Made by a program: the position numbers and the translations under genes
Assembly (NCBI GenBank): GCA_964550845.1
Contig: CAZKAD010000001.1
Coordinates: 21,342 to 85,341, forward strand
Reading direction: 5' to 3'
Source: an uncultured Gammaproteobacteria bacterium
GTDB taxonomy: Bacteria; Patescibacteriota; Patescibacteriia; Magasanikbacterales; UBA922
DNA length: 64,000 nucleotides
Shown: piece by piece, positions 1 through 64,000 of the stretch
Numbering within the stretch: the first letter of the stretch is position 1
Layout: each line of letters begins with the position of its first letter
The notes under the pieces: generated by a model
What the model was told of the DNA's origin: nothing
Database searches by the model: none
Seen by the model: only the letters and a program-made list of their open reading frames with translations

Positions 1-53
1 AGAATCCTCTCTCACAGTCATGTATATGGTTAAAAACACTCGCAATTGGTAAG

Positions 54-410
54 ATGATGTCAATAGTCAAATACTTTCGAGAGCAATTTCCCTCGGTGAA
101 GAAAATGAAATCCCATCTCGAGGTCACATACTTTTGGAACGGAAAAATGTTTTGTGTTCATGTACCAATTCGAATGCAATCAAAATTGCTGAATATTAAA
201 AATCAAGCAGATCAAGACATAACTGAAGAAGTTCGAAAATACCTTGGCCCGCATGAAGATTTTCATGGCTCTTTACATCATCTGCAAAAAGTTTTTACCG
301 AGCATGGTATGATTACACTCACTATGCTAAATGGAAAAGTTGAACTTCGGAACTTGGACGATTTTCATAATTACTTTTTTGGTCTTCATAAGACTTATGT
401 CAAAAACTGA
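54..410 (+). CDS. hypothetical protein (118 aa)
   Basis: Intact ATG-to-stop ORF with no recognisable motif. Confidence 0.35.
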   Translation: MMSIVKYFREQFPSVKKMKSHLEVTYFWNGKMFCVHVPIRMQSKLLNIKNQADQDITEEVRKYLGPHEDFHGSLHHLQKVFTEHGMITLTMLNGKVELRNLDDFHNYFFGLHKTYVKN

Positions 411-459
411 TATTTTACTCCATCAAATAAGACTTTATCATTACCATTACAATAGAAAA

Positions 460-1422
460 ATGTCAATTAACTTCGAAATCTGGGAAGATAAAGTCTTATT
501 AGTTGAAGACTTCAATAACGATCTAAATCTTTTCTTGATTGATTTTAATCAATTGACTTTCAGGAATGTAATTTCTTTTTTCTCAATTGCCATTGATGGT
601 TATCTGCTTATTTTAACTCGGAAAAAGGTCTTTTTGCTTGATCGGAATATTCAAAGGGTGCAAAAACTTGATGTATATATTAATCATGCAATTAAATATG
701 AACGAGGAATTGCAATTATTGAACATATAGCAGGTTCAAGTTTGTTCCATTATTTTAGTTTTGATCCAGCAAAAGATAATTTTTTGATTCGAGAGCCTTT
801 CTTCACAGGATCTCTCGACGCAAAAACATACAACATTGTTGCTCGTGGGAACGAACTGATTCATTCTTATAAGCATGGGATCAATAGTATTGCACCAAAC
901 GGAAAGGATTACAAATTCAAGACTCTGTTTCCTTTTTTCGAAATTCTTAATCAACTCTTTGAATATAACGGATATATTTATTCATCTTCGTTTAAGCGCG
1001 ATTTGTTTAAAATAAATGATATCGATCCAAATAAAACTCAGGTAACTTTGTTTCATTCCATCTTGAAACCGGAAACTATTTTTCAAGATCGAAATTGGCT
1101 CATTTTAATCACATACGAAGGAATTCAAATTTTTGATATGGAAACAGAGACAATTTTTTGGCAATCTTCTTACTCACATCTTGATCAAAATATGTTACGT
1201 AATTCGGTCTACAAAAAGGGATTTGTCTGCCATTATGATACACATGGCACAAGTGTTCAAGTTTCGAAGTTAACCAATGCAATTGTCCCGATTGGCTTTC
1301 TTACTTTAATCGCAACAGGTCTAAGTTTTGTTGGAACGTCGGTGTGGTCTTCTTTTCTGATCAAAGATCTGTATGATCCTCGATTATTGGTGTTAATTTG
1401 GAGGATGGCTTTTTCAGATTAA
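460..1422 (+). CDS. LYDPR-box family protein, type I (large N-terminal domain)
   Basis: C-terminus VWSSFLIKDLYDPRLLVLIWRMAF matches the box shared with 11 other ORFs. Start placed at ATG 460 (MSINFEIW) because the 331 extension overlaps the previous ORF. Confidence 0.7.
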   Translation: MSINFEIWEDKVLLVEDFNNDLNLFLIDFNQLTFRNVISFFSIAIDGYLLILTRKKVFLLDRNIQRVQKLDVYINHAIKYERGIAIIEHIAGSSLFHYFSFDPAKDNFLIREPFFTGSLDAKTYNIVARGNELIHSYKHGINSIAPNGKDYKFKTLFPFFEILNQLFEYNGYIYSSSFKRDLFKINDIDPNKTQVTLFHSILKPETIFQDRNWLILITYEGIQIFDMETETIFWQSSYSHLDQNMLRNSVYKKGFVCHYDTHGTSVQVSKLTNAIVPIGFLTLIATGLSFVGTSVWSSFLIKDLYDPRLLVLIWRMAFSD

Positions 1423-1446
1423 TGTTTTCAATCTTTTCGGAGATTA

Positions 1447-1454
1447 AAAATTGA
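1447..1454 (+). promoter_or_regulatory. AAAATTGA promoter-like octamer
   Basis: 10 nt upstream of ATG 1464. Confidence 0.55.
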
Positions 1455-1463
1455 TTACTTGAA

Positions 1464-2471
1464 ATGAAAATGAAAGTGAAAAGGCATCCAATGTACGATA
1501 TTGGTGCAAATTTCTTTATCTCGATTTATGGGGTTTTATTTTATCTTCTTTCGGTACTTTTAGTGAAAAGGGTCGATTTTGTCGAAAATTTGTTTTGGAT
1601 CTTTATAGGCAAACTCACCAATTGGCATTGGTATGCGATCGAACAAGACAAAGTTTATACAATACTCAATATGAGCTCTTACTCTTCAATTAAAGATCCA
1701 AGACTTGAGGCTGATTTCTTTATTTCCATCGGGAAATATTTTGTTCTTTGTGGTGCTCGGATGTTTCGGGATAGTGCTCATTTGTTTATCCATCAATCTC
1801 AATATGAGAAAATTTTTCTAGCTAGATGCTCTGACAAAAAAACAGAGAAAAAACTTGGTTTGATTGAGTTGTTTTATCGAACAGGGACTATTGATCAAAC
1901 AACTTACAAAAAACAATATTTTTCTGTCAAACATAATGAGTATAAATTTCAGACTGAAGTAATTGATCAAGTGTTAAAGATCTACGAACAAAAAGACAAA
2001 TGTGTCTGTGTTTTTAGTGGTCCTCCTCGAGCTTGCAAATCTTACACATCTCTATTGATCAACAAACGTTTTTCGACAAATGGAAATCATTCTTATTTTT
2101 GCGATTCATTTAATCCTACCGATCATGGGGATAATTTTTCTCTGCTATATTCGGTTGTCTCGCCGAAAAAGGAAAGTCCTTTGATTGTGATGCTGGAGGA
2201 ATTTGACGCAATTCTCTTAAACTTAGACAAAGAAAGATCTTTACATCTGAATCAAAGAGTAATGGTGCAGACAAAGAAAGATTGGAATCTCTTTCTCGAT
2301 AAATTTGATCGAGGGATGTATCCCCATGTCATTTTGGTAATGACAACCAACAAATCATTTGTCGAACTTGAACAATTTGACAAATCTTTTCTTCGCGAAG
2401 GGCGCGTAGATTTCAAGCACGAATTTCATCTTGAAGGGAAAAGTGTTGTCAAAATTGATTCCCAATCTTAA
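1464..2471 (+). CDS. AAA+ ATPase (BCS1-like, N-terminal TM helix)
   Basis: Walker A-like SGPPRACKS, Walker B LIVMLEEFD, sensor-1 LVMTTN, Arg-finger region REGRVD. Hydrophobic N-terminal helix FFISIYGVLFYLLSVLLV. Confidence 0.7.
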   Translation: MKMKVKRHPMYDIGANFFISIYGVLFYLLSVLLVKRVDFVENLFWIFIGKLTNWHWYAIEQDKVYTILNMSSYSSIKDPRLEADFFISIGKYFVLCGARMFRDSAHLFIHQSQYEKIFLARCSDKKTEKKLGLIELFYRTGTIDQTTYKKQYFSVKHNEYKFQTEVIDQVLKIYEQKDKCVCVFSGPPRACKSYTSLLINKRFSTNGNHSYFCDSFNPTDHGDNFSLLYSVVSPKKESPLIVMLEEFDAILLNLDKERSLHLNQRVMVQTKKDWNLFLDKFDRGMYPHVILVMTTNKSFVELEQFDKSFLREGRVDFKHEFHLEGKSVVKIDSQS

Positions 2472-2489
2472 GCATCATGAATAATTGTC

Positions 2490-2732
2490 ATGCAGTGCTC
2501 TTCACGACAAGTAGATCGAATCGTACTCAAACGATTAAGAAATCTCGATCGAAGTGTCTGTTGTATTCCAAAAGAATGTTCCTTTTTTCCAGATCGAGTG
2601 TTGTACATTATGACCGATTGGAGGGGAAATATTCGCAAACAAATATGGGTATTTGCAGATAAATTTGAATATCAAAATCGGAGATATCCGACTGTCGATA
2701 AATTACTCAAAGCAATTCATAGGGAATTATAA
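2490..2732 (+). CDS. hypothetical small protein (80 aa)
   Basis: ORF followed directly by hairpin 2741..2765. No motif. Confidence 0.3.
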   Translation: MQCSSRQVDRIVLKRLRNLDRSVCCIPKECSFFPDRVLYIMTDWRGNIRKQIWVFADKFEYQNRRYPTVDKLLKAIHREL

Positions 2733-2740
2733 ACATCTTA

Positions 2741-2765
2741 TTTTTCACTCCAAGGAGTGAAAAAA
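2741..2765 (+). terminator. gene-end hairpin
   Basis: tttttcactcc-aa-ggagtgaaaaa. Confidence 0.55.
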
Positions 2766-2769
2766 TTGA
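2762..2769 (+). promoter_or_regulatory. AAAATTGA promoter-like octamer
   Basis: 55 nt upstream of the polB ATG. Confidence 0.65.
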
Positions 2770-2823
2770 TCATTCTTTTTATTCTCAATTATATAAATAC
2801 CTCCTTCCAATTACCGTTTAAAA

Positions 2824-5781
2824 ATGTCACAGCTCACAACAGGAACTGCGTATATTTTTTCATGGTTTGCGGAAGATGACGGAATGATCCATGCATTCGG
2901 AATGACTCCAGAAAACGAAACTGTTCACTTAATTATTCTCAACTTTACTCGATATTGTTATATTGAATTACCTCCCGAAATTGACTGGGACAATCCAATT
3001 CATCAACGAAGTTTCCAAGAAGCTGTTGGATCAATGAATCAAGAAATTTATCCTCAACAAATGGTCTTTATGAAAAAGCATCGATTGTATCGAGCTCATA
3101 TGGTCAAAACCGATCAAGGTTATCAACGATGTTTATTCCCTTATCTTTTTGTTTGTTTCAAAACGCAAAAGGCAATGATTGATTTCACTCGTCGAGTTAG
3201 TTGGGGAATCTATATTGAATCAATTGGAAGAAAAATTAATTTACGTTCGCATGAACAAGACGCAAGTCCTTTTTTGCAACTCGCAGTTTGTCGCAACATC
3301 CCAATTACCGGTTGGATTGACTTCACTGGAGTGAAGCAATCCGATGACTGGAATAGCTCTTATTGTAAACATGAATATGTACTCAATTGGAATACACTGT
3401 CTGCTTCGAAAGACCAAAAATTGCTCAAGACTTTGCCCAAAGTTAAAATCGTTTCTTTTGATTGGGAGGCAAACTCAACCAATCATAATCGAATGCCAAA
3501 TGAAAAGAAGCCCGGAGATGTCTTGTTTCAATGTTCGATGAGTGTGTTTGAACATGGATCGGATAAAATCGAAAATCATCTTTTGACTCTTGGTTATCCT
3601 GATCCAGCGAAAGTAAGTGAAGGAAGAACCGATCCAGTCAAAATTCATCACTACGCAACTGAAGCTGACATTTTGGAAGGATTTGCCAAAATGATCATTG
3701 AGCTCGATCCACAAGTGATTACCGGATACAATATCATGGGCTGGGATTTCAATTATATGATTGCCCGCGCTAAACTAAACAATGTCTATCAATCATTTTC
3801 CCAATTTGGATACATCAAAGGAATGTCTGCGAAAGAAAAGAACATTACCTGGTCAAGCTCCGCATTTAGCAAACAAAGTTTTTCTTATCCTGCAATTGCC
3901 GGACGAATTATTATTGACATGCTTCCTGTGATTAAAAGAGGGTTTAAGTTTGCCAGTTACACGTTGAGTAATGTTTCAGTTGAAATCCTCGGGCCGAATC
4001 AAACCAAGGATCCTCTCACTCCACAAGGCATTTTCAAATGCTTTCAAATTGGATCACCTGAGACACTATCGATAGTAGGCAAGTATTGTGTGAGAGATTC
4101 CGAAGTCACTTCGTTTCTGTTCCAAAAACTCAAGACTTGGGTTGACAGCTGTCAAATGTCAAGTATTATGGGTGTTCCGATCTTTGATCTTTCGACACAA
4201 GGACAACAAGTTAAGATTTACGCTCAAATTTATCGAGATTGTTTTCTTAAGAATACGGTCGTTGAAAAGAATGGCTATGTCTGTGAAAAAGACGAGAGTT
4301 ATACCGGTGCAATCGTGTTGACACCTATTCCAGGTCTTCATGAAAATGTGGTTACGTTTGATTTCGCCAGTCTGTATCCATCAGTAATTGTGGAAAAGAA
4401 TATTTGTTATTCGACTTGGGTGATTGATCCAAATATTCCAGATGAAGATTGTCACGTACTTGAATGGGAGGATCATATTAATTGTCCTCATGATACCGAA
4501 AAAAGATCCGACAAAAAGAAAGTGATGTGTGCGAAACGTAAATATCGATTTCTTAAGACTCCGCAAGGAATTTTGCCAAATATTCTCACGCGATTGACTG
4601 CTGAAAGAAAGAAAGTGAAGAAAGAGCTCGAGGGGGTTGAAGAAAAGGAGAAGGAAGAAAAAGATCCTATGTTGAAGAAAGATTTGAAGATGTATGCAAC
4701 CATTCTTGACATGACTCAAATTGCAATTAAAACTGTATCCAATAGTATGTATGGTGTGATGGGTGTTACCGAAGGCCGACTGCCTTTTATGCCAGGTGCA
4801 ATGTCGACTACCGCTGGTGGTCGAGCTGCAATTATGAAAGCGAAGAAAATCATCCTTGATCGTCATCCTGGCAAAGTTATTTATGGTGATACCGATTCGT
4901 TGATGTATATCTTCGATGATATGAAGCGTTTCGAAGATGAAAAGGGGAAGATCGATTACAAAGCTCTTGAAAAGTTCTGCAACAAAGTGTCAGAGGAAAT
5001 CTCTTGTCACTTTGCAAAACCGATGAAACTCGAATTTGAAAACATTGCGGAACAATTCTTTATTTTAACCAAGAAAAGATACATTTCAAAACTCAGTAAT
5101 GGAAAAGTTAAAAAGCGAGGTATCATGTTAACTCGACGAGATAACGCCGCTTGCTCGAGAAAAGCTTATGAAGGATTGCTTAATCTTATCTTTCAAAAGG
5201 CACCCCTGGATAAAATTTTTGACTATATTGTTGAAGCTCTCAATCAAATCTATAGCCATTATTACCCAAGCAAAGATTATGCAATCACAAAGAGTATCAA
5301 AGACATCGATACTTACAAAGTCAAAGCTCTTTCAACCGAACTAGTCGCTCGTCAACGACAATTGAAGAATAAGTTTCTTCCTTATGTTGAACCAAACAAT
5401 CCACAGGCCTCGAAGATCGAAGATGAATACAAATTTCGATCTTTGCCAGCCCATGTTCAGTTGGCTGAAACAATGAGATCAAGAGGGTCAATTGTTGAGT
5501 CTGGAAGTCGATTTGCTTATGTAGTGACTACTAAAGGTGGTCCTTCGGGAAAAATGTGGCAAAAGATCGAAAGTCTTGAATATTATTCTCGTCATCAGGG
5601 AATGATCAATTTAGATAGCAATTACTATGGCAAGGCCCTGATTAATCCGTTTGATGAAGTACTTCAAATCATGTTCCAACGACAAAATTTTACTAAACAA
5701 CAACACAAAATTCGTCTGCAAAAATATGAGATGCTCCAAGAGCTGAAGAGATTGATGGCTCCTCAACTTATTGCTGAATAA
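2824..5781 (+). CDS. polB: DNA polymerase, family B
   Basis: Exo I SFDWE, motif A FDFASLYPS, motif B KTVSNSMYG, motif C YGDTDS. 985 aa, uninterrupted. Confidence 0.97.
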   Translation: MSQLTTGTAYIFSWFAEDDGMIHAFGMTPENETVHLIILNFTRYCYIELPPEIDWDNPIHQRSFQEAVGSMNQEIYPQQMVFMKKHRLYRAHMVKTDQGYQRCLFPYLFVCFKTQKAMIDFTRRVSWGIYIESIGRKINLRSHEQDASPFLQLAVCRNIPITGWIDFTGVKQSDDWNSSYCKHEYVLNWNTLSASKDQKLLKTLPKVKIVSFDWEANSTNHNRMPNEKKPGDVLFQCSMSVFEHGSDKIENHLLTLGYPDPAKVSEGRTDPVKIHHYATEADILEGFAKMIIELDPQVITGYNIMGWDFNYMIARAKLNNVYQSFSQFGYIKGMSAKEKNITWSSSAFSKQSFSYPAIAGRIIIDMLPVIKRGFKFASYTLSNVSVEILGPNQTKDPLTPQGIFKCFQIGSPETLSIVGKYCVRDSEVTSFLFQKLKTWVDSCQMSSIMGVPIFDLSTQGQQVKIYAQIYRDCFLKNTVVEKNGYVCEKDESYTGAIVLTPIPGLHENVVTFDFASLYPSVIVEKNICYSTWVIDPNIPDEDCHVLEWEDHINCPHDTEKRSDKKKVMCAKRKYRFLKTPQGILPNILTRLTAERKKVKKELEGVEEKEKEEKDPMLKKDLKMYATILDMTQIAIKTVSNSMYGVMGVTEGRLPFMPGAMSTTAGGRAAIMKAKKIILDRHPGKVIYGDTDSLMYIFDDMKRFEDEKGKIDYKALEKFCNKVSEEISCHFAKPMKLEFENIAEQFFILTKKRYISKLSNGKVKKRGIMLTRRDNAACSRKAYEGLLNLIFQKAPLDKIFDYIVEALNQIYSHYYPSKDYAITKSIKDIDTYKVKALSTELVARQRQLKNKFLPYVEPNNPQASKIEDEYKFRSLPAHVQLAETMRSRGSIVESGSRFAYVVTTKGGPSGKMWQKIESLEYYSRHQGMINLDSNYYGKALINPFDEVLQIMFQRQNFTKQQHKIRLQKYEMLQELKRLMAPQLIAE

Positions 5782-5809
5782 TTTTCTTTTCGAAGAAAGT
5801 TTAACTTTT

Positions 5810-5834
5810 TTCTTTTTCTCGTTCAGAAAAAGAA
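5810..5834 (+). terminator. polypyrimidine/polypurine hairpin ending on the next start codon
   Basis: ttctttttct-cgttc-agaaaaagaa. The last A is the A of ATG 5834. Confidence 0.5.
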
Positions 5835-7060
5835 TGGGTGCAATTACATCAAACAATAAATTGACCGCAGCTGGAGCTCTCGATCTACAACAAAAACTTT
5901 ACGAAGTTCGAGAAAGTCTCAAGCAGAAATTCAAATATTCTGAAATTAAGTATTCAGATCTTGCTACAGATCCAGAAATATTTCGACAATATGAGGGTGG
6001 TCGATTCGAAATACATATTTTAGCCACTGTTAATAAGGGAGGAAAACCTTATGTTCTTCACACCCTTCTTCCCGATTTACGTGACGTTGAAGGATACAAG
6101 AATATTTTTTTGAGTTACATTCAAATTATTGAACAAGTTCAGCCTTATGTTTCGAAAACTTATCTCCCGGTGATGAAAGGATGGACTGTTATGAAGTATA
6201 ACATTGACGATCATGATATTTTTCTCCCTGCAATTGTGTATGAACCATTTGTTATAACTGATTCAGTCGCAAGTTGGGAAAGCGCGGAATTAACACCATA
6301 CAGCTGTCAAGATGTTTATCAATTTGCGATTAAATCATTTCAAACTTTGATTGTAACTAGAAATCTAAAAGCAGGTTGTCATTTCTCTCGATTTGCGACT
6401 TTCTTTGCTCTTAATGGAAAAGGACTTGTTATGCTTCCGGGCAAACCTTGTAACCAAGGAGCCAATAAATGTGATCAGGACTATTTTAATGATAAAAGTC
6501 CGGCTGCAATTGATGAAATTAATGATATTACTTATCTACTTATTCAATTGATGGTTGGAAATGGGGCAAATCAGTTCATCCAAAAAATAAGCTCTAACAC
6601 TAATCAAATCAATCAAGGAAAACAATTTCTCTCGCAACATGTTGGAAAACTTTGTCAATTGCTGCTCGAGCCTCTTCTCCAAACCGACATTTCAAATATC
6701 TATACTCCGGAAGCATATCTCGAGTATCTCCGATCGAAACCAGTTCTAGACATGTTCACCAAAGTCAGTGGAATTGAACAGACAGACGAAGATGTGCAAA
6801 AAATTGCCCAAGATCTCGCGCTAATTAAATCTGTAAATCAAACTGCATTTCAAGAATATTGTGGTTCTCGAGAACCTTTGAGAGAAGTACTCCGATCGAT
6901 GTTGAAATGTCTCGGAGAAGCAGACAAAACTTTATCTGCGGATGAAAAAGTCAAATTGATTAAGCAGATGATTTCAGATTCAAAAGTTAATCTTTTTGCC
7001 GTTTGCTACAAAGGCGAGGAACTCGAACAAGAAATATCCAATTTGGCAAACCAAGAATAA
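5834..7060 (+). CDS. hypothetical protein with MGxxxS (myristoylation-type) N-terminus
   Basis: Start moved to ATG 5834 (MGAITSN). The 5771 extension reads through hairpin 5810..5834. Confidence 0.6.
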   Translation: MGAITSNNKLTAAGALDLQQKLYEVRESLKQKFKYSEIKYSDLATDPEIFRQYEGGRFEIHILATVNKGGKPYVLHTLLPDLRDVEGYKNIFLSYIQIIEQVQPYVSKTYLPVMKGWTVMKYNIDDHDIFLPAIVYEPFVITDSVASWESAELTPYSCQDVYQFAIKSFQTLIVTRNLKAGCHFSRFATFFALNGKGLVMLPGKPCNQGANKCDQDYFNDKSPAAIDEINDITYLLIQLMVGNGANQFIQKISSNTNQINQGKQFLSQHVGKLCQLLLEPLLQTDISNIYTPEAYLEYLRSKPVLDMFTKVSGIEQTDEDVQKIAQDLALIKSVNQTAFQEYCGSREPLREVLRSMLKCLGEADKTLSADEKVKLIKQMISDSKVNLFAVCYKGEELEQEISNLANQE

Positions 7061-7089
7061 TAATCTAGCAAAAAATTCAACTTTTTCTT

Positions 7090-7113
7090 TTTCTTTTCTT
7101 TCCAGAAAAGAAA
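7090..7113 (+). terminator. polypyrimidine/polypurine hairpin 2 nt before the next start codon
   Basis: tttcttttct-ttcc-agaaaagaaa. Confidence 0.5.
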
Positions 7114-7115
7114 TC

Positions 7116-8768
7116 ATGGCGAATGTAAGTATTTACGATCTTTCTTTCAAAGGAAAGGAAAAACAGACCGGATGGTTTGGAGGAGAAACAATCGCAGAAA
7201 TTGACTCTGGACTCCAAATTACAAGCAAACAAGTCCTTCCGAATGAACAAATCTACAAGGCAGTGAAAAAAGTTCCTTCTGATAAGACTCTTCCAGATGA
7301 CTTTGTTGTCCAAGTTTTTTTTACCTTTGATGAACAAAGCTTTATTCGAAACAAGAATGCTGTCCGAATGATGAAGAAAATCAGTGACAATATGGCACCA
7401 AACGGATTTTATTCAATGCCCTCGTTACCTTTTGTCTATTCTTTCTATCCAAATGATCGTCAAGTGAATCAAAGGACCAATACTACCTACGCAATCATGA
7501 AACCTATCCCAATGTGGAGGCATATTCTCGACACTTCAACGCGAAAATTCCACTGGTTTATGTTCAATGCGCTTTCCACTTTGTTCTATCTTCACAAGCT
7601 CGGAATCATTCACCGAAATATCTCTCCCGACAGTGTCTACTTTGTAACTGACTCGAATGATAATCCTTCGATTTTTATTCATAATTTTGCTTCTGCTTGC
7701 TGGATGAATGATCAAACCGATTTAACCCAGATTGTGAAGTGTAATGAAACTGCTCCACTCCTCGACTACATCGATCCAGTCCTTCTTCCGAAGAGTCGAG
7801 TTCAACTTCAAAAGCTGCAACAACAAGCAGCGAGTAATTTGAGTGAGGCAAGAAAAAAGGAACTTATTGGTCAAATTGACCAGGCTCAGGCAGAATTCAA
7901 TAAGAAAAAGAATGATTTCAATGCGGCTGGAAAAGGAAATCAGATCCAGAATGACCCCAGTATGAAAGTGTTAAGGGAAAAAATTGGTAGATTGAGGGGA
8001 GAACTTGGCGGAGCTCCTCCGCGAGATGTACGTGATAATCAGGCGACTTATGCTCCATTCACTGACAAGTCTGATGTCTACGCAATGGGAATGTTATTTT
8101 ACCAAATTGTGACACAAGGAATTGGTTATGAAAACCAAAATCGTGATCCTTGGGATGAAGCTCTCGCTTCAAATATTGATTTTCCTCAAAATCAAGACAA
8201 GATTTATGCCTCAAGAAAATTGAGATTATCGCGATCAAATCTTGATGCCAGACTCCAAAATTTAATTCTCAAGATGATTCACCCAAATCCAGCACAACGC
8301 TGTGATGCTGAAGAGGGTCTTTTACAATTGATTGTTTCCGCGCCTGGTGCAATTGAGGAAAAAGTTGCCCAATTTAGAATCTCAAATATGGAAGGAGAGC
8401 CACAACGAGCAATTATGAGATTTCTTGGATCTCAATCTCATCCAGAAATTCCCAATTCGAACGAAGGTACGTTGGCTAAAAGAATGCAATTAAAATGGTC
8501 AGACATCGATCAACAAATTCAAAACAGTGAAGAGGCTGCGAATAAGTATGGTTCGATTCGAGAGCGAAAATTTAGTCCTGAACAACAAGGATCTTCATGG
8601 GGACAAGGTTTTTATAAGGCCGGTTTGGCTGCTGCACCTCTCGCAGTACCAGCCGCCGTAGCTGTATTTAATCCATTTGCTGCAGGTGCAATGGTTGCCG
8701 GAGCGGGTTTAATCAAAGTTCACGATCGGTTTCAACAGAAATTGTCACAACGATGGAGAAAAGGATAA
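7116..8768 (+). CDS. protein kinase-like protein, probable pseudokinase with hydrophobic C-terminal tail
   Basis: Kinase subdomains LGIIHRNISPDSVYF, IHNFASA, SDVYAMGMLFYQIV, HPNPAQR. HRD and DFG aspartates are both Asn. Gly/Ala-rich tail GLAAAPLAVPAAVAVFNPFAAGAMVAGAGLI. Start at ATG 7116. Confidence 0.75.
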   Translation: MANVSIYDLSFKGKEKQTGWFGGETIAEIDSGLQITSKQVLPNEQIYKAVKKVPSDKTLPDDFVVQVFFTFDEQSFIRNKNAVRMMKKISDNMAPNGFYSMPSLPFVYSFYPNDRQVNQRTNTTYAIMKPIPMWRHILDTSTRKFHWFMFNALSTLFYLHKLGIIHRNISPDSVYFVTDSNDNPSIFIHNFASACWMNDQTDLTQIVKCNETAPLLDYIDPVLLPKSRVQLQKLQQQAASNLSEARKKELIGQIDQAQAEFNKKKNDFNAAGKGNQIQNDPSMKVLREKIGRLRGELGGAPPRDVRDNQATYAPFTDKSDVYAMGMLFYQIVTQGIGYENQNRDPWDEALASNIDFPQNQDKIYASRKLRLSRSNLDARLQNLILKMIHPNPAQRCDAEEGLLQLIVSAPGAIEEKVAQFRISNMEGEPQRAIMRFLGSQSHPEIPNSNEGTLAKRMQLKWSDIDQQIQNSEEAANKYGSIRERKFSPEQQGSSWGQGFYKAGLAAAPLAVPAAVAVFNPFAAGAMVAGAGLIKVHDRFQQKLSQRWRKG

Positions 8769-8770
8769 TG

Positions 8771-8845
8771 TTCCGAAAGACTCTTTGAAGTGGTTAAACG
8801 TCCGAAGAACTCTTTGAAGTGGTTAAACGTCCCATAGACCAATTA
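8771..8845 (+). repeat. TTAAAC-hairpin repeat array (29-bp unit, 2 copies plus partial)
   Basis: tccgaaRRactctttgaagtggttaaacg twice. Confidence 0.85.
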
Positions 8846-8880
8846 AAAGAAAAGTCATCTTTTTAAACGAAAACTAAGTG

Positions 8881-9219
8881 ATGGCCGAGAACGTTGATTT
8901 TACTGAGATTAACAAACATATTGTTGCAATCACATCTCTTCGAAATCAATTGTCAAAATCGGAGAAAATTGATGAGATTACCAAGATCCGTAATCAAATC
9001 CTTGAGATCGAGGTCAAAATTTTGACCGAACGAGAAAAAGGCTTGAAGAATCTTCAAGTTCGAAAGGAACAGTTACTCCAGAAGACTGCACAGCTTCAAA
9101 TCGAACTCGATAATTCAAAGACTGAACTCGACTCATTAAATCTTCAAATTACTGCTCAAACTGACCGATATCGAAACTCGATCATGAAGCGTATGTTTGA
9201 CCTTGAAAATGACAAGTAA
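8881..9219 (+). CDS. coiled-coil protein (112 aa)
   Basis: Heptad-rich, charged sequence. First ATG at 8881. Confidence 0.5.
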   Translation: MAENVDFTEINKHIVAITSLRNQLSKSEKIDEITKIRNQILEIEVKILTEREKGLKNLQVRKEQLLQKTAQLQIELDNSKTELDSLNLQITAQTDRYRNSIMKRMFDLENDK

Positions 9220-9236
9220 AAATTGTGAATGGACGA

Positions 9237-9244
9237 AAAATTGA
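9237..9244 (+). promoter_or_regulatory. AAAATTGA promoter-like octamer
   Basis: 32 nt upstream of the RNR R2 ATG 9276. Confidence 0.65.
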
Positions 9245-9275
9245 GTTCCATTTTTCTTCCTCTCAAAAAGAAACC

Positions 9276-10253
9276 ATGCAACTCCTCGCCGAACCAAAAA
9301 ATAAGTTTGATCTTTTTACCATTAAGTACCCAAAGATTGAAGAGTTTGGTAACAAACAACTTTCAATGATGTGGCTTCCAGGGGAAATTTCATATGATAA
9401 AGATCGTCAGCACTTCGAGGAGTTGAAGGATGAAAGAATTCGTCATATTTTGAAGCGCATTATTGGTTTTTTCTTTACCAGTGATGGAATTGTATTCGCC
9501 AATCTTGATGAAAATTTCACAGAGGAGTTCAAGGCTCCAGAAATGAAATATCTTTTTGCAGCGATTTCAGCAATTGAAAGTATTCATGCAAAGTCGTACG
9601 GATTTCAACTCGATTCTCTAATTACAAATGTTGAAGAGAAACAAGAAATTATGGATGCAATTGTAAATATTCCATCGATTCGGAAGATGGCTGAATTTGC
9701 TATTAAATACATGGACCAGAGTCATCCTCTGGTTAATCGAATGGTTGCTTTTCTTTGTATTGAAGGCATTTTCTTTTCATCGCCATTTGCATTTATCTTT
9801 TGGATTCGAAAGTATATGCCGAAGAAATTCCCTGGAATCGTGGCAGCCAACGATTTTATTTCGAGAGATGAGAATCTCCACTGTGAAGCAAATGCTTACG
9901 TAATTAATCTCTTTGCTGAAGAAGGACAACTTGATTTCAAAAATGCTGAAAAAGTATTCAGAGAAGCGACACAAATTGCAATTGAGTTTGCCGAGGATAC
10001 TTTCCCGAATGATCTTCTCGGAATGACCGCAGCAATGATGATTACTCATATTAAATTTGTTGCCAATCGGTGGGCTCAAATTATCGGTTTGAAACGTCTG
10101 TATGATGAGGCTCAAAAAACTCCTTTTACTTTTATGGATAACATTGCTTTGACCAAGAAAGACAATATGTTTGAATCTCAAACTCTAACTGATTATCAAG
10201 GTGCACCAAATATGGAAGTTCACTTTGATTATTCATCAGCAGAGAACTTCTAA
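9276..10253 (+). CDS. ribonucleotide reductase small subunit (R2)
   Basis: ESIHAKSY (E-x2-H-x3-Y radical site), EGIFFSSPFA, ISRDENLHCE, C-terminal ...ENF. First ATG at 9276, 32 nt after AAAATTGA. Confidence 0.93.
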   Translation: MQLLAEPKNKFDLFTIKYPKIEEFGNKQLSMMWLPGEISYDKDRQHFEELKDERIRHILKRIIGFFFTSDGIVFANLDENFTEEFKAPEMKYLFAAISAIESIHAKSYGFQLDSLITNVEEKQEIMDAIVNIPSIRKMAEFAIKYMDQSHPLVNRMVAFLCIEGIFFSSPFAFIFWIRKYMPKKFPGIVAANDFISRDENLHCEANAYVINLFAEEGQLDFKNAEKVFREATQIAIEFAEDTFPNDLLGMTAAMMITHIKFVANRWAQIIGLKRLYDEAQKTPFTFMDNIALTKKDNMFESQTLTDYQGAPNMEVHFDYSSAENF

Positions 10254-10317
10254 GATTCGTGAATAAGAAATTACAATCTTTTCGAAAAAAAATAAAATCT
10301 TCCTCATACAAAATCTC

Positions 10318-10518
10318 ATGCATACCCCGATCGCTCTCGTTCTCGCTGTTGCTGCTGCAATCTCGTTGGTGATCAATCTCTATTATGTTGAGAAGGATCC
10401 CGCCAAAGCTAGAAAAGCTTTGATTGCTGCCGTAGTTTTGCTCGCCGTCTTGGCTCTTGTGTTGGTTCACAAGAAGTTCGGTAAGATGATGATGGGTCCT
10501 AGCTATGACATTATGTAA
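10318..10518 (+). CDS. small two-helix membrane protein (66 aa)
   Basis: Two hydrophobic helices, IALVLAVAAAISLVINLYYV and ALIAAVVLLAVLALVLV. Confidence 0.45.
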   Translation: MHTPIALVLAVAAAISLVINLYYVEKDPAKARKALIAAVVLLAVLALVLVHKKFGKMMMGPSYDIM

Positions 10519-10555
10519 TTAGATATTGAATATTGGATATTGAATATAAATTTCG

Positions 10556-10563
10556 AAAATTGA
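10556..10563 (+). promoter_or_regulatory. AAAATTGA promoter-like octamer
   Basis: 65 nt upstream of ATG 10628. Confidence 0.6.
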
Positions 10564-10627
10564 TTTCTTAATCAATCAATAATCAAACTTATTAGGAGTT
10601 TGATTATCTTTTCAAAAAGTAAAGGTT

Positions 10628-11158
10628 ATGAATGATGCAGCCAATGATATTTGTATTATTTGTCTGTCTCGCAAAGGTATAGCTAAATATTGTACACATT
10701 TCTATTGTGATATTTGTCTGAGAGAAATGTGCACAATTCGTCTTCAACATCATCAAAAATGTGGATGTGCAATTCCAGGTTGTATTGAATACGACCAAAA
10801 ACAAATTGATGCTATTCTTGACAATGAAGGCAAAACTGCACAAATTGAAGCTTATCTTCGACAACATGGACAAAAATGTACAAAGTGTCACGAATGGGTA
10901 ACCAAAGGTGATGGATGTAACTTTGTTAATTGTCGCTGTGGGTTATCATGGGATTGGCGTCATGGACCTCCAGATTTTGTTAATCAGACTTCTCCCTCTT
11001 CTTGGTGTTTTCGATGGTTTCGAGATGATACAAAAATTTTACTCGGGCAATTAAGTACGACTACGCTCAAAATGATTGAGCAAGAACTTACATTGCATAC
11101 ATCGAATAGAAGAGAATATTCAACTCGAAATATTCTTGAACATCTTAAGAAGTTGTAA
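10628..11158 (+). CDS. RING-between-RING (RBR)-type E3 ubiquitin ligase, minimal
   Basis: RING1 CIICLS...CTHFYCDICL, IBR-like CGCAIPGC, RING2-like CTKCHEWVTKGDGCNFVNCRCG. Confidence 0.65.
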   Translation: MNDAANDICIICLSRKGIAKYCTHFYCDICLREMCTIRLQHHQKCGCAIPGCIEYDQKQIDAILDNEGKTAQIEAYLRQHGQKCTKCHEWVTKGDGCNFVNCRCGLSWDWRHGPPDFVNQTSPSSWCFRWFRDDTKILLGQLSTTTLKMIEQELTLHTSNRREYSTRNILEHLKKL

Positions 11159-11160
11159 TT

Positions 11161-11190
11161 CACAAAGTCACCTTCTGAGGTGACTTTGTG
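11161..11190 (+). terminator. gene-end hairpin (12-bp stem)
   Basis: cacaaagtcacc-ttctga-ggtgactttgtg. Confidence 0.6.
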
Positions 11191-11265
11191 AAACTCTTTT
11201 TTGAGAAAAATGAGTTTTTTCTTTATCGAGAAGGGAAAATTTGCTCATCAACTTTTCAATCAGAA

Positions 11266-11715
11266 ATGAATCGAAATTTAGAGGCACTCCATCTAAAACC
11301 AACCTCGGCAGGCGTTCTTCTTGTTGCAAAGCATCACATTTTATTCGTCAAAGAAAAATCTTCAGACAAATGGGGACTTCCAAAAGGAAGTATTCAAAAA
11401 GATGAGTCAAAAGTCGATTGCTGGAAAAGAGAATTGAAAGAAGAAACTCAAATCGACATCGATCTTTATAAATATCGTGTTATCTGGAACAAAAGGATTA
11501 ATAGATACATTATTTACACTGTCATTCTATCAATTGACAATGAGACGTTCAACAAAATGAAAGCTCAAGAGTCGAAAAGCGAGGAGATTAACCAAGTTGA
11601 ATGGATCAAGATTGGTGAAATCCCTACTAACGTATACGATTCATTGAATTCAACGGCGAGGACTGCTATTTTTAGTATAAATCATCCATCATCACGCTCT
11701 TTTCGAAGAGAATGA
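11266..11715 (+). CDS. Nudix hydrolase
   Basis: Nudix box GLPKGSIQKDESKVDCWKRELKEETQI. Start at ATG 11266, because the 11188 GTG lies inside hairpin 11161..11190. Confidence 0.85.
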   Translation: MNRNLEALHLKPTSAGVLLVAKHHILFVKEKSSDKWGLPKGSIQKDESKVDCWKRELKEETQIDIDLYKYRVIWNKRINRYIIYTVILSIDNETFNKMKAQESKSEEINQVEWIKIGEIPTNVYDSLNSTARTAIFSINHPSSRSFRRE

Positions 11716-11731
11716 ATCTATCAATTTGAAG

Positions 11732-11739
11732 AAAATTGA
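11732..11739 (+). promoter_or_regulatory. AAAATTGA promoter-like octamer
   Basis: 91 nt upstream of ATG 11830. Confidence 0.55.
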
Positions 11740-11829
11740 TCTGCAAAAATTAACTTAATATAAAAACCTACCCGAAGGGATCTCGTTTTTCGGTTAAAGA
11801 GTTTTTCACTATTTGTACAGAGTTAAAGA

Positions 11830-12678
11830 ATGGTTCCCGCTCCCTTCAAAAGGTACACCATTACTTTTACTGTGGCAACCAACTGGACTATTAATCATGT
11901 TCTTTTCTTCTGGAAACATGACTTTCCAAAAATACAAGACATGTCAAATGTTCCTCTTGGTACAATTCTTTCATTGAAATACAAAGATGAAAATGGCCAT
12001 GTTCATCATCGAGGTCATGGAAAGAGCAATGATAAATGTTTTTCTAATACTACTTCTGTGAATGTTTTTGTTGGAAAAGTTATCAATGTTAAACTTCCAT
12101 CATTCGGTAAGATTCAAATTACCGGATGTCTCGAGGAGAGTCAAGCATATAAGGGAGTTCATGCAATTTGGAAAGCAATTCAAGCAATCGAAGAAAAGAA
12201 TCCTGGTTTTTGTAAATTACCTCCAGATGAACCACCAAAAATTATTTTCAATCCCGTGATGAACAATGTGAGTGTAAATATTGGTTTTGAAGTGAATCGA
12301 CAAAAGTTACAGACATTCTTGTATAGATGCAAAGAAATGGATTTCATTCTTCCGACCAAAGATGAGAGATATGCAGGAACAAAAGTAGAGACAAAAATTC
12401 AAGACATTTCTCATATTCCGCTGGTTAAACAAAGATTTCTCCAAGGAAAATGGTATTCTTCAAATGCGACCATGAATGACTTTCTAGCTCTCTTGAATGC
12501 AAAAAGTCGAAAAGAAGAGAGTCGAAAGACTCATCAACATGTCATTCTTATTTTTCATTCAGGTAAATTGATTTATATTGCTCCTCGATTTGAACTAATG
12601 CCGAAATTCTATGACTTTTTCCTCAAGCTCCTTCATGAGCATCGAAATGAAATTGAAGAAACTTGTCAAGCGCATTAA
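11830..12678 (+). CDS. hypothetical protein, possible TATA-box-binding-protein-like fold
   Basis: Two TBP-repeat-like segments, SFGKIQITGCLEESQAYKGV and LIFHSGKLIYIAPR. Fold assignment is weak. Confidence 0.6.
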   Translation: MVPAPFKRYTITFTVATNWTINHVLFFWKHDFPKIQDMSNVPLGTILSLKYKDENGHVHHRGHGKSNDKCFSNTTSVNVFVGKVINVKLPSFGKIQITGCLEESQAYKGVHAIWKAIQAIEEKNPGFCKLPPDEPPKIIFNPVMNNVSVNIGFEVNRQKLQTFLYRCKEMDFILPTKDERYAGTKVETKIQDISHIPLVKQRFLQGKWYSSNATMNDFLALLNAKSRKEESRKTHQHVILIFHSGKLIYIAPRFELMPKFYDFFLKLLHEHRNEIEETCQAH

Positions 12679-12754
12679 ACTTTAAACCTTAAACTTTAAA
12701 TTCTCCTCAAGATTGATTAAATGTAAAGGATTCTTCTCCTCAAAAGGAAAAGAA

Positions 12755-12850
12755 TTAAACGTCTCTTCAAGACTGGTTAAACGTCTCTTCAAGACTGGTT
12801 AAACGTCTCTTCAAGACTGGTTAAACGTCTCTTCAAGACTGGTTAAACAT
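12755..12850 (+). repeat. TTAAAC-hairpin repeat array (22-bp unit, 4.4 copies)
   Basis: ttaaacgtctcttcaagactgg with TTAAAC at 12755, 12777, 12799, 12821, 12843. Three more TTAAAC at 12675..12700. Confidence 0.95.
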
Positions 12851-13553
12851 TCCCATTCAATTGATTAAACGGAAATTCAATTTCAATCTTCAAGTTCAAT
12901 GTAAGATCAGAAAGATACCATGCTTCTCCTCGTCGATGAATATACGGAGTTTTGAATCTTGGTGTTTCAAATTGGTCGAGAAGATACATATCATGGAATG
13001 GCACTTTTTTCAGTTTAAATAGACTATAATCTTCATTTTGGATCATAAAGATAAATTCTTTGGTTCGTGGAAAGAACCACAAAACTGTCTCTTTGTACTT
13101 ATCAAAAAACTTCCGAGTTTCTTGATCGCAGAGCTTAAATTGAATTGCGCGCGGATTATTTTGAATCCAGTCGGCGACAGAATCGAAGTTTTCGAATTCT
13201 ATCTGAAAACTTTTCGATCCAAGAAATGTCCATCGATTATTCCTCTTTTGGAATGATGGTGCAGGACAATCTGGAAAATTACTACTTGAGATTTGTGCAC
13301 TATAGATTAAATTATCATCACTCGATTCTCGAAGTTTAAACAAAGCTTTATTTTCGGTTCTCTTTTGATCAATCATTAAAATTTGATGCTCATTTTTCGA
13401 CCAGTAAATCTTGAGTGGAGTATAATACCCCTCGACTTTACTCACTTTAAGTTCAATCATTTTAATCATTTCGGAAGGCTTAGCCATCGGGGATGGTTGA
13501 AAGTTGTTCAAATTCCAAATCGAATCAATAAAATTAATCAATTTCTTATTCAT
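12843..13553 (-). CDS. hypothetical protein
   Basis: Start taken at MNKKLINF (13553). The longer extension would overlap the divergent promoter and gene at 13598. Confidence 0.55.
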   Translation of the reverse strand: MNKKLINFIDSIWNLNNFQPSPMAKPSEMIKMIELKVSKVEGYYTPLKIYWSKNEHQILMIDQKRTENKALFKLRESSDDNLIYSAQISSSNFPDCPAPSFQKRNNRWTFLGSKSFQIEFENFDSVADWIQNNPRAIQFKLCDQETRKFFDKYKETVLWFFPRTKEFIFMIQNEDYSLFKLKKVPFHDMYLLDQFETPRFKTPYIHRRGEAWYLSDLTLNLKIEIEFPFNQLNGNV

Positions 13554-13557
13554 CTTA

Positions 13558-13565
13558 AAAATTGA
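13558..13565 (+). promoter_or_regulatory. AAAATTGA promoter-like octamer
   Basis: 33 nt upstream of ATG 13598. Confidence 0.6.
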
Positions 13566-13597
13566 TTGCTTCCGAAGTGTCAAAGAGTAAAAACAAG

Positions 13598-13963
13598 ATG
13601 TGGGGGTTTTATGTTTTGATTGCAAGTATAACTTGTTGTATTCCAACGGCGTTTTGTTGCCTTTCATCAGAAAAAATGAAAAAAATGGAAGACCCGGTTT
13701 TACATGGAGAAGAATGGCGACCAAAATTTTCATCAACTCATGTCGAACAAAGATTATCGCCAATTGCGAATGAGGAAACAGATCGCCAAGAAATTTCATC
13801 AGAAGATGAAATTGAAGTCAAAATTTCAAATCCAACTCCTCCTTCATCACCGGTTCCCCCTTCATCACCGGTTCCCCCTTCATCACCGGTTCCGAGAAAT
13901 CGAACTGATATCAATTGGACGCCAGTCTTCGACGAAGATGATGATTATGAATATCTCGTTTAA
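13598..13963 (+). CDS. Cys-rich N-terminal anchor protein with PPSSPV repeats and acidic tail
   Basis: MWGFYVLIASITCCIPTAFCCL, then 3x PPSSPV. AAAATTGA lies 33 nt upstream. Confidence 0.55.
   Translation: MWGFYVLIASITCCIPTAFCCLSSEKMKKMEDPVLHGEEWRPKFSSTHVEQRLSPIANEETDRQEISSEDEIEVKISNPTPPSSPVPPSSPVPPSSPVPRNRTDINWTPVFDEDDDYEYLV
13841..13894 (+). repeat. 18-bp coding tandem repeat x3 (PPSSPV)
   Basis: ccttcatcaccggttccc x3. Confidence 0.9.
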
Positions 13964-13980
13964 CCAATCCGTCAGGATGT

Positions 13981-14454
13981 TTAATTCTTCCATTCATTAA
14001 TATGTTTCTTACAATATCGATTTGGAAAGGGTAAATAAGAATTGTAGAGACCAAGCTTTTCCGCTTTGGCTAAAAGGCGATTGTTTATCTTTTCAAATTC
14101 AGGAGGATGTTCAGGATCGTCAGGAGGACCAACGAATTGTGAAGGAGTTAAAACGTGAGCTATTTCATGAAGATATGCATAAACAAGAAAATTCTCAAAA
14201 TAAGGAGAATTTTCTTCATTGCCGAGACAAAGATGTATTTCTGATTTACCAAGAGTGTAAGTATCAGATTTACTTGGGTAAACATCAATTTCAGCAATAA
14301 TTGGGTGAACAGGAGAAAGCTTTTCCTTCAATCTTTGAATACGAAGTTTATCATCTGGATGATGTGACTGGAACCGAATCGGCAACACATATTTCTCCTT
14401 CCATTTGTACCAAATTATGAACAACAAAATTACAAAAACGACGATCTCCTTCAT
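13981..14454 (-). CDS. putative Zn-metallopeptidase (HExxH) with N-terminal TM anchor
   Basis: YAYLHEIAHVL motif and N-terminal helix IVVFVILLFIIWY. Confidence 0.55.
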   Translation of the reverse strand: MKEIVVFVILLFIIWYKWKEKYVLPIRFQSHHPDDKLRIQRLKEKLSPVHPIIAEIDVYPSKSDTYTLGKSEIHLCLGNEENSPYFENFLVYAYLHEIAHVLTPSQFVGPPDDPEHPPEFEKINNRLLAKAEKLGLYNSYLPFPNRYCKKHINEWKN

Positions 14455-14497
14455 CGCTAATCCCTAAGCTCTAATCTTTATCAAGCTGAGAAAAATT

Positions 14498-14716
14498 TCA
14501 ACCCGAAGGTTGTAATTTTGATTCTTTTTCCTTTTCTTTTAACGATTTCTTATTTTGATCGCTCTTACATTTACACTGTCGATTGATGATCACCGATTGA
14601 CATGTAATACAATATTTTGCAGGTGATGCAAGGCTTCCTTTTCTTGCACAAGTTGAACAAACTTGTGAATGATACGGAATTTCAGTGTCACAACTCGGAC
14701 AGATATTGGGATCCAT
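14498..14716 (-). CDS. zinc-ribbon protein (72 aa)
   Basis: CPSC...CSTC and CITC...CKC cysteine pairs. Confidence 0.5.
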   Translation of the reverse strand: MDPNICPSCDTEIPYHSQVCSTCARKGSLASPAKYCITCQSVIINRQCKCKSDQNKKSLKEKEKESKLQPSG

Positions 14717-14764
14717 TTTATTTTTCTTCCTTTCTTAGGAAGAAAAATCATTTTTGTTATTGAT

Positions 14765-15553
14765 TTATCCATAGCGCAAACAGACATTTTTTATTTCATC
14801 TCCGTTCGATTCGACGACTAGAACATTGTCCCACAATCCAGGAAAGAAAATTATCTCTTTTTGCATTGAGCTATACCATACTGGCCGACTCGTTTCTATA
14901 AGAATAAGAGTAACGTCTTTCTTTTCTTTTGACAAGATTGGCCCAGATTTTGTAATGATATTTTCTGGTATGTGATCATAATTTGCCTGTTTCCGAAGAG
15001 CTTCTTCAAGCTGACTTACTTTCCATGTGGACATTTCAGAAATAAGTTCCATTCGAAATGAAGGATGTTGCTCGCTTTTTGGCTTAGGAATAACGTAATG
15101 GTCGTAAATTCCAGGAATTGCCACTCTCAAAATAAAATTAACTTCCTTTTTATCTACAAATTTGACAATTTTATTCAACCATGATCTATTGATTAATCCT
15201 CCAAAATACTTTTTGTTTGGCTCTCCTATAAACTGTTGGGCTTTATCTTGATGATAAATACTGTAAATACACTGTTTGTCACAGTAGATAAAATCATATT
15301 GTTTATATTTATTACACTCTCGACATTTCCCACATTGCTGGCAACTTTGATCAAATGAAAAAGTAACGCCAAATACACATGAATTTGAATAAAAATTAAA
15401 TGCCCTTGCTTCATGCATATACTGACCAATTGAACCTTTGTTGTCATAGAGTTCCTTCAATTCTGCATAACCAAGCTTGTTTAAAGCAATGAGATTCCGG
15501 TCAGAAAAATATTCATAATCATCAATATCAAATTGATGAAGTGTCACTAACAT
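14765..15553 (-). CDS. hypothetical protein with Cys cluster
   Basis: 262-aa ORF containing CQQCGKCRECNKY...YCDKQC. Terminal hairpin about 14721..14744. Confidence 0.6.
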   Translation of the reverse strand: MLVTLHQFDIDDYEYFSDRNLIALNKLGYAELKELYDNKGSIGQYMHEARAFNFYSNSCVFGVTFSFDQSCQQCGKCRECNKYKQYDFIYCDKQCIYSIYHQDKAQQFIGEPNKKYFGGLINRSWLNKIVKFVDKKEVNFILRVAIPGIYDHYVIPKPKSEQHPSFRMELISEMSTWKVSQLEEALRKQANYDHIPENIITKSGPILSKEKKDVTLILIETSRPVWYSSMQKEIIFFPGLWDNVLVVESNGDEIKNVCLRYG

Positions 15554-15576
15554 ATTTTGTATAGTTAAATCGCGGT

Positions 15577-16212
15577 TTAATTATCATTTACACCAGATAG
15601 TTGAACATCAGGCATAAAGATCCATCGTCCCGGTTTGAGAAAAGGAAACGCGTCAACACAAACATTATAGTACGAGGCTGATTTTTGAGGATGAAAGTCA
15701 TTAAATTGGTCATTATTTCCAATAATGTTCAATGCAAAATCGTTACTGGCCACTTCAATCCCGATATAAAATAGCGAAGACACTTCTTTTCCCATTATTC
15801 GATGAAGCATTGGATACAACCCAGAATAAACCGGTTCAACTAAGAGCAGCTTCGAAATGGAATTTTTGCCATGAAAACGATGGAGAGATTGTTCAACTAA
15901 CTTTTGGAATTCCGGATGATCCAATTTGTCAAGATCTTCAAACTGATCTTCGGGATCAACGGTTTGTCCGATTTTTTCTGCAAGTTGGGGGCAAAGTTTT
16001 GTCTCAGGGAAAAGATGCGACTTTGGAACATATCGTGTTCCATACAATTGATTGAATCGATAATAATCTTGTTCGAATAGACTACTTAGATCTCGATCAT
16101 TAATTTTTGTCCAATCCACATCAAGCTTTGCATCTTGTTCGAGAAATTTGATCAGTTCATCCCGAGAGACAACTGAGCCGTAGAGTAAATACGCACCAGC
16201 AATTGTAGCCAT
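15577..16212 (-). CDS. hypothetical protein
   Basis: 211-aa ORF with no motif. Confidence 0.6.
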   Translation of the reverse strand: MATIAGAYLLYGSVVSRDELIKFLEQDAKLDVDWTKINDRDLSSLFEQDYYRFNQLYGTRYVPKSHLFPETKLCPQLAEKIGQTVDPEDQFEDLDKLDHPEFQKLVEQSLHRFHGKNSISKLLLVEPVYSGLYPMLHRIMGKEVSSLFYIGIEVASNDFALNIIGNNDQFNDFHPQKSASYYNVCVDAFPFLKPGRWIFMPDVQLSGVNDN

Positions 16213-16274
16213 GTTTTGTTTATTGGAATGTTTTTAAGTTTGTTAAGCTAATTAAAGTGCTTCACAAAGTCTTC

Positions 16275-18800
16275 TCAAAATTCATTTTGAATTGGTATCA
16301 CAATCACGGGATCTTTGATTGCAGCCATCTTTAGAATCCGAAGTTGAGACTCAAGATCCTTAATCTTCTTTTCATAATCAAGTTGACGTCGTTTGAAATC
16401 ACTGGTTGTTTCTTGGAGTTTAAGTTGATTATTTTTCAAACCGTCTTCAAGTGTCTTAACATGTTGTTTCTTTCCTTCAAGTTGAGACTTCAGTTCTTCT
16501 TCGACAATCGATAATTTTGAATACTTTTCATGGAGTTGAAGGAGTTCTTCTTTTGTCTTTGTATCTTCCTCGGTTGGTTTCCACGTTTTACTCATATTCT
16601 CACGAAGAGTATTGTTTTCATCACACAAGTTAGCCACTTTACCTCGAAGTCCAATATTTTCTTCTTCTAAAGTTTGAGTTCGAACATTTGCAAATTTAAT
16701 TGCTTGTTCGGCAGTCTCATCTTTCTCTTTTAGCAATAAATCGACTTTACTCAATTGTCCTTCGAGTTGAGCAATTTTATCGAGATAATTTGTTTGATTC
16801 GCTCGAAGAGATTCAATTTCGATTATCTTTTGATTCAAATCATCCTGGCAATGTCGAAGATCATCTCGTGAACGATCCGCAACAGATCGAATATTTTCAA
16901 TTTCATTTTTCACTAATGAAATACTTTTCTGAAGTTCAGTGACTAACGCAGTTTTACTGTCAAGTTCTTCAGCCATCTTTTGGAATTGATCAAGTGATTC
17001 TTCATAATTAGCTGGCGTGAGAGTCGGTTGAACAATCAAATTGTATTCTTTCTTAAAGTCTTTCACATCGATACCTTTCTTTTCACAAAGTTCAATTAGC
17101 TTATTAAGATCTTTAGTCAAAGCTGAAATAATGATTTGTTGAGTAGCAAGTTTTTCATTCGCTTCAAAGAGAAGACGTTTGTATTCTTCAACATTCATTT
17201 CAAGATTAACCACCGGTTTGTTCAAAATGGTTTGAGTAATAGCACCAAATCTCAGCGTTGAAAGAGTTTCTTCATAATTGAATTTCGCAGGTGAACAAGT
17301 AATTACCAAATGAGTTTTACTGTTTCCACCGAGGGAATCGGTCAAAAGACGAGTCAATTTTGAATCTCGATATGGAATGAAACTCTTTTTTTCAGCCAAA
17401 CTTCGAATCACCAATCCAAGAGTCAATAATGATTTGTTAGTTGAACTGGCTTGCTTCAACAGCAATCCTTCAGCCTTTGTTTTCGCTACCTTTTCAGATC
17501 CGGCCAAATCGACAAACACTATTCGCGAGATAATTTTCTTTCCAGTCTTCAGTTCATTTTGTTGAAGATGCATCACCAGTACTGAATGACTTCTCGACGA
17601 ATGAGCGTTCATCGCCGTTTCAGCAACTGTTCGATTCAATTCTCCCTTTCTCATTACACGGACAGCATCTTCAAAACAATTGACATAAGTTTCAGTCACA
17701 TCTTCAATCCATAATCCTCGGAAACGATCCTCACGAATCTTTAGGTCATCGCGAAGAGGTGAGAGCAGATCTCGAATTCGCTCGAGATAAATTTCAACAT
17801 ATGACATGCTAACCAAAAATTCATATCCTTTTTTCCCACGAATCGCGGTAAATAAATCTTTGATTAACCGTGGAACTACACCCATCTCAGTTTCGGTTTT
17901 CCAGAGTTCTCCCTCCTGAGACAGAGCATCGGGATTGTCTACCGATGCAGCGTATCCAGTCATTGTAGTAGTTTTTCCTGAATTATGTGTAATAGTTCCA
18001 TCGGCAAGCAAAAATCGTTCAGGACGATCTTTAATCGGTTCAAGTTGAAATCCTGAATACAACCCCATTCCAACATCTTCAATTTCGAATGAATAAGTTT
18101 CAAGGCCCTTCGAGGCCGGTTCAAGGCCCTTCGGGGTTGGTCCAATTTTCTTATCCTCTTTTCCGATCATTCGAACTCCAAGATAATCTTGTTTATTCTT
18201 TTGTTTCAATAGTTCCTTGACTGACATATCAATCAGCTTTGACTCAAATTGGAGTGTCAAAACGTGATCAAGATTCACCGTGTAAAAACTTTTCTTTTTC
18301 ACATCTCGAATTTTAAACATATGTGAAATTCCAGTAAACAACTTGATCACTTCTCGAACATTTCCTTTTTCGTCAACAAGTTTGTCACCGACTTGAACAT
18401 CTCGTGCTTGAATAATAGATCCATCGATCAGTAAGATTAGTGTCTCAGGAGAAAGGCATCCAGACTGACCATAAGCAAAGATAGTTGCATTGTATCCTTG
18501 AAGAATCTCATCAAGTAAAGGTTTACCAACAGCTTGATATACTTGTTCTTGAGTTGCTTTTTCTTCAAACACTTTGTCGTAATAATATCGATTATCTTTT
18601 ACCTCTTGTGGAAGATTAACAACGTTCCCATTCACCACAATCATTCGATTACCTCCATTTTTTAATTCCGTTTCATTACAAGGGCGAAATCGACAAAAAA
18701 CTTTAACATTTCGATCATCTCTTGGCTCTGTCTCATCCGATTTTTTAGACTCTGGTTTAGACTCTCGGGGAGAAAATGGTTTTGATTTTGCTTTCATCAA
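16275..18800 (-). CDS. kinesin motor protein (N-terminal motor, C-terminal coiled coil) interrupted by a mini-intein
   Basis: Switch I SSRSHSV, switch II DLAGSEK, NKSLLTLG, IPYRDSKLTRLL. P-loop split GQSG/SGKTTTM. Long heptad-rich tail. Confidence 0.93.
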   Translation of the reverse strand: MMKAKSKPFSPRESKPESKKSDETEPRDDRNVKVFCRFRPCNETELKNGGNRMIVVNGNVVNLPQEVKDNRYYYDKVFEEKATQEQVYQAVGKPLLDEILQGYNATIFAYGQSGCLSPETLILLIDGSIIQARDVQVGDKLVDEKGNVREVIKLFTGISHMFKIRDVKKKSFYTVNLDHVLTLQFESKLIDMSVKELLKQKNKQDYLGVRMIGKEDKKIGPTPKGLEPASKGLETYSFEIEDVGMGLYSGFQLEPIKDRPERFLLADGTITHNSGKTTTMTGYAASVDNPDALSQEGELWKTETEMGVVPRLIKDLFTAIRGKKGYEFLVSMSYVEIYLERIRDLLSPLRDDLKIREDRFRGLWIEDVTETYVNCFEDAVRVMRKGELNRTVAETAMNAHSSRSHSVLVMHLQQNELKTGKKIISRIVFVDLAGSEKVAKTKAEGLLLKQASSTNKSLLTLGLVIRSLAEKKSFIPYRDSKLTRLLTDSLGGNSKTHLVITCSPAKFNYEETLSTLRFGAITQTILNKPVVNLEMNVEEYKRLLFEANEKLATQQIIISALTKDLNKLIELCEKKGIDVKDFKKEYNLIVQPTLTPANYEESLDQFQKMAEELDSKTALVTELQKSISLVKNEIENIRSVADRSRDDLRHCQDDLNQKIIEIESLRANQTNYLDKIAQLEGQLSKVDLLLKEKDETAEQAIKFANVRTQTLEEENIGLRGKVANLCDENNTLRENMSKTWKPTEEDTKTKEELLQLHEKYSKLSIVEEELKSQLEGKKQHVKTLEDGLKNNQLKLQETTSDFKRRQLDYEKKIKDLESQLRILKMAAIKDPVIVIPIQNEF
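17982..18458 (-). other. mini-intein (159 aa, Hint domain, no endonuclease) inside the kinesin P-loop
   Basis: Begins CLSPETLILLIDGS (block A), has internal TVNLDHVLTL (block B-like), ends FLLADGTITHN followed by +1 Ser. Excision restores GQSGSGKT. Confidence 0.85.
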
Positions 18801-18855
18801 AAGCGATTTCTTTTCTTTTCTTTTCTTTCAGTGGAAAAAAGCTTTCTTTTTCTTG

Positions 18856-18863
18856 AAAATTGA
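18856..18863 (+). promoter_or_regulatory. AAAATTGA promoter-like octamer
   Basis: 86 nt upstream of the ATG8 start, with the TTAAAC array in between. Confidence 0.6.
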
Positions 18864-18880
18864 TAATTTTTCCAGATAAA

Positions 18881-18947
18881 TTAAACATCCTAAAGAACCG
18901 GTTAAACATTCGAAAGACCGGTTAAACATTCGAAAGGAAAATTAAAC
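18881..18947 (+). repeat. TTAAAC-hairpin repeat array (20-21 bp unit, about 3 copies)
   Basis: ttaaacattcgaaagaccgg. Lies between AAAATTGA (18856) and the ATG8 start codon. Confidence 0.9.
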
Positions 18948-18948
18948 A

Positions 18949-19383
18949 ATGAGTTGGGCCGATATGTTTCGTAAAGGGGGTCGATTTTCCGAGGCTCTTC
19001 AAAAGCTCGAACAAAAAAGTCTTGAACAAAGACGAGTCGAAATCAAAAAAATTACCTTTCGATCTCCAGATTCTACTCCAGTAATCGTGATTCCTGAAAA
19101 TGGAATTCGGTTAGACAAAATGAAATATGTTTGTCCATCTGATGTTGACGTTGGACGATTGAATTACATTGTGACAAAGAAAATTCAATCAGCAACTCCA
19201 AATACCGAAAGGGCCTACTTCTTCTTTACTGAAGGAAAGCAAATTCCTCCGACAAGTCAATTGATCAAGGATCTATGCGCAAAAAATAAAAATGAAGATT
19301 TTTCTCTCCATCTTTATTTAACAGCTGAAGAAACGTTTGGATTTTCTTTTCCCATCCAAAATGAACATCCAGAAAGTCTTTGA
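18949..19383 (+). CDS. ATG8: ATG8/LC3/GABARAP-family ubiquitin-like protein
   Basis: Aligns by eye along GABARAP: PDSTPVIVIP, LDKMKYVCPSDVDVG, AYFFFTEGKQIPPTS, EDFSLHLYLTAEETFG followed by a 13-aa tail. Confidence 0.85.
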   Translation: MSWADMFRKGGRFSEALQKLEQKSLEQRRVEIKKITFRSPDSTPVIVIPENGIRLDKMKYVCPSDVDVGRLNYIVTKKIQSATPNTERAYFFFTEGKQIPPTSQLIKDLCAKNKNEDFSLHLYLTAEETFGFSFPIQNEHPESL

Positions 19384-20113
19384 TGATTTCCGTCAAAAGC
19401 CCGGCCGATATCAAAAATTTCTGACTAAATTTGGTCGCGATTTGAAGGGTATTCAAATTGAGACCCTTGAACAATTTCGAAATGTAATTGATCAAATTCA
19501 AGTCAAAGATGATGGTAAAGACGATGGTATTGTTGCTCGAGGTAATGCAAGAGCTCGAGAAATTGATGAAGCGAGTCGAAGAAAAAAATTCCATGATCAT
19601 CTTTATTTTGATTTTGGGTGCTCTGATGGTAAATTGACCCTTGAGATTGCCAAACAGCTTAAGATTCCAACTGAAAATGTATATGGTGCTGATATGGCGT
19701 CGTTTACTGGAGTTAGAATTAACCCTGTGCTCCGTAAACAAAATTTTGAACTAATTGAAAAAGAGGGACAAAAATTGCCCTACAACGATCAAACTTTTGG
19801 TCTCGTGACATGTTTTCAAGTTTTGCATCATCTTCAATTTCCAGAATTGGCAATTGCCGAATTTCATCGAATCCTTCGAAAAGATGGAATGTTGATTATC
19901 CGTGAACATGATGCAAGAGAAGAGGATAAAAGATTGATTGATTTTGAACACTTGATTTATCCTCATGAAAACATCGAACAAACTTATATTGGCAATTATC
20001 ATCAAGCTTCTGAATGGGATCGAATGATGCTTAAACATGGATTTGTTGCATTTGGATTTACGATGACCAAAGGAGAAACTTTTTACTACACTCAATCTTA
20101 CTTGAAGATGTAA
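19361..20113 (+). CDS. class I SAM-dependent methyltransferase
   Basis: Motif I YFDFGCSDG, FGLVTCFQVLHHL, LRKDGMLIIRE. Start uncertain (19337 or 19361) and overlaps the ATG8 3' end. Confidence 0.72.
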   Translation: MNIQKVFDDFRQKPGRYQKFLTKFGRDLKGIQIETLEQFRNVIDQIQVKDDGKDDGIVARGNARAREIDEASRRKKFHDHLYFDFGCSDGKLTLEIAKQLKIPTENVYGADMASFTGVRINPVLRKQNFELIEKEGQKLPYNDQTFGLVTCFQVLHHLQFPELAIAEFHRILRKDGMLIIREHDAREEDKRLIDFEHLIYPHENIEQTYIGNYHQASEWDRMMLKHGFVAFGFTMTKGETFYYTQSYLKM

Positions 20114-20125
20114 GATAGTAAAGAC

Positions 20126-20153
20126 TTTTGTATTTCTTTCGAGAAATACAAAA
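20126..20153. terminator. hairpin between convergent genes
   Basis: ttttgtatttc-tttcga-gaaatacaaaa. Confidence 0.6.
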
Positions 20154-20196
20154 TATATGAAATAATTGAAGTAAAGTATTCGGAGTAAAAACATAA

Positions 20197-20985
20197 TTAT
20201 ACCGATTGATAACTTTTCAACTTATCTCGAATTATTTTCCAATAAGGTTCTACACGGATGAGTGCTGATGTATGTCCTCCTCGGAAACAAAGGATTTGAC
20301 TCATTTTCGCTTCGGTACTTCCAAATGCGGGAGGAACTTGAAAGTCATCTTGAGCAACGACAAATAAATATAGATGTTTTGACAGTTGAATCATCTCAGC
20401 TAGTCCGGAGAGAAAAGAAGATTCCGGATGCATCGGTTGATAACGCTTTGCTCTCAGGGGAAGAAATCGAAGTGCTGGTGCTCCACGAAAAGGAGTATTA
20501 ATCGTAATTACTTGAGTTGAATATGGAATTGATTTTTCTGCAATCCAGGCTGCCAATAATCCTCCCATTGAAGTTCCAATTATGGCGCTGATTCTAATAC
20601 GTTCTCCATTCAAATCACACACAAGCTTATCGAGAAAGGAAAAATAATCATTAAACGAAAGATCTTTTCGAGAAAAATTCGGTAAAATAATTGAATGATG
20701 TGGGTAAATCTTTCTCAATTCGGGAAGAGTATAACTCCATTGAAGTGGACAACTTGAACTTCCGTGGATACAAATAATCACTTGCTCTTCAATTGATTTT
20801 TCCGGAAATTCGTGATAAGTTTGATCGGATACTTCAATAACATCATGTTGATCGGAGAAATCATGCCCAAAGCATCGTTTGAATAGATACACAATTTTTG
20901 CTGGAAGATCAAGCAATTCGTAGATCAATCCAGTTAAAGTAATGTATTGAACTGAAAATTGAAATAATTCTTTGAGAAAACCCAT
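20197..20985 (-). CDS. alpha/beta hydrolase (lipase/esterase-like)
   Basis: ICIHGSSS and nucleophile elbow GTSMGG. Confidence 0.7.
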   Translation of the reverse strand: MGFLKELFQFSVQYITLTGLIYELLDLPAKIVYLFKRCFGHDFSDQHDVIEVSDQTYHEFPEKSIEEQVIICIHGSSSCPLQWSYTLPELRKIYPHHSIILPNFSRKDLSFNDYFSFLDKLVCDLNGERIRISAIIGTSMGGLLAAWIAEKSIPYSTQVITINTPFRGAPALRFLPLRAKRYQPMHPESSFLSGLAEMIQLSKHLYLFVVAQDDFQVPPAFGSTEAKMSQILCFRGGHTSALIRVEPYWKIIRDKLKSYQSV

Positions 20986-21062
20986 AAAAAATAATTATCT
21001 ACTCTTGAAAAGGACTTTTTATCTTATAAAGAAGAAGTCCGATCAATTTATCCGATAACGAT

Positions 21063-22580
21063 ATGCAAGCTCTTCTTGATCAAATTGACGACTCAGTTCG
21101 TTCAATGGACGATGATATTCGAGTTTTGGTCGACAACCTTAAACAACTTAATACCGAAGATATTTTAGAAATACATCTTGATATCCTTTCGAAAAAGCTT
21201 TCCAACGTCCCAGACACTTTTGAGTCTCGAGATCAAGTGATTGAAGTTATTCTCGATTCATGTAAATATGCTGAAAAAATGCGGATTTTTAACGGTCATT
21301 CAAACGGAATTTACAACAACGTTTCGTATCCTTATGCAGTCGCAATTCAAACGATATGTTATTTTGACGTCTACGGAGAAATGACCAAACAAAGTTTGCT
21401 TGAATGCATTTCTTTTGTTGCTTTGTTGGAAGAACCTTCTTGTAGTGATGACTTGATCTCTGAATGGTATGAAGATAAAAAAGATATTCATCTCGAACAA
21501 TTTCAATATGCACTTCAATTTGCGTCGAAGATTCGAGACATTTATCTTCCTACACCAGATAGAGAGATTGGTTTATTCACTGGAGATTATCTCTCAGTTG
21601 AAGTTCACCAAAAAATAATCGAATTTCTGAAAAAGAATCGGTTTACTGACCGAGGATCTTATCTTGAATTACTTCCAGAAAAAGATCGTCAGGCATTTCT
21701 TGCTTTTTCGAGGATTACTCCACAATGGATAGCAAAAAGAGCTTTTGTACCTCATCAAGAAGATAAAAGTATGGAACAAGGTTCTCACGCACTTGTTCGA
21801 AGATGGATTGATCCTGAAACTCATGAATATTACGTTGTTAAAACATACGGAATTAATTCTGAATACAACGCTGGTCTTCGAGAACTTCTCGCATTTCATA
21901 TCTTTTCACATCCGAATATTATTCGATGTCATAGCTGGGCAGTGAATGAAGATTTTACTGCACTTCAATTTTTCCTCGAAGATGGAGGTGAAGAAGTGAA
22001 CAATAAATATACCAGTGTAAGATGGATCAAAAAATATGTTCCACAAATTCTTCGTGCTCTTCGTCACATTCATACTCGAGGTTTTGCTTATCGTGACTTA
22101 AAAATGTGTAATCTTGTCTTTCAGAGGGGAAAAGTGAAACTGATTGATCTTGGAATGATGAGAAGAACAGTTACTTTTGGAGGATCGAATGAAATGATGG
22201 CTTTCGGAGTCGGTCCAGCCGAAGTATTTGAAGGCAGAACCATTTATCCTGGTTCGGTTGATATTTGGTCACTTGGAATACTCATGTGTGTGCTGTACAA
22301 AAAGAATCTCGCTATTGGCTATGGTAAATGTAAGATTATGCCTCCTTGGAATAAAAGATCACGAATTCGAGTCTTGTGTATCAAGGATTTTCTTGAGATA
22401 CTGACCAAAGATGAATCCGAAGAACTTGAATCTTTTCAAGAGAAATATCCGGGCTATGGTAATGTCGCCTTTACCATTTCAGAAGTTCGTCATCAAAAAC
22501 TTCTCGCGTTGATTCGAAGATGCTTTCAAAAAGATTCCCCCACTGCTGGAGAACTACTTCGAGATCGATTCTTTCATTAA
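21063..22580 (+). CDS. Ser/Thr protein kinase with about 230-aa unknown N-terminal domain
   Basis: YYVVKTY, FAYRDLKMCNLVF, KLIDLGMM, VDIWSLGILMCVL. Confidence 0.85.
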   Translation: MQALLDQIDDSVRSMDDDIRVLVDNLKQLNTEDILEIHLDILSKKLSNVPDTFESRDQVIEVILDSCKYAEKMRIFNGHSNGIYNNVSYPYAVAIQTICYFDVYGEMTKQSLLECISFVALLEEPSCSDDLISEWYEDKKDIHLEQFQYALQFASKIRDIYLPTPDREIGLFTGDYLSVEVHQKIIEFLKKNRFTDRGSYLELLPEKDRQAFLAFSRITPQWIAKRAFVPHQEDKSMEQGSHALVRRWIDPETHEYYVVKTYGINSEYNAGLRELLAFHIFSHPNIIRCHSWAVNEDFTALQFFLEDGGEEVNNKYTSVRWIKKYVPQILRALRHIHTRGFAYRDLKMCNLVFQRGKVKLIDLGMMRRTVTFGGSNEMMAFGVGPAEVFEGRTIYPGSVDIWSLGILMCVLYKKNLAIGYGKCKIMPPWNKRSRIRVLCIKDFLEILTKDESEELESFQEKYPGYGNVAFTISEVRHQKLLALIRRCFQKDSPTAGELLRDRFFH

Positions 22581-22621
22581 ACGTTCCCGAAGAACTGGTT
22601 AAAAGACTTTCAAAAATAAAG

Positions 22622-22647
22622 TAAACATTCCTCTCGAGGAATGTTTA
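22622..22647. terminator. hairpin between convergent genes
   Basis: taaacattcctc-tc-gaggaatgttta. Confidence 0.6.
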
Positions 22648-22655
22648 AGAGATAA

Positions 22656-23144
22656 TTAAGCTTTCTCAATTCTTAACCTCAGCATATAAACAAATGGATT
22701 GCGTAAATCTTGAACTATTTCAAGCAGATCTTTTCGCCGCTGTTCAAATTCTGATATCTTGAAATTTGTATACTTCGAATCGAGAAAGTTGTCAAGAAAA
22801 TCGGCAAGTTTAATTAACAGTGCATCTTCAGAAAGAGATGGTATTTTCTTTTTCATGTAGGCAAGTTTACCTACTTGAGCAATTTCGATTGGATTGTTGG
22901 TCAATTCTTTCACCAGCTTCATTACACGTTCAGAAAATTTCTTCTGGAGTTCCTCTGGTGTTGTTTTAGTATCTTCAAGTGTATCATGGAGCAAGGCAGC
23001 AACTAAAACTTCTTCGTCTTGTATCCCTTCTTGTCGTAGAATTGATGCAACACTACAACAATGAATCTGATAAGACATTCCATTTCCTTTTCTTTTTTGA
23101 CCATCATGCTTTTCGACAATGAATTGCAAAGCTTTTTGAATCAT
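22656..23144 (-). CDS. HD-domain hydrolase of the RelA/SpoT (MESH1-like) type
   Basis: HCCSVASIL...VLVAALLHDTLEDTKTTPEEL...VMKLVKELT. Confidence 0.78.
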   Translation of the reverse strand: MIQKALQFIVEKHDGQKRKGNGMSYQIHCCSVASILRQEGIQDEEVLVAALLHDTLEDTKTTPEELQKKFSERVMKLVKELTNNPIEIAQVGKLAYMKKKIPSLSEDALLIKLADFLDNFLDSKYTNFKISEFEQRRKDLLEIVQDLRNPFVYMLRLRIEKA

Positions 23145-23216
23145 TTTGATTAGTTTGAGATAAATTGATTTTTATTTCCGAGAGAAAGAAGGGTAAATCA
23201 ATTTATTTCATCAGCG

Positions 23217-24566
23217 ATGAAAGCTCGATTTTTAAAGTTGACTCTTATTCCAAATCCGGCAAACTATCGAACAAAATATATCAGTTACATGAGTCAAATC
23301 GCCGTTAAACTGAATATTGAAGATAATATTTTGATTGGTGCAATTGAACTTTTTGATCGACTGCCGTATATTTCCGAAGAATGTTCATTTTTGTTTGCGT
23401 TTGGATGTTTTTATTTAGCTGTACTTCTTTACGAAGGGGGCAACGACATTCGAGAAAAATTGCCTCGATGTTGCAAAGGTGTTTATGAAATTGGTGATTT
23501 GACCAAGATAGTAGATACTTTGGTGGTTGAAATCATGACATGGTTACCTGCACCTATTTATCCAAATAGCTTTTCAAGAGCCTATCATATCGTTACTGGA
23601 AAGCATTTAACGAAAGAAGAAGAACGCTCACTCGTTTTGATTTATCTTAAACAATCAAGTACTCTTGAATCAACTGAATTGAAAACTTTAGCTCTTCCTG
23701 AAAATCAACAAAAGAGAATCAAAGAATTTATGAATCAACCAAGTAAAAATTCTTTGTTTCAAGAGTATCATCCGGATTTTCAAAAAGGCAATTTGCTTGG
23801 ATCAGGTGAATGGGGTCGTGTTGTTGCTCATCCAAATGAATGGGGGAAAGTGATTAAAAAATCACTCAACAAAGAAGAAGCATATGAAACTTTTGTCCGA
23901 GAGATTGCACTGCTCTCTTCAATTAGTCACCCTCACATTATTAAAATGCACGGATGGAGTTACAATGAAGGCAAATTTTATCTCATTCTCGATAAAGGAA
24001 TACCAATTAAATTAACTTCAAGAACAATTCAACAAGAGGGATCTAAACTTCTTCGAGCTCTTGATCATCTTCATTCACAAGGATTTATTCATCGCGACTT
24101 GAAACCAGATAATATATTGTATGTGAATGAAAATATTACTCTTTGTGATTTCGGGATTACTAGAACTCAAGCAAGACGAGGATTGACTGGTATGAGAGTG
24201 CCAGCTGCAAATATCCCTCCCGAAATGCTTAAACAAAGAAAATACAATTACGATTCTGCAGTCGATATTTGGGCTTTCGGATTGTTAGTTGCCTGGATGG
24301 TTAAAGATTTTATTTTTAGTGATATTGTCGAAGATAAGGATAGTCATCATAAAATTCAAATGCAAATAATTGGATTCAAGACTGGTTACAAATTTCCAGA
24401 TAAACAACACACTCCGAGATATTCCCTTCATGACATTGAGAACGAAGACGCAAGAGACTTAATTGAAAGATGTCTGACTGATTGTCCACAACAAAGACCG
24501 AAAGCGAAAGATTTAATTAATCATCCTTTTTTAACCAGTCCCGAAGGGACGTTTAAGGCAAAGTAA
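23217..24566 (+). CDS. Ser/Thr protein kinase with cyclin-box-like N-terminal domain
   Basis: LLGSGEWGRVV, KVIKK, FIHRDLKPDNILY, LCDFGITR, VDIWAFGLLVAW. N-terminus YISYMSQIAVKLNIEDNILIGAIELFDRL...FAFGCFYLAVLLYEG. Confidence 0.85.
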   Translation: MKARFLKLTLIPNPANYRTKYISYMSQIAVKLNIEDNILIGAIELFDRLPYISEECSFLFAFGCFYLAVLLYEGGNDIREKLPRCCKGVYEIGDLTKIVDTLVVEIMTWLPAPIYPNSFSRAYHIVTGKHLTKEEERSLVLIYLKQSSTLESTELKTLALPENQQKRIKEFMNQPSKNSLFQEYHPDFQKGNLLGSGEWGRVVAHPNEWGKVIKKSLNKEEAYETFVREIALLSSISHPHIIKMHGWSYNEGKFYLILDKGIPIKLTSRTIQQEGSKLLRALDHLHSQGFIHRDLKPDNILYVNENITLCDFGITRTQARRGLTGMRVPAANIPPEMLKQRKYNYDSAVDIWAFGLLVAWMVKDFIFSDIVEDKDSHHKIQMQIIGFKTGYKFPDKQHTPRYSLHDIENEDARDLIERCLTDCPQQRPKAKDLINHPFLTSPEGTFKAK

Positions 24567-24609
24567 GTAAAACTGATTTCCTTTTCTCTCGAGAAATGGA
24601 AAAAATAAA

Positions 24610-25014
24610 ATGTCAGTTCAAACTCAAATCGAAACTGAATGGCAATCGATTTGTCAATCAATTCCTTCTTTGTTGAAGAAGAAATCAACCTGGATTTTAT
24701 TGGATCATGTGAAAGGTCCAATTGAATACTTTCTCTTTACCAACACGGAAAGACTTTGTTTTTGGAAAATTTGGTTTGCTCATTCTCTTGATTTAATCGG
24801 AACATCTTATTACCTGGATCAAGAAAATCCGATTGATATTTGTGAATCATTACTGAGAAATTTTAACAATTCTGAAGAGATGATTGAGAAAATGGAGATT
24901 AACTTTGAACAATATATGCAACAACGAAAAGACAGACACGAATATCTTCAATTAAAGAAGAGAGAATATGGTCAACGTCGAAGAGAACGTCTTCGTGAGA
25001 TGACGCTGGTCTAA
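24610..25014 (+). CDS. hypothetical protein
   Basis: 134-aa ORF followed by hairpin 25032..25055. Confidence 0.55.
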   Translation: MSVQTQIETEWQSICQSIPSLLKKKSTWILLDHVKGPIEYFLFTNTERLCFWKIWFAHSLDLIGTSYYLDQENPIDICESLLRNFNNSEEMIEKMEINFEQYMQQRKDRHEYLQLKKREYGQRRRERLREMTLV

Positions 25015-25031
25015 TTACTTTTCATCAAACA

Positions 25032-25055
25032 TTTTATTCTTTTTGAAGAATAAAA
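25032..25055. terminator. hairpin between convergent genes
   Basis: ttttattctt-tttg-aagaataaaa. Confidence 0.55.
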
Positions 25056-25076
25056 ATATTTTTCCGTTTCACATCT

Positions 25077-25547
25077 TTACATAAATTGGCGGAGATTCTT
25101 CTTTGCAATTTGATCTTCAATATTGACTCGAATATCATCATCGGGAGGAACAAAGTTCGGCGGTTTGTTCCATTTACCTCGTTCATCTTGGAATCCACCT
25201 GGACCGAACTTTGTCATATTGGCTTGATGAACTAGATCCCAAATTGGTTGAGGATTAATTCCAGTGTTACTCAAATGTTGAGCTGCGTAATAAATAATAT
25301 CAATGAGAGCATCAACTTCCTCAGTCAAATCTTTTGCCTCGGCAAGTTCTTGCAATTCATCTTGAATCATCTGTGTAATAAACTTTCGATCAATGGTTGC
25401 ACATCCGGTTGGCTGATTGATACAATTGTTGCGAGTTTGTGTAAATTCGAGACAATCTTGGAAAATTGACTTTCTTTGAAGACGAATTTCTCGTCTCAAT
25501 TTTCGACGTTGATTTTTCGAGATATGCTTTGGAGGACGATAAGGCAT
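25077..25547 (-). CDS. all-alpha NTP pyrophosphohydrolase (MazG-like)
   Basis: IQDELQELAEA...EEVDALIDIIYYA...VHQANMTKF...ERGKWNKPPNFVPPD. Confidence 0.65.
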   Translation of the reverse strand: MPYRPPKHISKNQRRKLRREIRLQRKSIFQDCLEFTQTRNNCINQPTGCATIDRKFITQMIQDELQELAEAKDLTEEVDALIDIIYYAAQHLSNTGINPQPIWDLVHQANMTKFGPGGFQDERGKWNKPPNFVPPDDDIRVNIEDQIAKKNLRQFM

Positions 25548-25585
25548 TATTCGGCAGGTTTCTTTCTAATCAAAAATTGTTCAAA

Positions 25586-25593
25586 TCAATTTT
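25586..25593 (-). promoter_or_regulatory. AAAATTGA promoter-like octamer (minus strand)
   Basis: 39 nt upstream of minus-strand ATG 25547. Confidence 0.6.
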
Positions 25594-25604
25594 TATGTCT
25601 GCGA

Positions 25605-25612
25605 AAAATTGA
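25605..25612 (+). promoter_or_regulatory. AAAATTGA promoter-like octamer
   Basis: 50 nt upstream of ATG 25662. Divergent partner of 25586..25593. Confidence 0.65.
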
Positions 25613-25661
25613 TTTGGAAAGTCGGCGTCCATTTAACAAGATTCTTTCTTTGGAAAGGAAA

Positions 25662-27386
25662 ATGGACTACAAATCGGACGACCAGATCGAACTCGATAAA
25701 ATCATTGCTGATTGGAAAAGATTCCTTGAGAATGGAAAGATTCGCCCGACCTTAAATGAACTGGAAAATTTTCCCGATGGAATTGTGATTAGCAACCTTG
25801 TAAAACATGCTGGTGCCTACGGTGCGATTGGTATTTTTGAATTTTCAACTCGACCAAACATTCCATTTGTTTACAAAATTTCAACTGAACCAGGATTTAA
25901 TCTTCGCCATGAAATGGCCAATCTCGATATTCTTCGTGGATCACGAGAATGGTGTCCACATTTCTGTGAGAGTTATGGAATGGTCAATGTCAAAGTTGAT
26001 CCAGAAGGAGGATCTTTGTTCAAAGATAGCGACACTGCAATCAAGAGTGATGTTGCATTGATGGAATTTATCCCTGGTGATGCATTTAGTAAATCGATTG
26101 CGGATCTCTCTCATGATCAAATTGTTTCGGTACTTCAACAAACTCTGTTAGCAGTTGATATTATGCAAACAAAATTTCAAATGACGCATTACGATTTGCA
26201 TACTTCGAATGTAATGTTGATTTGTTGTCATCCCGATACTGTGTTCGTCTACAAATGGAAGGGTCGAACATTTGTAATTCCAACCAGAGGAGTTGTACCT
26301 GTGATTATTGATTTTGGTTTTGCTTATTCGAACTTGCTCGAAGGTCGATTTTATGGACTGATGTCGTTTACCAACGACGGATGTCTTGGTTGTCAGACTG
26401 ATGAAGGCTATGACGCTCGTGTCTTTCTAATTGACACTGTTGATGAGCTCGAAAGACTCGATAAATATCGAAGTCTTCAAACTCTGCTCCGAGATATTTA
26501 CCCGGCCAAGAGTTTTGATCCTCGAACTGGAGAAGAAATGCTCGATTTTGATCCAAAGTCTGGACGTGGTAATGATAAGTTTAATCCTGCCACCAAACGT
26601 GTCGAAGATTTGATTCTTGACATCGAAGAGGAGAAAAAGATTTCCAACTTTCTAGTTGATTTTGTTGAAGCGGACAGTGATTCTGGTAATTCAAGTGATT
26701 CAGAATCGAAGAGTCGTTCTCGATCAAGAAGTCGTTCTTCGCGAAGTTCTGAAAGTTCCGATCGGGACGTTTACTACAATTGTACTTATCTAGTTGAATT
26801 GATTCAAAGCCTTCAAGAATATCCACTCAAATTAACCGGCACACTCAAGACTCATTACAAAGATTTCCGTGCTGCTTACATTGCTTTTGCGAAACAATTT
26901 GTTCACTACGAAAAAACAGTCAAAACCAATTTCCTTCGGTTCCTCATTTTGCGTAATATTGTTGATGCTGCTCATCGAGCTTTGCAAGAAGAAAAAGGAG
27001 TGAATGAAACTTTCCGAAAAACATTCTTCATGCTCATGAATGAAAGTTGTAAGTTTTACACTCCTCCTTCGGAAGTCGATGTTGATATTTTATTGAAATC
27101 AATGGTTGATATGTCAAAGATTATTGTCAATGGAATTAGTCAAGATCTCAAAATGATTAATCGTAAACGAACAAATCGATATCGAATTCAAACCCTTGAA
27201 ATTTTTGATCGAGTTGAAACACGTGTCGACCAGAATTTCAATGTTGAAGGTCCAATTTACATTTGGGATATCGATCAAAAGAAAAAGTCTTCTTTTCAAC
27301 TCACCAATGAACAGCTTATCGAGATAAAGAAAATGAAAAGAAAGAGTGCAGGTCTGATTCGAATTCTTGAAAAACATGCCAGTTAA
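25662..27386 (+). CDS. protein-kinase-like fold protein with Ser/Arg-rich acidic insert
   Basis: MTHYDLHTSNVML, VIIDFGFAY. Insert DSDSGNSSDSESKSRSRSRSRSSRSSESSD. Start at ATG 25662, 50 nt after AAAATTGA. Confidence 0.7.
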   Translation: MDYKSDDQIELDKIIADWKRFLENGKIRPTLNELENFPDGIVISNLVKHAGAYGAIGIFEFSTRPNIPFVYKISTEPGFNLRHEMANLDILRGSREWCPHFCESYGMVNVKVDPEGGSLFKDSDTAIKSDVALMEFIPGDAFSKSIADLSHDQIVSVLQQTLLAVDIMQTKFQMTHYDLHTSNVMLICCHPDTVFVYKWKGRTFVIPTRGVVPVIIDFGFAYSNLLEGRFYGLMSFTNDGCLGCQTDEGYDARVFLIDTVDELERLDKYRSLQTLLRDIYPAKSFDPRTGEEMLDFDPKSGRGNDKFNPATKRVEDLILDIEEEKKISNFLVDFVEADSDSGNSSDSESKSRSRSRSRSSRSSESSDRDVYYNCTYLVELIQSLQEYPLKLTGTLKTHYKDFRAAYIAFAKQFVHYEKTVKTNFLRFLILRNIVDAAHRALQEEKGVNETFRKTFFMLMNESCKFYTPPSEVDVDILLKSMVDMSKIIVNGISQDLKMINRKRTNRYRIQTLEIFDRVETRVDQNFNVEGPIYIWDIDQKKKSSFQLTNEQLIEIKKMKRKSAGLIRILEKHAS

Positions 27387-27588
27387 ATTGGCTCCATTAC
27401 AAGAAATGTTATTGTATTATGTGCCTCAAAAAATTGCATGGGTAGTCAATCAGAAATCGCAAAATTTCACATCTTGACTGCTTAAAGTGCCTACTGTCTA
27501 GGTTCAATTAAGCATATGTTTTTGAATTTTCTATGGAAAATTCAATCGATTTCCCTTCGATTTTCCTCATTTCCGTCAAAAAATTTCA

Positions 27589-27861
27589 TCAAAGAGTCAT
27601 CCATTTAATAAGTAACCATCGTGGCTTTTCGGGAGGCCATTCTTGATAGTCAAAGTAGAGAGATGGAATATGAGATGTCACTACATAAAGCTCTTTCCGA
27701 GTATAAATATCCTTTGCATTCAAATACCATTTTACTCCATCATCAAATTGCACCGCAAAATCTTCCATCACAATACAAGCATTCCATCTTAAATTTAAGC
27801 GGAAATAATTGTAGGTCATCTTGAATAAAACAATCCATCCGCAAACAGCTTGATAGATCAT
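27589..27861 (-). CDS. hypothetical protein (90 aa)
   Basis: ORF only. Confidence 0.35.
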   Translation of the reverse strand: MIYQAVCGWIVLFKMTYNYFRLNLRWNACIVMEDFAVQFDDGVKWYLNAKDIYTRKELYVVTSHIPSLYFDYQEWPPEKPRWLLIKWMTL

Positions 27862-27906
27862 AGATCATAAAGATTACTTTTTCTAAGTAATCTTTTTTTA
27901 ATTTCA

Positions 27907-28128
27907 TTACAATGAACTGAATGGGTATGGGAGACGAGTATTATTCCAAAATCCGTTGGGATCGAGAGAACCTCTCGATTTTCGGGGAGTATATACCGTT
28001 CTACTTACATTATTGTAATTTTGTTTTCGATGAACTCCAGCTTTCATCATCACTGATCTCATCATCAATCCAAGTAACACTACCGAAAGCAAAATTATTG
28101 CAATTGCGACAAGCCAACCCGGATCCAT
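27907..28128 (-). CDS. small N-terminally anchored membrane protein
   Basis: WLVAIAIILLSVVLLGLMM. Confidence 0.45.
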   Translation of the reverse strand: MDPGWLVAIAIILLSVVLLGLMMRSVMMKAGVHRKQNYNNVSRTVYTPRKSRGSLDPNGFWNNTRLPYPFSSL

Positions 28129-28175
28129 TGCGGTTTCTAAAAGGAAGAAAAAATTATTACAAATCGATGAACATT

Positions 28176-28841
28176 TTATCGCGGAATTAATGTATAAGTC
28201 AAAAGGAAAATTCTTGCTGCAAGTTGGTTATAAGTATGCGCATCAATTTGTGGAACAGAACCTATCTCTGTGTGTGATGGATCGGACAATCCTTGAACAA
28301 CAGTATTTACTGGCTGTTTAGTTCGAAGAGTTGTATGCAATGGAAAGTACCCAGTTCCAAGTTTAAGGAAAATTCGTTGGGTATCATTCGGTCCAAGGTA
28401 TTGATAGAGATCTCCTTCAATTACAGATTGATCAAGATCAATTGCAGAAAACATTCCAATTCGAATCAGCATAGCAGGTCCGTATCCATCAACTAAATGA
28501 TTAGCTGAAACGTATCTGTACATTGTGGTTGATCTTCCTGCAACTGGTTGAACACTGTTATTTAGGTACACCACTTCTTGGTTATTATATTTCTCAGAGC
28601 GATTTGATATTGTTCCATCGCTGTAGACAACTAAAATTGGCCATTCTCCATCAGTCGGCTGAGAGTTGAATGCGGCTTTGAGTGTATACACATCTTCAGC
28701 GAGAAGATATCCAACAATTTGCTTCTTTGCTACTTGATTTGATCCTTTTGCTCTTAATTTTGGGCTGTTGATTACTCCATATACAATTGCAAGGAGGAGT
28801 AACAAAATTGCAAGAAAGACAATTCCAATTTTGAGCGGCAT
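28176..28841 (-). CDS. N-terminally anchored membrane protein
   Basis: IGIVFLAILLLLLAIVYGV, then about 190 aa. Confidence 0.65.
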   Translation of the reverse strand: MPLKIGIVFLAILLLLLAIVYGVINSPKLRAKGSNQVAKKQIVGYLLAEDVYTLKAAFNSQPTDGEWPILVVYSDGTISNRSEKYNNQEVVYLNNSVQPVAGRSTTMYRYVSANHLVDGYGPAMLIRIGMFSAIDLDQSVIEGDLYQYLGPNDTQRIFLKLGTGYFPLHTTLRTKQPVNTVVQGLSDPSHTEIGSVPQIDAHTYNQLAARIFLLTYTLIPR

Positions 28842-28872
28842 TTTATGGATTAAAGAAAATTAAAATTGGAAA

Positions 28873-29415
28873 TTACATCATCAAATATTGGAAATCAGAA
28901 TCGCGAGTCACACTAAAAGCACCTAGACTCTCTTTACCAGGAATAACAAATGTATCTCCATCTCGAAGTTTTTTGCCATATTGAGCAGGAAGATTAATAA
29001 TGATATCCTTATAAGTATCAACTACCCGGTATTCGAATGATTCATCGGTGAAAGGAGGTACATAACGTTGCTCAAGTGAGTAAACGGTATCATCACTGGT
29101 CGAAACTGAGCTTAAAATACCGACGCGTTCCCAGTTTCGAGACAAGTTTCTCGGTGCTGCCCCATAAAAACGAAGAGGTCCTTCAAGGCCCTTGGTGATT
29201 GGAATCGCATGAACATTTGCTCCAGTCAAGATTTCTCCCATCGGAGGTTGCTCAAAAGTTTGATAATATGGCGGTGAGGTGTATTGAGATCTTCGAGGAG
29301 GGCGAGGCGCCGATGTGTCGAGATTGTGAGCAATTTGCAATCCTTTTGTATAGAGGTAGATAAAAGTGAATGCAACAATAGTCATCAATCCGGCGATGAT
29401 AGCGAGTAAGATCAT
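28873..29415 (-). CDS. N-terminally anchored membrane protein
   Basis: MILLAIIAGLMTIVAFTFIYLY, then a Pro-rich linker. Confidence 0.65.
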   Translation of the reverse strand: MILLAIIAGLMTIVAFTFIYLYTKGLQIAHNLDTSAPRPPRRSQYTSPPYYQTFEQPPMGEILTGANVHAIPITKGLEGPLRFYGAAPRNLSRNWERVGILSSVSTSDDTVYSLEQRYVPPFTDESFEYRVVDTYKDIIINLPAQYGKKLRDGDTFVIPGKESLGAFSVTRDSDFQYLMM

Positions 29416-29446
29416 TTCTTTTCCTTTGTTCAGAAAAAGAAAAAGA

Positions 29447-29454
29447 AAAATTGA
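29447..29454 (+). promoter_or_regulatory. AAAATTGA promoter-like octamer
   Basis: 33 nt upstream of the FEN1 ATG. Confidence 0.65.
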
Positions 29455-29486
29455 TTTCTTTGAAATTGCTCAATTAGAGATCAAAC

Positions 29487-30521
29487 ATGGGTGTTGACGG
29501 ATTGTTTGATTTTTTCCGGAAGAAATATCCAGATGTGTTTCGGACAGTTTATTTCCACCAATTTCGAGGAAAGAGTTTTGCCATCGATGTTTCGGGCTTA
29601 ATTTGGAAGTTCAAAGTGACAAATCCAAGTAATTGGCTAACAACATTTGCCAATTTTATTTTTGCACTTCGTCGAAATCAAATCCATCCGATCTTTGTTT
29701 TTGATGGTAAACCTCCGGCTGAAAAAGAAACTGAACGCGCTTCAAGAGAACAACAGAGAATTCAATTGAAAGAAAAAACAGCTCAACTTCGTGAAGATCT
29801 CGATAAATATTATGCTGAAGGTGAAGCTTCACAGCTCTTGCTTGAAAAATCCCTCGAACTCCGACCAAATACTCTTGCCAATGTTGTACATGCTCCATTG
29901 CTTGAACAAAAATATCACAAGATGAATGCTCAGATTAATAATTTCACTGATGAAGATAAACAAAAGTTACTGACATTATTTAATCTTTCTGGTGTAAGAG
30001 TACTTAAAGCTCCATCTGAAGCTGAGACTTTGTGTGCTTCTTTGTATCACGAAGGTAAAGTCGCAGCGGTTGTAAGCGGCGATTCTGATGTTTGTGTTTA
30101 TCAAGTCGGAACTTTTCTTTACGACATCAGCCATTTTTCCGAAACCGCCACCGAAGTTGATTTTCAAAGGATTCTTCGTCTAACTGGATTAACTGCCGCT
30201 CAATTTGTTGATTTTTGTATTATGTGCAAGGTTGATTACAATTCACGTATACCTGGCATAGGTCCTGTTAAAGCATTTGCTTTGGTTAAAGAACATGGAT
30301 CAATTGAAGCTATTGGAGCTCTTGGTACTTATGATATCACTGTGTTGAACCATATTAAAGCAAGAGAAATCTTCAATACTCGACAATCGGTAATGACTGA
30401 AGTAATCTGCGGTCCGCCGAATAAAATCGAACTGTACAATTTTCTTATTATGAACAATTCTCGAATTCAATATGAGGCAATTGAAGAGGCATACGCACCT
30501 CCAAAAATCGTATTTGAATGA
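29487..30521 (+). CDS. FEN1: FEN1/XPG-family flap endonuclease
   Basis: MGVDGLFDF, FVFDGKPPAEK, EAETLCASL...VVSGDSDVCVY, H3TH GIGPVKAFALV. Confidence 0.9.
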   Translation: MGVDGLFDFFRKKYPDVFRTVYFHQFRGKSFAIDVSGLIWKFKVTNPSNWLTTFANFIFALRRNQIHPIFVFDGKPPAEKETERASREQQRIQLKEKTAQLREDLDKYYAEGEASQLLLEKSLELRPNTLANVVHAPLLEQKYHKMNAQINNFTDEDKQKLLTLFNLSGVRVLKAPSEAETLCASLYHEGKVAAVVSGDSDVCVYQVGTFLYDISHFSETATEVDFQRILRLTGLTAAQFVDFCIMCKVDYNSRIPGIGPVKAFALVKEHGSIEAIGALGTYDITVLNHIKAREIFNTRQSVMTEVICGPPNKIELYNFLIMNNSRIQYEAIEEAYAPPKIVFE

Positions 30522-30600
30522 TTTGAATTTCTTCGGAAGTTCAAAAAATTGATTTTTACAATTAATCAAATTGACAGAAAACAATAACTCCTTTTTCGAG

Positions 30601-30608
30601 AAAATTGA
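30601..30608 (+). promoter_or_regulatory. AAAATTGA promoter-like octamer
   Basis: 42 nt upstream of ATG 30650. A second copy lies at 30545..30552. Confidence 0.6.
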
Positions 30609-30649
30609 TTAATCTATCATCAATTAATTGTTAAAATCAACTCATTGCA

Positions 30650-31519
30650 ATGTCAGTCAATACTCCTCAACTCGGAATGCCTCAACTCGGAATGCCCGGA
30701 ATGCCTCAACTCGGAATGCCTCAACTCGGCGTTCCAGCTGGTCTCCCACAACAAATGCCCGCTCAAGTTCAAGGAGATTTCGCTGAAAGTCTGAGTAAGA
30801 CTTTGAGCAAGACGATTCTTGATCAAGCAACTGCACGTATTCGAGACCAGCTCACCTCTTTTGCAAACATTGTTTGCTCTTTTCCAGAGGCGACTGCAAA
30901 GGGAATCACAGCTCAGTACATCCTCGATTTGTGGAACTCAGTTGCTCCCGAATTGGCTATTTCTACGACCGCTCCAGTTCAAGCTGTGGCAGGAGTTACT
31001 TGTGCTGCAAAATTGCTCAAGGGAAAGAATGCCAATGAGACCTGTAAAAACAAGCCAACCGCCGGTTCTGCTTATTGCTCTCGGCATAAGAATCATGCTG
31101 TACCTCCAATGGTTGGCGCACCTCCTCAAGGTGTTCCTGGAGTTGTTCAAGGCGTTCCTGGAATGCCTCCTCAAGGAATGCCCGGAATGATGCCTCAAGG
31201 AATTGTTCAATTGAATGTTCCTGCCGCTCATGTCGCTCCTGTTGCTCCGCAAGCCGCGGCCCCTCAAACCTGTCAAGTAACTCTAAAGAGTGGTGCTCGC
31301 AAAGATCAACAATGTGGAGGAAAACTCGTTGCCGGAGGTACCACTTGTAGCAGACATGCTCCAAAGTCCGCGGCTCCAGTTGTACCTCAGCTTGGAATGC
31401 CTGCAGCGCAACCCATTGGAGTTCCAGCGGCTAATTTGCCTCAATATGGAATTCCTCAACCAATCGCAATGCCATCTGGAATTCCCATGCTGGCAATGCC
31501 TCCGCCCCCTCATCAATAA
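30650..31519 (+). CDS. Pro/Gln/Met/Gly-rich protein with two C-x13-C-x10-C-x2-H motifs
   Basis: PQLGMP repeats. CAAKLLKGKNANETCKNKPTAGSAYCSRH and CQVTLKSGARKDQQCGGKLVAGGTTCSRH. Confidence 0.7.
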   Translation: MSVNTPQLGMPQLGMPGMPQLGMPQLGVPAGLPQQMPAQVQGDFAESLSKTLSKTILDQATARIRDQLTSFANIVCSFPEATAKGITAQYILDLWNSVAPELAISTTAPVQAVAGVTCAAKLLKGKNANETCKNKPTAGSAYCSRHKNHAVPPMVGAPPQGVPGVVQGVPGMPPQGMPGMMPQGIVQLNVPAAHVAPVAPQAAAPQTCQVTLKSGARKDQQCGGKLVAGGTTCSRHAPKSAAPVVPQLGMPAAQPIGVPAANLPQYGIPQPIAMPSGIPMLAMPPPPHQ

Positions 31520-31628
31520 AGAATGATAACTTTTCGAAGTTTGATTAACTTTTCATTACGGATTATTTATGTTTTACATCTTTTGAAAGATGTAAATAAT
31601 AAGTTTCTTACCTCTTATCTCTTAACTC

Positions 31629-32033
31629 TTAAAATTCAGGAATCGATTTCGGTTTGGACAATTCGGATGGCCAGATCCACAGGCCTGAATTTTCTTTGTC
31701 AACATAAGTATTCCATCCTTTTGTCTTCAATTCTTGTTCGGCTACTTTAACCAAACCAACAAATTCTTCGACACGAATATCTCTCTTCTTTCGAAAGTCG
31801 GCCAATGAAAATGGATCTTCGAATGGAAGCATAACCGAATTTGATAGTTCGATTGTCGACAGATTGATCGGTTTATCGGCAAATTTTTCCTCTTTGGTGG
31901 CTGTCTTCGCTTGACGAACCTTTAAGAAATGTTCATAAATCGCTTCTCGAAGATATTGTTGATTTCGATTCAAATCGGTTGTCGCGAAAGTTTTCCAATT
32001 CGCGGGAATAAATGTTGCTGGAAATTCTTTCAT
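31629..32033 (-). CDS. hypothetical protein
   Basis: 134-aa ORF. Confidence 0.6.
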   Translation of the reverse strand: MKEFPATFIPANWKTFATTDLNRNQQYLREAIYEHFLKVRQAKTATKEEKFADKPINLSTIELSNSVMLPFEDPFSLADFRKKRDIRVEEFVGLVKVAEQELKTKGWNTYVDKENSGLWIWPSELSKPKSIPEF

Positions 32034-32061
32034 TTTGTATGACGAAAGAGCGTTTAATTGA

Positions 32062-32165
32062 ATTACTTCGTCTTCCGAGAAACATTTTGGCGTTTCTCGG
32101 ATTACTTCGTCTTCCGAGAAACATTTTGGCGTTTCTCGGATTATATCGTCTTCCGAGAAACATTT
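32062..32165. repeat. 39-bp tandem repeat, about 2.7 copies, each with a 9-bp-stem hairpin
   Basis: attacttcgtcttccgagaaacattttggcgtttctcgg, with stem ccgagaaac/gtttctcgg. Confidence 0.92.
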
Positions 32166-32214
32166 AAAATGAAATAAACCTTGGCAGATCTTTGAAAAAG
32201 AAAGTTCTATTTTA

Positions 32215-32222
32215 AAAATTGA
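32215..32222 (+). promoter_or_regulatory. AAAATTGA promoter-like octamer
   Basis: 36 nt upstream of ATG 32258. Confidence 0.65.
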
Positions 32223-32257
32223 ACTGAAAAGATTTCCAGCTTAGAAATATATGGCTC

Positions 32258-33235
32258 ATGAGTTCGAAGTTAACAAGGCAAGATCTGATTGAACGACTCA
32301 AAAATGTTGGTTATACTTCATTAAGCAGATTAAGAAAGGGAGAACTTGAACAGCTTTATCTGAAGATGCAAAAACAAGAGGAGAAGAAAGAAGAGAAAAA
32401 CGTGACGTTCCGAGAAACTGTAAGTATGAACATTATTACACAAAATATATCGACTCCCTCGAGTATATCAAATCATTCGACTTCCTCGAACATAACAACT
32501 CTTTCGGAACGTCCTTCGAATCCTTCAACACGCTTACCCACATCAGAACGTTTAACAACCAGACGAAATAAAAAGCCTGATCCAGTGTATTTTGAAGAAG
32601 AATTTGAGAAACTTCGAAATACAGAGATATCAAAATATACCAAAATTGTTCAGCTTGGGCAACCAGGAAAAGAAGGCACTACTTATTTAGTGATGGATCC
32701 AGTTCGTCCTGAAAAACGATATGCAATGAAATGTTTCCGGAGAACAAAATCAGAAAATCGCCTTGCCGAAGAGGCTCATTATCAATGGATTGTTTCAAAA
32801 GCTGGGTTAGCACCAAAAGTATATGAATTTAATCCGAGAGAAAAGTACATTTTAATGGAAGCTCTTGATCGAACACTCCTTAATATTCTTCATGAAAATC
32901 ATGGAAAATTTCCCGAATCACTTCAACAGAAAGTGATTGATTTGTACAAACAACTTGACGAAACTGGTGTAGCAGTCAATGATGGAAATCCAAGGAATAT
33001 TATGGAGAAAAATGGGAAACTTTATATGATTGATTATGGACTAGCTAAATTTTCGAATTCTTCTTCATTTCGCAAGTATCCAACACCAAATATGACGTTA
33101 CTTCCAAATGCCCTCTTTTTCTATATCAAAGAGAAGTTCGATACACGCGATTGGACATTACTTCGAAAATTGGTTCCAGCTGAAGCACTTCGAGAATACG
33201 ATCGATCATATTTACTCAAACATCAAAAGAGATAA
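32258..33235 (+). CDS. HeH/SAP-like motif plus atypical protein kinase
   Basis: N-terminus LTRQDLIERLKNVGYTSLSRLRKGELEQLYLKM. Kinase GKEGTTYLV, YAMKCF, NDGNPRNIM, MIDYGLAKF. Confidence 0.7.
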   Translation: MSSKLTRQDLIERLKNVGYTSLSRLRKGELEQLYLKMQKQEEKKEEKNVTFRETVSMNIITQNISTPSSISNHSTSSNITTLSERPSNPSTRLPTSERLTTRRNKKPDPVYFEEEFEKLRNTEISKYTKIVQLGQPGKEGTTYLVMDPVRPEKRYAMKCFRRTKSENRLAEEAHYQWIVSKAGLAPKVYEFNPREKYILMEALDRTLLNILHENHGKFPESLQQKVIDLYKQLDETGVAVNDGNPRNIMEKNGKLYMIDYGLAKFSNSSSFRKYPTPNMTLLPNALFFYIKEKFDTRDWTLLRKLVPAEALREYDRSYLLKHQKR

Positions 33236-33275
33236 AATTGATATTCGATGTTTGAGTAAAACATCAAAAGAGATA

Positions 33276-33283
33276 AAAATTGA
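33276..33283 (+). promoter_or_regulatory. AAAATTGA promoter-like octamer
   Basis: 27 nt upstream of ATG 33310. A duplicated copy lies at 33234..33241. Confidence 0.6.
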
Positions 33284-33309
33284 TCTCCCATTTTATTCTA
33301 CAATTCAAA

Positions 33310-34415
33310 ATGAACTTCCTCATTACACACGGTCCTTGTCTTGATGGTGAAACTTGCGCTTTGTTTCTCAAACAATGGGCAGATGAGCAAAAAGAAACAT
33401 TGCAAACGGTATTTTGTTTCGCTGGGCAACTTTCAGTTGATTTGATTAAGAGGAAAATGCCTGAGAATACATGTCGAATCTTTATTTGCGATTTGACTGT
33501 GAATCAAGAAACACTCGAATATCTTAATAATCTGAACAAAGAAGTCTGGATCATCGATCATCATCGATCATCATCGATCATCATCAAAAACTTTCCAATG
33601 TTCCTGAAAAAATTACTTATCTTCATCGAGATCGTTGTGCGGCGTGGATTGTTTGGGAAAAATTTCGATCGAATTCTGAAGCAGTCACTCCAATTCTTCG
33701 GGGAGTTCAGCCTGAACTTCTTCAATATATCGACGAACAAGACCGAGGTCTTCATCACCGTCCTTATTTGAAAGAAATCATTTCTGCAGTTCATTTTGAG
33801 AAGAAGAGGATTGGACTTGAAAGAGTGTTTCAAGAATTTTCTGTCGATCGATATATTCAAATCGGAACGATTCTTGCTGAATATCGAAAAACCCAGGTCG
33901 ATGAGATGATTAAATATGGCTACAAACGAAAGTTTAATTGGAAGGGAAAAGAATATAACGTCTTGTTGATGAGTGGAGATCGAACTCTCCGAAGTGAGGG
34001 TCTCGAAGAATCAAAGGCTGACATTACCATGTTTTACACTTACGATGCAGCAACGAATGAATTTTGGGTTGCTTGTCGAAGTCAAGAACTTGATCTTTTG
34101 CCTATCATTTCAAATATCACCTGGTGTAGCGGGAATGAATTTCGAAAAGGTGGAGGGCATCCTAAAGCTTGCGGTTTTACCGTCAATCAAGCAACCACCT
34201 TCGAATTCATCACAATGATGGAAGGATCGGTGTCGCCTGCAAGTTATCATCAACCGAGTCAGACAGGATATAAAATTGAGCTACAGGGACTTGTCCCGCA
34301 AAAGTTTTGCTTTCCAATTTTCTTCCATAGTTGGATTAACGATTTGCTCAAAGCAATTGAGAAATTTGATCAAGTAATTTCTGAAGGGACTTCGAGGGTT
34401 GACGAAATTTATTAA
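33310..34415 (+). pseudogene. DHH/DHHA1 phosphoesterase disrupted by a frameshift in a 3x 10-bp repeat
   Basis: Motif I THGPCLDGETCA and motif III IIDHH lie in frame 1. Continuation ...QKLSNVPEKITYLHRDRCAAW... and DHHA1 GGGHPKACGF lie in the frame of ORF 33768..34415. The junction is at GATCATCATC x3. Confidence 0.75.
33556..33585 (+). repeat. 10-bp tandem repeat x3 (GATCATCATC, encodes DHH)
   Basis: Exact copies at 33556, 33566, 33576. Confidence 0.95.
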
Positions 34416-34525
34416 ACGTCTCTTCGAGACTAGTTAAACATCGAGACGATTGGTTAAACGTTCCGGAGGAACTGATTAAACGTTCCGGAGGAACTGATTA
34501 AACATTCCGGAGGAACTGATTAAAA
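34412..34525 (+). repeat. TTAAAC-hairpin repeat array (22-bp unit, 5 copies)
   Basis: TTAAAC at 34412, 34434, 34454, 34476, 34498. Units ttaaacgttccggaggaactga. Confidence 0.95.
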
Positions 34526-34528
34526 ATC

Positions 34529-34558
34529 TTTTTTCTTTCCTCGAAAGGAAAGAAAAAA
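34529..34558. terminator. hairpin between convergent genes (12-bp stem)
   Basis: ttttttctttcc-tcgaaa-ggaaagaaaaaa. Confidence 0.6.
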
Positions 34559-34567
34559 TAATGAAAA

Positions 34568-34798
34568 TTATCCCGAGACATTCAAAATGACTCTCAATTG
34601 GTGCCATCGTCGAGAACACTCTTCTTGATCTTTGATATTTTCAAAAAGATAAGAGTCTCCATTGGCTACAGTTCGAATTGTAATTTGACATTCATTATTA
34701 GTGTCTTCTTTCGACACTTTGATAATCTTATGAGAATTTAAAAGCTGGCCGTCGAAAACGAAAAATTTATCACTCCAAATACTTGACTTATCCGACAT
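34568..34798 (-). CDS. hypothetical protein (76 aa)
   Basis: ORF with minus-strand AAAATTGA 42 nt upstream. Confidence 0.5.
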   Translation of the reverse strand: MSDKSSIWSDKFFVFDGQLLNSHKIIKVSKEDTNNECQITIRTVANGDSYLFENIKDQEECSRRWHQLRVILNVSG

Positions 34799-34839
34799 TG
34801 ATAATTAGGATAATTATATTTTTCGTCTGGTAAGAAAAT

Positions 34840-34847
34840 TCAATTTT
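34840..34847 (-). promoter_or_regulatory. AAAATTGA promoter-like octamer (minus strand)
   Basis: 42 nt upstream of minus-strand ATG 34798. Confidence 0.6.
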
Positions 34848-34864
34848 CATACTCAATCGAGAGG

Positions 34865-35998
34865 TTAATTTACCCTCAATCCGTATCGAGCTGCAAAGAC
34901 GTTTTCCAACCGCTTCTCTTCTTTTACGGTCATAAATTGTCCATTTTGAAAATAAACCAACCAGAGAGAAGCTTCATTGTACGACAAAGTTTGAATCATT
35001 TGATCAGGAAAGAAATTAATGATTAATTCCTCTCTCAGTCGATAATCCTTGACCAATTTGTCGGCTAATGTCTTCAATGACGATCCGAGTGAAGAAGGAA
35101 AAGATGAGATTAGTCCGTCTTCTTTCAGGCAAGCATAATCAATCATTGCAATCTCTTGTGGAGCTGGTCCATCAAAACATAATGCCAAATCAAAGTCAAT
35201 GATTGCAAATCCAGATCCTGAACGAACCAAGTTTCGAATGTAGAGATCATTGTGAACAATACCAATATGATGAAGTTTTTCAACCAAGGCCACAATCTTC
35301 TTTTGCTCGGCAGATGAAAATTTTCGAGCATGATCAAACGGGGTACATTGGGCAAGAATCGCCAAACCATATTGAACCTGACCAACTTGACAAACTTGAT
35401 AAGCGAGTAATTTCGCTCCAACTCCTGCCTTCCCAGCTCGCTGGAGCATTGTCAGCTCCCATTTAAATGCATCAAATCCTCGTTCACGAAGATCGGTCAG
35501 TTTGAATACAACATTTTTACCTCCATAAACTCCCTTGAAGACAACTCCTCCAGATCCTCTTCCAATCTCATCACCTTGTCCAAAATCTGTAAGACATTTA
35601 TCCATTGATGAATACATCTTGACCTGAATTTTTTGTCCAATTTCTTGGTAATCTTCAAGAGGAGAAGTTAGCAAAGCTTCTTCAGCTTCGGTACATTCAT
35701 TAATTGAAATATTACCTCCGGTTATAAGTCGATGCAAGAGTTCTGCAACTACATCAGCTTTATTTCCTGCAATTGGAGGATTGGCTTGTTTAGCAAGTTC
35801 TTGAATCTTTTTCGCTGAAGCATGAATAATTTCGATTGCACTTGGAGTCTGCAAAGCCCGATTTCTCTTTAAGAGCCGTTCGCGAATTTCACTAATTGAA
35901 TCTGACGAATAAAACGAAACCGGATATGCCAACTTCATATTCAACTCGAGGAGAGCCTTTTTTGTCTCGGCTCGGCGGATTTTTGCTTCAAGATCCAT
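34865..35998 (-). CDS. HeH/SAP-like motifs plus protein kinase
   Basis: AKKIQELAKQANPPIAGNKADVVAELLHRL. Kinase IGRGSGGVVFKG, VVFKL, IVHNDLYIRNLV, IIDFDLA. Confidence 0.8.
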   Translation of the reverse strand: MDLEAKIRRAETKKALLELNMKLAYPVSFYSSDSISEIRERLLKRNRALQTPSAIEIIHASAKKIQELAKQANPPIAGNKADVVAELLHRLITGGNISINECTEAEEALLTSPLEDYQEIGQKIQVKMYSSMDKCLTDFGQGDEIGRGSGGVVFKGVYGGKNVVFKLTDLRERGFDAFKWELTMLQRAGKAGVGAKLLAYQVCQVGQVQYGLAILAQCTPFDHARKFSSAEQKKIVALVEKLHHIGIVHNDLYIRNLVRSGSGFAIIDFDLALCFDGPAPQEIAMIDYACLKEDGLISSFPSSLGSSLKTLADKLVKDYRLREELIINFFPDQMIQTLSYNEASLWLVYFQNGQFMTVKEEKRLENVFAARYGLRVN

Positions 35999-36038
35999 TC
36001 TTTTAAGATGAAAAAATTCCCGTAATCAAAAAAAGAAG

Positions 36039-36581
36039 ATGGATGTTCTTGAACTTTTGTCTGATTGGTGGAACGAAAAAGGTGGATATTTTGTGATTGG
36101 GTTTTTTATTTTGTTTATTTTTTGGAGATTACTTTTTCATCGGCGGAGTCTTCAAACTTCCTTTTCCGATTACCTCGACAAACAAACCGGGATCCAACGG
36201 AAATATCAACGGGGAAGTCAACCAGAAAGAGAGGCTCGAAGATTACTTGAAGAAATGTTTCAACGACCCTTTCCGTGTAGGAGACCAGACTTTTTGAAAA
36301 ATCCAGCCACTGGACGCAATCTTGAATGTGATATGTTAAATGATGAGCTGAAATTGTGTGTTGAATATCAAGGACGTCAACATGCCGTTCATACGCCTCA
36401 TTTTCATACCGCAGGACAATTTGAAGATCAGCAAGCACGAGATATTTTGAAGAAACGATTATTGAAGGAAAATGGATACAATTTAATTGAAATTCCTCAT
36501 ACGGTAAAAGGTAAGGATTTATATCCGTTCCTGAAGGTGAATTTAGCTCATTATCCTGAGTATTCGGGGTATTATACATAA
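36039..36581 (+). CDS. TM-anchored PD-(D/E)xK-like nuclease-fold protein
   Basis: GYFVIGFFILFIFWRLLF, then NLECDM...LCVEYQGRQH...ARDILKKRLLKENGYNLIEIPH. Fold call is tentative. Confidence 0.5.
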   Translation: MDVLELLSDWWNEKGGYFVIGFFILFIFWRLLFHRRSLQTSFSDYLDKQTGIQRKYQRGSQPEREARRLLEEMFQRPFPCRRPDFLKNPATGRNLECDMLNDELKLCVEYQGRQHAVHTPHFHTAGQFEDQQARDILKKRLLKENGYNLIEIPHTVKGKDLYPFLKVNLAHYPEYSGYYT

Positions 36582-36595
36582 GATGATAAGGATGC

Positions 36596-36603
36596 AAAAT
36601 TGA
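36596..36603 (+). promoter_or_regulatory. AAAATTGA promoter-like octamer
   Basis: 58 nt upstream of the recombinase ATG 36661. Confidence 0.6.
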
Positions 36604-36660
36604 AAATAATTTTGGCATTTACAAGCGAAACATGGAACGCAACTCATTTCGAAACTTGAA

Positions 36661-37644
36661 ATGACATATCGAAAAGCAATCATTTATCGACGTGTGTCGA
36701 CTGCAGCCCAGCTTAATGGAAATGCATTGTTGACACAACAATTGCAATGTGAAGAATGGATTCAAGCTAGATATCCCGAATTAGAAATCAAAACTCGAAC
36801 TGACGTCGGAAGTGGCTGGAATAAAAATAAACGAGAGCCATATCAATTGCTTGAGAAAATGCAGAATATAGTTGATTCATGCACGAAGACATTGATTGTC
36901 ATTTATTGTATCGATCGATTCCTTCGAGATGTTAAAACGGCAGAAGAAATCTTACCTAAACTCAAGGAGAATAAAAATCGAATCGTGTTTTTGCTTGAAA
37001 ATCTTGACTATCACAATTTTTCTGGCAAGGATGTCTACTTGAAAATTATTAGGGGAGTCGAATCTGCTCAAACAGAATCAGATGTTAAATCCAAACGCAT
37101 GAAAGATGCCTGGAAAACAAAATGTATGCTGGAAAACAGCCCTGAACTTGAAGATGAGGAATGGAAACTTGAATATGATTCAGAATCTGAATCTGATGAT
37201 GAAAACAAAAGTGCTTTGAATCGAAGGAAAATTGAACCTGTAAAAGTTCAAGAAACTAAACTCGTTCAAGCTCCTGCTTATCGTTTGGCTAATCGACCTC
37301 AAGCGTCGATTCAACCTCCTCAAGCGTCGATTCAACCTCCTCAAGCGTCGATTTATCAATGGCCTCCCCAATTATTGATTGACAATCACTTCGACGATCC
37401 TCTCTTTTCAAAGAAAGAGAAAATTAAAAGGTTAATTCAGACTTGTTCAGAAGGACGTTATACTATCAAATCATTGAATCAACATCTTCTTCAACTTTCT
37501 TCAGTCGCCTTTTCTCTTCAAGTCGAAGAAGTTCCAACCTCGTGGGATGGAATGGCAACTTTACTAAATCTTTTTGAGATCTGCTGGGTGCCAGAAATTC
37601 CGAAAGGAGAATGGACTGCCGAGAAAGCAAAGGCTTTTAATTAA
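36661..37644 (+). CDS. serine recombinase (resolvase/invertase catalytic domain)
   Basis: AIIYRRVSTAAQ (nucleophile Ser), IYCIDRFLRD. Internal 3x PQASIQP repeat. Confidence 0.75.
   Translation: MTYRKAIIYRRVSTAAQLNGNALLTQQLQCEEWIQARYPELEIKTRTDVGSGWNKNKREPYQLLEKMQNIVDSCTKTLIVIYCIDRFLRDVKTAEEILPKLKENKNRIVFLLENLDYHNFSGKDVYLKIIRGVESAQTESDVKSKRMKDAWKTKCMLENSPELEDEEWKLEYDSESESDDENKSALNRRKIEPVKVQETKLVQAPAYRLANRPQASIQPPQASIQPPQASIYQWPPQLLIDNHFDDPLFSKKEKIKRLIQTCSEGRYTIKSLNQHLLQLSSVAFSLQVEEVPTSWDGMATLLNLFEICWVPEIPKGEWTAEKAKAFN
37297..37356 (+). repeat. 21-bp coding tandem repeat, about 2.8 copies (PQASIQP)
   Basis: cctcaagcgtcgattcaacct at 37297, 37318, 37339. Confidence 0.9.
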
Positions 37645-37684
37645 AAGCCTTTTTATAATAACCCAAAAAACTTAAAAAAATAAT

Positions 37685-37710
37685 TTTCTTGACTCTTCGG
37701 AGTCAAGAAA
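37685..37710 (+). terminator. gene-end hairpin (11-bp stem, TTCG loop)
   Basis: tttcttgactc-ttcg-gagtcaagaaa. Confidence 0.6.
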
Positions 37711-37713
37711 TGT

Positions 37714-37721
37714 AAAATTGA
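37714..37721 (+). promoter_or_regulatory. AAAATTGA promoter-like octamer
   Basis: 36 nt upstream of ATG 37757. Confidence 0.65.
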
Positions 37722-37756
37722 TTTATATTCACTCTCTGACTTGAGTAAAGATATCA

Positions 37757-39193
37757 ATGAGTATTCGAGCTGGCTGCCGAATTCCATCAAAAGGGTTATT
37801 AATTAATTTAGATACCAAAGAGATTCTTAATTTCTCAGATCATCTTAACTTGAACATAGGAGGCATCTATGATTACTCACCTCAACGGAAATGCGGATCT
37901 CTTGATTTCCCGTCCGATGATGAAATAAAAGGATACAATATGGTTTGTTACAATGGCAAACTTGATAAGTTTGCCACAATGACTAGAAAATATATTTATT
38001 TCTGGGATCTTTCCACAATTAGAGAAAAGGTTCCTTATCAGAGATGCAAACGTCCATCCTCACCATGTGTGAATTTCGGATATCTTGATAATGAATGTGT
38101 AATTGTGCTTGAAGACGAATCTTACAAAGATATTTATACCTTATACACTTACAAAACAAATTTTGTTGGACAAAAGCTTGAATTAATTGCCAAGATTCCA
38201 ACCGAATGTGATAATATTGTGACAGATGGAAATCAAATTATAGTCGGTGACGAACATTCTTCGGTTTACTCAATTTTTGAATTTGATGAAAAACAGAGAT
38301 TGATATTTAGTGACGTCATTCAAGTTGAACAACCTGACCATTTAATAACTAGTATTTGTACGCCGAAGTTTCAGGTATTTCTATCAAATTTTCAAATGCA
38401 GATTCGCTGTAAAATCGGTAACTTTTCTACTCGAACAAGTAGCACCGTCCAAGATGCTGATCCAACTACATTATATGTTATTCGAACATATAATGTAGTT
38501 GGATCAGCATCTTCAATAATCCATTTCAACTCGTTCAATCACGATAATTTCGACTTTATTATCATCGCCAATGATTACGGTTTTGACGACGAATCTAATT
38601 TCGAGGATATTGATGAATTTTGGGATAATTATACTCCTTTGAATATCTATCGAATAAATCTCCCAAATAAAGAGATTATTCAAATCGACGAAGAAGTCGA
38701 TTACTGGGAAAATAATGATCAATTTCGAGCAGCTAGACAAATAGTTCATTATCCGGCTCATGATTTTTTAATCCTCCAAAGAGATGTTATCGAAATATGG
38801 AATCTTTTTCCTATGTTTAAGCTGTGGGCATCTGATCAAATGTTCGATAAATGGGAAAAGATTGCAATTACCAATAAACTCGAAGCAACTGGAATCACCC
38901 ATGGTGTTCAAAAAACAACCATCTTTCTTGCACCATGCATTTTTGCAAATCTGATTGCATCAGGGTTATTTGAATTAAACAAGGAGGAAATTTTAACTTC
39001 CTTTTTACAAAAAGATTTGTATGATCCTCGTTTGTTAATGACGATTTGGTCTTTTGTTTACGAGCCAAGATTGGCAAGTGGAGATTACCAGATTAATGAA
39101 ATCTCTTCAGATGATGATTCCTTAAATGAAGATGAAGATTCGTTCTTCCGTCTACGATCCATGATTGTCGAATGGAGATTACCAGATCAATAA
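37757..39193 (+). CDS. LYDPR-box family protein, type I (large), with acidic C-terminal extension
   Basis: ILTSFLQKDLYDPRLLMTIWSFVY. N-terminal region resembles ORF 460..1422. Confidence 0.8.
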   Translation: MSIRAGCRIPSKGLLINLDTKEILNFSDHLNLNIGGIYDYSPQRKCGSLDFPSDDEIKGYNMVCYNGKLDKFATMTRKYIYFWDLSTIREKVPYQRCKRPSSPCVNFGYLDNECVIVLEDESYKDIYTLYTYKTNFVGQKLELIAKIPTECDNIVTDGNQIIVGDEHSSVYSIFEFDEKQRLIFSDVIQVEQPDHLITSICTPKFQVFLSNFQMQIRCKIGNFSTRTSSTVQDADPTTLYVIRTYNVVGSASSIIHFNSFNHDNFDFIIIANDYGFDDESNFEDIDEFWDNYTPLNIYRINLPNKEIIQIDEEVDYWENNDQFRAARQIVHYPAHDFLILQRDVIEIWNLFPMFKLWASDQMFDKWEKIAITNKLEATGITHGVQKTTIFLAPCIFANLIASGLFELNKEEILTSFLQKDLYDPRLLMTIWSFVYEPRLASGDYQINEISSDDDSLNEDEDSFFRLRSMIVEWRLPDQ

Positions 39194-39319
39194 AATCTCT
39201 TTAAATGCCGATTCTCTAAACGATAATGAAGATTGACATCATCTTTTAGTATTATTTATCTCTCGAGATAGATAAAATGATTTTATTATGCGTTCTCAAA
39301 AGTAAAGACGTTCCATCCC

Positions 39320-39982
39320 ATGAATATCGATTTGTTTGACAAATTTCCTTTATCATGTCTAAAATTTAGCGGATCAATTCGGGCCCGTTATGAAAACTTT
39401 GATCAATTTGTTCAGCTTTGTTCCATTATTGCTGAGAAAAAACAGTATCACACTATACATTTCAATCAAGAAGATGCCCGAAAAACTAATTTTACTGATA
39501 TTTCAATTCAATATCATTCGATAAAGAGGATTAATGAAGTTTGTTATTCATCTGAGATGAACGTATTAAAAATAAAGAAAACAATTTTAGGCATTCGATA
39601 CATCAACATCGATAATCTTGATGTACTGCAAAAATTACTTCAGTCACCTACGTTGTATCCTGGAGCTACATTGGACATTGATATTGATTTAGATTATGAA
39701 TCAAGCAACGAAACGAAAAATATAAGCACTAAAAATGAATTGGCTGTATTGGACATGATGATTCAGTCAGAATCACCATTGAGGAATCTTGATATTAAAT
39801 ATTATGTTGGCAATCTTGGTGGAATGAGAGAATTGAATATCAGTAGCTTACTCCGATTGATGCAGTTTGTTTGCTGCGGGTTGAATCTACGTGATTATTC
39901 TACATGGTCTTCCTTTCTAACTCGAGAATTATATGATCCGAGAATACTTAGTTTAATTGCGAAATTTGCATTTTGCATGTAA
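39320..39982 (+). CDS. LYDPR-box family protein, type II
   Basis: ESPLRNL...LMQFVCCGLN...WSSFLTRELYDPRILSLIAKFAF. Confidence 0.8.
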   Translation: MNIDLFDKFPLSCLKFSGSIRARYENFDQFVQLCSIIAEKKQYHTIHFNQEDARKTNFTDISIQYHSIKRINEVCYSSEMNVLKIKKTILGIRYINIDNLDVLQKLLQSPTLYPGATLDIDIDLDYESSNETKNISTKNELAVLDMMIQSESPLRNLDIKYYVGNLGGMRELNISSLLRLMQFVCCGLNLRDYSTWSSFLTRELYDPRILSLIAKFAFCM

Positions 39983-39988
39983 AATTGA
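39981..39988 (+). promoter_or_regulatory. AAAATTGA promoter-like octamer
   Basis: 43 nt upstream of ATG 40031. Confidence 0.65.
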
Positions 39989-40030
39989 TTTCTCTTCGAG
40001 ATAAAAACAATTTATATTATAATTATAGTA

Positions 40031-40693
40031 ATGTTTTCAAACTTACATGAAATAAAATCAGAATTAGTTGGTACAATTAAAACTATTTCTCGATCAGGTG
40101 AAGAGTTTGTCAAACTTTGCGATCAACTTCAACATCTAAATCGTCATACTATTTATTTTTCGACTAATTTTCGATGGTATGCTAATGTTGATGAAAAATT
40201 GGAAGATTTTGAGGACTACGATAGCATTTTTTCTCTTACGATCATTGAATTTGGGACTCAAAATCAATTTGAATTTGAAGCTAAAACTGCCATCTTCAGA
40301 AATAAATGTGTTGAACAAATTCCCCGAATTAACCATATTGATCTCTGGCATGCAGAAGAAATGAATTATCAACTTAATTGCCCTGGTGCAACAGTCGAAC
40401 ATCATTATCGTTCGGGACATAAGAAGGAGATTCATAAAAATTATTTCATACTGCTTCATGATCTCCTCAAATCAGAATCGATGTTGCGCAATTTGAACAA
40501 TGTGGTAACCACGAAAAATGCCATTCGAATCACAGAACTTCTCTCTTTAATGAAAATCATTTGTCTTGGGCTTGTAGATGAGAGCGATTTGAATTCTTTT
40601 TTAACTCGAGAATTGTATGATCCTCGATTGTTAATTACGATTGCCGAATTTACAGATCAACATTCGATTTTAATCAGCGTCAGCCCTTTTTGA
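40031..40693 (+). CDS. LYDPR-box family protein, type II
   Basis: ESMLRNL...LMKIICLGL...NSFLTRELYDPRLLITIAEF. Confidence 0.8.
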   Translation: MFSNLHEIKSELVGTIKTISRSGEEFVKLCDQLQHLNRHTIYFSTNFRWYANVDEKLEDFEDYDSIFSLTIIEFGTQNQFEFEAKTAIFRNKCVEQIPRINHIDLWHAEEMNYQLNCPGATVEHHYRSGHKKEIHKNYFILLHDLLKSESMLRNLNNVVTTKNAIRITELLSLMKIICLGLVDESDLNSFLTRELYDPRLLITIAEFTDQHSILISVSPF

Positions 40694-40710
40694 TGTTTAA
40701 AAACAAAAAT

Positions 40711-40737
40711 GATTTCTCTCTTCTCGAAGAGAGGAAA
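40711..40737 (+). repeat. family-associated intergenic palindrome GATTTCTCTCTTCTCGAAGAGAGGAAA
   Basis: Near-identical copies at about 41457..41485, 42244..42273 and 42901..42929, each just upstream of a type II start codon. Confidence 0.85.
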
Positions 40738-40749
40738 AATAACAATCTC

Positions 40750-41460
40750 ATGTTATCTTCTCTAAAAGAATCGGGACTTGAACTCGTCGGAACATTAAAA
40801 ATTGTTTCACGCAGTTGTGATGATTTTGTCAAACTGTGCCAACAATTTGACAATCTTTATTTTCATCGCCTCTCTTTTTCGGACAATTTCGAATCATATG
40901 TACAAGAGGACAGTAGATTGATCGATTTTGAAGATCAAGACGAAATCTTTGCTCTCACGGTCGTTCAGTTCTTATCAGAATCGGAATATAAATTTAAGGT
41001 AAATAGTTATATTTTCGGAAATGAATGTAATTATCAGATTCCGAATGTTTCTGAAGTTGAACTTTGGGAAGAAAAAGAAATTGATTGTGACTTTGATTGC
41101 CCGAATGCGAGAGTTATTCACAATTATTTTCCTCGATTTGGATTGGAAGTAAATTCTGGAAAAATCTCAAGAAGTCAGGAGGTTTGTAAAAATTATTTAG
41201 TGATGCTTCAACGACTACTCACTTCGGAATCGAGATTGAGAAACTTAGACAATGTAGTGGACCGTTTTAATCATCGAATAAGAGAATTACTGCAATTAAT
41301 GAGACTTATTTGTCTTGGGCTGAATGAAGAGAATTCAAATTCGTCCTTTCGGGACTCGAATATTTTGTCTACCTTTTTGGTCAAAGATTTGTATGATCCT
41401 CGATTGCTGATTCTTATTGCACAATTTGTTGACCAATATTCAATTGTCTTTCAAAACTGA
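40750..41460 (+). CDS. LYDPR-box family protein, type II
   Basis: ESRLRNL...LMRLICLGL...STFLVKDLYDPRLLILIAQF. Start moved to ATG 40750 downstream of the palindrome. Confidence 0.8.
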   Translation: MLSSLKESGLELVGTLKIVSRSCDDFVKLCQQFDNLYFHRLSFSDNFESYVQEDSRLIDFEDQDEIFALTVVQFLSESEYKFKVNSYIFGNECNYQIPNVSEVELWEEKEIDCDFDCPNARVIHNYFPRFGLEVNSGKISRSQEVCKNYLVMLQRLLTSESRLRNLDNVVDRFNHRIRELLQLMRLICLGLNEENSNSSFRDSNILSTFLVKDLYDPRLLILIAQFVDQYSIVFQN

Positions 41461-41500
41461 TTTCTCTCTTCTCGAAGAGAGGAAAATTATTATTTCAGTT

Positions 41501-42187
41501 ATGTTCCCTGCTCTCAGCGAATTAAATCCCGAATTAATCGGAACATTTAAAATCGTCTCCCGATCAAGTGAAGATTTTATTAAACTTTGTCACAAGCTGC
41601 AGAATCAATCTCATCATATAATCTCCTTTTCGGAGAATTTTCAATCATGTATTGAAGATGACGAAAGATTGATCAATTTTGAAAACCAAAATGAAATTTT
41701 CGCCCTTACGGTGCTTGAATTCAGATCAGAAAATCAATTTCAATTAGATGTTGAGACCTTTATTTTCCGTCAGCAATGCGATTCACAAATTCCTGGTGTT
41801 TCCACGATTGAACTTTGGAGTGAAATGGAAATTAATTACCAATTTGATTGTCCCGGTGCAACGGTGGTTCATCGTTACTTTCCTTCACGTCAGAAAAATA
41901 GAATGACTGGTAAAACTACATTGATACCGCAAAGTAAAAAGTATTTCCAAATGTTGCAAAGGTTTCTTCTTTCTGAGTCGCCTTTCCGTAACTTGAATAA
42001 TGTAATTCCTCCTTATGATAGTGTTTCAGTCTCAGAACTCCTTCATTTAATGAGAATTACTTGTCTCGGTCTTGTGGATGATGGGATAATGAACTACTTT
42101 TTAACTCGTGAATTGTACGATCCTCGATTGCTATATTTGATTGCGAAGTTTGGAGATACTTATTCAATTGTGGGGGAATTGGAGTAA
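41501..42187 (+). CDS. LYDPR-box family protein, type II
   Basis: ESPFRNL...LMRITCLGL...NYFLTRELYDPRLLYLIAKF. Start at ATG 41501. Confidence 0.8.
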   Translation: MFPALSELNPELIGTFKIVSRSSEDFIKLCHKLQNQSHHIISFSENFQSCIEDDERLINFENQNEIFALTVLEFRSENQFQLDVETFIFRQQCDSQIPGVSTIELWSEMEINYQFDCPGATVVHRYFPSRQKNRMTGKTTLIPQSKKYFQMLQRFLLSESPFRNLNNVIPPYDSVSVSELLHLMRITCLGLVDDGIMNYFLTRELYDPRLLYLIAKFGDTYSIVGELE

Positions 42188-42245
42188 TCAGAGCAATAGA
42201 AGTAATCGGAGTAATCGGAGTAATCGGAGTAATCAGAGTAAAACT
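42183..42245 (+). repeat. 9-bp tandem repeat, 7 copies (AGTAATCRG)
   Basis: Starts at the stop codon of gene 41501..42187. Confidence 0.85.
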
Positions 42246-42277
42246 GATTTTCTCTCTTCTCGAAGAGAGGAAAAGTA

Positions 42278-42904
42278 ATGTCTTTTTTCAAAGATATAGA
42301 TCCATCAGAGTTTACATCTCTTACAGCAGAGTTAAAGTTTAGTACATTTGAAAGATTAGTTCATTTCATTCAACAAAGTAAAACTGAAAACTCTTATATC
42401 ACCTTAACTTTTAACCGGAGTATCACTGATACATTTGAGGCTAATGCTGAAGTTTGTAGATATTCAGATTCATCTTTCGTCATTCATATACATGTCGAAT
42501 TGAAAGAAGGTCAATCCTTAACTATTCCAAATATAGACGAAGTAAACATCGATCTTAAATATTTATCCACTAAACCCGACATTGATTTTCCGCAAGCAAT
42601 AGTAAAATTACTTTGTGATAGTTCAAGTAGAAATCAACTTGAACCAAAAGCTTTATCCATTTTACTTAATTCAACTTCAAAGCTAAGAAATCTTCCTTTC
42701 TTCTATACTTCATTACATGATAATAATGATGAAGAGCTCAAACTCAACTTTTTGATTCGATTGATGAGACTGGTTTGTTGTGGAATGAGCGAAGAGAATT
42801 CAAACATTTGGTCTACCTTTCTCACAAAAGAATTGTATGATCCTCGATTAATGATTCTGATTGCGCGATTCATCGATCAATGTTCAGATGTCTTACAAAA
42901 CTGA
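42278..42904 (+). CDS. LYDPR-box family protein, type II
   Basis: TSKLRNL...LMRLVCCGM...WSTFLTKELYDPRLMILIARF. Confidence 0.8.
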   Translation: MSFFKDIDPSEFTSLTAELKFSTFERLVHFIQQSKTENSYITLTFNRSITDTFEANAEVCRYSDSSFVIHIHVELKEGQSLTIPNIDEVNIDLKYLSTKPDIDFPQAIVKLLCDSSSRNQLEPKALSILLNSTSKLRNLPFFYTSLHDNNDEELKLNFLIRLMRLVCCGMSEENSNIWSTFLTKELYDPRLMILIARFIDQCSDVLQN

Positions 42905-42936
42905 TTTCCTCTCTTTTCGAAGAGAGGAAAGTAATA

Positions 42937-43571
42937 ATGTCACTCATTAAAGATGTCGATCTTTCAGAGATTATATCTTTGAAAATGGAACTTAAATTTG
43001 GTACCCCTGAAAAATTAATCCGTTTCATTCAACAAAATAAAGGCCAAAATTTTCAATGCAAATTGACCTTTAGCCGTAGTAAAACTGACACATTTGAGGC
43101 TGCTGTCGAAGTTCGCAAACTTTCGAAAATTTTCGTTGTTGATATGCATGTCGAGATGAAAGAAGATCAATCTATAACCATTCCGGATATAGATGAAATC
43201 AACATTAATTTTTCATATTTATCCGAAAAACCAGATATCGATTGCCCGGGAGCAAAAGTATATTTATACTGCGGTGGTTCAATTACTGATCAAATCGAGA
43301 TAGAAACTTTAACTATTTTACTTAATTCAACTTCAAAGCTGAGAAATCTTCCTTTCTTTTGCGTTCCATGGAACAGTATTGACAGAGAAATCTTCCTTTC
43401 TTTTGCGTTCCATGGAACAGTATTGACAGAGAGCTCAAACTCAACTTTCTGATTCGATTGATGAGACTTGTTTGTTGTGGTGTTTGTGAAGAGGATAATG
43501 TATGGCAATTCTTTTTGACTCAAGAATTGTATGATCCGAGATTACTTAGTGGCATTGCAGCGTTTAATTAA
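42937..43571 (+). pseudogene. LYDPR-box family member, type II, frameshifted by a 44-bp tandem duplication
   Basis: Reads ...TSKLRNLPFFCVPWNSIDRE, then duplicated unit 43341..43384 / 43385..43428. Removing one copy restores ...LKLNFLIRLMRLVCCGVCEEDNVWQFFLTQELYDPRLLSGIAAFN, with stop at 43569..43571. Confidence 0.75.
43341..43428 (+). repeat. 44-bp exact tandem duplication
   Basis: gagaaatcttcctttcttttgcgttccatggaacagtattgaca x2. Confidence 0.95.
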
Positions 43572-43620
43572 TTTAGAGAGTCTCGAAGAGACGTTTAACT
43601 AATTCAGAGAGTCAAGAGAA
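43562..43620 (-). repeat. TTAAAC-hairpin repeat, reverse orientation (about 31-bp unit, 2 copies)
   Basis: gtttaaYtaattYagagagtc twice, with gtctc-gaa-gagac stem. Confidence 0.7.
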
Positions 43621-43719
43621 AGTAGCTAATTCAAAATATTCATCTCCTTTCGAAGAGATAAAAAGTGATTAATTCTTTTGCGTATAAAAGAATTAAAATA
43701 AAAGAATTAAAATTAAAAG

Positions 43720-44403
43720 ATGGACAAACCTTTTAACCAGTCTCAAGAGACGTTTAATCCAATTGAGATTTTTCGTATTGAATCTGACACTTTGATTAAG
43801 AAGCTGGGAAAAGGTCCACGTGGAAATATATTGAATGAATATTTTGAAGTGCCTAAAAAATTTACTCAAGGAATGTTGTACTTCTATTTTTCGCATCATG
43901 TATTTGACCACTTTGAAGAAAAGCTCGACACAAAAATTATCTTCCCTCGAAATCAGATAAAAAATTTTCAACTCTTTCTTAAGCAAAATTACCCGGATAC
44001 TTCATCATTTCGATTTCTCTATTATTTACATCAAATACATCCAGAACATTGTATTATTGGTATCGAAAATGGACAAGGTGTCCATCATTTTTTCAAACAT
44101 GACTATGGATTGTACGGAGATATGTATGAAAACTACTATCATTTTCTCGAAATCATTGTTCGATTGATTGGTGAAAAAGTTGATCATGGTTATGATCCAC
44201 TTGGAGAATTGGTTGCCAATGGATTGATCGACAATGGACAATTTTATGCCTTTCTCACAAAAGAATTGTATGATCCTCGTGTTTTAATTATGATTCATCA
44301 ATTTGCCTTCGATCCAAATAAAACTCGATATTTGTCTGCTTCCGGAGAAGTTATGGAAGAAGAAATTAAACAGCTTCAACAAGATGAAAATAATGAAGAT
44401 TAA
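43720..44403 (+). CDS. LYDPR-box family protein, type III
   Basis: FNPIEIFRI...YFYFS...NYPDT...GEKVDHGYDPLGELVANGL...FLTKELYDPRVLIMIHQFAFDP. Confidence 0.8.
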   Translation: MDKPFNQSQETFNPIEIFRIESDTLIKKLGKGPRGNILNEYFEVPKKFTQGMLYFYFSHHVFDHFEEKLDTKIIFPRNQIKNFQLFLKQNYPDTSSFRFLYYLHQIHPEHCIIGIENGQGVHHFFKHDYGLYGDMYENYYHFLEIIVRLIGEKVDHGYDPLGELVANGLIDNGQFYAFLTKELYDPRVLIMIHQFAFDPNKTRYLSASGEVMEEEIKQLQQDENNED

Positions 44404-44487
44404 ATTCTTTTATCTCCTCTCGGGGAGATATAAAAAATGAATTTCCGACGAAACTCAAAGGTATAAAAGAAAGATAGAATAAAAGAA

Positions 44488-45189
44488 ATGACTCAATTTA
44501 CACCAATTGATATCTTTCGAATTGATGCCCAGATTCTAAGTGAGAAAATTGATAATATTAAAAAATATGTCCAGCTCGATGAAAAATTTTCTCGAGGTAT
44601 ATTATACTTTTATTTTTCATGGGAAATAGAAATGGTAAAAGTTTCTCAAAAAGACTGCTTTCACAAGTTCAAGGAATTTCTTCGGCAAAATTATCCAGAT
44701 ACTTTTCCTTTCCATTTTCTCTATCATCTTCATCGGAAAGCAAACAGATCTTACACTTTAGCCGAAAATAACCGAGGAGTTATATATACATATATACATG
44801 ATTATGGTTTGTATGGGAATGAAGTTAGTAATCGTGATAGCTTTTTTGAAACTACTATTCGAACATTTGGTGAAAAAGTTGATCATGGTTATGATCCCCT
44901 TGGCGAATTAGTTGCTTCAGGATTAAACAGTGAAGGCATTTTTCATGCCTTTCTCACAAAAGAATTGTATGATCCTCGTGTTTTGATTTTGATTCATCGA
45001 TTCGCCTTTGATCCAGATAAAGAAAAATTCTACAATGTATATGGAAAGATTGTCGAAGAAGACCTCGACGAGAACGATTCGATGTCATTTGACATAGCAT
45101 CAGACGAAGAGATATTCGATGAAAGTGATGAGGAGATATTCGATGAAAGTGACGATGAAAGTGACGATGAAAGTGATGAAGAGAATTAA
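44488..45189 (+). CDS. LYDPR-box family protein, type III, acidic repeat tail
   Basis: Same architecture, FLTKELYDPRVLILIHRFAFDP, with tail SDEEIFDESDEEIFDESDDESDDE. Confidence 0.8.
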   Translation: MTQFTPIDIFRIDAQILSEKIDNIKKYVQLDEKFSRGILYFYFSWEIEMVKVSQKDCFHKFKEFLRQNYPDTFPFHFLYHLHRKANRSYTLAENNRGVIYTYIHDYGLYGNEVSNRDSFFETTIRTFGEKVDHGYDPLGELVASGLNSEGIFHAFLTKELYDPRVLILIHRFAFDPDKEKFYNVYGKIVEEDLDENDSMSFDIASDEEIFDESDEEIFDESDDESDDESDEEN

Positions 45190-45248
45190 TTATGTTTGTT
45201 TCCTCAAGAGGAAGCAAAAAATTTTAGTTTGTAATCAACACCCGTTGT

Positions 45249-45992
45249 TTAGTCTTCATTATCACTATTATCACTATTCGCCATGGCCAAAATAGCCGCG
45301 TACTCTGGACCAGGGGCGAGATGCTCATCACGATAATTATTAAAATCTTCTTCAAATTCCTCACCAAAGGCATCAAAATCTTTGATTTTGTTCGGATCGA
45401 AGGCAAATTGATGAATCAAAATCAGAATTCTCGGGTCATACAATTCTCGAGTCAAAAATGTATGAAAACAACTATTTCCTTCCGAATCATTCAGTCCTGA
45501 AGCAACCAATTCTCCAAGTGGATCGTAGCCGTGATCAACTTTTTCACCGAGCAAGCGAACAAAAATTTCAAGAAGATGATGATGACAGTCTACTGTATCT
45601 CCATACATTCCATAGTCATGAGTGTAATATCTCGTAATTCCTTGATTATTTTCAAGTAAAATAAGACAATATTTTGGATTATCACCATGAAGACGTATCA
45701 AATAACGAAATGCTGAAGTATCAGGGTAATTCTGTTGAAGAAAAAGTTTAAAATTTTCATACTGGCTTTGAGTGAAGACTATTTCACTATTTTCGGATTT
45801 GTGTTTGCTACGCTTAAATATATGATGAGAAAAATAAAAGTACAATGTCCCTTGAGAAATCTTTTTTGATAATTCGAAATGTTCATTTAGCGCATTACCA
45901 CGATGACATTTCCCCAGCTTTTCAATCAAGATTTGCGCGTCAATTCGAAAGATTTCAATTGGATTAAATGTCGCAAGGGACTGGTTAAACAT
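45249..45992 (-). CDS. LYDPR-box family protein, type III
   Basis: FNPIEIFRI...GEKVDHGYDPLGELVASGL...FLTRELYDPRILILIHQFAFDP. Start at ATG 45992, because the GTG at 46055 lies in hairpin 46051..46078. Confidence 0.8.
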   Translation of the reverse strand: MFNQSLATFNPIEIFRIDAQILIEKLGKCHRGNALNEHFELSKKISQGTLYFYFSHHIFKRSKHKSENSEIVFTQSQYENFKLFLQQNYPDTSAFRYLIRLHGDNPKYCLILLENNQGITRYYTHDYGMYGDTVDCHHHLLEIFVRLLGEKVDHGYDPLGELVASGLNDSEGNSCFHTFLTRELYDPRILILIHQFAFDPNKIKDFDAFGEEFEEDFNNYRDEHLAPGPEYAAILAMANSDNSDNED

Positions 45993-46050
45993 CTCTTTAG
46001 TTTGACTATCTAATGATATCTTTACAATTTGATCAATGGACAAAGGTAAA

Positions 46051-46078
46051 ATCACTTTTCCTCTTGAGGAAAAGTGAT
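46051..46078 (-). terminator. gene-end hairpin
   Basis: atcacttttcctc-tt-gaggaaaagtgat. Confidence 0.55.
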
Positions 46079-46082
46079 AGAT

Positions 46083-46448
46083 TTATTGCTTAGCTCCTTC
46101 TTCGAAACGCTTATTGAGTTCTTCGAAACGCTTATTGAGTTCTTCGAAACGCTCATTGAGTTCTTCGAAACGCTTATTGAGTTCTTCGAAACGTGTGTCC
46201 TTTGAATTTATTTGCAAACTTCCTTTGAATTTTGTTAAAGCATTTCGAAATGAGTCTGGATCATCTATATTGAACATATACGAAGTCTCCGAACAATTTG
46301 ACGAAATGGTACCTCGAAATAAATTCAAATGTACAATCACATTTCTGCTATGAATTGAAACAGTTTCACGATTTGGAGATATCCGGATAATTGGACTTTC
46401 CAATTTAAGTTCGTTGGCAACTATTTCTGCCATCTCTAAAGCAGACAT
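46083..46448 (-). CDS. hypothetical protein with C-terminal RFEELNK heptad repeats
   Basis: Paralogue of 46547..46891 (MAEIVANELKLESPII / MAEMIAKELKLANPII). About 4.6 x 21-bp repeat. Confidence 0.6.
   Translation of the reverse strand: MSALEMAEIVANELKLESPIIRISPNRETVSIHSRNVIVHLNLFRGTISSNCSETSYMFNIDDPDSFRNALTKFKGSLQINSKDTRFEELNKRFEELNERFEELNKRFEELNKRFEEGAKQ
46100..46196 (-). repeat. 21-bp coding tandem repeat, about 4.6 copies (RFEELNK)
   Basis: cttcgaaacgcttattgagtt at 46100, 46121, 46142, 46163, 46184. Confidence 0.9.
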
Positions 46449-46546
46449 TTTAGATGTCTTTCGGGAGTTATTGAATGGTTTGATTTATTAACGATTAACT
46501 AATAACTTAAAAATCATTTTTCCTCGAGAGGAACAATGATACATTT

Positions 46547-46891
46547 TTATTGCTTGATTCCCTCAACTGGATTCTTATTGACTTCTTCGGGGCTTTTAAC
46601 TTCTGAATTCACTTTCAAACTCTCTTTAATCCCTAACAACGCGCCTTGCAACGAAGATGGACTATCGAACATGTACATGTTCGAAGTGTTCGATGAAATC
46701 GTGCCAAGAAATCGATCCAGTTCAATAATTACATTCCCACTTTGAATTGAGACACAATCCGAATTATTTGGATGTACCTGAATAATCGGGTTTGCCAATT
46801 TGAGTTCTTTGGCGATCATTTCTGCCATTTTCACGGTAGACATTTCGGATGTTTTTCGGGTGCTTTTTGAGTGCTTTTGAATATTTTCCAT
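46547..46891 (-). CDS. hypothetical protein, paralogue of 46083..46448
   Basis: Shared LGTISSNxS..YMF and LKL.xPII segments. Minus-strand AAAATTGA 17 nt upstream. Confidence 0.6.
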   Translation of the reverse strand: MENIQKHSKSTRKTSEMSTVKMAEMIAKELKLANPIIQVHPNNSDCVSIQSGNVIIELDRFLGTISSNTSNMYMFDSPSSLQGALLGIKESLKVNSEVKSPEEVNKNPVEGIKQ

Positions 46892-46907
46892 TCGCCGAAC
46901 AAGAAAA

Positions 46908-46915
46908 TCAATTTT
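46908..46915 (-). promoter_or_regulatory. AAAATTGA promoter-like octamer (minus strand)
   Basis: 17 nt upstream of minus-strand ATG 46891. Confidence 0.5.
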
Positions 46916-46916
46916 G

Positions 46917-46972
46917 GAATCGAATGAATTGAATGAATTAAATGAATTGAATGAATTGAATGAATTGAATTC
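46917..46972. repeat. 9-bp satellite (GAATGAATT-like), block 1
   Basis: gaatcgaatgaattgaatgaattaaatgaattgaatgaattgaatgaattgaattc. Confidence 0.9.
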
Positions 46973-47030
46973 AATAAAGTCGAATTCAAAAGTCTATAAA
47001 TTTCAAATCGAAAATGGAAAAGTTTTGAAA

Positions 47031-47077
47031 TCGAATGAATTGAATGAATCGAATGAATTGAATCGAATGAATTGAAT
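47031..47077. repeat. 9-bp satellite (GAATGAATT-like), block 2
   Basis: tcgaatgaattgaatgaatcgaatgaattgaatcgaatgaattgaat. Confidence 0.9.
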
Positions 47078-47100
47078 TTTATTCCCCAAAGGGAATAAAA
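47077..47100 (-). terminator. hairpin after the capping-enzyme gene
   Basis: ttttattccc-caaa-gggaataaaa. Confidence 0.6.
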
Positions 47101-47116
47101 TGCCTGTCAATAGACG

Positions 47117-50100
47117 TTAACAGATCTTGTTTCGAATTCCTTTAACCAAGGGATCATTTGGACCGAAAATTCGGTGAATCACGTTTCCTTGACCAACTCT
47201 TCCGACTGTTTCGTAGTGATTATTGTCTCGATAAGAAACTAACACAATGCTTGGTCTTCCTTCGGTATAACTACAATCAACTGGAATTGGTTTTCCATCT
47301 TCATCAAGCAAATAGATATCATGGCGAATAAATTCAGACAAAATTTCAAGTACTTCGAGACCAACTTCATTGCCACTCGTTCCAAGATTATCAATGAAAT
47401 TTGCATACGCTTCTTGTTCGGCGAGCTCAAAGATTTTCTTCAAATCAAGCAAACCTCCAGCAGACAAATCTTTTCGAAGAGCTTGTAGTTGAAATGTATT
47501 TTCGAGTTCTTTTTTGTAAACTTCGATCATCTTTGATTGAAGAACTTTATCTTGTTCAAGACGAAGTAAATATTTTTCAAGCTGATATTGATTTCCCATC
47601 ATTGCAACCAAATTGGCTCGACGGCCAAGAAAACCTTCGTTTTTATTGGTCAAATAATAGTGAACAATTGAGTCAAAGCCTGGAACTTTTCTTCCAAATC
47701 CCATTCGTGCAATTCTTCCTTCTCCAACTTTCTTCCATTGGGCAATTGGAATGTTGACTGTTTTTCTCCAATTTTTGACGAACTCTTTCTTCTCATCGTC
47801 TTTCATTTTACGATAATCGATACTTAATGCTGTCTGTAAGGCATGGAAGAAATCATTTCCATCTACAAGAGTACCTGTACGAACCAATCCTTTCTCTTCA
47901 AGAACGATACTGTATACTTTATTCTTTCCAGGGTCAATTGGTTGAAGCGCAAGATCTTCTTGGATATTTACTCCACGAGCAAATCCGGTCAACGGATAGT
48001 AACTTTCTCGAACAAAGAGGAAAGATCGATACAGTCGAGCAAGTTGTTGTTCTTCAGGATCGAGCCATATCGGAGGTGAAAAGATCTCACTCTTTTCAAG
48101 TTTGAATCCGATTGTTTTCATTTTGTCGACGAAGTAATCCCAGTCAACAAGATATTCAATTTGCGTCTCAGCGACTGTCTGACTTCCTTTGTATTGATAT
48201 TCAAGTCCCTTGTTAAATAGAATATTTCCGGAAAATGGTTGATACAATCTCTTCAAAGTCACATTTCCAAGCTGGACAATCCCCTTTTCAAGTATTCGCC
48301 GAGTCGCTTGTCCATCAATGGTGGTTCCAAGGAAATATCCATTTTTCTCAACACTTTCATCAAGTGTTTGAAGAAGACCGTTGAGTGGATCTTCGTTTTC
48401 AAAGAAGAATGACAGCACAAAGAATGAAGTGGCAACTTGGACACGAGATCCGCGCAAAGCTTTCACAATTGTTTCAGTATCTTGCGCTCGAGCTTGAATA
48501 TCAATCAAATTTAGTCGTTGATTGCGAAATTCCATTTCGCTTGCTCTTTGTTTCAATTCGAGGAGAAACTCCGGATTTGGTTCAATTGCAATCAGTCTCG
48601 CTACATGAGCAGTGTAATATTTCATCAAATCTCCTCCTTTTCCAGAACCCAGATCAAGGATAGTTCTTTCGGGGCAGTACAGATTAATCAATTCTCGTTT
48701 AATCGTATTGCTAAACTTACGGAAAGCATCTCGATCTGAACTTTGTTTCAAGGCATTAATTAGTTCTTGTTCGGTGAGAGGATTTTGAATATCAATCCAA
48801 ACGTCTTTTGCAATGTCAACGTAATTTGGTTCAGTTTTATCTGGACGTGCCTTCACCAGTTCAAAAGTTCCGTTGTGCCAACGATATTCTCCAATCTTTG
48901 GAGGATAAAATTTGCTGCGAATGGTACCACGAAAGCCAGGAGGTGTAAAATGAATCAAACCATTTTTACCACCAACCATCAAATTGTACATTTCACCATA
49001 GACTTTCACTGCTGCAAAATCAATGGTCAATTCGTGGACTGGTTTCCACTTATAAGTATGGAAATTTAAATAAGGTTCTGCAATTGGAGTGAGAATTAAA
49101 CCATCATAATTAGGATTATTTCGAATCTCGTTCAACAATTGTTCAGTGTCTTCGGCAATTTGATAAGTCATGAAAAATTGTTTCTTAATGATATCAACAT
49201 CACGCAGACTATTGACCAATTGCTCAATGTATTCAAATCTCTTATCAAGAGTCAATTGACGGACATCTCGATCATGAAGGCAAATCATATCAAAGATATG
49301 AACTTGATTCTTAAAGAATTCACAATCAAAGATTGTTCCATCAAGATCTTCACGAATCTTACTTCGAAAGAGTTCGATGTTACCTTTCATTCCAGCCAGA
49401 AAAAGTTTTTGATCTGTAATAATCCCAATCATCCGCACTCCATTTAATTTTTTAGTCACTGCGTAGGCAGAGAGGTTTAAATTCCATCGTTTCAAATTGA
49501 TCGGTTGAGGAAGACCACGTTTGAACAAAACTGATTCGTCGAACTTTGCGCCATCTTGTTGTTTGAAAAAATTATTAAAGAAGCGAAGTGCGACTTTTGT
49601 ATCAACATTAATCTTCTCTTTGAGAGCATCAAAAGAAGCCCAGATCAACTTAAGTGGCATAAAGAAGGTTTTCAAATCAATATTCTTTGAAAAATATTCA
49701 ACTTCAACTTCATAACTCTCTTGAGTTGAAGTCATCTCAATTGAATGTGAAGCATCCTTAGCAAAGAAAGTAACTCGAGATTTTTCACGAGTCATTTGAA
49801 TTGATCCTGGTTCATCTTGAGTAGGTATTTCCTCTGAAGTGACTAAGTCGATCTTAATAGTATATTCTCCTTGAACTCGATCAAACAAAGTGAATCTCGA
49901 CTTCATCATTTTCCTCACTTTGGTTATTGGTACGTTATCAGTTAAAACTTCTTCAATTCGGATATTATTATCTGACAATTGTGCAAATGTCTTGGAAAAT
50001 TTCCCCTGTTGATAGAGATCAGAATCAGTAATAATTTTGAGTAGCCACATCCATCTCTTTTGATCAGCATTCGGAAATCCAGCCTGAGCTTTACCTTGAT

Positions 50101-50239
50101 AAATAAACCCAAGTCGAGCTTCAATCTCGGTATTTGGTTTACCGAGACTTTCTTTCAACACCGATTGAATTCGATTACAAACATCCGGTTGGATGCCAAT
50201 CTTCGAATTCCCGAGGATCTCTGCAGCACATTGATCCAT
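47117..50239 (-). CDS. mRNA capping enzyme (TTM triphosphatase, guanylyltransferase, cap N7-methyltransferase) with C-terminal OTU-like domain
   Basis: EIEARLG and EVEVEY (TTM), KKLNGVR (KxDG-like), ILDLGSGKGGDL (SAM site). C-terminus LVDGNDFFHAL ... GLEVLEILSEFIRHDIYLL ... NNHYETV. Confidence 0.92.
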   Translation of the reverse strand: MDQCAAEILGNSKIGIQPDVCNRIQSVLKESLGKPNTEIEARLGFIYQGKAQAGFPNADQKRWMWLLKIITDSDLYQQGKFSKTFAQLSDNNIRIEEVLTDNVPITKVRKMMKSRFTLFDRVQGEYTIKIDLVTSEEIPTQDEPGSIQMTREKSRVTFFAKDASHSIEMTSTQESYEVEVEYFSKNIDLKTFFMPLKLIWASFDALKEKINVDTKVALRFFNNFFKQQDGAKFDESVLFKRGLPQPINLKRWNLNLSAYAVTKKLNGVRMIGIITDQKLFLAGMKGNIELFRSKIREDLDGTIFDCEFFKNQVHIFDMICLHDRDVRQLTLDKRFEYIEQLVNSLRDVDIIKKQFFMTYQIAEDTEQLLNEIRNNPNYDGLILTPIAEPYLNFHTYKWKPVHELTIDFAAVKVYGEMYNLMVGGKNGLIHFTPPGFRGTIRSKFYPPKIGEYRWHNGTFELVKARPDKTEPNYVDIAKDVWIDIQNPLTEQELINALKQSSDRDAFRKFSNTIKRELINLYCPERTILDLGSGKGGDLMKYYTAHVARLIAIEPNPEFLLELKQRASEMEFRNQRLNLIDIQARAQDTETIVKALRGSRVQVATSFFVLSFFFENEDPLNGLLQTLDESVEKNGYFLGTTIDGQATRRILEKGIVQLGNVTLKRLYQPFSGNILFNKGLEYQYKGSQTVAETQIEYLVDWDYFVDKMKTIGFKLEKSEIFSPPIWLDPEEQQLARLYRSFLFVRESYYPLTGFARGVNIQEDLALQPIDPGKNKVYSIVLEEKGLVRTGTLVDGNDFFHALQTALSIDYRKMKDDEKKEFVKNWRKTVNIPIAQWKKVGEGRIARMGFGRKVPGFDSIVHYYLTNKNEGFLGRRANLVAMMGNQYQLEKYLLRLEQDKVLQSKMIEVYKKELENTFQLQALRKDLSAGGLLDLKKIFELAEQEAYANFIDNLGTSGNEVGLEVLEILSEFIRHDIYLLDEDGKPIPVDCSYTEGRPSIVLVSYRDNNHYETVGRVGQGNVIHRIFGPNDPLVKGIRNKIC

Positions 50240-50271
50240 TGCTTTTATTTCGAGAAAGAAAAAGGAAGATT

Positions 50272-50279
50272 TCAATTTT
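50272..50279 (-). promoter_or_regulatory. AAAATTGA promoter-like octamer (minus strand)
   Basis: 33 nt upstream of the capping-enzyme ATG 50239. Confidence 0.65.
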
Positions 50280-50354
50280 CTTTGGAAAAGTGAAAATGGA
50301 TCTTATTTTAGTCTTAATCCTTGAACAGACTTTATATCGAGATTAAGACTAAGA

Positions 50355-50747
50355 TTAAAATAAAAGGGTTGGATTTTGTGGCTGTTGAGCAGGAACTTTA
50401 TCCATAAAAATTTTGATTAGTTTAATTAAGTCTGGATGCAATTTGGCTAAGTCAAAACTGACCATTTTTGGTTTGACAGTCAGTTGCAGAAAATCATTTA
50501 GTCCAAACAAATGACTATGAATTCGGATCAGCATATAAATATTATTTTGTATGTCTGGTCCAAGAGTCTTTTCTTTTGATCGAGTTTTAACATCTTCATA
50601 CAATTGTTCCATTTCTTTTTCATTTAATGGAGCTCGTTGAGCAATCAACGGGGCCAGATTTGCATAAAGAGGATATTGATTTGTGTATGGAGTAATCGAA
50701 GTAATCGAAGTACTTGTTACGGTTGTTTTGGAGTCGTTGACTGACAT
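50355..50747 (-). CDS. hypothetical protein
   Basis: 130-aa ORF. May be the 3' part of a longer gene (see findings). Confidence 0.5.
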   Translation of the reverse strand: MSVNDSKTTVTSTSITSITPYTNQYPLYANLAPLIAQRAPLNEKEMEQLYEDVKTRSKEKTLGPDIQNNIYMLIRIHSHLFGLNDFLQLTVKPKMVSFDLAKLHPDLIKLIKIFMDKVPAQQPQNPTLLF

Positions 50748-50887
50748 TGCGGTGAAATGGTGAGTTTTTCAAACTGAGCTGCAAGTACAACTTCTTGAGT
50801 AGCTGAATACGTAGAGGGAATAATTACTGAGTTTGGAATAGAAGGAAGAGATGTTGTTCCCGGATAAATCCGAATCGGTTGGCTCAT

Positions 50888-50895
50888 AAAATTGA
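50888..50895 (+). promoter_or_regulatory. AAAATTGA promoter-like octamer
   Basis: 66 nt upstream of the RNase H ATG 50961. Confidence 0.6.
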
Positions 50896-50960
50896 TTTTA
50901 CTTTCTGGATTGAGAGATCAAATCAATTTATTTGTTTATTTATTCAAGTGAAAAAAGGAG

Positions 50961-51533
50961 ATGAAATTCTATGCAGTTGCAGTCGGTCGTGTACCAGGGA
51001 TTTATACATCTTGGCCTGAAGCGCAAAAACAAATTCATGGCTATTCAGGAGCGAAATATAAGTCTTTTTCTGAGAAATCTCAAGCCGAGACCTATATGAA
51101 ACTTTTTGTTCATCGAGATGAAGAGAAAAAAGAAGATCGCCACATTATCTACACCGATGGTAGCGCGGTAAATGGAACTGCTGGAGCTGCTGCTGTTTCG
51201 CTGGAGAAGAAATTGGTTTACTACGGAAGACCATCCGGTGAACAGACGAATAATCGAGGAGAACTTTCCGGCATTCGTCTTGCTCTTTGTTTTGAAGGTT
51301 CTTTATTGATCTATTCTGACTCAGAATATGCAATTGGTGTAATCACTGGAAGTCTTGCTGCAAAGAAGAATCTTGATTTAATCGAGATTATTCGAAAGGA
51401 AATGGCCGGTCGAGATATCGTTTTTCGCAAAGTGCTTGCTCATTCTGGAGTTGAAGGGAATGAATTGGCCGATCATTACGCGGATAAAGGACGATCTTTA
51501 TCTGAAGGTACAATTGTACAAGAAAAACTTTAA
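50961..51533 (+). CDS. RNase H1 with N-terminal hybrid-binding domain
   Basis: FYAVAVGRVPGIYTSWPEAQKQIHGYSGAKYKSF. Catalytic IYTDGS, NNRGELSGI, IYSDSEY, GNELADHYA. Confidence 0.9.
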   Translation: MKFYAVAVGRVPGIYTSWPEAQKQIHGYSGAKYKSFSEKSQAETYMKLFVHRDEEKKEDRHIIYTDGSAVNGTAGAAAVSLEKKLVYYGRPSGEQTNNRGELSGIRLALCFEGSLLIYSDSEYAIGVITGSLAAKKNLDLIEIIRKEMAGRDIVFRKVLAHSGVEGNELADHYADKGRSLSEGTIVQEKL

Positions 51534-51573
51534 CCAACCCTTTAGACGTTCAAACGTCTCTCGGACTGGTTAA
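51529..51573. repeat. nested palindrome of the TTAAAC family between convergent genes
   Basis: ttaaccaaccc...agacgttcaaacgtct...ggactggttaa. Confidence 0.7.
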
Positions 51574-52055
51574 ATACGATTATCTTTTCGAAGATCTTGT
51601 TCGAACTTTTCGAGTTGTCGGCAAAAATATAAATTCGGAGAAGCAACTTCGCGCTTAGATTTAATTGATTTTAATATCTCCTGAAATGGTTTCTTTTCCG
51701 ACCACATTAAATAACCTGCTAATATTGATGCAGATCGAGAAATTCCTTGTGCACAATGAATTAATACCGCTTCTCCATTTTTAAGATGTTGATCAATAAT
51801 TGGAATAATTTTTGGAAGAATAGTTAGAATGTCTTGTTGATGATCATCATTCATACTCAGAAAGTAATGAGTAAGATTTTGATGGCCAAAAAGTTTTGAT
51901 TCTACTTCAATGGCACAATTAACTACAACTGTAATGTTCAACTGTTGCAAGAGCCAAATTGAATTTGCCATCTTGGCATTACCAAGGAAAAGATTTTTTC
52001 TTATTTCTGCACCAGCAAATCTTGCCGGTTGAGCAAATACTGCGCGGTTGAGCAT
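51570..52055 (-). CDS. dual-specificity protein phosphatase
   Basis: VLIHCAQGISRSASILAGYLM. Start at MLNRAVF (52055), because the 52166 extension reads through repeat 52113..52152. Confidence 0.88.
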   Translation of the reverse strand: MLNRAVFAQPARFAGAEIRKNLFLGNAKMANSIWLLQQLNITVVVNCAIEVESKLFGHQNLTHYFLSMNDDHQQDILTILPKIIPIIDQHLKNGEAVLIHCAQGISRSASILAGYLMWSEKKPFQEILKSIKSKREVASPNLYFCRQLEKFEQDLRKDNRI

Positions 52056-52112
52056 ATTTTTCTTTCTTCGAGAAGAAAGAAAATGTTTTAAATATGACAA
52101 CGAGTTTTTAAG

Positions 52113-52152
52113 GACGTTTAACCACTTCAGAGAGTCCTTCGGGACGTTTAAA
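52113..52152 (-). repeat. TTAAAC-hairpin repeat, reverse orientation (2 copies)
   Basis: gacgtttaac...gtccttcgggacgtttaaa. The second copy contains the stop of gene 52148..53866. Confidence 0.8.
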
Positions 52153-53866
52153 GAAATGAGGCGCAATGTTGCAACTGATCGGCGTTTATTTTTCTTCCAA
52201 CCGCTGCATTTGGAATAGTTTGGAGGTCCATTGGAGGTGCGCTTGGAATTTGAAGTGCTCGAGGGATAAGCTGATCGACTACAGGAGCTGATGTCGGAGT
52301 TGGAGCCATGCTCAGTTGTGGTACACCCGATTGTGATGGAGCCATACTCAACCGACCAGCTTGAGCTGAAGTCATCAAAGGAAAGCCTGGGACACTTCTT
52401 CCGGAACCTTGTGAGACTGACATTGCCCGAACTGAAGATTTGTTCAAACCAAAAGTGGCCTGAAGAGCGGGAGAAACTGAGCTTCTTGCTTTTCTTCGAA
52501 TCGATCGAACCAATGAATCCTTTTTCTTCTTTGAGATATTTTCAATCCCCATTTGCTGAGCAATTTCTTTCAAGTCAGCCACCTTCAATTCTCGAAGCTC
52601 AGTCGTTGAAGGAATCTCCATTGATCGATCGTCAACAATTTTTGGTTGATCGACTACTCCAGCTACACCAATATCCTTGTTGAGCAAAATTCGTCTCAAA
52701 GAGCGAGGAGAATATCTTGAATATCCCCTGACACCTTCAGCCTTGGCGAGCTCTCGAAGGTCACCCACGCTCAGATCTTGAACCACAGATTCGTAATCTC
52801 GGACGTTGTATTTACGTGGTGAAATAGCTCTTACTGATTTCTGTTTGATCTTTTCAATTAAATCAATTTTCTTCAAATCCTTCTCATCGATAACGTTGAG
52901 ATCTTTTGCAATTTTGTGTAGGGCTTTTGCACTCTTCAAACTCAAGTTAACTTCTCCACTTTCATTTCCAATCAACAAAGGTCGTCGAGGGCTCTTCAAT
53001 CCGTAAGGAACATCCGCCTCGGGCAATGATTTGGCGATATCAAGAAACATCTCACGCATGATGGCCAATGCTTCTTTGCGAGATGATCCACTTGGAACCT
53101 TGACACCAATCTTTTTTCCGAAACTCACCATTTCTTTGACCTTCATATCGAGAACATCTTGCCAAGCAATTCCGTCAAGAGACAGATCTTCAACTCTTGG
53201 AGCAACTTTTGATCCTCGCAATTGAGGCAAACTGTTCGGGTCGACTTTGATTCGTTGAGCGAAAGAATTCAAAGCTGCTTGAGAACCATAGACCGGACGA
53301 GAATTGATTTCAACGCGAGCTGAGTCTTTAGGCAAACCTCGAGGAATGTCACAGTCTTGTTTATCAAGATTGCAAATGAGTTCATCACGACATCCGACAA
53401 AGTCACCTTCCGAACTCACATTCAAATTACATTTTTCACTGTCGAGGAAAGCCAACAGAGCACTTCTCAACAATTTCAGATCTCTATCACTGTCACGAAA
53501 TTGGGAATATCCAGGCATATTCACTTTCTTCGCAATTTCCTTCAGGCCTGAGATATAAGGTTCTTCGATAATTTTTTGTCTCATCACTGCACGTCGACCT
53601 TGTTTGGTTCGGCTTTCTTTTTGTTCTGCGCGTCCAGAAACAAACGATTTGGCTGCGAGAAGAGTTTCACGCATCACTTCTCTTTTTTGAGATGGAGTTC
53701 GATATTTCCGATTCAATTCAGCCAAGCAGCTTTCATCACAACTTTCGATTGCGAGGAGAAATTGTTTCCAAATTTGATCTACTTCCTCTGATTCGAGGTA
53801 AAGAATATCGTTCGGGGTTGCGACTTTAGCAAATCTTGATTCAGGATCTAAGCGAATGTTCGACAT
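52148..53866 (-). CDS. protein with about five HeH/SAP (Rho_N-like) motifs and Pro/Ala/Ser-rich tail
   Basis: LKEIAKKVNMPGYSQF, MVSFGKKIGVKVPSGSSRKEALAIM, LHKIAKDLNVIDEKDLKKIDLIEKI, VGDLRELAKAEGVRGYSRYSPRSLRRIL, VADLKEIAQQMGIENISKKKKDSLVRSI. Confidence 0.7.
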   Translation of the reverse strand: MSNIRLDPESRFAKVATPNDILYLESEEVDQIWKQFLLAIESCDESCLAELNRKYRTPSQKREVMRETLLAAKSFVSGRAEQKESRTKQGRRAVMRQKIIEEPYISGLKEIAKKVNMPGYSQFRDSDRDLKLLRSALLAFLDSEKCNLNVSSEGDFVGCRDELICNLDKQDCDIPRGLPKDSARVEINSRPVYGSQAALNSFAQRIKVDPNSLPQLRGSKVAPRVEDLSLDGIAWQDVLDMKVKEMVSFGKKIGVKVPSGSSRKEALAIMREMFLDIAKSLPEADVPYGLKSPRRPLLIGNESGEVNLSLKSAKALHKIAKDLNVIDEKDLKKIDLIEKIKQKSVRAISPRKYNVRDYESVVQDLSVGDLRELAKAEGVRGYSRYSPRSLRRILLNKDIGVAGVVDQPKIVDDRSMEIPSTTELRELKVADLKEIAQQMGIENISKKKKDSLVRSIRRKARSSVSPALQATFGLNKSSVRAMSVSQGSGRSVPGFPLMTSAQAGRLSMAPSQSGVPQLSMAPTPTSAPVVDQLIPRALQIPSAPPMDLQTIPNAAVGRKINADQLQHCASFL

Positions 53867-53934
53867 CGTCTTTTGGGTAGCGATTTAATTTCTAGAAATA
53901 ATTTTTGAAGATTTGAATTTTTCTTCGGGGGAGA

Positions 53935-53998
53935 TTAAACGTCCCGAAGGACTGATTAAACGTCCAAAGGACTGATTAAACGTCCCGAAGGACTGATT
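53935..53998 (+). repeat. TTAAAC-hairpin repeat array (20-21 bp unit, 3 copies)
   Basis: ttaaacgtcccgaaggactga x3, immediately upstream of AAAATTGA 54001 and the RPB1 start. Confidence 0.95.
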
Positions 53999-54000
53999 AA

Positions 54001-54008
54001 AAAATTGA
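54001..54008 (+). promoter_or_regulatory. AAAATTGA promoter-like octamer
   Basis: 43 nt upstream of the RPB1 ATG 54051. Confidence 0.65.
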
Positions 54009-54050
54009 TGAAACTTTTCAATCTCTCTTTGAAAAAGATATAGATATCCA

Positions 54051-56987
54051 ATGCAGATTGGAGAGGTGGTTGTACGTCTCCTATCACCAGAAGAAATATG
54101 TGCCTTTTCTGTTTGTGAGGTAAAGTATGAGAAGATTCGAAAGAACGATGATAATACTGAAACTCCAGCTGATCCAAGACTTGGAACTCTTGATGAAACA
54201 CCATGCAAAACATGTGGATGTGAATTTCGAGACTGTCCAGGGCACTTTGGTCATATTGTACTTGCAACGCCTATCATTCATCCTCTTGATCGATTTCCGA
54301 TTATTACGGCCGAACTTCTTTCTTGTTTTTGTAGCAATTGTTGTAGATTGCTAGTAACCCGAGAGATGTTAATGATTGAGCGAATAGGTAAATTGCAGAA
54401 AAATAAACGTCTCGCTAAAATCGTAGCTCTTTGTACGAAAATGGGTATTTGTTATCACTGTAATCAAAAAACATTGAAATATAAGCTTGATACCAGCTCG
54501 GGAAGAGCCAAAATCTATTCTCAAATAAAAACGATCACCGGAAACGATGATACCCCAGTTGAGATTCCCGTTGAACAAATTTACAACATTTTCTCCAGAG
54601 TCTTAGATGATGATCTTAAATTGCTTGGAATCAATCCAAAACAATTTCATCCCAAGAATTTGATTATACGTATCTTACCTGTATTGCCATTGAAAACAAT
54701 GCCTTATATTGTTACAGATAATGAAAAGAGAGAAGATGATTTAATGACTTTCTATCGAAATATCCTTAAGGTTAATTCAAGAATTCTTTCTCATTCATAT
54801 GTTGATCTTGACAAAGAGATTAGCAGTCTTGTCTTTTACATCAGTAATTTTATGGATAATTCAAAAAAGAAAGTTCGCCAACCGAACGGAAGAGCACATA
54901 AATCACTTCGTGAACTTCTTTCAAGTAAAAAAGGTCTACCCCGTATGTGCCTCCTTGGTAAAAGAGTGCACTATTCAAGTCGTACTGTAATTGGAGGTGA
55001 TCCAACTCTTGCGACTGACGAAATCTTTATTCCAAATTGCATTGCTTCAACTGTTTCTGTTCCAGAAACAGTCACTTCGTTCTCAAAAACCAAGCTTGAA
55101 GCACTGTTGAATAAGGGAGAGATTAATTTTATCTCTCGAATCGAGAATGGAACGAAGCGTGTACTCAATCCAAGAATTGCAACCAAAACACAAGGAACAA
55201 TCTTACTTCCGGGTGACAGAGTCTTTCGAAATGAGGTTGAAGTTAAACTTCAACGGAGCGGAGATTTACGCCAAGGAGATCGAATTGTCCGAAAAGTGCT
55301 TAAAAATGGTCAAACAATTGAAGAAACTCTACACGCCGAAGAACCAAAGAAAAGATCTTTCCTTCTTCATGATGGAGATATTGCCCATCGATGGTTACAG
55401 AATGGAGACTGGGTGATTGTCAATCGACAGCCTTCTCTTCATGCTCAATCAATGCTTGGACTCAAAGTAAAACGAACCAATCAGAAACCTGGGAAATATA
55501 CATTTGAAGAACGATCAATTCGTCTTCCTCCAGATGCAATTACTCCTTTGAATGCAGATTTTGATGGTGATGAAAGTAATGTTCACAATCCACAAAATTT
55601 AATGGCAAAATCAGAATATGCAGTTTTAATTAACATTGCTAACAACATTATTGCGAATCAATCTTCAAGACCTTTGATTGGATTGGTGCAAGATGCTCTG
55701 ATTGGATGTTGGAAAATGACACAAGGATGGGTCCCAATTCCAGTCAGCTTGTTTCAAGATATGATTGTCACTGCAAATATCAGTCTTGAGAGAATTGATC
55801 AAGTCCGGCAAGTATATCAAAGGATTTTCGGCGATGGAGATAAATATCTCTATACTGGAAGAGGTATATTGTCGACTGCATTGCCAATTACTTTCAATTA
55901 TAGCTCAAAGAGCAAATCTTATAACTCAGAATCTCTTCAAATTGAAAGAGGTGTAATAATTTCTGGAGCTTATGGAAAAAGCTCGGTTGGAAATCGAAAC
56001 GGAGCAATCCATCATTTTCTCCGAGAAAAAGAAGCGATTCAATTTCTGACTAAAACTCATACTCTTGCTTACGCGTGGGTAGTTCAAAATGCAATCGGTG
56101 TTGGATTATCTGATTGTATTCCTCCGATTGTAGATAACTTCGGAATGATTCCACAAGCGCGCGAACATATTGAAGCAAGTTATCTGAATGCTGTCATTTC
56201 AGAAGAAATTATTTCAGGACGAATCGCGGAACTCTCAGTTTGTCGCGTCTTGAATAATGCTCGTAATGTTGGTCACAAGATTGCCAGTGAATTGATCGGA
56301 AATTCAAATCGAATCAAGCAAATGATTGATGCCGGGTCAAAAGGATCAATGAACAATTTGACTCAAATCATGGTAGCACTTGGACAAAACACCGTGTACA
56401 ACAGACGAATTCCAATGACAAATATTGATGGACTTCGTACATTGCCACATTTTTCAGCCAATAAAGATAATCTGGCTAAAAAATATGAAGAAAGAGGTTT
56501 TATTGATACTTCGTTCTTCAATGGATTGAATCCAATCCAATTCTTTAATCACGCCCAAACCGGCCGTGAAGGTATTGTTAATACCGGTGTCACTACTCGA
56601 GGTTTCGGATACATTCAGAGAAAACTCACTGCATTGTTGAAGAATATCACTATTGCTCAAGATTTTACTGTTCGAGATTGTGGAACAAATCAAATTGTTC
56701 AATTCATTTATGGAGAATTTGGTTTTGCTCCTTCGAAACAAAATCGAGATAAAGGTCAACTTTATGTTGATATCACGACAGCAATTGATAAAATTACAAT
56801 CGAATATGAACTTAAGCATCAGATTGAAGAAATTTCACTCTCAGAACAACAGAAGAGAGATGCTCAAGAAGAAATTGAAGCTGATCGAATCTCGATTGCA
56901 TCAGGTGCAAGTGATAATGATGGTTCTGCCTCAGAAGATTCTATCTCCAACGCAAGTGGAGATGAAAATGATTTTGATGACTTTTAA
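54051..56987 (+). CDS. RPB1: DNA-directed RNA polymerase largest subunit, N-terminal portion only (A'-like)
   Basis: LSPEEICAFSV, zinc sites CKTCGCEFRDCPGHFGH, NRQPSLH, NADFDGDE, bridge helix GREGIVNTGVTTRGFGYIQRKL, QFIYGEFG. Then an acidic non-homologous tail and stop. No trigger-loop region. Confidence 0.93.
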   Translation: MQIGEVVVRLLSPEEICAFSVCEVKYEKIRKNDDNTETPADPRLGTLDETPCKTCGCEFRDCPGHFGHIVLATPIIHPLDRFPIITAELLSCFCSNCCRLLVTREMLMIERIGKLQKNKRLAKIVALCTKMGICYHCNQKTLKYKLDTSSGRAKIYSQIKTITGNDDTPVEIPVEQIYNIFSRVLDDDLKLLGINPKQFHPKNLIIRILPVLPLKTMPYIVTDNEKREDDLMTFYRNILKVNSRILSHSYVDLDKEISSLVFYISNFMDNSKKKVRQPNGRAHKSLRELLSSKKGLPRMCLLGKRVHYSSRTVIGGDPTLATDEIFIPNCIASTVSVPETVTSFSKTKLEALLNKGEINFISRIENGTKRVLNPRIATKTQGTILLPGDRVFRNEVEVKLQRSGDLRQGDRIVRKVLKNGQTIEETLHAEEPKKRSFLLHDGDIAHRWLQNGDWVIVNRQPSLHAQSMLGLKVKRTNQKPGKYTFEERSIRLPPDAITPLNADFDGDESNVHNPQNLMAKSEYAVLINIANNIIANQSSRPLIGLVQDALIGCWKMTQGWVPIPVSLFQDMIVTANISLERIDQVRQVYQRIFGDGDKYLYTGRGILSTALPITFNYSSKSKSYNSESLQIERGVIISGAYGKSSVGNRNGAIHHFLREKEAIQFLTKTHTLAYAWVVQNAIGVGLSDCIPPIVDNFGMIPQAREHIEASYLNAVISEEIISGRIAELSVCRVLNNARNVGHKIASELIGNSNRIKQMIDAGSKGSMNNLTQIMVALGQNTVYNRRIPMTNIDGLRTLPHFSANKDNLAKKYEERGFIDTSFFNGLNPIQFFNHAQTGREGIVNTGVTTRGFGYIQRKLTALLKNITIAQDFTVRDCGTNQIVQFIYGEFGFAPSKQNRDKGQLYVDITTAIDKITIEYELKHQIEEISLSEQQKRDAQEEIEADRISIASGASDNDGSASEDSISNASGDENDFDDF

Positions 56988-56995
56988 CAAATTTT

Positions 56996-57019
56996 TTATT
57001 TACTCCGAGGAGTAAATAA
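56996..57019. terminator. hairpin between convergent genes
   Basis: ttatttactcc-ga-ggagtaaataa. Confidence 0.6.
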
Positions 57020-57048
57020 TTAATAATTATCGGATATCGATTATTAGC

Positions 57049-57642
57049 CTATACCGAGTTCTTTGGTTGGTAAAATTCATAGAACTGATCTACAATTCGA
57101 TCAGGAAGATATCCATAATTTTCTTCCCAGTAATAGAGTAAGATAGCAATATCATCACTATCTTTGACAGCATAAAGGGGAGCAATATGACTTACTGCGA
57201 GCTCACCTCCGAAATATTCTTCAGTCAATTGCAAAATTTTCTTGTGTTCTGGTGAAAGAAGTTTGCGTGGCATTTCTAAGAGATCTTTTCGATCGGCGCC
57301 GGAAGGTTGTTCAAATGCTTTATTGAACAAAGAGATATCAATTGGTTGGAGACTAAAAAAGGAAATAAATTCCATCAACTTGGCAATAAATTTCTTCTTC
57401 GAGACTCCATAGGCTTCAGGCGTTTGAAGCATGGCATCGACAAGTTGGGTGGAATCTTTGTTCTCCTTCCATTGTTCAAGAAGAATCTTTCGAATTGTAT
57501 CTTCTCGTTCACCACATTTGAGTTTGGTCGCGATTTTCTCGGAGAGAATTCGGTCACCTTGATGAATCAATTCTTCAACCATTAGCTTGCGGATCCGTTT
57601 TTTTGCCTCATATTCTTCGAGAGATTCCTCGGCCTCGGACAT
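57049..57642 (-). CDS. hypothetical protein
   Basis: 197-aa ORF. Confidence 0.6.
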   Translation of the reverse strand: MSEAEESLEEYEAKKRIRKLMVEELIHQGDRILSEKIATKLKCGEREDTIRKILLEQWKENKDSTQLVDAMLQTPEAYGVSKKKFIAKLMEFISFFSLQPIDISLFNKAFEQPSGADRKDLLEMPRKLLSPEHKKILQLTEEYFGGELAVSHIAPLYAVKDSDDIAILLYYWEENYGYLPDRIVDQFYEFYQPKNSV

Positions 57643-57695
57643 TTTGTTTTCTTTCCAACCTATCGAGAAAAAATCATTTTTGATACTTCGTCACG

Positions 57696-57703
57696 AAAAT
57701 TGA
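57696..57703 (+). promoter_or_regulatory. AAAATTGA promoter-like octamer
   Basis: 44 nt upstream of the SNF2 ATG 57747. Confidence 0.65.
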
Positions 57704-57746
57704 TTTTTCAATCTTAAAAAATCTATCACTGCATCACAGTTCAAAA

Positions 57747-59537
57747 ATGGAACAAAAATATTCCCTTGAGGCTAAATATTCATTTGAAGGTGTTTCTCGT
57801 GATGAAATTTTGAAGGCGTACAAAGATAAGCTGGCCGAACAGCCAGCTGAATCGAAGATACCTCTCTTTTATCATCAATTGTACAATATCCGACAAATGC
57901 GCGAGCGAGAAAAGTCACTCTGCATCCCACTGAGTAATGATGACACTGTTCAATCGAGAGTTGGAATTTTGGGAGATCCTCCTGGAACCGGCAAGACGAA
58001 GACTGCAATTTTTGCAATCAAACAGTCTGGTCTCGATTGGCCAAAAACACCCTTCTACACGCAAACAATCCAAGTTTGTTCAAATATTGATGGCAACATC
58101 CGCATTGAACGAAAAGAAAGTTTCATTCGAACTCAGACGACCTGTATTATTACCAATGCGAGTATTTTGAATCAGTGGTTGGAAGAGTTGGTTCTTGCGA
58201 ATATCTCTTACAAAGCGATTCGCAATCATGCTGATTTTCAAACAGATGAAGTGTTTCGATATGAAGTGGTTGTCTGCGTTGATACGATGTATAACGATTT
58301 TGCTGCAAAGTTTCACACTCATGCTTTCAAAGCAATGTACTTCGATGAAATGGATAGCACCTATATTCCAAACATGGAAAGAATGGTGGCTGGATTTTAC
58401 TGGCTCATTTCAGCAACTTTTTCAACTGTGCTTGAGAAGGTCCTTCGTTCGAGAAATCTTCATTTTATGAAGCGATTGTTCAATGAAATTTTGAGCGATA
58501 CTTATTCACAAGAAGATTTGCTAAATGCAATTACGATTCTCTCTCCCGAAGATCTTCGAGATTTGAATCCATTGCCAGATTGTGCATACGTTTTTAACTA
58601 TGAAAATGAAGGATATCATCTTACTCAAGCTCTTTATCCTTTCTTGGACAAAGAGATCATTTCTATGATTGAAAGTGGGGATGTTTGGAATGTACCACAA
58701 AAAATTATTCGAGATACCGAACTTGAAAACTTGTATTCGGTATTGGTCGAAAAAATCGGTCAACAACTTCTTGAAACTGAAGAGAAGATGGCAAAGTATG
58801 CTGGTAAGAGCCTTGCCAAAAAGACCTACGAAGAATGGGTCAAACGAAATCAAATTGTAATCCGAAAGAGAAATCTTCTCTCCGAACTTATCCAGAAAGC
58901 AATGGAAAAACCATGCCCGACTTGTGGTGGGATTATGATTGAACCTCAATTGGCTCTTTGTTGCTATGCCAATGTTTGCTTGAAATGTGCAAAAGGAATG
59001 CACAAAGAAGACTGTAAGATGTGCAAGAAGAAATTCGTTCCCATCCCATTTTTTGAAGCAAAAGAAGATAAAGAAAAATATTGCCCATGTCAAGAAGGTG
59101 TATCAGAGGATGCAAATCTATCGACCAATATTCACCAACCGAAAACCAAGTTGGATCAGGTTCGAGAAATCTTAAAGCAAGGACAGAAAATTTTAATTTT
59201 TGCTTCCTCCAATGGATCGTTTGAAACTTTGACCAAGACGATTGTAGAGATTGGAAAGAAATCTCTTCTCTTCACTGGATCAAATGCAACTCGTGAAAAG
59301 TTACTCTCACAATTTAAATCTGGTAAAGTCGATTGTCTGATCATGAAAGATCAGAAAAATAGTGCTGGAATGAATCTCCAGTGTACGACAGATATTATCA
59401 TTTGGAATTACATGCCACCAGCGTTTGAAAGACAAGCTATCGGTCGAGCTGTTCGACCTGGTCTTGATCATGATGTCAAAATTCACCGATTCAGTCTCCA
59501 AGTCAAGTTCTTTAACGAGTCCCTTGAGGACGTTTAA
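57747..59537 (+). CDS. SNF2-family helicase with embedded RING finger (RAD5/RAD16-like architecture)
   Basis: GDPPGTGKT, MYFDEMDS, RING CPTCGG...CCYANVCLKC...CKMCKK, motif V/VI AGMNLQ...ERQAIGRAVRPG. Confidence 0.85.
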   Translation: MEQKYSLEAKYSFEGVSRDEILKAYKDKLAEQPAESKIPLFYHQLYNIRQMREREKSLCIPLSNDDTVQSRVGILGDPPGTGKTKTAIFAIKQSGLDWPKTPFYTQTIQVCSNIDGNIRIERKESFIRTQTTCIITNASILNQWLEELVLANISYKAIRNHADFQTDEVFRYEVVVCVDTMYNDFAAKFHTHAFKAMYFDEMDSTYIPNMERMVAGFYWLISATFSTVLEKVLRSRNLHFMKRLFNEILSDTYSQEDLLNAITILSPEDLRDLNPLPDCAYVFNYENEGYHLTQALYPFLDKEIISMIESGDVWNVPQKIIRDTELENLYSVLVEKIGQQLLETEEKMAKYAGKSLAKKTYEEWVKRNQIVIRKRNLLSELIQKAMEKPCPTCGGIMIEPQLALCCYANVCLKCAKGMHKEDCKMCKKKFVPIPFFEAKEDKEKYCPCQEGVSEDANLSTNIHQPKTKLDQVREILKQGQKILIFASSNGSFETLTKTIVEIGKKSLLFTGSNATREKLLSQFKSGKVDCLIMKDQKNSAGMNLQCTTDIIIWNYMPPAFERQAIGRAVRPGLDHDVKIHRFSLQVKFFNESLEDV

Positions 59538-59576
59538 CGAGTCCCTTGAGGACGTTTAACGAGTCCCTCGAGGACG
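59511..59576 (-). repeat. TTAAAC-hairpin repeat array, reverse orientation (22-bp unit, 3 copies)
   Basis: tttaacgagtcccttgaggacg x3. Overlaps the last codons and stop of the SNF2 gene. Confidence 0.95.
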
Positions 59577-59589
59577 TAGAAAGAAACTC

Positions 59590-59615
59590 AATAAATTCTC
59601 CTCGGAGAATTTATT
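59590..59615. terminator. hairpin between convergent genes (12-bp stem)
   Basis: aataaattctcc-tc-ggagaatttatt. Confidence 0.6.
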
Positions 59616-59622
59616 ATTCTTA

Positions 59623-62600
59623 TTATCCAAGAATTGCATTATAATACAACACATTATCTTGTTTCCAGACAAGGATGTTCGGCTTACCTTCAGAAAGCAG
59701 TTCAAGTTTATCAGGATTGATAAATACCATAATCACAATTGGCGCTTGGTCGTCCTTCCATTGTCGATAAATTGCAATCGCATTTTCATAAGAGTATGCT
59801 GGCTGACAGAGAAATTTACCCACATTTGTTTCAAGAAGATACACACCTCCGAGATATTTTGGAAAGTTAGACATCTTAATTTTTGATGACTCCGAATCGG
59901 ACCAGTCAAGTAGCTCGGAACCATCTGAAAAAAGAACCGCATTAACATCAACGTTTGTTTTCAAAAAGTCCGATTTTTCAAGGAAAAAATTCTTAAAGAA
60001 GACTTGGTGTCTGTAATTAATCACATTCGACATATTTCGAAGCATGCACAAATAGAGATGGTAGCGAATACCAGGAATTAAGTTTTCAGAATTCAAGATA
60101 AGTTTTCCATCTTTTAGCCAAGAAGATTTCTCAAACTTTCTCTGGAGTGGAGGGTAAGTAAAAGGAAGTTTCTCAGGGATGATAATCTTCTCGGCGAAAA
60201 ATCGATCAAGAGCTTTTTCATCATATGACAACTTCTGTTCAAAACAAAACTTGCTAAAAGTGTATAAAGCGTGTTCAGAGAGAAGTCTTGCTGTTCTCTT
60301 TGCTTGAATAGTTGACATATAATTACTTCGTTGATCAATCTTAATTGGAAAGTAATAAATATAACCTTCCTTTGTTTCGATGTAAATATAGCCATTTTCT
60401 TCGCGAAGAATTTTCCATCCTTTTTCCGAGATATATTCTCGGATCAATTCAATTTCATTATTTGAATATGAAGTTAATCTGGGAACATGGAGAATAGGCA
60501 TTGGCCCGCAGAGCATGTTAATTTTTTTATTCTTATATTGAATCTGCACTCCTCTCATCTTTCCAAAATCATCAATGAACTGGCCAATAATTCCAGATGG
60601 AAGTTGATCTTCACTTGAAGGCAATTTGTAGGGATTATCAATCAAATGGAAAGAGACAATCTTTCGTTGGGCATTTTCGAGAATTGCTGTAATTTCCTTT
60701 GAAAATAAAGCCATCTGGGAAGATTTATCTCCAGCAACAATCAATTCGCATTGGGGATATTCGGCCACATCAGATTCAGTGCCTGAATGTTCAAGAATTA
60801 CCACAGCAGGTTTGGTTTTTGGAAATGATGTATAGAAGTGTTCGTAATAAGGTAGAACAAGCTTAGCTTCGTTTCCTTCACGAGTAAAGATAAAAATCGA
60901 ACAATCGAACAATTCTTCGGCCGAACGGAGATATTTTCTTGGATCAAGATAAGTTTTCGAATCAATCTCTTGTTGTAATTCTGGAATAGTCTGTCGAAAA
61001 TTTGACTGACGATCAAACAATAAAATTTGATCAGTTAACATTGATCGAGAAAAATTCTTTTGTGTCGCCTTTGCCACAGCATGGAAAAAGACATGATGAG
61101 AACGTGTTACTCCTTTACGGAAAAACGATATCTCAACTGGAATAGTCAGCTTGAAGAAATTTGCAATTTCATTCGGTAGATATCCAAGCTCATTTTCAAG
61201 TAAAATTTTCGGTGTCTTCAAAATGTGTGTAAATACTTTCTCATCTTCACGAGTGATATTTTGATAGTATGCAATCATATTCTTTTTTCCAATCTGAGAA
61301 GTTTTGTAACAACAAGGTAAATAAGGAAAATCATTCGAGTTGGCAAGATTACTCTTTTTCAACCCTGGATAGCCTTCTTCACAAACGAACCAATTTTGAG
61401 GCCCTTCTTCTTTTGACTTTGGAAATAAGATTGCTTCTCTATACGTTGGATGTCCGACAATATAGCTGCCTTGATATGGCTCAGGTGGTAAATCTTTAAG
61501 TAGAATAGGTGGATGTTGACAGCTACGAGGATATCCAGATTGGAAAATTGAAGGTAATAAATCTTGTAGACGATTTCCACCAACTTTAACAGTATCAAGT
61601 TCCTTTTTGAATTCGAATGATTCTGGAAGATATTTCTGATAAAATGCAACCATCCCTGGCTCTTCTTGATTGTAGATAGTAAACATTTTACCAATAAATC
61701 TCATCAGATCTTCTGCGATTTTTTGATTTGGCGCATGATTAACTCTTACCTTAACATAAATCGAATTGACTGGAAAATTGAGCTGATCTTTTTGGAAATC
61801 TTTCGCATCTGAAATACCCTCAATCATACTGACGGTAATTTTCTGAGGTAAATTTAAAGGATGGTAGAAAAAACTCAGTCCAGTACGGAATCTTCCAAGT
61901 CTTGCCGATTCATCTGAATAACACATACTCGACAAAAGAGGATTGTTCATAATCAAATCACGGAACAAGACTGAAGAAAATCTTTGTGATGGAACATAGA
62001 ATACAGAGTTGAGACTTTTCTCTTTGATTTGTTTAAAGTCGGGAGGAGTTAAATTGAAACATTCAAAAATTCGCTTGATCAAGAATTGGCTATTTGATTG
62101 AGCTTCAATTGGAGTCTCTAAAGAGATTTTGTAAACTCCATCCTCAATGTTAATAATACCTTCTGAATAATGTTTATCGTAATCATTTCCACTTTCTGTG
62201 TGACGTATGAAAAATCTTAACATATCAGGTAAACTCCCAGTCCATTCTTCCGGAATATTTTTTAGACTTTGATGAGCCTTATGGAAATTTTGAATATTCA
62301 AGTAGGGGATAAAATTGGATACTTTACAGAGATCAAAAAGTTCCATCAGATCATAGTCTGTCGAAAATGGAACTTCAACAGTAATTTTAGTGATTGCGAA
62401 TCGAGTGGTGATGACTGATTTCATTTGATTGAAATCATCAAACTTTGCTTCTAATATTGACTGTTCTTGAAGAAAAGAAGTAATTTCATTCTTAATTGGT
62501 TTTCCTTCACGGAGAAATTCTTCAATCGAATAATTTCCTAGCAAGTCAGCGTATACAATATTAATTACATCTTCAAAATCTCTTTCAAATCCTCCTTTGA

Positions 62601-62892
62601 GTGAAATCAGTCGGAGCCATTCACGAAAAATTTCTTCTCTTGAATAACCAAGCTGAACCCGTAATGAACTTGGAAGTGTATCATAAAATGCGAACTTTGA
62701 TGTTTCAACTCCTTGAAGAATTGATTGATAAAAGTCGACTGCATTAATATCGGTTTTCTCGTCAAGTTCCAGCCCAGATGGAAATAAGAGTAGTTTTGGA
62801 TGAGTCTTGAGTCGAAGGGCAATTCGAGCAAGAATCATTTCCTTGGTATCATCTGCTCGAAGCTGAAATGGTTGACCATTCAAAAGGACCAT
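59623..62892 (-). CDS. large hypothetical protein (about 1089 aa)
   Basis: Uninterrupted ORF. Start at MVLLNGQP (62892), downstream of hairpin 62939..62954. No motif recognised. Confidence 0.8.
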   Translation of the reverse strand: MVLLNGQPFQLRADDTKEMILARIALRLKTHPKLLLFPSGLELDEKTDINAVDFYQSILQGVETSKFAFYDTLPSSLRVQLGYSREEIFREWLRLISLKGGFERDFEDVINIVYADLLGNYSIEEFLREGKPIKNEITSFLQEQSILEAKFDDFNQMKSVITTRFAITKITVEVPFSTDYDLMELFDLCKVSNFIPYLNIQNFHKAHQSLKNIPEEWTGSLPDMLRFFIRHTESGNDYDKHYSEGIINIEDGVYKISLETPIEAQSNSQFLIKRIFECFNLTPPDFKQIKEKSLNSVFYVPSQRFSSVLFRDLIMNNPLLSSMCYSDESARLGRFRTGLSFFYHPLNLPQKITVSMIEGISDAKDFQKDQLNFPVNSIYVKVRVNHAPNQKIAEDLMRFIGKMFTIYNQEEPGMVAFYQKYLPESFEFKKELDTVKVGGNRLQDLLPSIFQSGYPRSCQHPPILLKDLPPEPYQGSYIVGHPTYREAILFPKSKEEGPQNWFVCEEGYPGLKKSNLANSNDFPYLPCCYKTSQIGKKNMIAYYQNITREDEKVFTHILKTPKILLENELGYLPNEIANFFKLTIPVEISFFRKGVTRSHHVFFHAVAKATQKNFSRSMLTDQILLFDRQSNFRQTIPELQQEIDSKTYLDPRKYLRSAEELFDCSIFIFTREGNEAKLVLPYYEHFYTSFPKTKPAVVILEHSGTESDVAEYPQCELIVAGDKSSQMALFSKEITAILENAQRKIVSFHLIDNPYKLPSSEDQLPSGIIGQFIDDFGKMRGVQIQYKNKKINMLCGPMPILHVPRLTSYSNNEIELIREYISEKGWKILREENGYIYIETKEGYIYYFPIKIDQRSNYMSTIQAKRTARLLSEHALYTFSKFCFEQKLSYDEKALDRFFAEKIIIPEKLPFTYPPLQRKFEKSSWLKDGKLILNSENLIPGIRYHLYLCMLRNMSNVINYRHQVFFKNFFLEKSDFLKTNVDVNAVLFSDGSELLDWSDSESSKIKMSNFPKYLGGVYLLETNVGKFLCQPAYSYENAIAIYRQWKDDQAPIVIMVFINPDKLELLSEGKPNILVWKQDNVLYYNAILG

Positions 62893-62975
62893 TTGACTTT
62901 TTGTGGAAGGAAAAAAGAGAAAAAGATAAATCAATTTCATTCTTCGAGAAGAATCAAAAAGTGGAATTATTTCGC

Positions 62976-63821
62976 TCAAACCAATTCTGGTTGTGAAAAA
63001 GACCAAATTAAACCGAGCAATCTTGGATCATATAGATCAGTTAACAAAAAATTGTACCACGGCGAAGCTGGTTTCAAACCATAAAAAATAAGAATTAAGA
63101 AAGTCTGGGAAAGCTCATACACGCCGTAATTCCGAATTGGTATCAACAAATTTGGCGCTGGATTTTTTCTATGAATTAAAAAGTAGAATAGATGACGTAA
63201 AGTTTTATATCTTCTTTCATATCGTTTACACTTTAGACAAGAATAATTCCATTGTATGAGTGTATATATAACGGTTTTAACATTATACTTTGTAGATGAA
63301 TTAAAAAAGTTAAATAATTGGCAATATCCATTAATATGATAAAAATTAACTTTACATTGATCAAGTGGGATTCGATTAATAACACAATGTACCTGGAAAT
63401 TTCCCTCGGCTTGAGTAAAATGATTTATTGGAACTTGATCCAAGACCTGTAATCGATGATAGATTTTTCGAGGTGTATTCAAATTGATTGTAAATTTGTG
63501 ATGGTTTGCGATAAGTTGCAATTTTTTTGCAATCTCCCGTTCAAGTTGAATAAGTTTTCGAGACGGAGCAGTCGGTAATCGAATATATATGCTACATACT
63601 TTTGGTTTGACATTGCTAATAAAAGTATTAAACGGAGAAGATGGTACAAAACCTTCATAATCATAAAAAATATTTATTACAAGTGGCATATAGGGATCAA
63701 ATTTTCTTTCATCAATTTGAGGGACAAAAAGATTCCATTTCGAAATTAATTCATCATCGTCGTTCATAACGAATATATTTCTATCTCTTCGATTAAATGA
63801 GAGATCATTTTTATTGCTCAA
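62976..63821 (-). CDS. LYDPR-box family protein, type IV
   Basis: C-terminus PWYNFLLTDLYDPRLLGLIWSF. N-terminus unrelated to types I-III. Confidence 0.75.
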   Translation of the reverse strand: MSNKNDLSFNRRDRNIFVMNDDDELISKWNLFVPQIDERKFDPYMPLVINIFYDYEGFVPSSPFNTFISNVKPKVCSIYIRLPTAPSRKLIQLEREIAKKLQLIANHHKFTINLNTPRKIYHRLQVLDQVPINHFTQAEGNFQVHCVINRIPLDQCKVNFYHINGYCQLFNFFNSSTKYNVKTVIYTLIQWNYSCLKCKRYERRYKTLRHLFYFLIHRKNPAPNLLIPIRNYGVYELSQTFLILIFYGLKPASPWYNFLLTDLYDPRLLGLIWSFSQPELV

Positions 63822-64000
63822 GTTTAAGAGTGAGAAGTTGAGGCAATTGAACTAACGCAGTCCATGAATAACTTTGTTGACAATGAATGGTTCGTTGACG
63901 TTGTTTCATCTTTTGATCCCGCGCAATAATTAATTCAGCCCATTCTTGGGTAATATTCATATCTTCAATTAAATCAAAGGTTGGAATCAGACCCAAATGA
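63811..64000 (-). CDS. hypothetical protein, 5'-truncated by window edge
   Basis: Reading frame open to position 64000. Confidence 0.3.
   Translation of the reverse strand, partial: HLGLIPTFDLIEDMNITQEWAELIIARDQKMKQRQRTIHCQQSYSWTALVQLPQLLTLKLEQ

Follow-up and report, generated by a model that had tools for sequence, protein, structure and literature searches.

The 64-kb stretch of DNA analyzed here (64,000 nucleotides, hereafter the window) belongs to an uncultured Mimiviridae-like giant virus, and its gene boundaries carry short units in which a constant word ending in TTAAAC is followed by a small, variable hairpin. On balance, and with moderate confidence, we read these units as a lineage-specific, dispersed and proliferating family of ultra-short palindromic repeats that lacks autonomous machinery, and not as terminators. 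The initial annotation had named a proliferating miniature repeat among several possible readings, and this is the one supported by copy-number differences between strains, by near-identical variants at distant loci on both strands, and by insertions in an M23 peptidase gene and in a group of paralogues.

A constant linker joined to a variable hairpin

The window has a GC content of 33-42% and carries AAAATTGA promoters and long A/T-rich terminator hairpins. The gene set comprises 64 window ORFs called in this analysis, with uncertain start codons; an Rfam search of the 64-kb window at gathering thresholds and a tRNA scan of the window each returned zero matches. Tandem repeats of unrelated sequence, as detected by Tandem Repeats Finder, are generally abundant in this genome. 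The strains compared below as clade A share ~92-94% nucleotide identity, and a sister clade, B, stands at 68-76% protein identity (Rpb1 68%, PolB 76%).

In each unit, the linker (T)GR-TTAAAC is constant and precedes a variable hairpin, which has a G/C-clamped stem of 4-5 bp and a free loop. Units typically measure ~20 bases, with observed periods of 17-31 bp in addition to a hairpin-less form of 7 bp, and altogether they account for ~1.3% of the window. They have TTAAA on either side, neighboring units share this TTAAA, and the 4-5-bp stem is their sole inverted repeat. TTAAAC occurs 82 times in the window versus 52.8 ± 7.8 times in shuffled sequences, and the longer word TTAAACRTYY 29 times versus an expected 3.0 ± 2.0. 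The proposal that TTAAAC-plus-hairpin arrays lie at gene boundaries was borne out by Tandem Repeats Finder, which delineates the arrays, and by the location of the TTAAACRTYY sites, 26 of 29 of which are intergenic or at gene edges, in DNA that makes up 9.2% of the window. TTAAAC with a directly adjoining perfect stem of at least 4 bp and a loop of 3-5 nt was found 22 times, at 13 independent loci, whereas first-order Markov simulations produced TTAAAC with a perfect 4-bp stem 0.99 ± 0.93 times, with a maximum of 4.

Arrays and single units across the window

Several arrays of short units abut the ends of genes. The plus strand at 12755..12886 holds four perfect 22-bp units (TTAAAC-GTCTCTTCAAGAC-TGG) and, after them, two decayed ones (Tandem Repeats Finder: 12755-12848, 22 bp x4.3, 100% identical); the decayed units make up the 3' end of a gene on the minus strand (12843-13799), which takes its stop codon from the TTA of a TTAAAC. 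The hairpin-less array, detected by Tandem Repeats Finder as 3.7 copies of the 7-bp unit TTAAACN, lies at 12675..12700 (+), where the first TAA ends gene 11830-12678; at this position strain L007 has only TTAAAAACGTTAAAA. At 34412..34525 (+), five units with three different hairpins end in TTAAAA (Tandem Repeats Finder: 34454-34524, 22 bp x3.2); the first TAA terminates gene 33906-34415, and a canonical 14-bp hairpin (34527-34560) stands just past the array. Three 22-bp units of the form TTAAAC-GTCCTCAAGGGAC-TCG are found at 59511..59577 (-; Tandem Repeats Finder: 22 bp x3.0), where the plus-strand helicase gene 57747-59537 stops at a TAA within the array and a canonical hairpin occupies 59590-59615.

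Two further arrays are located in divergent intergenic regions. Three decayed 20-21-bp units at 18881..18947 (+; Tandem Repeats Finder: 18881-18936, 20 bp x2.7), with their stems mostly lost, stand between a AAAATTGA promoter at about 18858 and the ATG of an ATG8-like gene (18949), and hence probably in the 5' leader of that gene. Upstream of Rpb1, three 20-21-bp units at 53935..54001 (+; Tandem Repeats Finder: 53933-54001, 21 bp x3.3) end in a TTAAA that runs into a AAAATTGA promoter.

The initial annotation had described a unit of 20-22 bp. This form holds at most loci, but the stems at 18881 are largely missing, as noted, and the loci at 8771, 43562 and 52113 constitute a long sub-family of 29-31 bp with the structure TTAAAC-hairpin-TCTYTGAAGTGG. 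The first of these arrays, at 8769..8848 (+), starts at the nucleotide following the TAA that ends the kinase-like gene 7116-8768, and contains 29-bp units (TTAAAC-GTCCGAAGAAC-TCTTTGAAGTGG), the last one short and ending in TTAAAA (Tandem Repeats Finder: 8772-8832, 29 bp x2.1); strain L007 keeps it, with substitutions, at 6783-6860. The second, at 43562..43621 (-), comprises two 31-bp units antisense to the upstream plus-strand gene 42880-43452. The third, at 52106..52151 (-), combines one 30-bp unit with a truncated one (TTAAAC-GTCC-TTAAAA); the Rho_N-domain gene 52148-53866 stops at the first TAA of this array, and a canonical hairpin follows at 52058-52083.

Arrays were present at the loci listed previously, with two exceptions. 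The locus at 22577..22604 (+) is a single unit, TTAAAC-GTTCCCGAAGAAC-TGG-TTAAAA, the TAA of which is the stop codon of the kinase gene 21063-22580, with a canonical terminator hairpin downstream at 22622-22647. The locus at 51529..51575 (+) is one unit, TTCAAAC-GTCTCTCGGAC-TGG-TTAAA, accompanied by an inverted, decayed partner, between convergent RNase H and phosphatase genes that both have their stops in TTAA cores. The list was also incomplete: besides 12675-12700, it omitted four loci, three of them within coding sequence. A single unit at 13958..13984 (-), TTAAAC-ATCCTGACGGAT-TGG-TTAAAC, provides with its first TAA the stop codon of gene 13981-14454. The antisense unit at 24529..24556 (-) falls within the last 12 codons of the kinase gene 23217-24566 and encodes a tail beyond the HPFL end of the kinase domain. 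Another single antisense unit, with an intact stem, spans 43731..43757 (-), codons 4-12 of gene 43720-44403 (protein MDKPFNQSQETFNP...), and a decayed copy of it at 45964..45990 (+) encodes part of the N-terminus of the paralogue 45249-45992(-) (protein MFNQSLATFNP...).

The TAA of a sense TTAAAC serves as the stop codon of six genes, and T-TAA-A is a common stop context in the window. In most clade A arrays and single units, the internal borders read TTAAAC and the final one TTAAAA, the pattern expected if a founder of the form TTAAA/C-hairpin-TGG-TTAAA/A had been duplicated. The earlier statement that units are usually in sense orientation needs tempering: sense is slightly commoner, with only ~4-5 sense versus 3 antisense cases beside co-directional genes.

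Stem covariation and transcript ends

Stems had been reported to co-vary between loci, and a test on 27 distinct units, with arms set by position only and with 500 shuffles and slid controls for comparison, confirmed this. Standard pairs fill 86% of stem cells versus 77 ± 1.6% after shuffling (0/500), double-sided changes number 13 versus 4.7 (0/500), and compensatory changes are present at all four stem pairs, the covariation being significant against both shuffles and slid controls. Loops, by contrast, vary freely among units and are even flipped between neighbors (strain L010, 3904/3927). The covariation stands as an observation, but the conclusion drawn from it earlier, selection on structure, does not single out an RNA function: covariation does not separate RNA function from a DNA-level need for the hairpin in propagation, or from template switching that corrects palindromes. 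The stem cells that depart from Watson-Crick pairing (six that would read as G.U on the strand bearing TTAAAC, 12 that would do so on its complement, and three true mismatches) show no sign of selection on sense RNA.

The question is of particular relevance for transcript ends, which in Mimiviridae follow a hairpin rule for polyadenylation and termination (Byrne et al. 2009; Priet et al. 2015, PMC4402537), with a 3'-end processing machinery that reads hairpin structure and not sequence (PMC4402537). Like the palindromes of the hairpin rule, the units lie 3' of ORFs, belong to a virus whose promoters are of the AAAATTGA type, and have stems that are free in sequence as long as they pair. They differ in that they are 4-5 bp long, G/C-clamped and repeated, are joined by a fixed linking word, and also occur in 5' leaders and coding sequence, whereas terminators under the rule are single long palindromes without conserved sequence, confined to 3' ends. 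The canonical hairpins of this genome do have that form, being single, A/T-rich, locus-specific and 8-15 bp long. Overall, 38 of the 48 intergenic regions at 3' ends have one, as do six of the nine that bear arrays, the other three lacking one of at least 8 bp. The suggestion of a termination array is consequently not supported: most array-bearing regions keep their long hairpin, arrays also stand between promoter and ATG, orientation is mixed, and selection on sense RNA has left no sign. Judged from these features, the units are probably not the transcript 3'-end signal of this virus, a role that the predicted long A/T-rich hairpins would still fill.

A weaker version of this proposal would make the units accessory RNA elements for 3'-end formation or stability under the hairpin rule, with the mini-hairpins or nested pairings aiding the RNase III and poly(A) machinery or protecting transcripts, and with TTAAAC as part of the signal. 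The position of most arrays between the stop codon and the canonical hairpin, and hence within the 3' UTR, agrees with this idea, as do the six genes that stop at the TAA of a sense TTAAAC, the stem covariation, and the three array-bearing regions in which no canonical hairpin reaches 8 bp. When identical palindromes are arrayed, moreover, they can fold into nested, interrupted long helices, with z-scores of -2.2 to -3.4 for minus-strand array RNAs. Sense-strand folds are, however, no more stable than those of shuffled sequences (z of -0.2 to -1.7), and we do not use the folding of whole arrays, with z from -0.2 to -3.4 a weak and inconsistent signal, as evidence for an RNA element. At 4-5 bp, the stems fall well short of the canonical 8-15 bp, units lie within coding sequence, and orientation beside co-directional genes is mixed (~5 sense versus 3 antisense). 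The non-Watson-Crick cells (6/12/3) lack a sense-RNA signature, and arrays are gained and lost among close strains while the genes remain intact. A 5' leader can also hold a sense array with perfect stems, as shown by L082, where seven perfect units stand between AAAATTGA and the ATG, and the array at 18881 probably likewise lies in a leader. We therefore consider an accessory RNA role unlikely, even though the conservation of two junction arrays between clades, described below, would also fit it.

Strain differences and copying between loci

Comparison with related strains revealed that arrays expand and contract as blocks of identical units. The four perfect units at 12755 have no counterpart in L007 (4 versus 0), the single unit at 13984 corresponds to three identical copies in L007 (11915-11957), and the junction at 51534 has one unit in the window versus 9+2 in L015. 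At the 52106 locus, strains carry 0, 0, 1 or 3 extra units, and a unit downstream of the kinesin gene is found in L007 and not in the window. Upstream of Rpb1, L016 has an array with loops that differ from those of the window's array at 53935. Two contigs (L013 and L016) terminate inside arrays and a third (L017) within 20 bp of a unit; the extra 5.4 kb that L021 provides past the right end of the window contain zero units.

Within the window, the 12-nt extension TCTYTGAAGTGG is common to three distant loci on both strands, GTCCCGAAGGAC is found at 52151(-) and also at 53935(+), and GTCTCTTCGAGAC is found at 34412(+) and also at 43598(-). Units have furthermore come to occupy positions that stand empty in the corresponding orthologues or paralogues. 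In strain L010, the M23 peptidase contains two in-frame 21-bp units (KRPSELVKRPSELV) that are absent in six orthologues, and the paralogues 43720 and 45249 have a unit within codons 2-9 (codons 4-12 of 43720 by coordinates) that the paralogue 44488-45189 lacks. Units lie almost only where insertions are tolerated, that is, in 3' UTRs abutting stops, in 5' leaders and at in-frame positions in genes. The TTAAA on both sides is suggestive, not proof, of target-site duplication: the one readable empty M23 allele (L085) has ATTACAT, not TTAAA, at the site.

These observations bear on a purely local origin, in which each locus would have evolved a short hairpin at a TTAAA stop context and expanded it by slippage, with no copying between loci. 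The genome is rich in unrelated tandem repeats, identity within arrays reaches 100%, T-TAA-A is common as a stop context, and gene borders in a clade-C relative bear many unrelated arrays of 10-12 bp, all of which accord with such an origin. Nonetheless, many loci, located on both strands and belonging to two clades, have linker, stem consensus and even the 12-nt extension in common, and 13 loci are occupied versus ~1 by chance. Slippage, for its part, can account neither for the de novo appearance of a family-type unit within the M23 gene nor for an inverted unit beside a direct one, as at 51534. The extension common to the sub-family and the insertion into coding sequence largely refute independent local origins, to which we assign a very small probability.

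Clade B has the same linker, TGG-TTAAAC, with A-T as the closing pair of the stem (ATCTC/GAGAT, ATCC/GGGT) versus mostly G-C in clade A. The retention of the linker alongside a clade-specific closing pair is apparently a case of concerted evolution. The 17-bp clade B units are in a different register, and a combined stem alignment of both clades was dropped. At the RNase H/phosphatase junction, clade B carries a 17-bp array (x4.1), and at L012 14614-14656 an array matches the window's array at 59511 in position and orientation. Arrays thus occupy two convergent-gene junctions at matching positions and orientation in both clades, which could mean function; by our own rough estimate, the chance of such a coincidence among the few permissive intergenic regions is ~0.1-0.2. 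Conversely, the region of the array upstream of Rpb1 is missing in clade B (L012 7018-7069). The family was not found in the relatives L018 (PolB 52% identity) and L019 (41%), and IMG/VR scans with two-unit patterns and with Rpb1 returned zero relatives. A GTDB scan with a degenerate pattern also gave many matches to Veillonella and other bacteria, which were to single conserved genes and which we judged unrelated.

Conservation between the clades could alternatively mean that the arrays are bound by a DNA-binding protein of the virus or its host that specifically reads TGGTTAAAC. The arrays would then serve as enhancers, insulators, origins or architectural elements, in the manner of baculovirus hr regions or the family-A promoter repeats of EhV-86, with copy number drifting by slippage. 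Two clades have an identical 9-nt linker despite changes in the sequence between linkers, and the conservation of linker and stem across clades at 68-76% protein identity is also explicable by a conserved protein-binding site. Periods of 20-22 bp approximate two helical turns, arrays are spaced every few kb, some lie in divergent promoter regions, with one fused to the AAAATTGA of Rpb1, and their independence of orientation suits recognition at the DNA level. Periods of 17, 29-31 and 7 bp nevertheless also occur, and the model has no need of stem covariation. Arrays are dispensable between strains, including the Rpb1-upstream array missing in clade B, and insertions, whether in-frame in coding sequence or in 5' leaders, have an accidental look. 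The analysis turned up no candidate binding protein, a TBP-like match in the gene beside the largest array (11830-12678) being weak (E 0.0017, below the curated cut-off). The evidence on protein binding points neither way, and binding-site arrays, which the initial annotation had also raised, strike us as a doubtful explanation. A separate candidate role for TTAAA, as part of the early promoter, was rejected; AAAATTGA is not consistently preceded by TTAA.

Proposed mode of spread

Under the favored reading of a proliferating repeat family, we envisage a cycle of three steps. An existing array would first supply the template for a new unit at a TTAAA site, often a TAA stop in the T-TAA-A context; the copying would be done either by an enzyme recognizing linker and hairpin or by microhomology-mediated template switching on the ~9-nt linker, and would leave the new unit with TTAAA on each side. 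The hairpin between direct repeats may then promote replication slippage or unequal recombination, giving rise to arrays. Finally, hairpin-forming units might be copied preferentially, or quasi-palindrome correction might restore pairing, and either process would explain why stems stay paired. Side effects would include TAA stops on both strands, in all three frames at a period of 20 or 22 bp, as well as remodeled gene ends, longer UTRs and broken assemblies.

A Pfam search of all 64 window ORFs for a possible enzyme detected no HUH/Y1, DDE or piggyBac-type domain. The only recombinase among the 64 genes is an IS607-like serine recombinase (36661-37644), which was dropped as a candidate mobilizer because its flanks carry no TTAAAC units; the adjoining ORF of 478 aa has no Pfam, NCBIfam or PDB match. 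To our knowledge, no known transposition mechanism handles an element of 16-25 nt. A bolder proposal would see in the units the smallest target-specific mobile elements yet observed in a eukaryotic virus, with ~16 nt of cargo plus a duplicated TTAAA, actively mobilized by a virus-encoded enzyme that recognizes TGGTTAAAC beside a DNA hairpin, following the logic of REP/RAYT or IS200/IS605. Such elements would land preferentially on TAA stops and continually rewrite gene ends and UTRs. We regard this proposal as speculative and rather improbable.

Relation to known repeat families

We found no paper tying TTAAAC to Mimiviridae and no description of comparable short hairpin repeats in Mimiviridae-like viruses; the broader literature yielded only analogues. 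Among these are the mobile G+C clusters of yeast mitochondria, such as GC42, which form single elements and tandem arrays (Weiller et al. 1989; Wu & Hao 2015, PMC4478555); sponge mitochondria also carry repetitive hairpin-forming elements (PMC2800124). Like the mitochondrial clusters, the units are short, G/C-clamped hairpins that lie mostly between the genes of a compact AT-rich genome, have a brief putative target duplication on their flanks, occur as singles and as tandem arrays, and vary in presence and copy number between strains; as in GC42, the hairpin is conserved and the loop varies. The units described here are nonetheless about half as large (16-25 nt versus ~30-45 nt), have a longer constant linker or target, TGG-TTAAAC in place of AG or TAG, are tied to TAA stops, and reside in a giant-virus and not an organelle genome. 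The two families have no sequence relationship, and the likeness is one of analogy and not homology. The features that typify GC clusters, namely a G/C-rich hairpin in an AT-rich genome, insertion polymorphism between strains, and hairpins that are kept while loops vary, are all present here.

Bacterial REP/BIME elements, mobilized by RAYT (Y1 HUH) transposases and included in an overview of small repeats (PMC3184786), offer a second parallel. Both are imperfect palindromes (20-40 nt in REP) behind a short conserved motif, extragenic, often just past stops and clustered, a layout that the units share, and in both the palindrome is lineage-specific while the flanking motif is conserved. BIME clusters, however, usually alternate in orientation, whereas the arrays here are strictly head-to-tail with a shared linker; the host is a eukaryotic virus, and no Y1/HUH gene is found among the 64 window genes.

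In giant viruses, the closest counterparts are the MITE-like palindromic M1/M2 repeats of Pithovirus (Rigou et al. 2023, PMC10664404) and the 'submariner' MITEs of Pandoravirus (PMC4495683). These too are palindromic and non-coding, colonize intergenic DNA with no transposase found, vary in content among related viruses, and form arrays in which neighboring units share the putative target duplication. They are, on the other hand, at least ~140 nt long, carry long terminal inverted repeats, duplicate a target dinucleotide and make up as much as a quarter of a genome, whereas the units here measure 17-31 bp, cover ~1.3% of the window and abut stops. MITEs generally span ~50-800 bp and have a related autonomous element, a size range well above that of the units, and DDE or piggyBac genes are lacking among the 64 genes. 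Baculovirus hrs and the family-A repeats of EhV-86 resemble the units as dispersed intergenic arrays of short, often palindromic repeats that vary in copy number between isolates, but hrs are ~70 bp long with a 30-bp palindrome and serve as IE1-bound origins or enhancers, and family A consists of promoter nonamers upstream of genes, whereas the units lie mostly at 3' ends with no such function indicated. As head-to-tail arrays that vary in copy number between strains, the arrays also qualify as VNTRs or minisatellites, yet a single unit family fills at least 13 loci, which goes beyond an ordinary VNTR.

The arrays can be used as natural VNTR markers for strain typing. They also call for care in annotation, where ORF ends and starts are created by units, and in assembly, where some contigs break at arrays; covarying hairpins beside stops in a virus following the hairpin rule are not automatically terminators. 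How mitochondrial GC clusters move has been a question since 1989, and the 9-nt linker, together with sites filled and empty among strains, provides a sharper handle on the movement of such elements, though the virus is uncultured. If the favored reading of a proliferating repeat family is true, the class of selfish short-hairpin DNA represented by REP and GC clusters would extend to a giant virus, and its activity would explain the fast turnover of intergenic regions and gene termini in this lineage.

Gene content and viral affiliation

Sixty-four ORFs were called in the 64-kb window, with a coding share of 91%. They include the NCLDV hallmark genes for family-B DNA polymerase (PolB), mRNA capping enzyme, RNA polymerase Rpb1, the RNR small subunit and FEN1/XPG, together with several kinases and a kinesin with a Hint/intein domain. 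AAATTGA, the core of the Mimiviridae early-promoter octamer, lies 16-107 nt 5' of the ATG in 26 of the 64 genes, and a long A/T-rich palindrome (at least 8 paired bases, at most one mismatch) occupies 38 of the 48 intergenic regions having a gene 3' end. This arrangement is the layout of the Mimiviridae 'hairpin rule' (PMC4402537). The window PolB has a 100%-identical counterpart on a 259-kb NCBI contig, and the closest relatives are metagenomic sequences throughout. From promoter, terminator and gene content, we infer that the DNA derives from an uncultured Mimiviridae-like giant virus.

The kinesin motor gene (16275-18797, minus strand), in which PF00225 is split by the Hint/intein domain PF05203, has the same layout in a close strain (L007) and in L018, a relative with 52% PolB identity; a viral kinesin carrying an intein is unusual. 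At PolB (2824-5781, plus strand; proteins P0002/P0120), intein presence is polymorphic inside the lineage, the window's polymerase having none and a 95%-identical one from other samples (1465 aa) carrying one (PF14890). A virus-encoded ATG8/LC3-like ubiquitin-fold protein (18949-19383, plus strand; PF02991, E 2e-16) is encoded next to the kinesin gene, as it is in L018 (19051-19485). The gene adjoining the largest array (11830-12678, plus strand) has a weak TATA-binding-protein match (PF00352, E 0.0017), under the curated cut-off. The Rpb1 ORF (54051-56987, plus strand, 978 aa) ends early within domain 5 (positions 1-64 of a 267-position profile), and the Rpb1 of L018 (1-1974) is divided between two ORFs lying side by side; this lineage may have a split or truncated form of the largest RNA polymerase subunit. 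A tandem multigene family (39320-45992) comprises about nine paralogues of 190-255 aa, with 30-60% pairwise identity and no Pfam domain. Its ~40-aa motif is common to three further ORFs (331-1422, 37757-39193 and 62976-63767), and near-identical terminator hairpins (ttctctcttctcgaagagagg) lie on its paralogues at 41461 and 42248.

A TTAAAC-hairpin repeat with maintained stem pairing

Tandem Repeats Finder detected a 22-bp array at 12755 (4.3 copies, 100% identical) and further arrays at 8772, 18881, 34454, 53933 and 59511. TTAAAC occurs 82 times in the window (expected 52.8 ± 7.8) and TTAAACRTYY 29 times (expected 3.0 ± 2.0), with 26 of these 29 sites intergenic or at most 3 nt from a gene edge, a fraction amounting to 9.2% of the window. 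A search for TTAAAC directly followed by a perfect 4-bp stem with a loop of 3-5 nt returned 22 occurrences at 13 independent loci, against 0.99 ± 0.93 in 200 Markov simulations. Together, the arrays and the over-representation of word and stem establish that the repeat described in the initial annotation is real. Units total ~843 bp (1.3% of the window), account for about one seventh of the intergenic DNA, and include some absent from that annotation (13958-13984, 24529-24556 and 43731-43757 on the minus strand; 45964-45990 on the plus strand).

Units follow the consensus (T)G(R)-TTAAAC-[G/A]TCYC-loop-GRGA[C/T]. In a longer sub-family of 29-31 bp, present on both strands at three loci far apart (8769; 43562 and 52106, minus strand), TCTYTGAAGTGG is appended 3' of the hairpin. 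Neither this shared 12-nt extension nor the identity of hairpins between remote loci on opposite strands can have arisen by independent invention, which is evidence that units enter new sites. A hairpin-less 7-bp array (TTAAACN, 3.7 copies) lies at 12675. Unrelated tandem repeats are also numerous (46892-47116, 42177-42241, 13837-13893, 32062-32165, 43341-43432 and 46098-46193), among them 9-mer GAATTGAAT arrays beside a promoter, a 9-mer repeated seven times across a stop codon, and 18-, 39-, 44- and 21-bp periods. This genome shows a general tendency towards slippage.

Stem pairing was assessed on 27 distinct units of clade A (the window and its close strains), with arms set purely by position as the four bases directly 3' of TTAAAC and the four directly 5' of the 3-nt spacer. 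Standard pairs made up 86% of cells, compared with 77 ± 1.6% when the 3' arms were shuffled (0/500), and double-sided changes numbered 13, compared with 4.7 in shuffles (0/500). Compensatory changes were present in all four stem pairs, and slid registers scored far below the true one. The stems thus co-vary, as had been proposed, and the shuffle and slid-register tests demonstrate that their pairing is maintained.

Such pairing could reflect an RNA role of the units in 3' UTRs, and whole-array RNA folds are weakly better than shuffles (z -0.2 to -3.4), with the antisense strand folding better. Of the unpaired cells, however, six would be G.U if read on the TTAAAC strand and 12 if read on the opposite one, with three true mismatches; this lack of a strand signature leaves selection on sense RNA specifically unsupported, and we regard an RNA role as improbable. 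Adjacent units can also have a stem in common but loops flipped relative to each other (TTGA and TCAA at 3904/3927 of strain L010), as is typical of DNA palindromes.

Arrays are additions at gene borders

Arrays directly abut coding sequence, with sense TTAAAC supplying the TAA stop of six genes and GTT-TAA-C, from antisense units, that of four or five. Since TTAAAC contains TAA on each strand, periods of 20 or 22 bp give stops in three frames on both strands, and in convergent pairs both stops can fall in the edge units of one array (12676/12843 and 51531/51570). Orientation with respect to co-directional neighbour genes is mixed (~4-5 sense vs 3 antisense). At most arrays the order is stop codon, array and canonical long hairpin, the A/T-rich terminator palindrome. 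The canonical hairpin is kept in six of nine array-bearing 3' regions, indicating that arrays are additions, not replacements. The units failed both tested defining features of Mimiviridae hairpin-rule terminators and are not members of that class; the earlier suggestion of a termination array is unsupported.

Two arrays of the window lie in divergent regions, one directly upstream of the Rpb1 promoter (53935) and one that separates an AAAATTGA from the ATG of the ATG8-like gene (18881) and extends this spacing from ~26 to 92 nt. A gene encoding a Rho_N (SAP-like) domain (52148-53866) is flanked by inverted units with an identical 19-nt core, TTAAACGTCCCGAAGGACT, at 52151 on the minus and 53935 on the plus strand, in a composite-like arrangement (52106-54001).

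Strain variation and entry into new sites

Strain L007 is ~92-94% identical to the window at the nucleotide level. None of the window's four perfect units at 12755 is present in L007, where only a decayed 22-bp periodicity is seen. This strain has three copies at 13984 vs one in the window, retains a substituted version of the 29-bp array at 8769, and carries a unit downstream of the kinesin gene where the window has unrelated sequence. At the RNase H/phosphatase junction, the window has one unit and an inverted partner, whereas strain L015 has nine identical units and two further ones; the nine are unlike the window's resident unit there and differ by one base from its unit at 12755. A neighbouring locus has 0, 0, 1 or 3 extra units by strain, with differing loops. 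Clade-A contigs end inside arrays (L013, 5' end; L016, both ends) or, at the 3' end of L017, less than 20 bp from a unit. These are independent short-read contigs, and it seems that some assemblies break at the arrays, whose true length or polymorphism may exceed what was assembled. The differences in copy number and presence and the contig ends at arrays reveal that arrays are hypervariable, with blocks of identical units newly arising at strain-specific loci.

Units have also entered genes. The M23 peptidase gene of strain L010 contains two in-frame 21-bp units (ATT-AAA-C followed by two copies of GTCCTTCAGAACTGGTTAAAC) encoding KRPSELVKRPSELV ahead of the conserved (K/T)xGEIIG strand. They are also present in one close homologue (P0122), and exactly these 14 residues are missing in six orthologues, including L085, read at the DNA level; in this sole empty allele readable as DNA, an intact TTAAA was not seen. 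An antisense unit forms codons 2-9 (FNQSxxTFN) of two 60%-identical paralogues (43720-44403 and 45249-45992), whereas a third (44488-45189) has no unit and reads continuously (MTQFTPID...). A 10-residue tail 3' of the kinase domain in 23217-24566 is likewise unit-encoded. Insertions in coding sequence have 21-bp periods or a stop-free frame, which is the expected residue of purifying selection on random insertions. A clade-B-like contig (L082) has seven units, their 5-bp stems perfect, in the 5' spacer that separates an AAAATTGA from the ATG; this spacer measures 226 nt and would measure a typical 72 nt if the units were absent. Strain-variable arrays and entry into new sites in genes and 5' spacers support the option of a proliferating miniature repeat.

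Distribution among relatives

The sister clade B (L001 and L012; 76% PolB and 68% Rpb1 identity) is syntenic with the window and also harbors the family, as 17-bp units TTAAAC-ATCC-TTCG-GGG(T) at L012 4307 (4.1 copies), 14614 and 18273 and at L001 8958. The CALMMZ01 bin (SRR5676435_bin.113; GTDB 'uncultured bacterium') contains numerous arrays built from the 22-bp unit TTAAAC-ATCTC-NNN-GAGAT-TGG, the longest with seven copies, on at least six contigs (L026, L029, L045, L061, L070 and L082). This bin appears to be, or to contain, a sister-clade giant-virus genome, and was taken as clade-B-like because of its shared sample series and its richness in AAAATTGA; no overlap was found between its loci and L001, L011, L012 or the window.

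Stems close with A-T in clade B and mostly with G-C in clade A, and the family is homogeneous inside a genome and divergent among genomes. The TGG-TTAAAC linker is identical in both clades. An invariant linker might constitute a protein-binding site, a role that we consider unlikely. Two arrays occupy identical convergent junctions in matching orientation in both clades. With about one fifth of intergenic regions occupied, we estimate the probability of chance coincidence at ~0.1-0.2, so that junction sharing is weak evidence of function.

The family was not found in the relatives at 52% (L018) and 41% (L019) PolB identity. L018 (JGI 3300060288) has many unrelated perfect 10-12-bp arrays at or near gene borders (for instance 9173-9266, 9331-9369, 15482-15578 and 22410-22582), possibly a different repeat family in the same niche.

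Proposed mechanism and known analogues

The evidence is better matched by a non-autonomous repeat family that proliferates than by a dedicated signal, with units piling up where harm is small, fast turnover and concerted evolution per genome. A unit would be copied into a TTAAA site, by an enzyme or by template switching on the ~9-nt linker, and stop codons would be the commonest permissive target through the frequent T-TAA-A context in very short 3' UTRs. Arrays would subsequently expand through slippage or unequal exchange involving the TTAAA(C) direct repeats around a stalling hairpin. In 9 of 13 clade-A cases, TTAAAC stands at the internal borders and TTAAAA at the final one, a pattern that fits duplication of a founder TTAAA/C-hairpin-TGG-TTAAA/A, which predicts exactly that. 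Stems might stay paired because hairpin-formers are preferentially copied or because quasi-palindrome correction restores them, and each process could mimic selection on structure.

Two observations weaken this reading: no mobilising enzyme was found among the window genes, and the empty L085 allele does not show an intact TTAAA. The window's sole recombinase, an IS607-like serine recombinase, is unconnected to the motif and was rejected as mobiliser. Its locus (36661-39319) encodes this protein, with a Resolvase domain and a weak NCBIfam IS607 match, and then a 478-aa ORF that matches nothing in Pfam, NCBIfam or PDB and whose 3' end is overlapped by a 94-bp tandem repeat (2.1 copies, 39036-39234). 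Possibly, the locus is an IS607-type element whose partner gene is TnpB/Fanzor-like but divergent.

The nearest functional analogue of the units is the mobile G+C clusters of yeast mitochondria, which PMC4478555, citing Weiller 1989, describes as short hairpins with a putative target duplication, lying in AT-rich intergenic sequence and present as 'single elements and tandem arrays', strain-variable and conserved in structure, their mechanism of movement being unknown. Sponge mitochondrial hairpin elements are similar to these clusters (PMC2800124), and bacterial REP/BIME elements have in common with the units the design of a conserved motif plus a palindrome. The Pithovirus M1/M2 arrays resemble the units in their colonising habit and shared flanking duplication, but their repeats are ~140 nt long (PMC10664404). 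Our literature search found no description of such a repeat family in Mimiviridae-like viruses.

Follow-up and report, generated by a model that had tools for sequence, protein, structure and literature searches.

A probable relic of a LAGLIDADG homing intein in the P-loop of a giant-virus kinesin

A 64,000-nucleotide stretch of DNA, referred to here as the window, encodes a kinesin-1-like motor whose Walker A motif is divided by an insertion of 159 codons. This arrangement raises the question of what the insertion is, how a motor could still be formed from such a gene, and why the insertion has been kept. We propose, with considerable confidence, that it is a splicing-competent mini-intein, the relic of a LAGLIDADG homing intein in the kinesin P-loop of a giant virus.

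The interrupted kinesin and its genomic setting

A single open reading frame on the minus strand (16275-18800) encloses the whole insert, with both junctions in frame (IFAYGQSG/C...THN/SGKTTTMT in translation). The first-pass annotation had placed 159 residues between GQSG and SGKT, and the minus-strand translation agrees with it to the base, reading CLSPETLILLIDGS...TVNLDHVLTL...FLLADGTITHN without a stop codon; the plus strand over the same positions contains many stops. Homologues open with MKAKSK, so the gene most likely begins at the ATG in position 18797, with a product of 840 residues, and the TTG at 18800, given as the start in the ORF listing, is probably unused. An identical 840-residue product is present in a public protein collection, on a contig of 259,314 bp. 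The positions of the features discussed below are collected in Table 1.

Table 1. Positions of the kinesin gene, its intein and the adjacent ATG8 gene in the window
Feature	Position	Strand	Description
Kinesin-1-like gene	16275-18797	(-)	840 aa plus stop; intein-containing precursor
N-extein, aa 1-113	18459-18797	(-)	Ends ...IFAYGQSG, the first half of Walker A
Putative class-1 mini-intein, 159 aa	17982-18458	(-)	Cys1 to His158-Asn159; from translation, Pfam, AF2 and Foldseek
N-terminal splicing region, aa 1-72	18243-18458	(-)	Block A CLSPET and block B YTVNLDHVLTL
Retained segment SKLIDMSVKELLKQKNKQDYLGVR, aa 73-96	18171-18242	(-)	Homologous to the ...IDIPVKEY...YKG[VI]R... segment
Disordered linker KKIGPTPKGLEPASKG, aa 101-116	18111-18158	(-)	At the place of the endonuclease in full-size relatives
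C-terminal splicing region, aa 117-159	17982-18110	(-)	Block F GLYSGFQL...RFLLADG and block G TITHN
C-extein	16275-17981	(-)	Ser+1, second half of Walker A (SGKTTTM), rest of motor, stalk, stop
ATG8/LC3 homologue	18949-19383	(+)	Divergent from the kinesin, outside the intein; Pfam ATG8 60.3 bits (cut-off 27)

The gene specifies an N-terminal motor, a stalk of coiled-coil type and, at the C-terminus, a short conserved peptide; the tail gives weak matches to coiled-coil-type domains in Pfam and NCBIfam. Against the Pfam Kinesin profile the precursor scores 319.1 bits (3.7e-95), in a match that is broken into two stretches, and removal of the intein in silico yields 342.4 bits (2.9e-102) in a single stretch covering positions 1-327 of 327. 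The insert thus lies in the kinesin Walker A motif as first described, and its exact excision restores GQSGSGKT and one complete Kinesin domain. The closest relatives in the PDB are kinesin-1 heavy chains, with 1goj as the best match (9.9e-90), and the SSRSHS and DLAGSE motifs are both intact in the part of the motor that belongs to the C-extein. On sequence grounds, the host protein qualifies as a kinesin-1-like motor, with a P-loop of the form GQ[TS]xSGK[TS], SSRSH in switch I and DLAGSE in switch II.

Intron-less ORFs lie close together throughout the window and include those for PolB, Rpb1, a three-domain capping enzyme, the RNR small subunit, FEN/XPG and RNase H; no capsid gene was found within the 64 kb. 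The PolB search returned only metagenomic relatives and no viral family could be assigned by homology, which is why the Mimiviridae early-promoter octamer, AAAATTGA, was used; it occurs at most 120 nt upstream of 19 of the 51 ORFs, against a background of 3.5%. We infer from these features a Mimiviridae-like genome within the Nucleocytoviricota, including the placement at family level, and the same neighbours uphold the original view of the kinesin as virus-encoded. A eukaryotic gene, either a host kinesin or a viral element endogenised in a host chromosome, is extremely improbable. Such an origin would be in keeping with a metagenome-type contig and with the capacity of giant viruses to endogenise (Ha et al. 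2021, PMC8407384), but it is opposed by the intron-less viral gene complement, by the octamer, and by the extein tree, on which every intein-carrying kinesin lies apart from the named eukaryotic ones (Symbiodinium, dictyostelids, Neocallimastix and Lutzomyia). Judged from 64 kb, an intact endogenised viral copy keeps a small probability.

Fold, class and predicted splicing of the insert

The comparison with Hint-domain profiles that the first-pass annotation proposed places the insert alone at 44.2 bits (E = 3e-11) against Pfam Hom_end_hint (PF05203), above the cut-off of 32.1 and well outside what chance would give. A phmmer search of the insert against the PDB matched the PI-SceI/VMA1 and Prp8 intein chains. 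The AF2 model (pLDDT 88.4, pTM 0.82) consists of a HINT fold in which the 16-residue linker alone is disordered, with pLDDT below 50. Among the 50 PDB matches listed by Foldseek for this model, 47 are inteins and the others are Hint domains (BIL and hedgehog). The best matches are the Cryptococcus Prp8 mini-inteins 6mx6 and 6mwy (E 5.6e-10 and 1.2e-09, TM 0.74-0.86), and domain I of PI-SceI is matched as well. The Prp8 mini-inteins resemble the window element in being eukaryote-type and in having a disordered linker instead of a functional endonuclease; they differ in their spliceosomal host and share only 22-23% sequence identity with it. Assignment to the BIL or Hedgehog domains was rejected, given the HN/S junction and flanks that are the two halves of one Walker A motif; the BIL and Hedgehog structures rank 30 and 36 in Foldseek, with scores far below those of the inteins. 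An intron or an ordinary loop insertion was likewise rejected, as the insert is in frame, has a predicted HINT fold and carries splice-junction residues at both ends. The intein alone gave no match in a word index of 5.8 billion proteins despite the near-identical inteins inside P0001-P0004, a result read as a limit of the index.

The N-terminal splicing region aligns with residues 1-70 of full-size relatives, and the C-terminal one with residues 358-390 of the full-size P0005 intein. Between them, the retained segment, which contains a short helix (residues 80-84) modelled at high confidence, corresponds to a segment that stands before the LAGLIDADG domain in full-size relatives. The linker contains a 7-residue repeat whose number varies by strain, P0002 having a single unit, the window and P0001 two each, and P0124 three; Tandem Repeats Finder reported nothing in the intein, and its two units are visible only at the protein level across strains. 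Pfam and NCBIfam searches of the insert found no LAGLIDADG, HNH or other endonuclease domain. A bifunctional intein of the PI-SceI kind was therefore rejected for the window copy, from which the two LAGLIDADG motifs and the endonuclease domain are absent.

The residues expected to carry out splicing are strongly conserved. Across 10 kinesin mini-inteins, which share just 32-42% identity outside the window's own clade, C1, L2, P4, T6, N62, H65, G132, G136, L151, T157, H158 and N159 are all invariant. Cys1 is kept in 27 of 27 kinesin inteins, the window included, and the +1 residue is Ser in all of them except P0041, where it is Cys. The class-1 hallmarks named in the first-pass annotation (Cys1, terminal His-Asn and +1 Ser) are hence upheld, with P0041 as the single departure. 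Its block-B-like TVNLDHVLTL is also present, although the conserved positions are not the Thr that it implied; they are Asn62 and His65 (18264-18275, read as V61-N62-L-D-H65), which we take to be the Asn variant of block B (VN-x-x-H) as in the yeast VMA1 intein. In block F, the His common in relatives is missing from the window clade (NHRF or NGRF becomes PERF or PARF), and the loop has a 4-residue insertion; the loss of this His and the longer loop could slow the C-terminal reaction. The HINT fold, Cys1, a block B of the [T/N]-x-x-H type, the His-Asn end and the +1 Ser assign the insert, as read from sequence and model, to the class-1 mini-inteins. Class 3 was rejected because Cys1 is present and because it is the sole Cys of the intein, which makes the block-F Cys nucleophile of the Trp-Cys-Thr triad impossible.

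Class-1 inteins splice through a canonical pathway of four steps. In the window, the 840-residue precursor would be made with its P-loop split into GQSG and SGKT, and for this reason it should not properly bind or hydrolyse ATP. After folding of the HINT domain, Cys1 would undergo an N-S acyl shift, Ser+1 would attack the thioester formed by Cys1, and cyclisation of Asn159, helped by His158, would free the intein. An O-N shift would then join the exteins into a 681-residue kinesin with the canonical GQSGSGKT, the predicted ligated peptide being ...GYNATIFAYGQSGSGK. That splicing takes place, that the precursor is inactive and that the intein has no regulatory function are all inferred.

When the window is compared with P0002 (dS about 0.7), the intein has a dN/dS of 0.072, against 0.030 in the motor and 0.026 in the tail; the intein's ratio is about 2.4 times that of the motor. 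By this measure the intein is evolving under purifying selection, and the low ratios in both motor and intein imply that both are maintained, which requires splicing. The same data bear on whether the insert could be a dead, non-splicing derivative of an intein, with the kinesin an ATP-independent pseudo-motor or a decaying gene. The missing block-F His and longer loop of the window clade, the indel-prone repeats of the linker, and at least one distant relative (P0038) that has lost the P-loop Lys (SGNT) would suit such a state, but every residue on which the four splicing steps depend is intact and invariant, the model gives the HINT fold at high confidence, SSRSH and DLAGSE are intact, and both the motor ratio and the intein's own ratio speak against decay. 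We regard a dead insert as very improbable.

Alleles at the kinesin site and persistence of the intein

An intein occupies the identical site in 26 of the 120 best kinesin homologues, and most of the others are empty. The first-pass annotation had pointed to intein-free alleles in related kinesins as the means of revealing the homing site, and they do so here: the empty site has the form GQ[ST][GS]SGKT and reads GQSGSGKT, GQTGSGKT or GQTSSGKT. The inteins in the 26 occupied homologues range from 134 to 419 residues and comprise full-size LAGLIDADG-type, degraded and mini forms. Several carry LAGLIDADG motifs together with Pfam Hom_end/LAGLIDADG_3 matches (PF05204, PF14528), and in the full-size relatives P0005, P0011, P0041 and P0060 the motifs read DPYLxGLWLGDG and LLAGLxDxDG. 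Relative to these four, the window intein is a full-size intein without a 55-85-residue insert and a LAGLIDADG endonuclease of about 215-240 residues, which locates the deletion behind the missing LAGLIDADG/HNH module that the first-pass annotation had recorded.

The ATG8/LC3 homologue provides a marker for this locus. The divergent ATG8-kinesin pair accompanies empty sites (L001-L003), mini-inteins (L004 and L005) and full-size inteins (L006 and L007), and this shared synteny indicates that the empty, mini-intein and full-size-intein loci are orthologous. On the extein tree, empty, endonuclease-bearing and mini alleles are intermixed. The homing-site DNA of an endonuclease-bearing allele and its sister empty allele differs at about 10 of 48 nucleotides, mostly at third codon positions.

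In the explanation that we favour, a LAGLIDADG homing intein would have entered a kinesin-1-like gene at its Walker A codons, in a giant-virus lineage resembling the Mimiviridae, and would later have lost its endonuclease. Having lost it, the intein can no longer home, and it would persist because only a perfectly precise deletion spares the essential motif; the element would bring no known benefit to the virus. A benefit has been proposed for fixed giant-virus inteins in work on Bodo saltans virus, namely immunity (Deeg et al. 2018, PMC5871332). Applied here, the mini-intein would be kept because the LAGLIDADG endonucleases of related co-infecting viruses cannot cleave a site that is already filled, a reading that we consider possible though on balance doubtful. 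At this kinesin site, related viruses do carry full-size LAGLIDADG inteins that look intact (such as P0005, P0011, P0041 and P0060), and the intermixing of empty and occupied alleles is a further point in its favour; both the endonuclease activity and the co-infection of one host are nevertheless only putative, and the difficulty of precise deletion already explains persistence. Immunity is compatible with a relic homing intein and would add a benefit to it.

Some inteins of archaea and bacteria splice only under certain conditions. The intein might accordingly serve as a switch, with the viral kinesin held inactive until the infected cell supplies a cue (redox state, temperature, pH, a partner protein or a given stage of infection), and the insertion does divide the catalytic P-loop, so that splicing necessarily gates ATPase activity. 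The clade-specific block-F loop (PERF with its 4-residue insertion) could tune the kinetics, and the purifying selection on the intein can be cited in the same sense, although any intein lodged in an essential motif should show it. Against a switch, the site is empty in the ATG8-kinesin locus of most of the best kinesin homologues, and these close relatives manage without an intein; the same intein family is found in many unrelated proteins, which fits a selfish site preference better than kinesin-specific regulation; and with Cys1 as the only Cys an internal disulfide trap is impossible. A switch is very improbable. Scarcely more can be said for splicing as a post-translational timer of the viral motor, perhaps acting with the neighbouring ATG8 in a viral membrane-transport module and with a rate tuned by the block-F loop, which we hold to be improbable to the same degree.

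The breadth of the family is evident from a profile built from the kinesin inteins, which retrieved 7,858 cluster representatives. Besides kinesin, their hosts include thymidine kinase, AAA+ ATPases, an A32-like ATPase, topoisomerase II and Rpb1. Many of the insertions fall at G/[ST]GK or GK/[ST] of P-loops, and some P-loops hold two inteins of the family; the 64-kb window, searched in every frame, contains no second one. By BLAST, the best non-kinesin match to the window copy is the topoisomerase-II-site intein P0178 (41% identity, 94.0 bits) and the nearest other kinesin intein is P0006 (36%, 94.7 bits), a tie in score that leaves descent from a common kinesin allele not proven over independent ectopic invasion. 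We favour the view that the window intein is one instance of a selfish element that often occurs in related viral kinesins and in other ATPases. Where the first-pass annotation had left a choice between a regulatory and a selfish element, the homing-cycle relic and the P-loop family favour the selfish half, and no feature suggests regulated splicing.

Relation to known inteins and meaning of the locus

The Saccharomyces VMA1 intein PI-SceI belongs to the same Pfam family (Hom_end_hint) and supplies the best PDB sequence matches. Its block B has Asn-x-x-His in place of Thr-x-x-His, and its block F reads Y-x-G-[IF]-x-L without Asp. The window intein shares both of these features, as well as a C-terminus of the form ...FLLA..-x-x-x-HN, and the full-size kinesin inteins have the PI-SceI architecture, in which a HINT domain is combined with an extra insert and a two-motif LAGLIDADG endonuclease. 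The window copy, at 159 residues against 454 in PI-SceI, lacks both the endonuclease and the insert after block B; it also differs in having a viral kinesin as its host, a site within the Walker A motif itself, and Ser rather than Cys at +1. The inteins of phage P-loop NTPases and helicases are 30-33% identical to it over the entire element and its flanks.

The first-pass annotation was aware of no intein in a cytoskeletal motor, but there is a precedent: a kinesin and dyneins of Anaeramoeba are reported to contain inteins (Gallot-Lavallee et al., PNAS 2023, PMC10710043). The same study describes inteins homing into the P-loops of non-homologous proteins and links them to inteins of the Nucleocytoviricota (PMC10710043). 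The Anaeramoeba kinesin intein, like that of the window, lies inside a cytoskeletal motor, but its host is a nuclear gene of an anaerobic protist, whereas the gene described here is viral. In that study, kinesin is listed among the novel hosts and is not named among those with intein-containing Nucleocytoviricota homologues, and its P-loop cluster (cluster 1) is described as class 3, in contrast to the class-1 assignment made here (PMC10710043). Our literature search found no published viral kinesin intein, and kinesin or dynein inteins only in Anaeramoeba (2023). A giant-virus intein mobilome has been described for Bodo saltans virus (PMC5871332). The known giant-virus hosts (PolB, RNR, topoisomerase II and RNA polymerase subunits) are proteins of information processing or packaging, unlike the cytoskeletal motor of the window.

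The locus reveals no new mechanism; it is a real and tidy example of known biology. Its main consequence is that virus-encoded cytoskeletal motors join the list of intein hosts, and surveys of giant-virus kinesins that rely on domain models should expect split motor domains. Compact Cys1/Ser+1 inteins of 134-159 residues are also possible parts for protein engineering. At one orthologous locus, beside the same ATG8 gene in every state, the alleles offer an unusually complete snapshot of the homing cycle, from empty sites through full-size LAGLIDADG inteins and degraded endonucleases to several independently minimised inteins. The very large giant-virus family to which they belong, found repeatedly in the Walker A motifs of unrelated ATPases, provides a useful system for studying ectopic, non-allelic homing into one short motif that these proteins have in common.

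Identity of the kinesin insert and its effect on the motor

The segment that interrupts the Walker A motif of the viral kinesin is a real intein, and the interpretation offered by the first-pass annotation is correct: one minus-strand open reading frame carries 159 in-frame codons between GQSG and SGKTTTM (IFAYGQSG/C...THN/SGKTTTMT, with slashes at the junctions), and stops occur throughout the plus strand of the same interval. The kinesin likely starts at the ATG at 18797, yielding 840 aa, since homologues and an exact public protein entry agree with this length. The translated insert (CLSPETLILLIDGS...YTVNLDHVLTL...RFLLADGTITHN) agrees with the annotation in every detail: it has Cys1, the block-B TVNLDHVLTL and the terminal THN, and is followed by a Ser at +1.

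Coordinates of the features discussed
Feature	Position	Strand
ORF enclosing the insert	16275-18800	-
Mini-intein insert	17982-18458	-
Intein linker (holds the 7-aa repeat)	18111-18158	-
Kinesin extreme C-terminus	16278-16310	-
ATG8/LC3 homologue	18949-19383	+
ATG8 tail	19342-19383	+
Family-B DNA polymerase (PolB)	2824-5781	+
Rpb1 ORF	54051-56987	+
Protein-kinase-domain match	6996-8768	
Protein-kinase-domain match	21063-22580	
Protein-kinase-domain match	23217-24566	
Protein-kinase-domain match	32258-33235	
Protein-kinase-domain match	34865-35998	
Octamer AAAATTGA, example copies	2762, 18856, 54001, 57696	

The class-1 assignment is borne out by profile, structure and conservation. Searched alone, the insert matches Pfam Hom_end_hint above its gathering score (44.2 bits, E = 3e-11; gathering score 32.1), its PDB sequence matches are PI-SceI/VMA1 and Prp8 intein chains, and NCBIfam returns intein N-terminal matches only, all sub-threshold. 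The AF2 model, built from an alignment of ten kinesin mini-inteins, adopts an all-beta HINT fold (pLDDT 88.4, pTM 0.82) with residues 101-116 disordered; Foldseek against the PDB retrieves inteins near-exclusively, led by those of Cryptococcus Prp8 (E 5.6e-10 and 1.2e-09; TM 0.74-0.86) and followed by PI-SceI domain I. Although identity among the aligned inteins is just 32-42% beyond the window's own clade, C1, L2, P4, T6, N62, H65, T157, H158 and N159, the catalytic residues included, are invariant. Block B reads Asn-x-x-His and block F Y-x-G-F-x-L without Asp, a pattern we take to be VMA1-type. Two points call for caution over splicing in the window's clade: PERF or PARF stands where most relatives have the block-F His, and the block-F loop is 4 residues longer. 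Neither Pfam nor NCBIfam detects an endonuclease domain, as annotated. A class 3 mechanism was also considered and is ruled out by the presence of a single Cys, Cys1.

With the insert in place, the Pfam kinesin motor match is split in two pieces (319.1 bits), whereas in-silico excision leaves a 681-aa product with one complete match (1-327/327, 342.4 bits) and the predicted P-loop GQSGSGKT. The closest solved structures to the spliced protein are kinesin-1 heavy chains (1goj, 9.9e-90), and the SSRSHS and DLAGSE motifs are intact.

Viral context and the ATG8-kinesin pair

The window (~36% GC, with ORFs dense on both strands and no tRNAs within its 64 kb) encodes PolB, an Rpb1 fragment, a three-domain mRNA capping enzyme and an RNR small subunit, together with FEN/XPG, RNase H, a resolvase and several protein kinases. 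The octamer AAAATTGA, which we take to be the early-promoter motif of Mimiviridae, has 40 copies where 25.9 would be expected. Of the 51 ATG-ORFs with 150 aa or more, 19, among them PolB and Rpb1, have a copy in the 120 nt upstream, at distances of 17-108 nt, compared with 3.5% of random 120-nt windows. These viral genes and upstream octamers make it well supported that the kinesin is virus-encoded, as annotated, in a Mimiviridae-like uncultured lineage; the PolB search returned metagenomic relatives only. Judged from 64 kb, an intact endogenised viral copy is an unlikely alternative. The ATG8 gene, smaller than the ORFs in the set, has an octamer copy 93 nt upstream. None lies upstream of the kinesin, a hint that this gene may belong to another temporal class.

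Two further features of the window were observed. The Rpb1 ORF spans only 978 aa and breaks off near the beginning of Pfam domain 5 (1-64 of 267); roughly a dozen related contigs show the same length. The remainder is not adjacent, the next ORFs being unrelated, and RPB1 therefore appears, from sequence, to be split in this lineage. Five ORFs match protein-kinase domains with varying strength, which is unusually kinase-rich for a viral genome.

The ATG8 homologue (Pfam ATG8, 60.3 bits) lies upstream of the kinesin in divergent orientation. The same divergent pair is found at each of the related loci compared, regardless of intein state: empty-site loci L001-L003, mini-intein loci L004 and L005, and full-size-intein loci L006 and L007. 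The shared neighbour therefore identifies these as orthologous loci in three states. It also suggests that viral ATG8-kinesin is a conserved module, possibly for membrane transport.

Many viral kinesins end in a conserved short motif (...NIF[TA]PLKY), whose F-x-P-L, we speculate, fits the LC3-interacting motif core; the window's clade ends in ...V[IT]PIQNE[FN]. ATG8 stops exactly at its C-terminal Gly in two relatives (...TFG and ...SYG), and the window copy carries a 13-residue tail beyond FG (FSFPIQNEHPESL) that has PIQNE in common with the kinesin tail. The match may be coincidental, since the ATG8 accompanying the related kinesin P0004 does not contain PIQNE.

Alleles at the P-loop site and relatives of the intein

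Exactly this P-loop position is occupied in 26 of the 120 best kinesin homologues, by inserts of 134 to 419 aa that begin with Cys, end in HN and run into [SC]G[KN][ST]; the intein-free site GQ[ST][GS]SGKT is present in most of the others. Long inserts contain two LAGLIDADG motifs (DPYLxGLWLGDG and LLAGLxDxDG) and have precomputed Pfam Hom_end/LAGLIDADG_3 matches, intermediate ones look like decayed endonucleases, and mini-inteins are present in several lineages. Aligned with a full-size intein, the window copy lacks both the endonuclease (215-240 aa) and an insert of 55-85 aa that follows block B, and retains the short segment ...IDxxxKExL...YxG[VI]R found ahead of the endonuclease. In a rough, distance-based neighbour-joining tree of the exteins, empty, full-size and mini states are interspersed (full-size P0005 is sister to empty P0008 and P0009, with mini P0006 nearby), the pattern expected if the site passes through a homing cycle in which an intein invades, its endonuclease decays and the element is lost. 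Among individual homologues, P0041 has Cys at +1 (THN/CGKT), so that its spliced P-loop would read GQTSCGKT, and P0038 (GMTG/.../SGNT), with extra insertions in its intein, has no P-loop Lys and may be a decaying motor.

A search of 1.84 billion cluster representatives with a profile built from the ten kinesin mini-inteins gave 7,858 matches at E <= 1e-3, of which 350 reach E <= 1e-30. About 18 of the best 150 are kinesins, and many of the others also carry the intein in Walker A, where it splits the motif as G/[ST]GK (the kinesin position) or as GK/[ST]; hosts assigned by Pfam include thymidine kinase, AAA+ ATPases, a helicase-like protein, topoisomerase II and Rpb1. Several proteins hold two inteins in one P-loop, three residues apart (GKPG/intein/TGK/intein/TTLITSLL in the small P-loop proteins P0146, P0147, P0149, P0151, P0157, P0160, P0162 and P0165); P0146 spliced in silico gives 261 aa that resemble the poxvirus A32 packaging ATPase weakly, below threshold. 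Phage P-loop NTPase and helicase inteins share 30-33% identity with the window intein, and a topoisomerase II intein is about as similar to it as the nearest other kinesin intein. The intein of the window's clade may thus be an inherited common kinesin allele or may derive from a separate invasion. As a separate observation, the window PolB (985 aa) is intein-free and P0286, a 95%-identical PolB of 1465 aa, has a Pfam Intein_splicing domain, as do many more distant relatives, indicating a presence/absence polymorphism within one viral lineage.

Selection, predicted splicing and significance

In codon alignments of the window with relatives P0002 and P0004, dN/dS between the window and P0002 (dS ~0.7) is 0.030 for the motor, 0.072 for the intein and 0.026 for the tail; for the more distant, saturated comparisons, the intein gives 0.09 (window and P0004) and 0.11 (P0002 and P0004). 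By these ratios the motor is clearly maintained although the intein interrupts its P-loop, which implies that the intein splices. The intein itself is under constraint except in its linker, the disordered part of the AF2 model. There, a 7-aa unit, PKGLEPA/S, occurs in one, two or three copies by strain (P0001, P0002 and P0124 compared) in inteins otherwise 84-96% identical, which looks like replication slippage in the only unconstrained part.

Conserved residues and established intein chemistry point most likely to the ordinary class-1 pathway. The 840-aa precursor would be translated with its P-loop split; an N-S acyl shift at Cys1, trans-esterification by Ser+1 and cyclisation of Asn159 aided by His158 would follow, and an O-N shift would yield the 681-aa kinesin with GQSGSGKT and the free 159-aa intein. 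Having lost its endonuclease, the intein is immobile, and probably persists because only exact deletion would spare the P-loop. Protection against endonuclease-bearing competitors, as proposed for inteins of Bodo saltans virus (PMC5871332), is a possible role compatible with the data. Of the two roles the first-pass annotation had entertained, the selfish one, that of a homing-intein remnant, is favoured; regulated splicing appears unlikely and finds no support, given that empty-site relatives are common, the same intein family has invaded many unrelated proteins and a second Cys for a redox trap is lacking.

A homing-intein remnant in a P-loop is an already well known kind of element. The annotation was not aware of an intein in a cytoskeletal motor; the first were reported from Anaeramoeba, in a kinesin and in dyneins, with 'Cytoskeleton' as a previously unreported host category; that paper does not name kinesin among hosts with intein-containing Nucleocytoviricota homologues (PMC10710043). 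A survey counting ~200 kinesins in giant-virus genomes does not mention inteins (Ha et al. 2021, PMC8407384). None of the open-access and bioRxiv full texts searched describes an intein in a viral kinesin. Against that literature, kinesin is a new intein host class for viruses, with an unusually complete population-level picture.

Follow-up and report, generated by a model that had tools for sequence, protein, structure and literature searches.

The window, a stretch of 64,000 nucleotides, belongs to the genome of a nucleocytoplasmic large DNA virus, uncultivated, in which a Mimiviridae-type early promoter carrying the octamer AAAATTGA is in use. A kinesin gene and an ATG8-family gene lie head-to-head on opposite strands in this window (Table 1); their identities and divergent arrangement, proposed in the initial annotation, were confirmed by the Pfam matches and the ORF coordinates. 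The kinesin start had been placed at 18800, and the ORF does reach this position (16275..18800 on the minus strand) when it is read from a TTG codon, the spacer then being 148 bp long. The ATG at 18797 is, however, almost certainly the real start, since all gene calls on related contigs gave the 840-aa product beginning with MKAKSK. On the other side of the pair, the start of a methyltransferase gene overlaps the 3' end of ATG8 by 23 nt. The synteny of this gene was limited to the species-level group, and it was not found adjoining the ATG8/kinesin pair in other lineages; it is treated here as a context gene whose membership of the pair is not shown. Both kinesin and ATG8 are under purifying selection, as judged from dN/dS.

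Table 1. Coordinates of the genes and sequence features at the kinesin/ATG8 locus (numbering of the window)
Feature	Position	Strand	Description and basis
Kinesin-1-like gene	16275..18797	-	840 aa precursor, 681 aa spliced; Pfam Kinesin PF00225, 3.7e-95
C-extein	16275..17981	-	SGKT, SSRSH, DLAGSE, neck, stalk, C-terminal I-x-x-P-[ILV]; sequence and clade alignment
Class-1 mini-intein	17982..18458	-	159 aa; Pfam Hom_end_hint, 1.2e-8; translation
N-extein	18459..18797	-	aa 1-113, ends ...IFAYGQSG (first half of the P-loop); alignment with intein-free relatives
Divergent intergenic spacer	18798..18948		151 bp, ATG-to-ATG
TTTCT x4.4 pyrimidine tract	18807..18828	+	TRF; strain alignment
AAAATTGA, Mimiviridae-type early promoter octamer (predicted)	18856-18863	+	Directed toward ATG8; invariant in 8/8 aligned strains
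TTAAAC tandem repeat	18876..18936	+	Three units, 20-21-nt period; degenerate copy of an intergenic repeat family
ATG8-family gene	18949..19383	+	144 aa; Pfam ATG8 PF02991, 2.3e-16, profile 1-104/104
Conjugation glycine G131 of ATG8	19339-19341	+	
Post-glycine tail of ATG8	19342-19380	+	13 aa, FSFPIQNEHPESL
Class-I SAM methyltransferase gene	19361..20113	+	Pfam Methyltransf_11, 2.3e-15

The window kinesin belongs to the kinesin superfamily and is kinesin-1-like. The motor is N-terminal and is followed by a stalk/tail of ~300 aa ending with ...PVIVIPIQNEF. Switch I (SSRSH) and switch II (DLAGSE) are both present in the ORF; the PF00225 profile was covered in two stretches, one on each side of an intein, and the contiguous P-loop GQSGSGKT is obtained only once the intein is removed. 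The spliced motor was 59-66% identical to a metagenomic viral kinesin clade (JGI label, 'kinesin family protein 5'). In the AF2 model the motor had pLDDT > 90, and the top Foldseek matches of this model were kinesin-1 motors (best PDB entry, 8rhb_K; TMt 0.94). In the comparison with the strain L003, the motor had a dN/dS of 0.03 and the tail one of 0.026. A C-terminal motif, I-x-x-P-[ILV]-[KRQ], was seen in the clade alignment (VIVIPIQ in the window; NIFAPLKY, NIINPLKY and KIVVPVRK among the five aligned members that retain the pattern) and was missing from P0033 and P0031; it may resemble the IAK-type motif of autoinhibitory kinesin tails (KIF5, QIAKPIRP). Viral kinesins of Imitervirales MAGs and mininucleoviruses (PMC10583209; 10.1101/2021.03.14.435220) are likewise motor genes of eukaryotic origin in giant viruses. 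The window kinesin has a KIF5-like kinesin-1 motor at the N-terminus with the stalk behind it, and it differs from the known Nucleocytoviricota kinesins in its P-loop intein and in belonging to a clade habitually paired with ATG8.

The intein, which the initial annotation overlooked, is inserted in the kinesin P-loop at GQSG^SGKT and spans from Cys1 (CLSPETL...) to ...DGTITHN, followed by Ser+1 (SGKTTTM). All canonical class-1 splice-junction residues are carried by this mini-intein (C1; ...VNLDHVLTL, which fits the family pattern VNxxHxLTL in the matches; ...ITHN/S). Inspection by eye of the 159 aa found no LAGLIDADG motif, and there is no homing-endonuclease domain, the place of which is occupied by a PKGLEPA-type low-complexity linker; in the AF2 model the segment was mostly beta strand, with a disordered linker (206-234). 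In the alignment, P0020/29/31/33 lacked the segment, whereas P0047 had it at the identical site. The 18 closest kinesins were intein-free by length (confirmed by alignment for four of them), and in L097 the same kinesin site holds a full-length intein with two LAGLIDADG blocks. When the intein was used as the query, phmmer gave 2414 intein relatives, the nearest being those within giant-virus topoisomerase II, RNA polymerase, packaging ATPase and helicases; the best PDB matches were the PI-SceI and Prp8 inteins. Kinesins accounted for 12 of the best 150 relatives, and in 9 of those 12 an intein at GQTG^SGKT was confirmed by pattern match. Across strains, dN/dS of the intein was 0.07 (dS 0.24-0.78), which points to purifying selection and lends indirect support to the predicted splicing activity. 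Since the intein splits the P-loop, it would have to be spliced out before the motor could bind ATP, and no active kinesin would be expected until then. Inteins homing to Walker-A P-loops, intein clusters common to eukaryotes and Nucleocytoviricota, and a kinesin intein in Anaeramoeba were reported by Gallot-Lavallee et al. 2023 (PMC10710043). The Anaeramoeba example is alike in that an intein lies within a kinesin; the present host gene is, in contrast, viral, and its copy is a mini-intein. Kinesin inteins are already known, but a viral kinesin P-loop intein appears to be undescribed in the literature consulted on viral kinesins and inteins.

The other gene of the pair encodes a member of the ATG8/LC3/GABARAP family, with the ubiquitin-like core at aa 27-131. 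The best solved relatives were GABARAPL2/GATE-16 (6e-16), and 106 PDB sequences of the ATG8 family matched at E<=1e-4; GABARAP was 39% identical and yeast Atg8 32%. The single-sequence AF2 model had pLDDT 38, and dN/dS was 0.09-0.11. The conjugation glycine corresponds in the alignment to Gly116 in both yeast Atg8 and GABARAP, and to Gly120 in LC3B. The tail behind it was found in the window lineage only; ATG8 ends exactly at the glycine in five of the six other lineages that bear the pair, and L180 has a 2-aa tail. The last residues of the window tail (PIQNE) recur at the kinesin C-terminus. For the LIR-docking site, represented by GABARAP K46, K48, Y49, L50, P52, R28, R67 and F104, the alignment showed conserved or conservative residues at K57, K59, Y60, V61, P63 and K78, and non-conservative ones at two positions (GABARAP R28 to S42, F104 to S119). 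Viral ATG8 is common in giant-virus MAGs (329 loci in IMG/VR), and the predicted fold and the C-terminal glycine are shared with viral homologues such as PelV-1 Atg8 and those among the viral eukaryotic signature proteins (PMC12338748; 10.1101/2023.07.11.548585). The window protein differs from other viral ATG8 in two insertions (12 aa, N-terminal; 3 aa, in a loop) and in the post-glycine tail, and its gene is linked to a kinesin, which is true of none of the 80 top-ranked other viral loci. The initial annotation had proposed looking for LIR motifs in the kinesin tail; no [WFY]xx[LIV] core was conserved specifically in the tails of kinesins with an ATG8 neighbour. KKEYNLI, in a basic context, was found in the window lineage and two others, and EEYKRL and EKYSKL were common to pair and non-pair lineages.

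The head-to-head adjacency of ATG8 and kinesin is a conserved trait of the viral kinesin clade, so that the synteny check proposed in the initial annotation was positive. Divergent adjacent genes were present in 7 of the 11 sampled lineages (the window lineage, L012/L013, L099, L100, L180, L181 and L182) with different flanking genes, and kinesin was without an adjacent ATG8 in the remaining four. At the other viral ATG8 loci sampled (the 80 best), no kinesin lay within ~10 kb. Few homologous genes were common to the pair loci, among which the ATG8/kinesin adjacency alone was strictly kept. From start codon to start codon, the spacer measures 22-39 bp in the other six lineages that bear the pair and is, in at least three of them, mirror-symmetric: a perfect inverted repeat spanning the two start codons was 16 nt in L180, 10 nt in L182 and 9 nt in L099, which fits a shared compact promoter in those three lineages. 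The ATG8 phylogeny joined all four of its kinesin-linked ATG8s in 4 of 500 bootstraps (window and L099, 309 of 500) and did not resolve a common origin of the kinesin-linked ATG8s; the kinesin tree that suggests the ancestry of the pair was built by neighbour-joining, without support values. We infer that the clade inherited the pair from its ancestor, with at least two subsequent losses or relocations. Viral kinesins and viral ATG8 are each known separately (10.1101/2023.07.11.548585, 10.1101/2021.03.14.435220, PMC10583209, PMC12338748), and their conserved pairing appears to be undescribed in the literature consulted on either.

The spacer of the window lineage is organized differently on its two sides. 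On the kinesin side, the TTTCT tract reads as a purine tract directly upstream of the ATG and is kept in all strains. On the ATG8 side lies AAAATTGA, a single copy as previously noted at 18856, at -93 from the ATG (-72/-73 in strains without an extra repeat). Within 120 nt upstream, this octamer was found in sense orientation for 23 of 62 genes versus 5 in antisense, which makes it a feature of the genome beyond chance; ~37% of genes, those for PolB, RPB1 and the capping enzyme among them, have it upstream at -17 to -108. From its motif it is predicted to be a Mimiviridae-type early promoter. The oriented octamer is identical to that of the Mimivirus/CroV early promoter (PMC5294985), and the motif is not unusual; in the window spacer it serves the ATG8 side alone, and no sense octamer was found within 160 nt of kinesin. 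Because the early-type octamer faces ATG8 only, the two genes fall into different promoter classes, as assigned from sequence motifs, a difference that by the initial annotation's own terms counts against its reading, and the single control region that the initial annotation had ascribed to both was not upheld. A bidirectional shared promoter was not supported in the window, as no element serving both genes was found; note that the absence from kinesin of the early octamer that ATG8 has also speaks against co-regulation there. The proposed three-copy TTAAAC-hairpin array stood as a repeat, with two exact 20-nt copies of ACCGGTTAAACATTCGAAAG and one copy at 70% identity (TRF, period 20, 2.7 copies), and its hairpin is weakly supported: the array alone folded with z=-2.57, through a 7-bp stem in which the palindrome ACCGGT of one copy pairs with that of its neighbour, and z was -0.40 in the wider context (18864-18960). 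The location suggested for it, in the ATG8 5' UTR, agrees by analogy with IIV-6, where a AAAATTGA-type motif lies at -19..-2 relative to the transcription start (PMC5294985). In the window, L001 and L002 alone, one unit has been duplicated; sister strains (spacer, 128-130 bp) have one copy fewer, and in L003 the sequence has degenerated. The repeat family is dispersed and intergenic (21 matches genome-wide, 0.7 expected), and its members mostly adjoin gene 3' ends; the member at 53933-54001 lies upstream of a promoter, not downstream. With its strain-variable copy number, the drift in L003 and the dispersed family mostly at 3' ends, the array was not supported as a conserved regulatory element.

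We consider it slightly more probable than its opposite that these observations belong together, that is, that a conserved divergent pair with an intein-gated kinesin has both products acting in one membrane-transport pathway; for the two proteins themselves, a functional coupling is plausible, as inferred from gene linkage. In the compact form, overlapping mirrored promoters would drive both genes, which may therefore be co-expressed. In the window lineage, the spacer has expanded to 128-151 bp, ATG8 may have shifted to, or added, early expression, and kinesin would use a promoter different from that of ATG8. The kinesin precursor would be spliced to a motor able to bind ATP. The viral ATG8, which in most lineages would be made already ending at the reactive glycine, is presumed to be conjugated to membranes by host ATG7/ATG3; the 13-aa tail in the window would need an ATG4-type cleavage. 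The viral kinesin, plus-end-directed, could then move ATG8-marked membranes or particles along host microtubules, its contact with ATG8 being direct or through a FYCO1-type host adaptor; one pathway is the most likely arrangement. Transport of autophagosomes through LC3/GABARAP, FYCO1 and kinesin-1 is established cell biology and unites the same two protein families in one pathway, but this cellular link runs via LIR adaptors, and the analysis turned up neither a viral adaptor nor a conserved LIR. For a viral parallel, EhV depends on an autophagy-like process, and Atg8 is carried in EhV virions (PMC4233938). Against the one-pathway reading count the four clade lineages whose kinesin lacks an adjacent ATG8, the lack of a pair-specific LIR core, the serines at the R28/F104 equivalents, and the trees without a resolved common origin (ATG8) or support values (kinesin); very short spacers might alone account for an unbroken pair. 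A bolder form of it, in which the giant-virus clade has a self-contained two-gene membrane-transport cassette, we regard as doubtful. ATG8 would be translated pre-'activated', ending at the conjugation glycine and bypassing ATG4, and the same 22-39-bp promoter would, in mirror image, serve the kinesin; membranes decorated with viral ATG8 would be recognized by the viral motor, directly or via a host adaptor, and hauled toward the virus factory or away from it. The window lineage would have added two post-translational gates, P-loop intein splicing and a removable ATG8 tail that ends in a copy of the kinesin's PIQNE.

The alternative that survives best, and that we consider possible at rather less than an even chance, is that the adjacency is mechanical and the products act independently, ATG8 manipulating or decoying host autophagy and kinesin moving virions or factory components. 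In the ancestral compact form each promoter would lie inside or against the 5' end of the other gene, so that any breakpoint in the 22-39-bp spacer would kill one or both genes. Such spacers in six lineages, the kinesin tails without a conserved LIR, the 80 of 80 sampled other viral ATG8s without a nearby kinesin, the existence of same-clade kinesins without an adjacent ATG8, and the expanded window-lineage spacer with two promoters that look different all agree with this explanation. However, the spacer of 128-151 bp relaxes the lock, and yet the pair is intact in all sampled strains (dS up to ~0.7); the strict retention of this adjacency alone, among the homologous genes common to the loci, likewise speaks against it. 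It is improbable that the window-lineage ATG8 is a non-conjugatable inhibitor to which kinesin is irrelevant, its tail and altered docking residues soaking up host ATG4/ATG7 or LIR proteins and blocking xenophagy. A tail of this length in the window lineage only (2 aa in L180), the two serines, and the predicted early-type promoter, which fits early host manipulation, are in its favour, but cellular ATG8s (LC3B, yeast Atg8) likewise have post-glycine tails, removed by ATG4, and the relatives ending exactly at the glycine look built for conjugation, not inhibition; moreover, the tail may simply be constrained, because it partly overlaps the methyltransferase start. Least likely is the literal initial annotation, in which both genes are under the control of one bidirectional region that co-regulates them, with the TTAAAC hairpin array as a regulatory element of the ATG8 5' UTR: octamer and array are both present, transcription would by the IIV-6 analogy start just before the array, and the array alone has some folding potential, but the octamer is strongly orientation-specific and faces away from kinesin, the stem requires two copies where copy number varies between strains 96% identical in ATG8, the repeat family favours 3' ends, and related lineages have no such array.

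The window kinesin would be a natural kinesin whose activity is strictly dependent on predicted protein splicing. The viral examples are added to the only reported kinesin intein, that of Anaeramoeba, and an intein in the kinesin P-loop agrees with the view of giant viruses as shuttles that take P-loop-homing inteins from protein to protein and from host to host. Cytoskeletal genes and autophagy genes are known from giant viruses, usually with no link from one to another; a pair of them kept across deep divergence in otherwise reshuffled genomes is one of the few clues to function that sequence by itself can offer.

Both genes of the divergent kinesin/ATG8 pair, with their ORFs and Pfam matches, and the octamer and the repeat in the spacer were confirmed at their coordinates, which are collected in the table. 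The kinesin ORF and its location were borne out; the TTG start of the initial annotation was not. The start was placed one codon further in, at the ATG (18797), because the gene calls of the related contigs all yield an 840-aa product (MKAKSK...); with this start, the spacer is 151 bp.

Coordinates of the features, in the window unless another contig is named
Feature	Position	Strand	Description or basis
Kinesin ORF	16275-18800 including TTG	minus	ORF list; Pfam Kinesin 3.7e-95
ATG8 ORF	18949-19383	plus	ORF list; Pfam ATG8 2.3e-16, whole 104-position profile matched
AAAATTGA	18856-18863	plus	spacer, sequence match
TTAAAC repeat	18876-18936		spacer; a pair of exact 20-nt units and a third one at 70%
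Kinesin intein	17982-18458	minus	
Intein linker	~18100-18170	minus	aa ~206-234
Kinesin C-terminus ...VIVIPIQNEF	16278-16310	minus	
ATG8 post-Gly tail FSFPIQNEHPESL	19342-19380	plus	
ATG8 tail/methyltransferase overlap	19361-19383		23 nt
Repeat array	12755-12848		stem GTCT/AGAC
Repeat array	34454-34524		stem GTTCC/GGAAC
Repeat arrays	53933-54001 and 59511-59577		stem GTCC/GGAC
Further repeat arrays	8772-8832 and 52111-52151		
T/C-rich palindromes (examples)	5790-5833, 7070-7115, 29420-29450, 41470-41500, 42250-42277, 52060-52110		
PolB gene	2824-5781	plus	985 aa
RPB1 ORF	54051-56987	plus	978 aa
Serine-recombinase gene	36661-37644	plus	Resolvase N-terminal domain 1.4e-14
Run of eight ORFs	39320-45189	plus	190-255 aa each
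L180 spacer	719-756		perfect inverted repeat, 16 nt, both ATGs included
L182 spacer	3554-3577		inverted repeat, 10 nt, both start codons included
L099 spacer	3690-3720		inverted repeat, 9 nt, both start codons included

The window is a core region of a giant virus, with genes for family-B DNA polymerase (PolB), a capping-enzyme/methyltransferase fusion, RPB1 and the RNR small subunit, as well as a NUDIX protein, an FEN1/XPG-like nuclease, several protein kinases and a helicase. In the PolB search, identity was 76-95% inside the species/genus group and 54% or less outside it, and no named or cultured relative was among the matches. The window PolB lacks an intein; the PolB of P0290 (1465 aa), 95% identical across the aligned 59%, carries an Intein_splicing domain, as do those of the more distant L010 and L014, and the PolB intein is, as read from these genes, a presence/absence polymorphism among close strains. 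The RPB1 gene seems to be truncated or split, as the match to Rpb1 domain 5 ends at profile position 64 of 267 in the predicted product. The 3' coding ends of the run of eight ORFs are near-identical in stretches (...TTGTATGATCCTCGATTG...), and the run therefore looks like a tandem paralogue array. The serine-recombinase gene, with AAAATTGA in front, may be a mobile-element remnant. Directly 3' of stop codons, T/C-rich palindromes of the type TTTCTTTTC...GAAAAGAAA or CTCTTCTCGAAGAGAG were found, which we take to be comparable to the hairpin 3'-end signals of Mimivirus transcripts.

A mini-intein in the P-loop of the kinesin is the most concrete new fact of the interval; the initial annotation identified the kinesin correctly and did not mention it. 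Pfam matched the kinesin motor in two parts, separated by a Hom_end_hint domain, and alignment with the closest kinesins showed that 159 aa are cleanly inserted between AYGQSG and SGKTTTM; this insert is missing from the kinesins P0020, P0029, P0031 and P0033. The insert (CLSPETL...DGTITHN, then Ser) has Cys1, the block-B His in the family-typical VNxxHxLTL, the terminal His-Asn and the +1 nucleophile; judged by these predicted features, it is a canonical class-1 intein. Its length leaves no room for a homing endonuclease, and at the usual place of the latter lies a low-complexity linker (PKGLEPA/SKGLET), whose copy number varies between strains (kinesins of 840, 847 and 833 aa; P0016, P0013 and L003). 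The intein is maintained and not decaying, as its omega between strains was 0.07 (dS, 0.24-0.78). Apparently intein-free copies in L006-L009 (tblastn, 95% over 120 aa) were rejected, being most simply explained by run-on of the alignment into the intein. In the AF2 model of the kinesin (56-sequence alignment), the motor had pLDDT above 90 and kinesin-1 motors as the closest solved structures (TMt 0.94); the insert was mostly beta strand (pLDDT 50-80) with a disordered linker. Because the intein splits the Walker-A loop, we infer, given the established function of the P-loop, that the unspliced precursor cannot be an active ATPase.

The same site is used elsewhere. The kinesin P0047 has another mini-intein there, and the 1321-aa kinesin of IMG/VR GVMAG-M-3300017963-43 (L097 8432-12397) has a full-length intein with two LAGLIDADG blocks; no fewer than 11 kinesins besides that of the window have an intein, either mini or full-length LAGLIDADG, at the GQSG^SGKT-type site. 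When 1.84 billion representatives were searched exhaustively with phmmer, the intein had 2414 relatives (best, 1.4e-21), and the top ones were located in topoisomerase II, RNA polymerase, packaging ATPase and helicases of giant viruses. Kinesins made up 12 of the top 150 relatives, and nine of these 12 had the intein (138-384 aa) at the identical GQTG^SGKT site by pattern match. The sole kinesin intein found in the literature was that of Anaeramoeba (PMC10710043); according to that paper, which also describes P-loop-homing inteins and the sharing of inteins between viruses and eukaryotes, cytoskeletal proteins were previously unreported as intein hosts.

The nearest solved relatives of the window ATG8 were GABARAPL2/GATE-16 (6e-16), and its identity was 39% to GABARAP and 32% to yeast Atg8. 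The conjugation glycine is kept (G131) and is followed by 13 residues; the tail is doubly constrained, because the start codon of a SAM methyltransferase gene lies inside its coding sequence in a different frame. In the alignment, the LIR-docking residues were mostly kept, with Ser at the equivalents of GABARAP R28 and F104. The omega of the gene was 0.09-0.11. A word-index homology search returned only the protein itself and a single-protein scan of IMG/VR returned none, and an alignment-based scan was therefore used, by which viral ATG8 was found to be common (329 loci in IMG/VR). Viral ATG8s have been mentioned in the literature (PMC12338748; 10.1101/2023.07.11.548585).

Conservation of the pairing was examined at two depths. 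In the species-level group of related loci (L001-L009; ATG8 identity, 91-100%), the entire local gene order was preserved. In the wider clade, defined as viral kinesins with a motor 59-66% identical to that of the window, ATG8 was the direct upstream neighbour of the kinesin, in opposite orientation, in L012/L013, L099, L100, L180, L181 and L182, and no such adjacent ATG8 was present at the kinesins of L010/L011, L014, L015 and L179; the divergent pair thus occurred in 7 of the 11 sampled lineages, the window lineage counted. The flanking genes varied between pair loci, apart from those for a 157-aa protein and a NUDIX protein, which recur loosely nearby. The proposal that the pairing carries meaning held up in this test of synteny. 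The scan of IMG/VR for the kinesin clade gave two distant loci only, and the useful loci from the metagenome scan with generic kinesin motifs were L099 and L100 only. Of the other viral ATG8 loci, the best 80 had no kinesin in their flanks (up to 10 kb), nor did the more distant intein-bearing kinesins of L016 and L097 have an ATG8 neighbour. In a neighbour-joining tree of the motors (without support values), the window lineage was basal and the pair lineages were scattered through the clade, a pattern suggestive of an ancestral pair with at least two losses. The linked ATG8s are very divergent (28-37% identity to the window copy). Although a neighbour-joining tree from BLOSUM distances put the kinesin-linked ATG8s together, this grouping appeared in only 4 of 500 bootstraps (Kimura distances), and their common origin is not claimed.

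The octamer AAAATTGA, the early promoter in Mimivirus and CroV (PMC5294985), was present in sense orientation within 120 nt of the ATG in 23 of the 62 window genes, mostly at -34 to -76, and in antisense in 5; the PolB, RPB1 and capping enzyme genes are each preceded by it. By this distribution the sequence behaves as a true oriented promoter motif, and the virus is an uncultivated one with Mimiviridae-like promoter usage. In the window lineage, the octamer toward ATG8 was invariant across all strains, and within 160 nt of the window kinesin a sense copy was absent, only a purine tract being conserved there. Since the octamer serves the ATG8 side alone, the two genes, judged by sequence only, look like members of different promoter classes, and the single control region proposed for both found no support in the window genome. 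The window lineage is exceptional in its spacer of 128-151 bp. In the six other pair lineages, the start codons are 22-39 bp apart, so that the upstream region of either gene runs into its partner, and in five of the six the ATG8 ORF stops right behind the Gly. Mirror-symmetric spacers were found in at least three pair lineages; in L180, L182 and L099, the entire region between ATG8 and kinesin forms an inverted repeat, perfect or nearly so. A compact shared bidirectional promoter would be expected to look like these mirrored spacers. L012 and L014 use AAAATTGA for other genes; ahead of the L012 pair, no copy was found.

The TTAAAC array had been described as a hairpin array inside the shared control region. 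It would lie within the ATG8 5' UTR if transcription started about 11 nt downstream of the octamer, as with the octamer-type motif of IIV-6 (PMC5294985). Of its three units, one is a 21-nt tandem duplication shared by the window, L001 and L002 only; the arrays of L004-L009 have one unit fewer, and that of L003 has drifted in sequence. The array belongs to a family, restricted to the species group of the window, of 20-29-nt tandem repeats (mostly 21-22 nt, one of 29), the unit of which consists of TTAAAC and a short 4-5-bp stem-loop with stems varying compensatorily between arrays; its core motif had 21 matches against 0.7 expected. The stem of the spacer unit itself is degenerate (TTC/GAA), the sole appreciable stem being formed by the paired palindromic ACCGGT of two neighbouring units, and the fold z, at -2.57 when the array was taken by itself, was -0.40 in context. 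With strain-variable copy number and a dispersed family, the reading as a regulatory hairpin array was not supported for this genome, and nothing suggests that the array is a dedicated regulator. Eight of the 10 intergenic repeat sites are beside a gene 3' end and only two are in 5'|5' spacers, and the array at 53933-54001 is upstream, not downstream, of a promoter octamer. The family is possibly a terminator-associated repeat or a proliferating one.

Eighteen full-length kinesins of the clade were scanned for LIR cores. The sole core special to the window lineage was KKEYNLI, of basic context, and the remaining cores in the tail occurred alike in pair and non-pair lineages; the expected LIR motifs thus did not emerge as a feature of the pair. 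Most aligned members of the kinesin clade have a C-terminal I-x-x-P-[ILV] motif, which we take to resemble the IAK autoinhibitory motif of kinesin-1. PIQNE occurs at both C-termini of the pair, with 13 of 15 nt identical. As an inverted repeat bracketing the pair it was rejected, since the match spans 24 nt at 75%, a level that other chance pairs within the same 3.3-kb stretch also reach. The 'PVIVIP' present in both proteins is the beta-1 strand of the family in ATG8 and the C-terminal motif of the clade in the kinesin. Both similarities are best explained as coincidental.

In cells, the LC3-FYCO1-kinesin-1 pathway is known. From the linkage and this known cell biology, we infer a functional link between the viral kinesin and ATG8; EhV depends on an autophagy-like process (PMC4233938). 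The idea that the pairing is meaningful is strengthened by the mirrored compact spacers and the Gly-terminated ATG8s in the sister lineages. Each component is of a known kind, and the ATG8-kinesin cassette and the family of P-loop inteins in viral kinesins appear to be undescribed variants.
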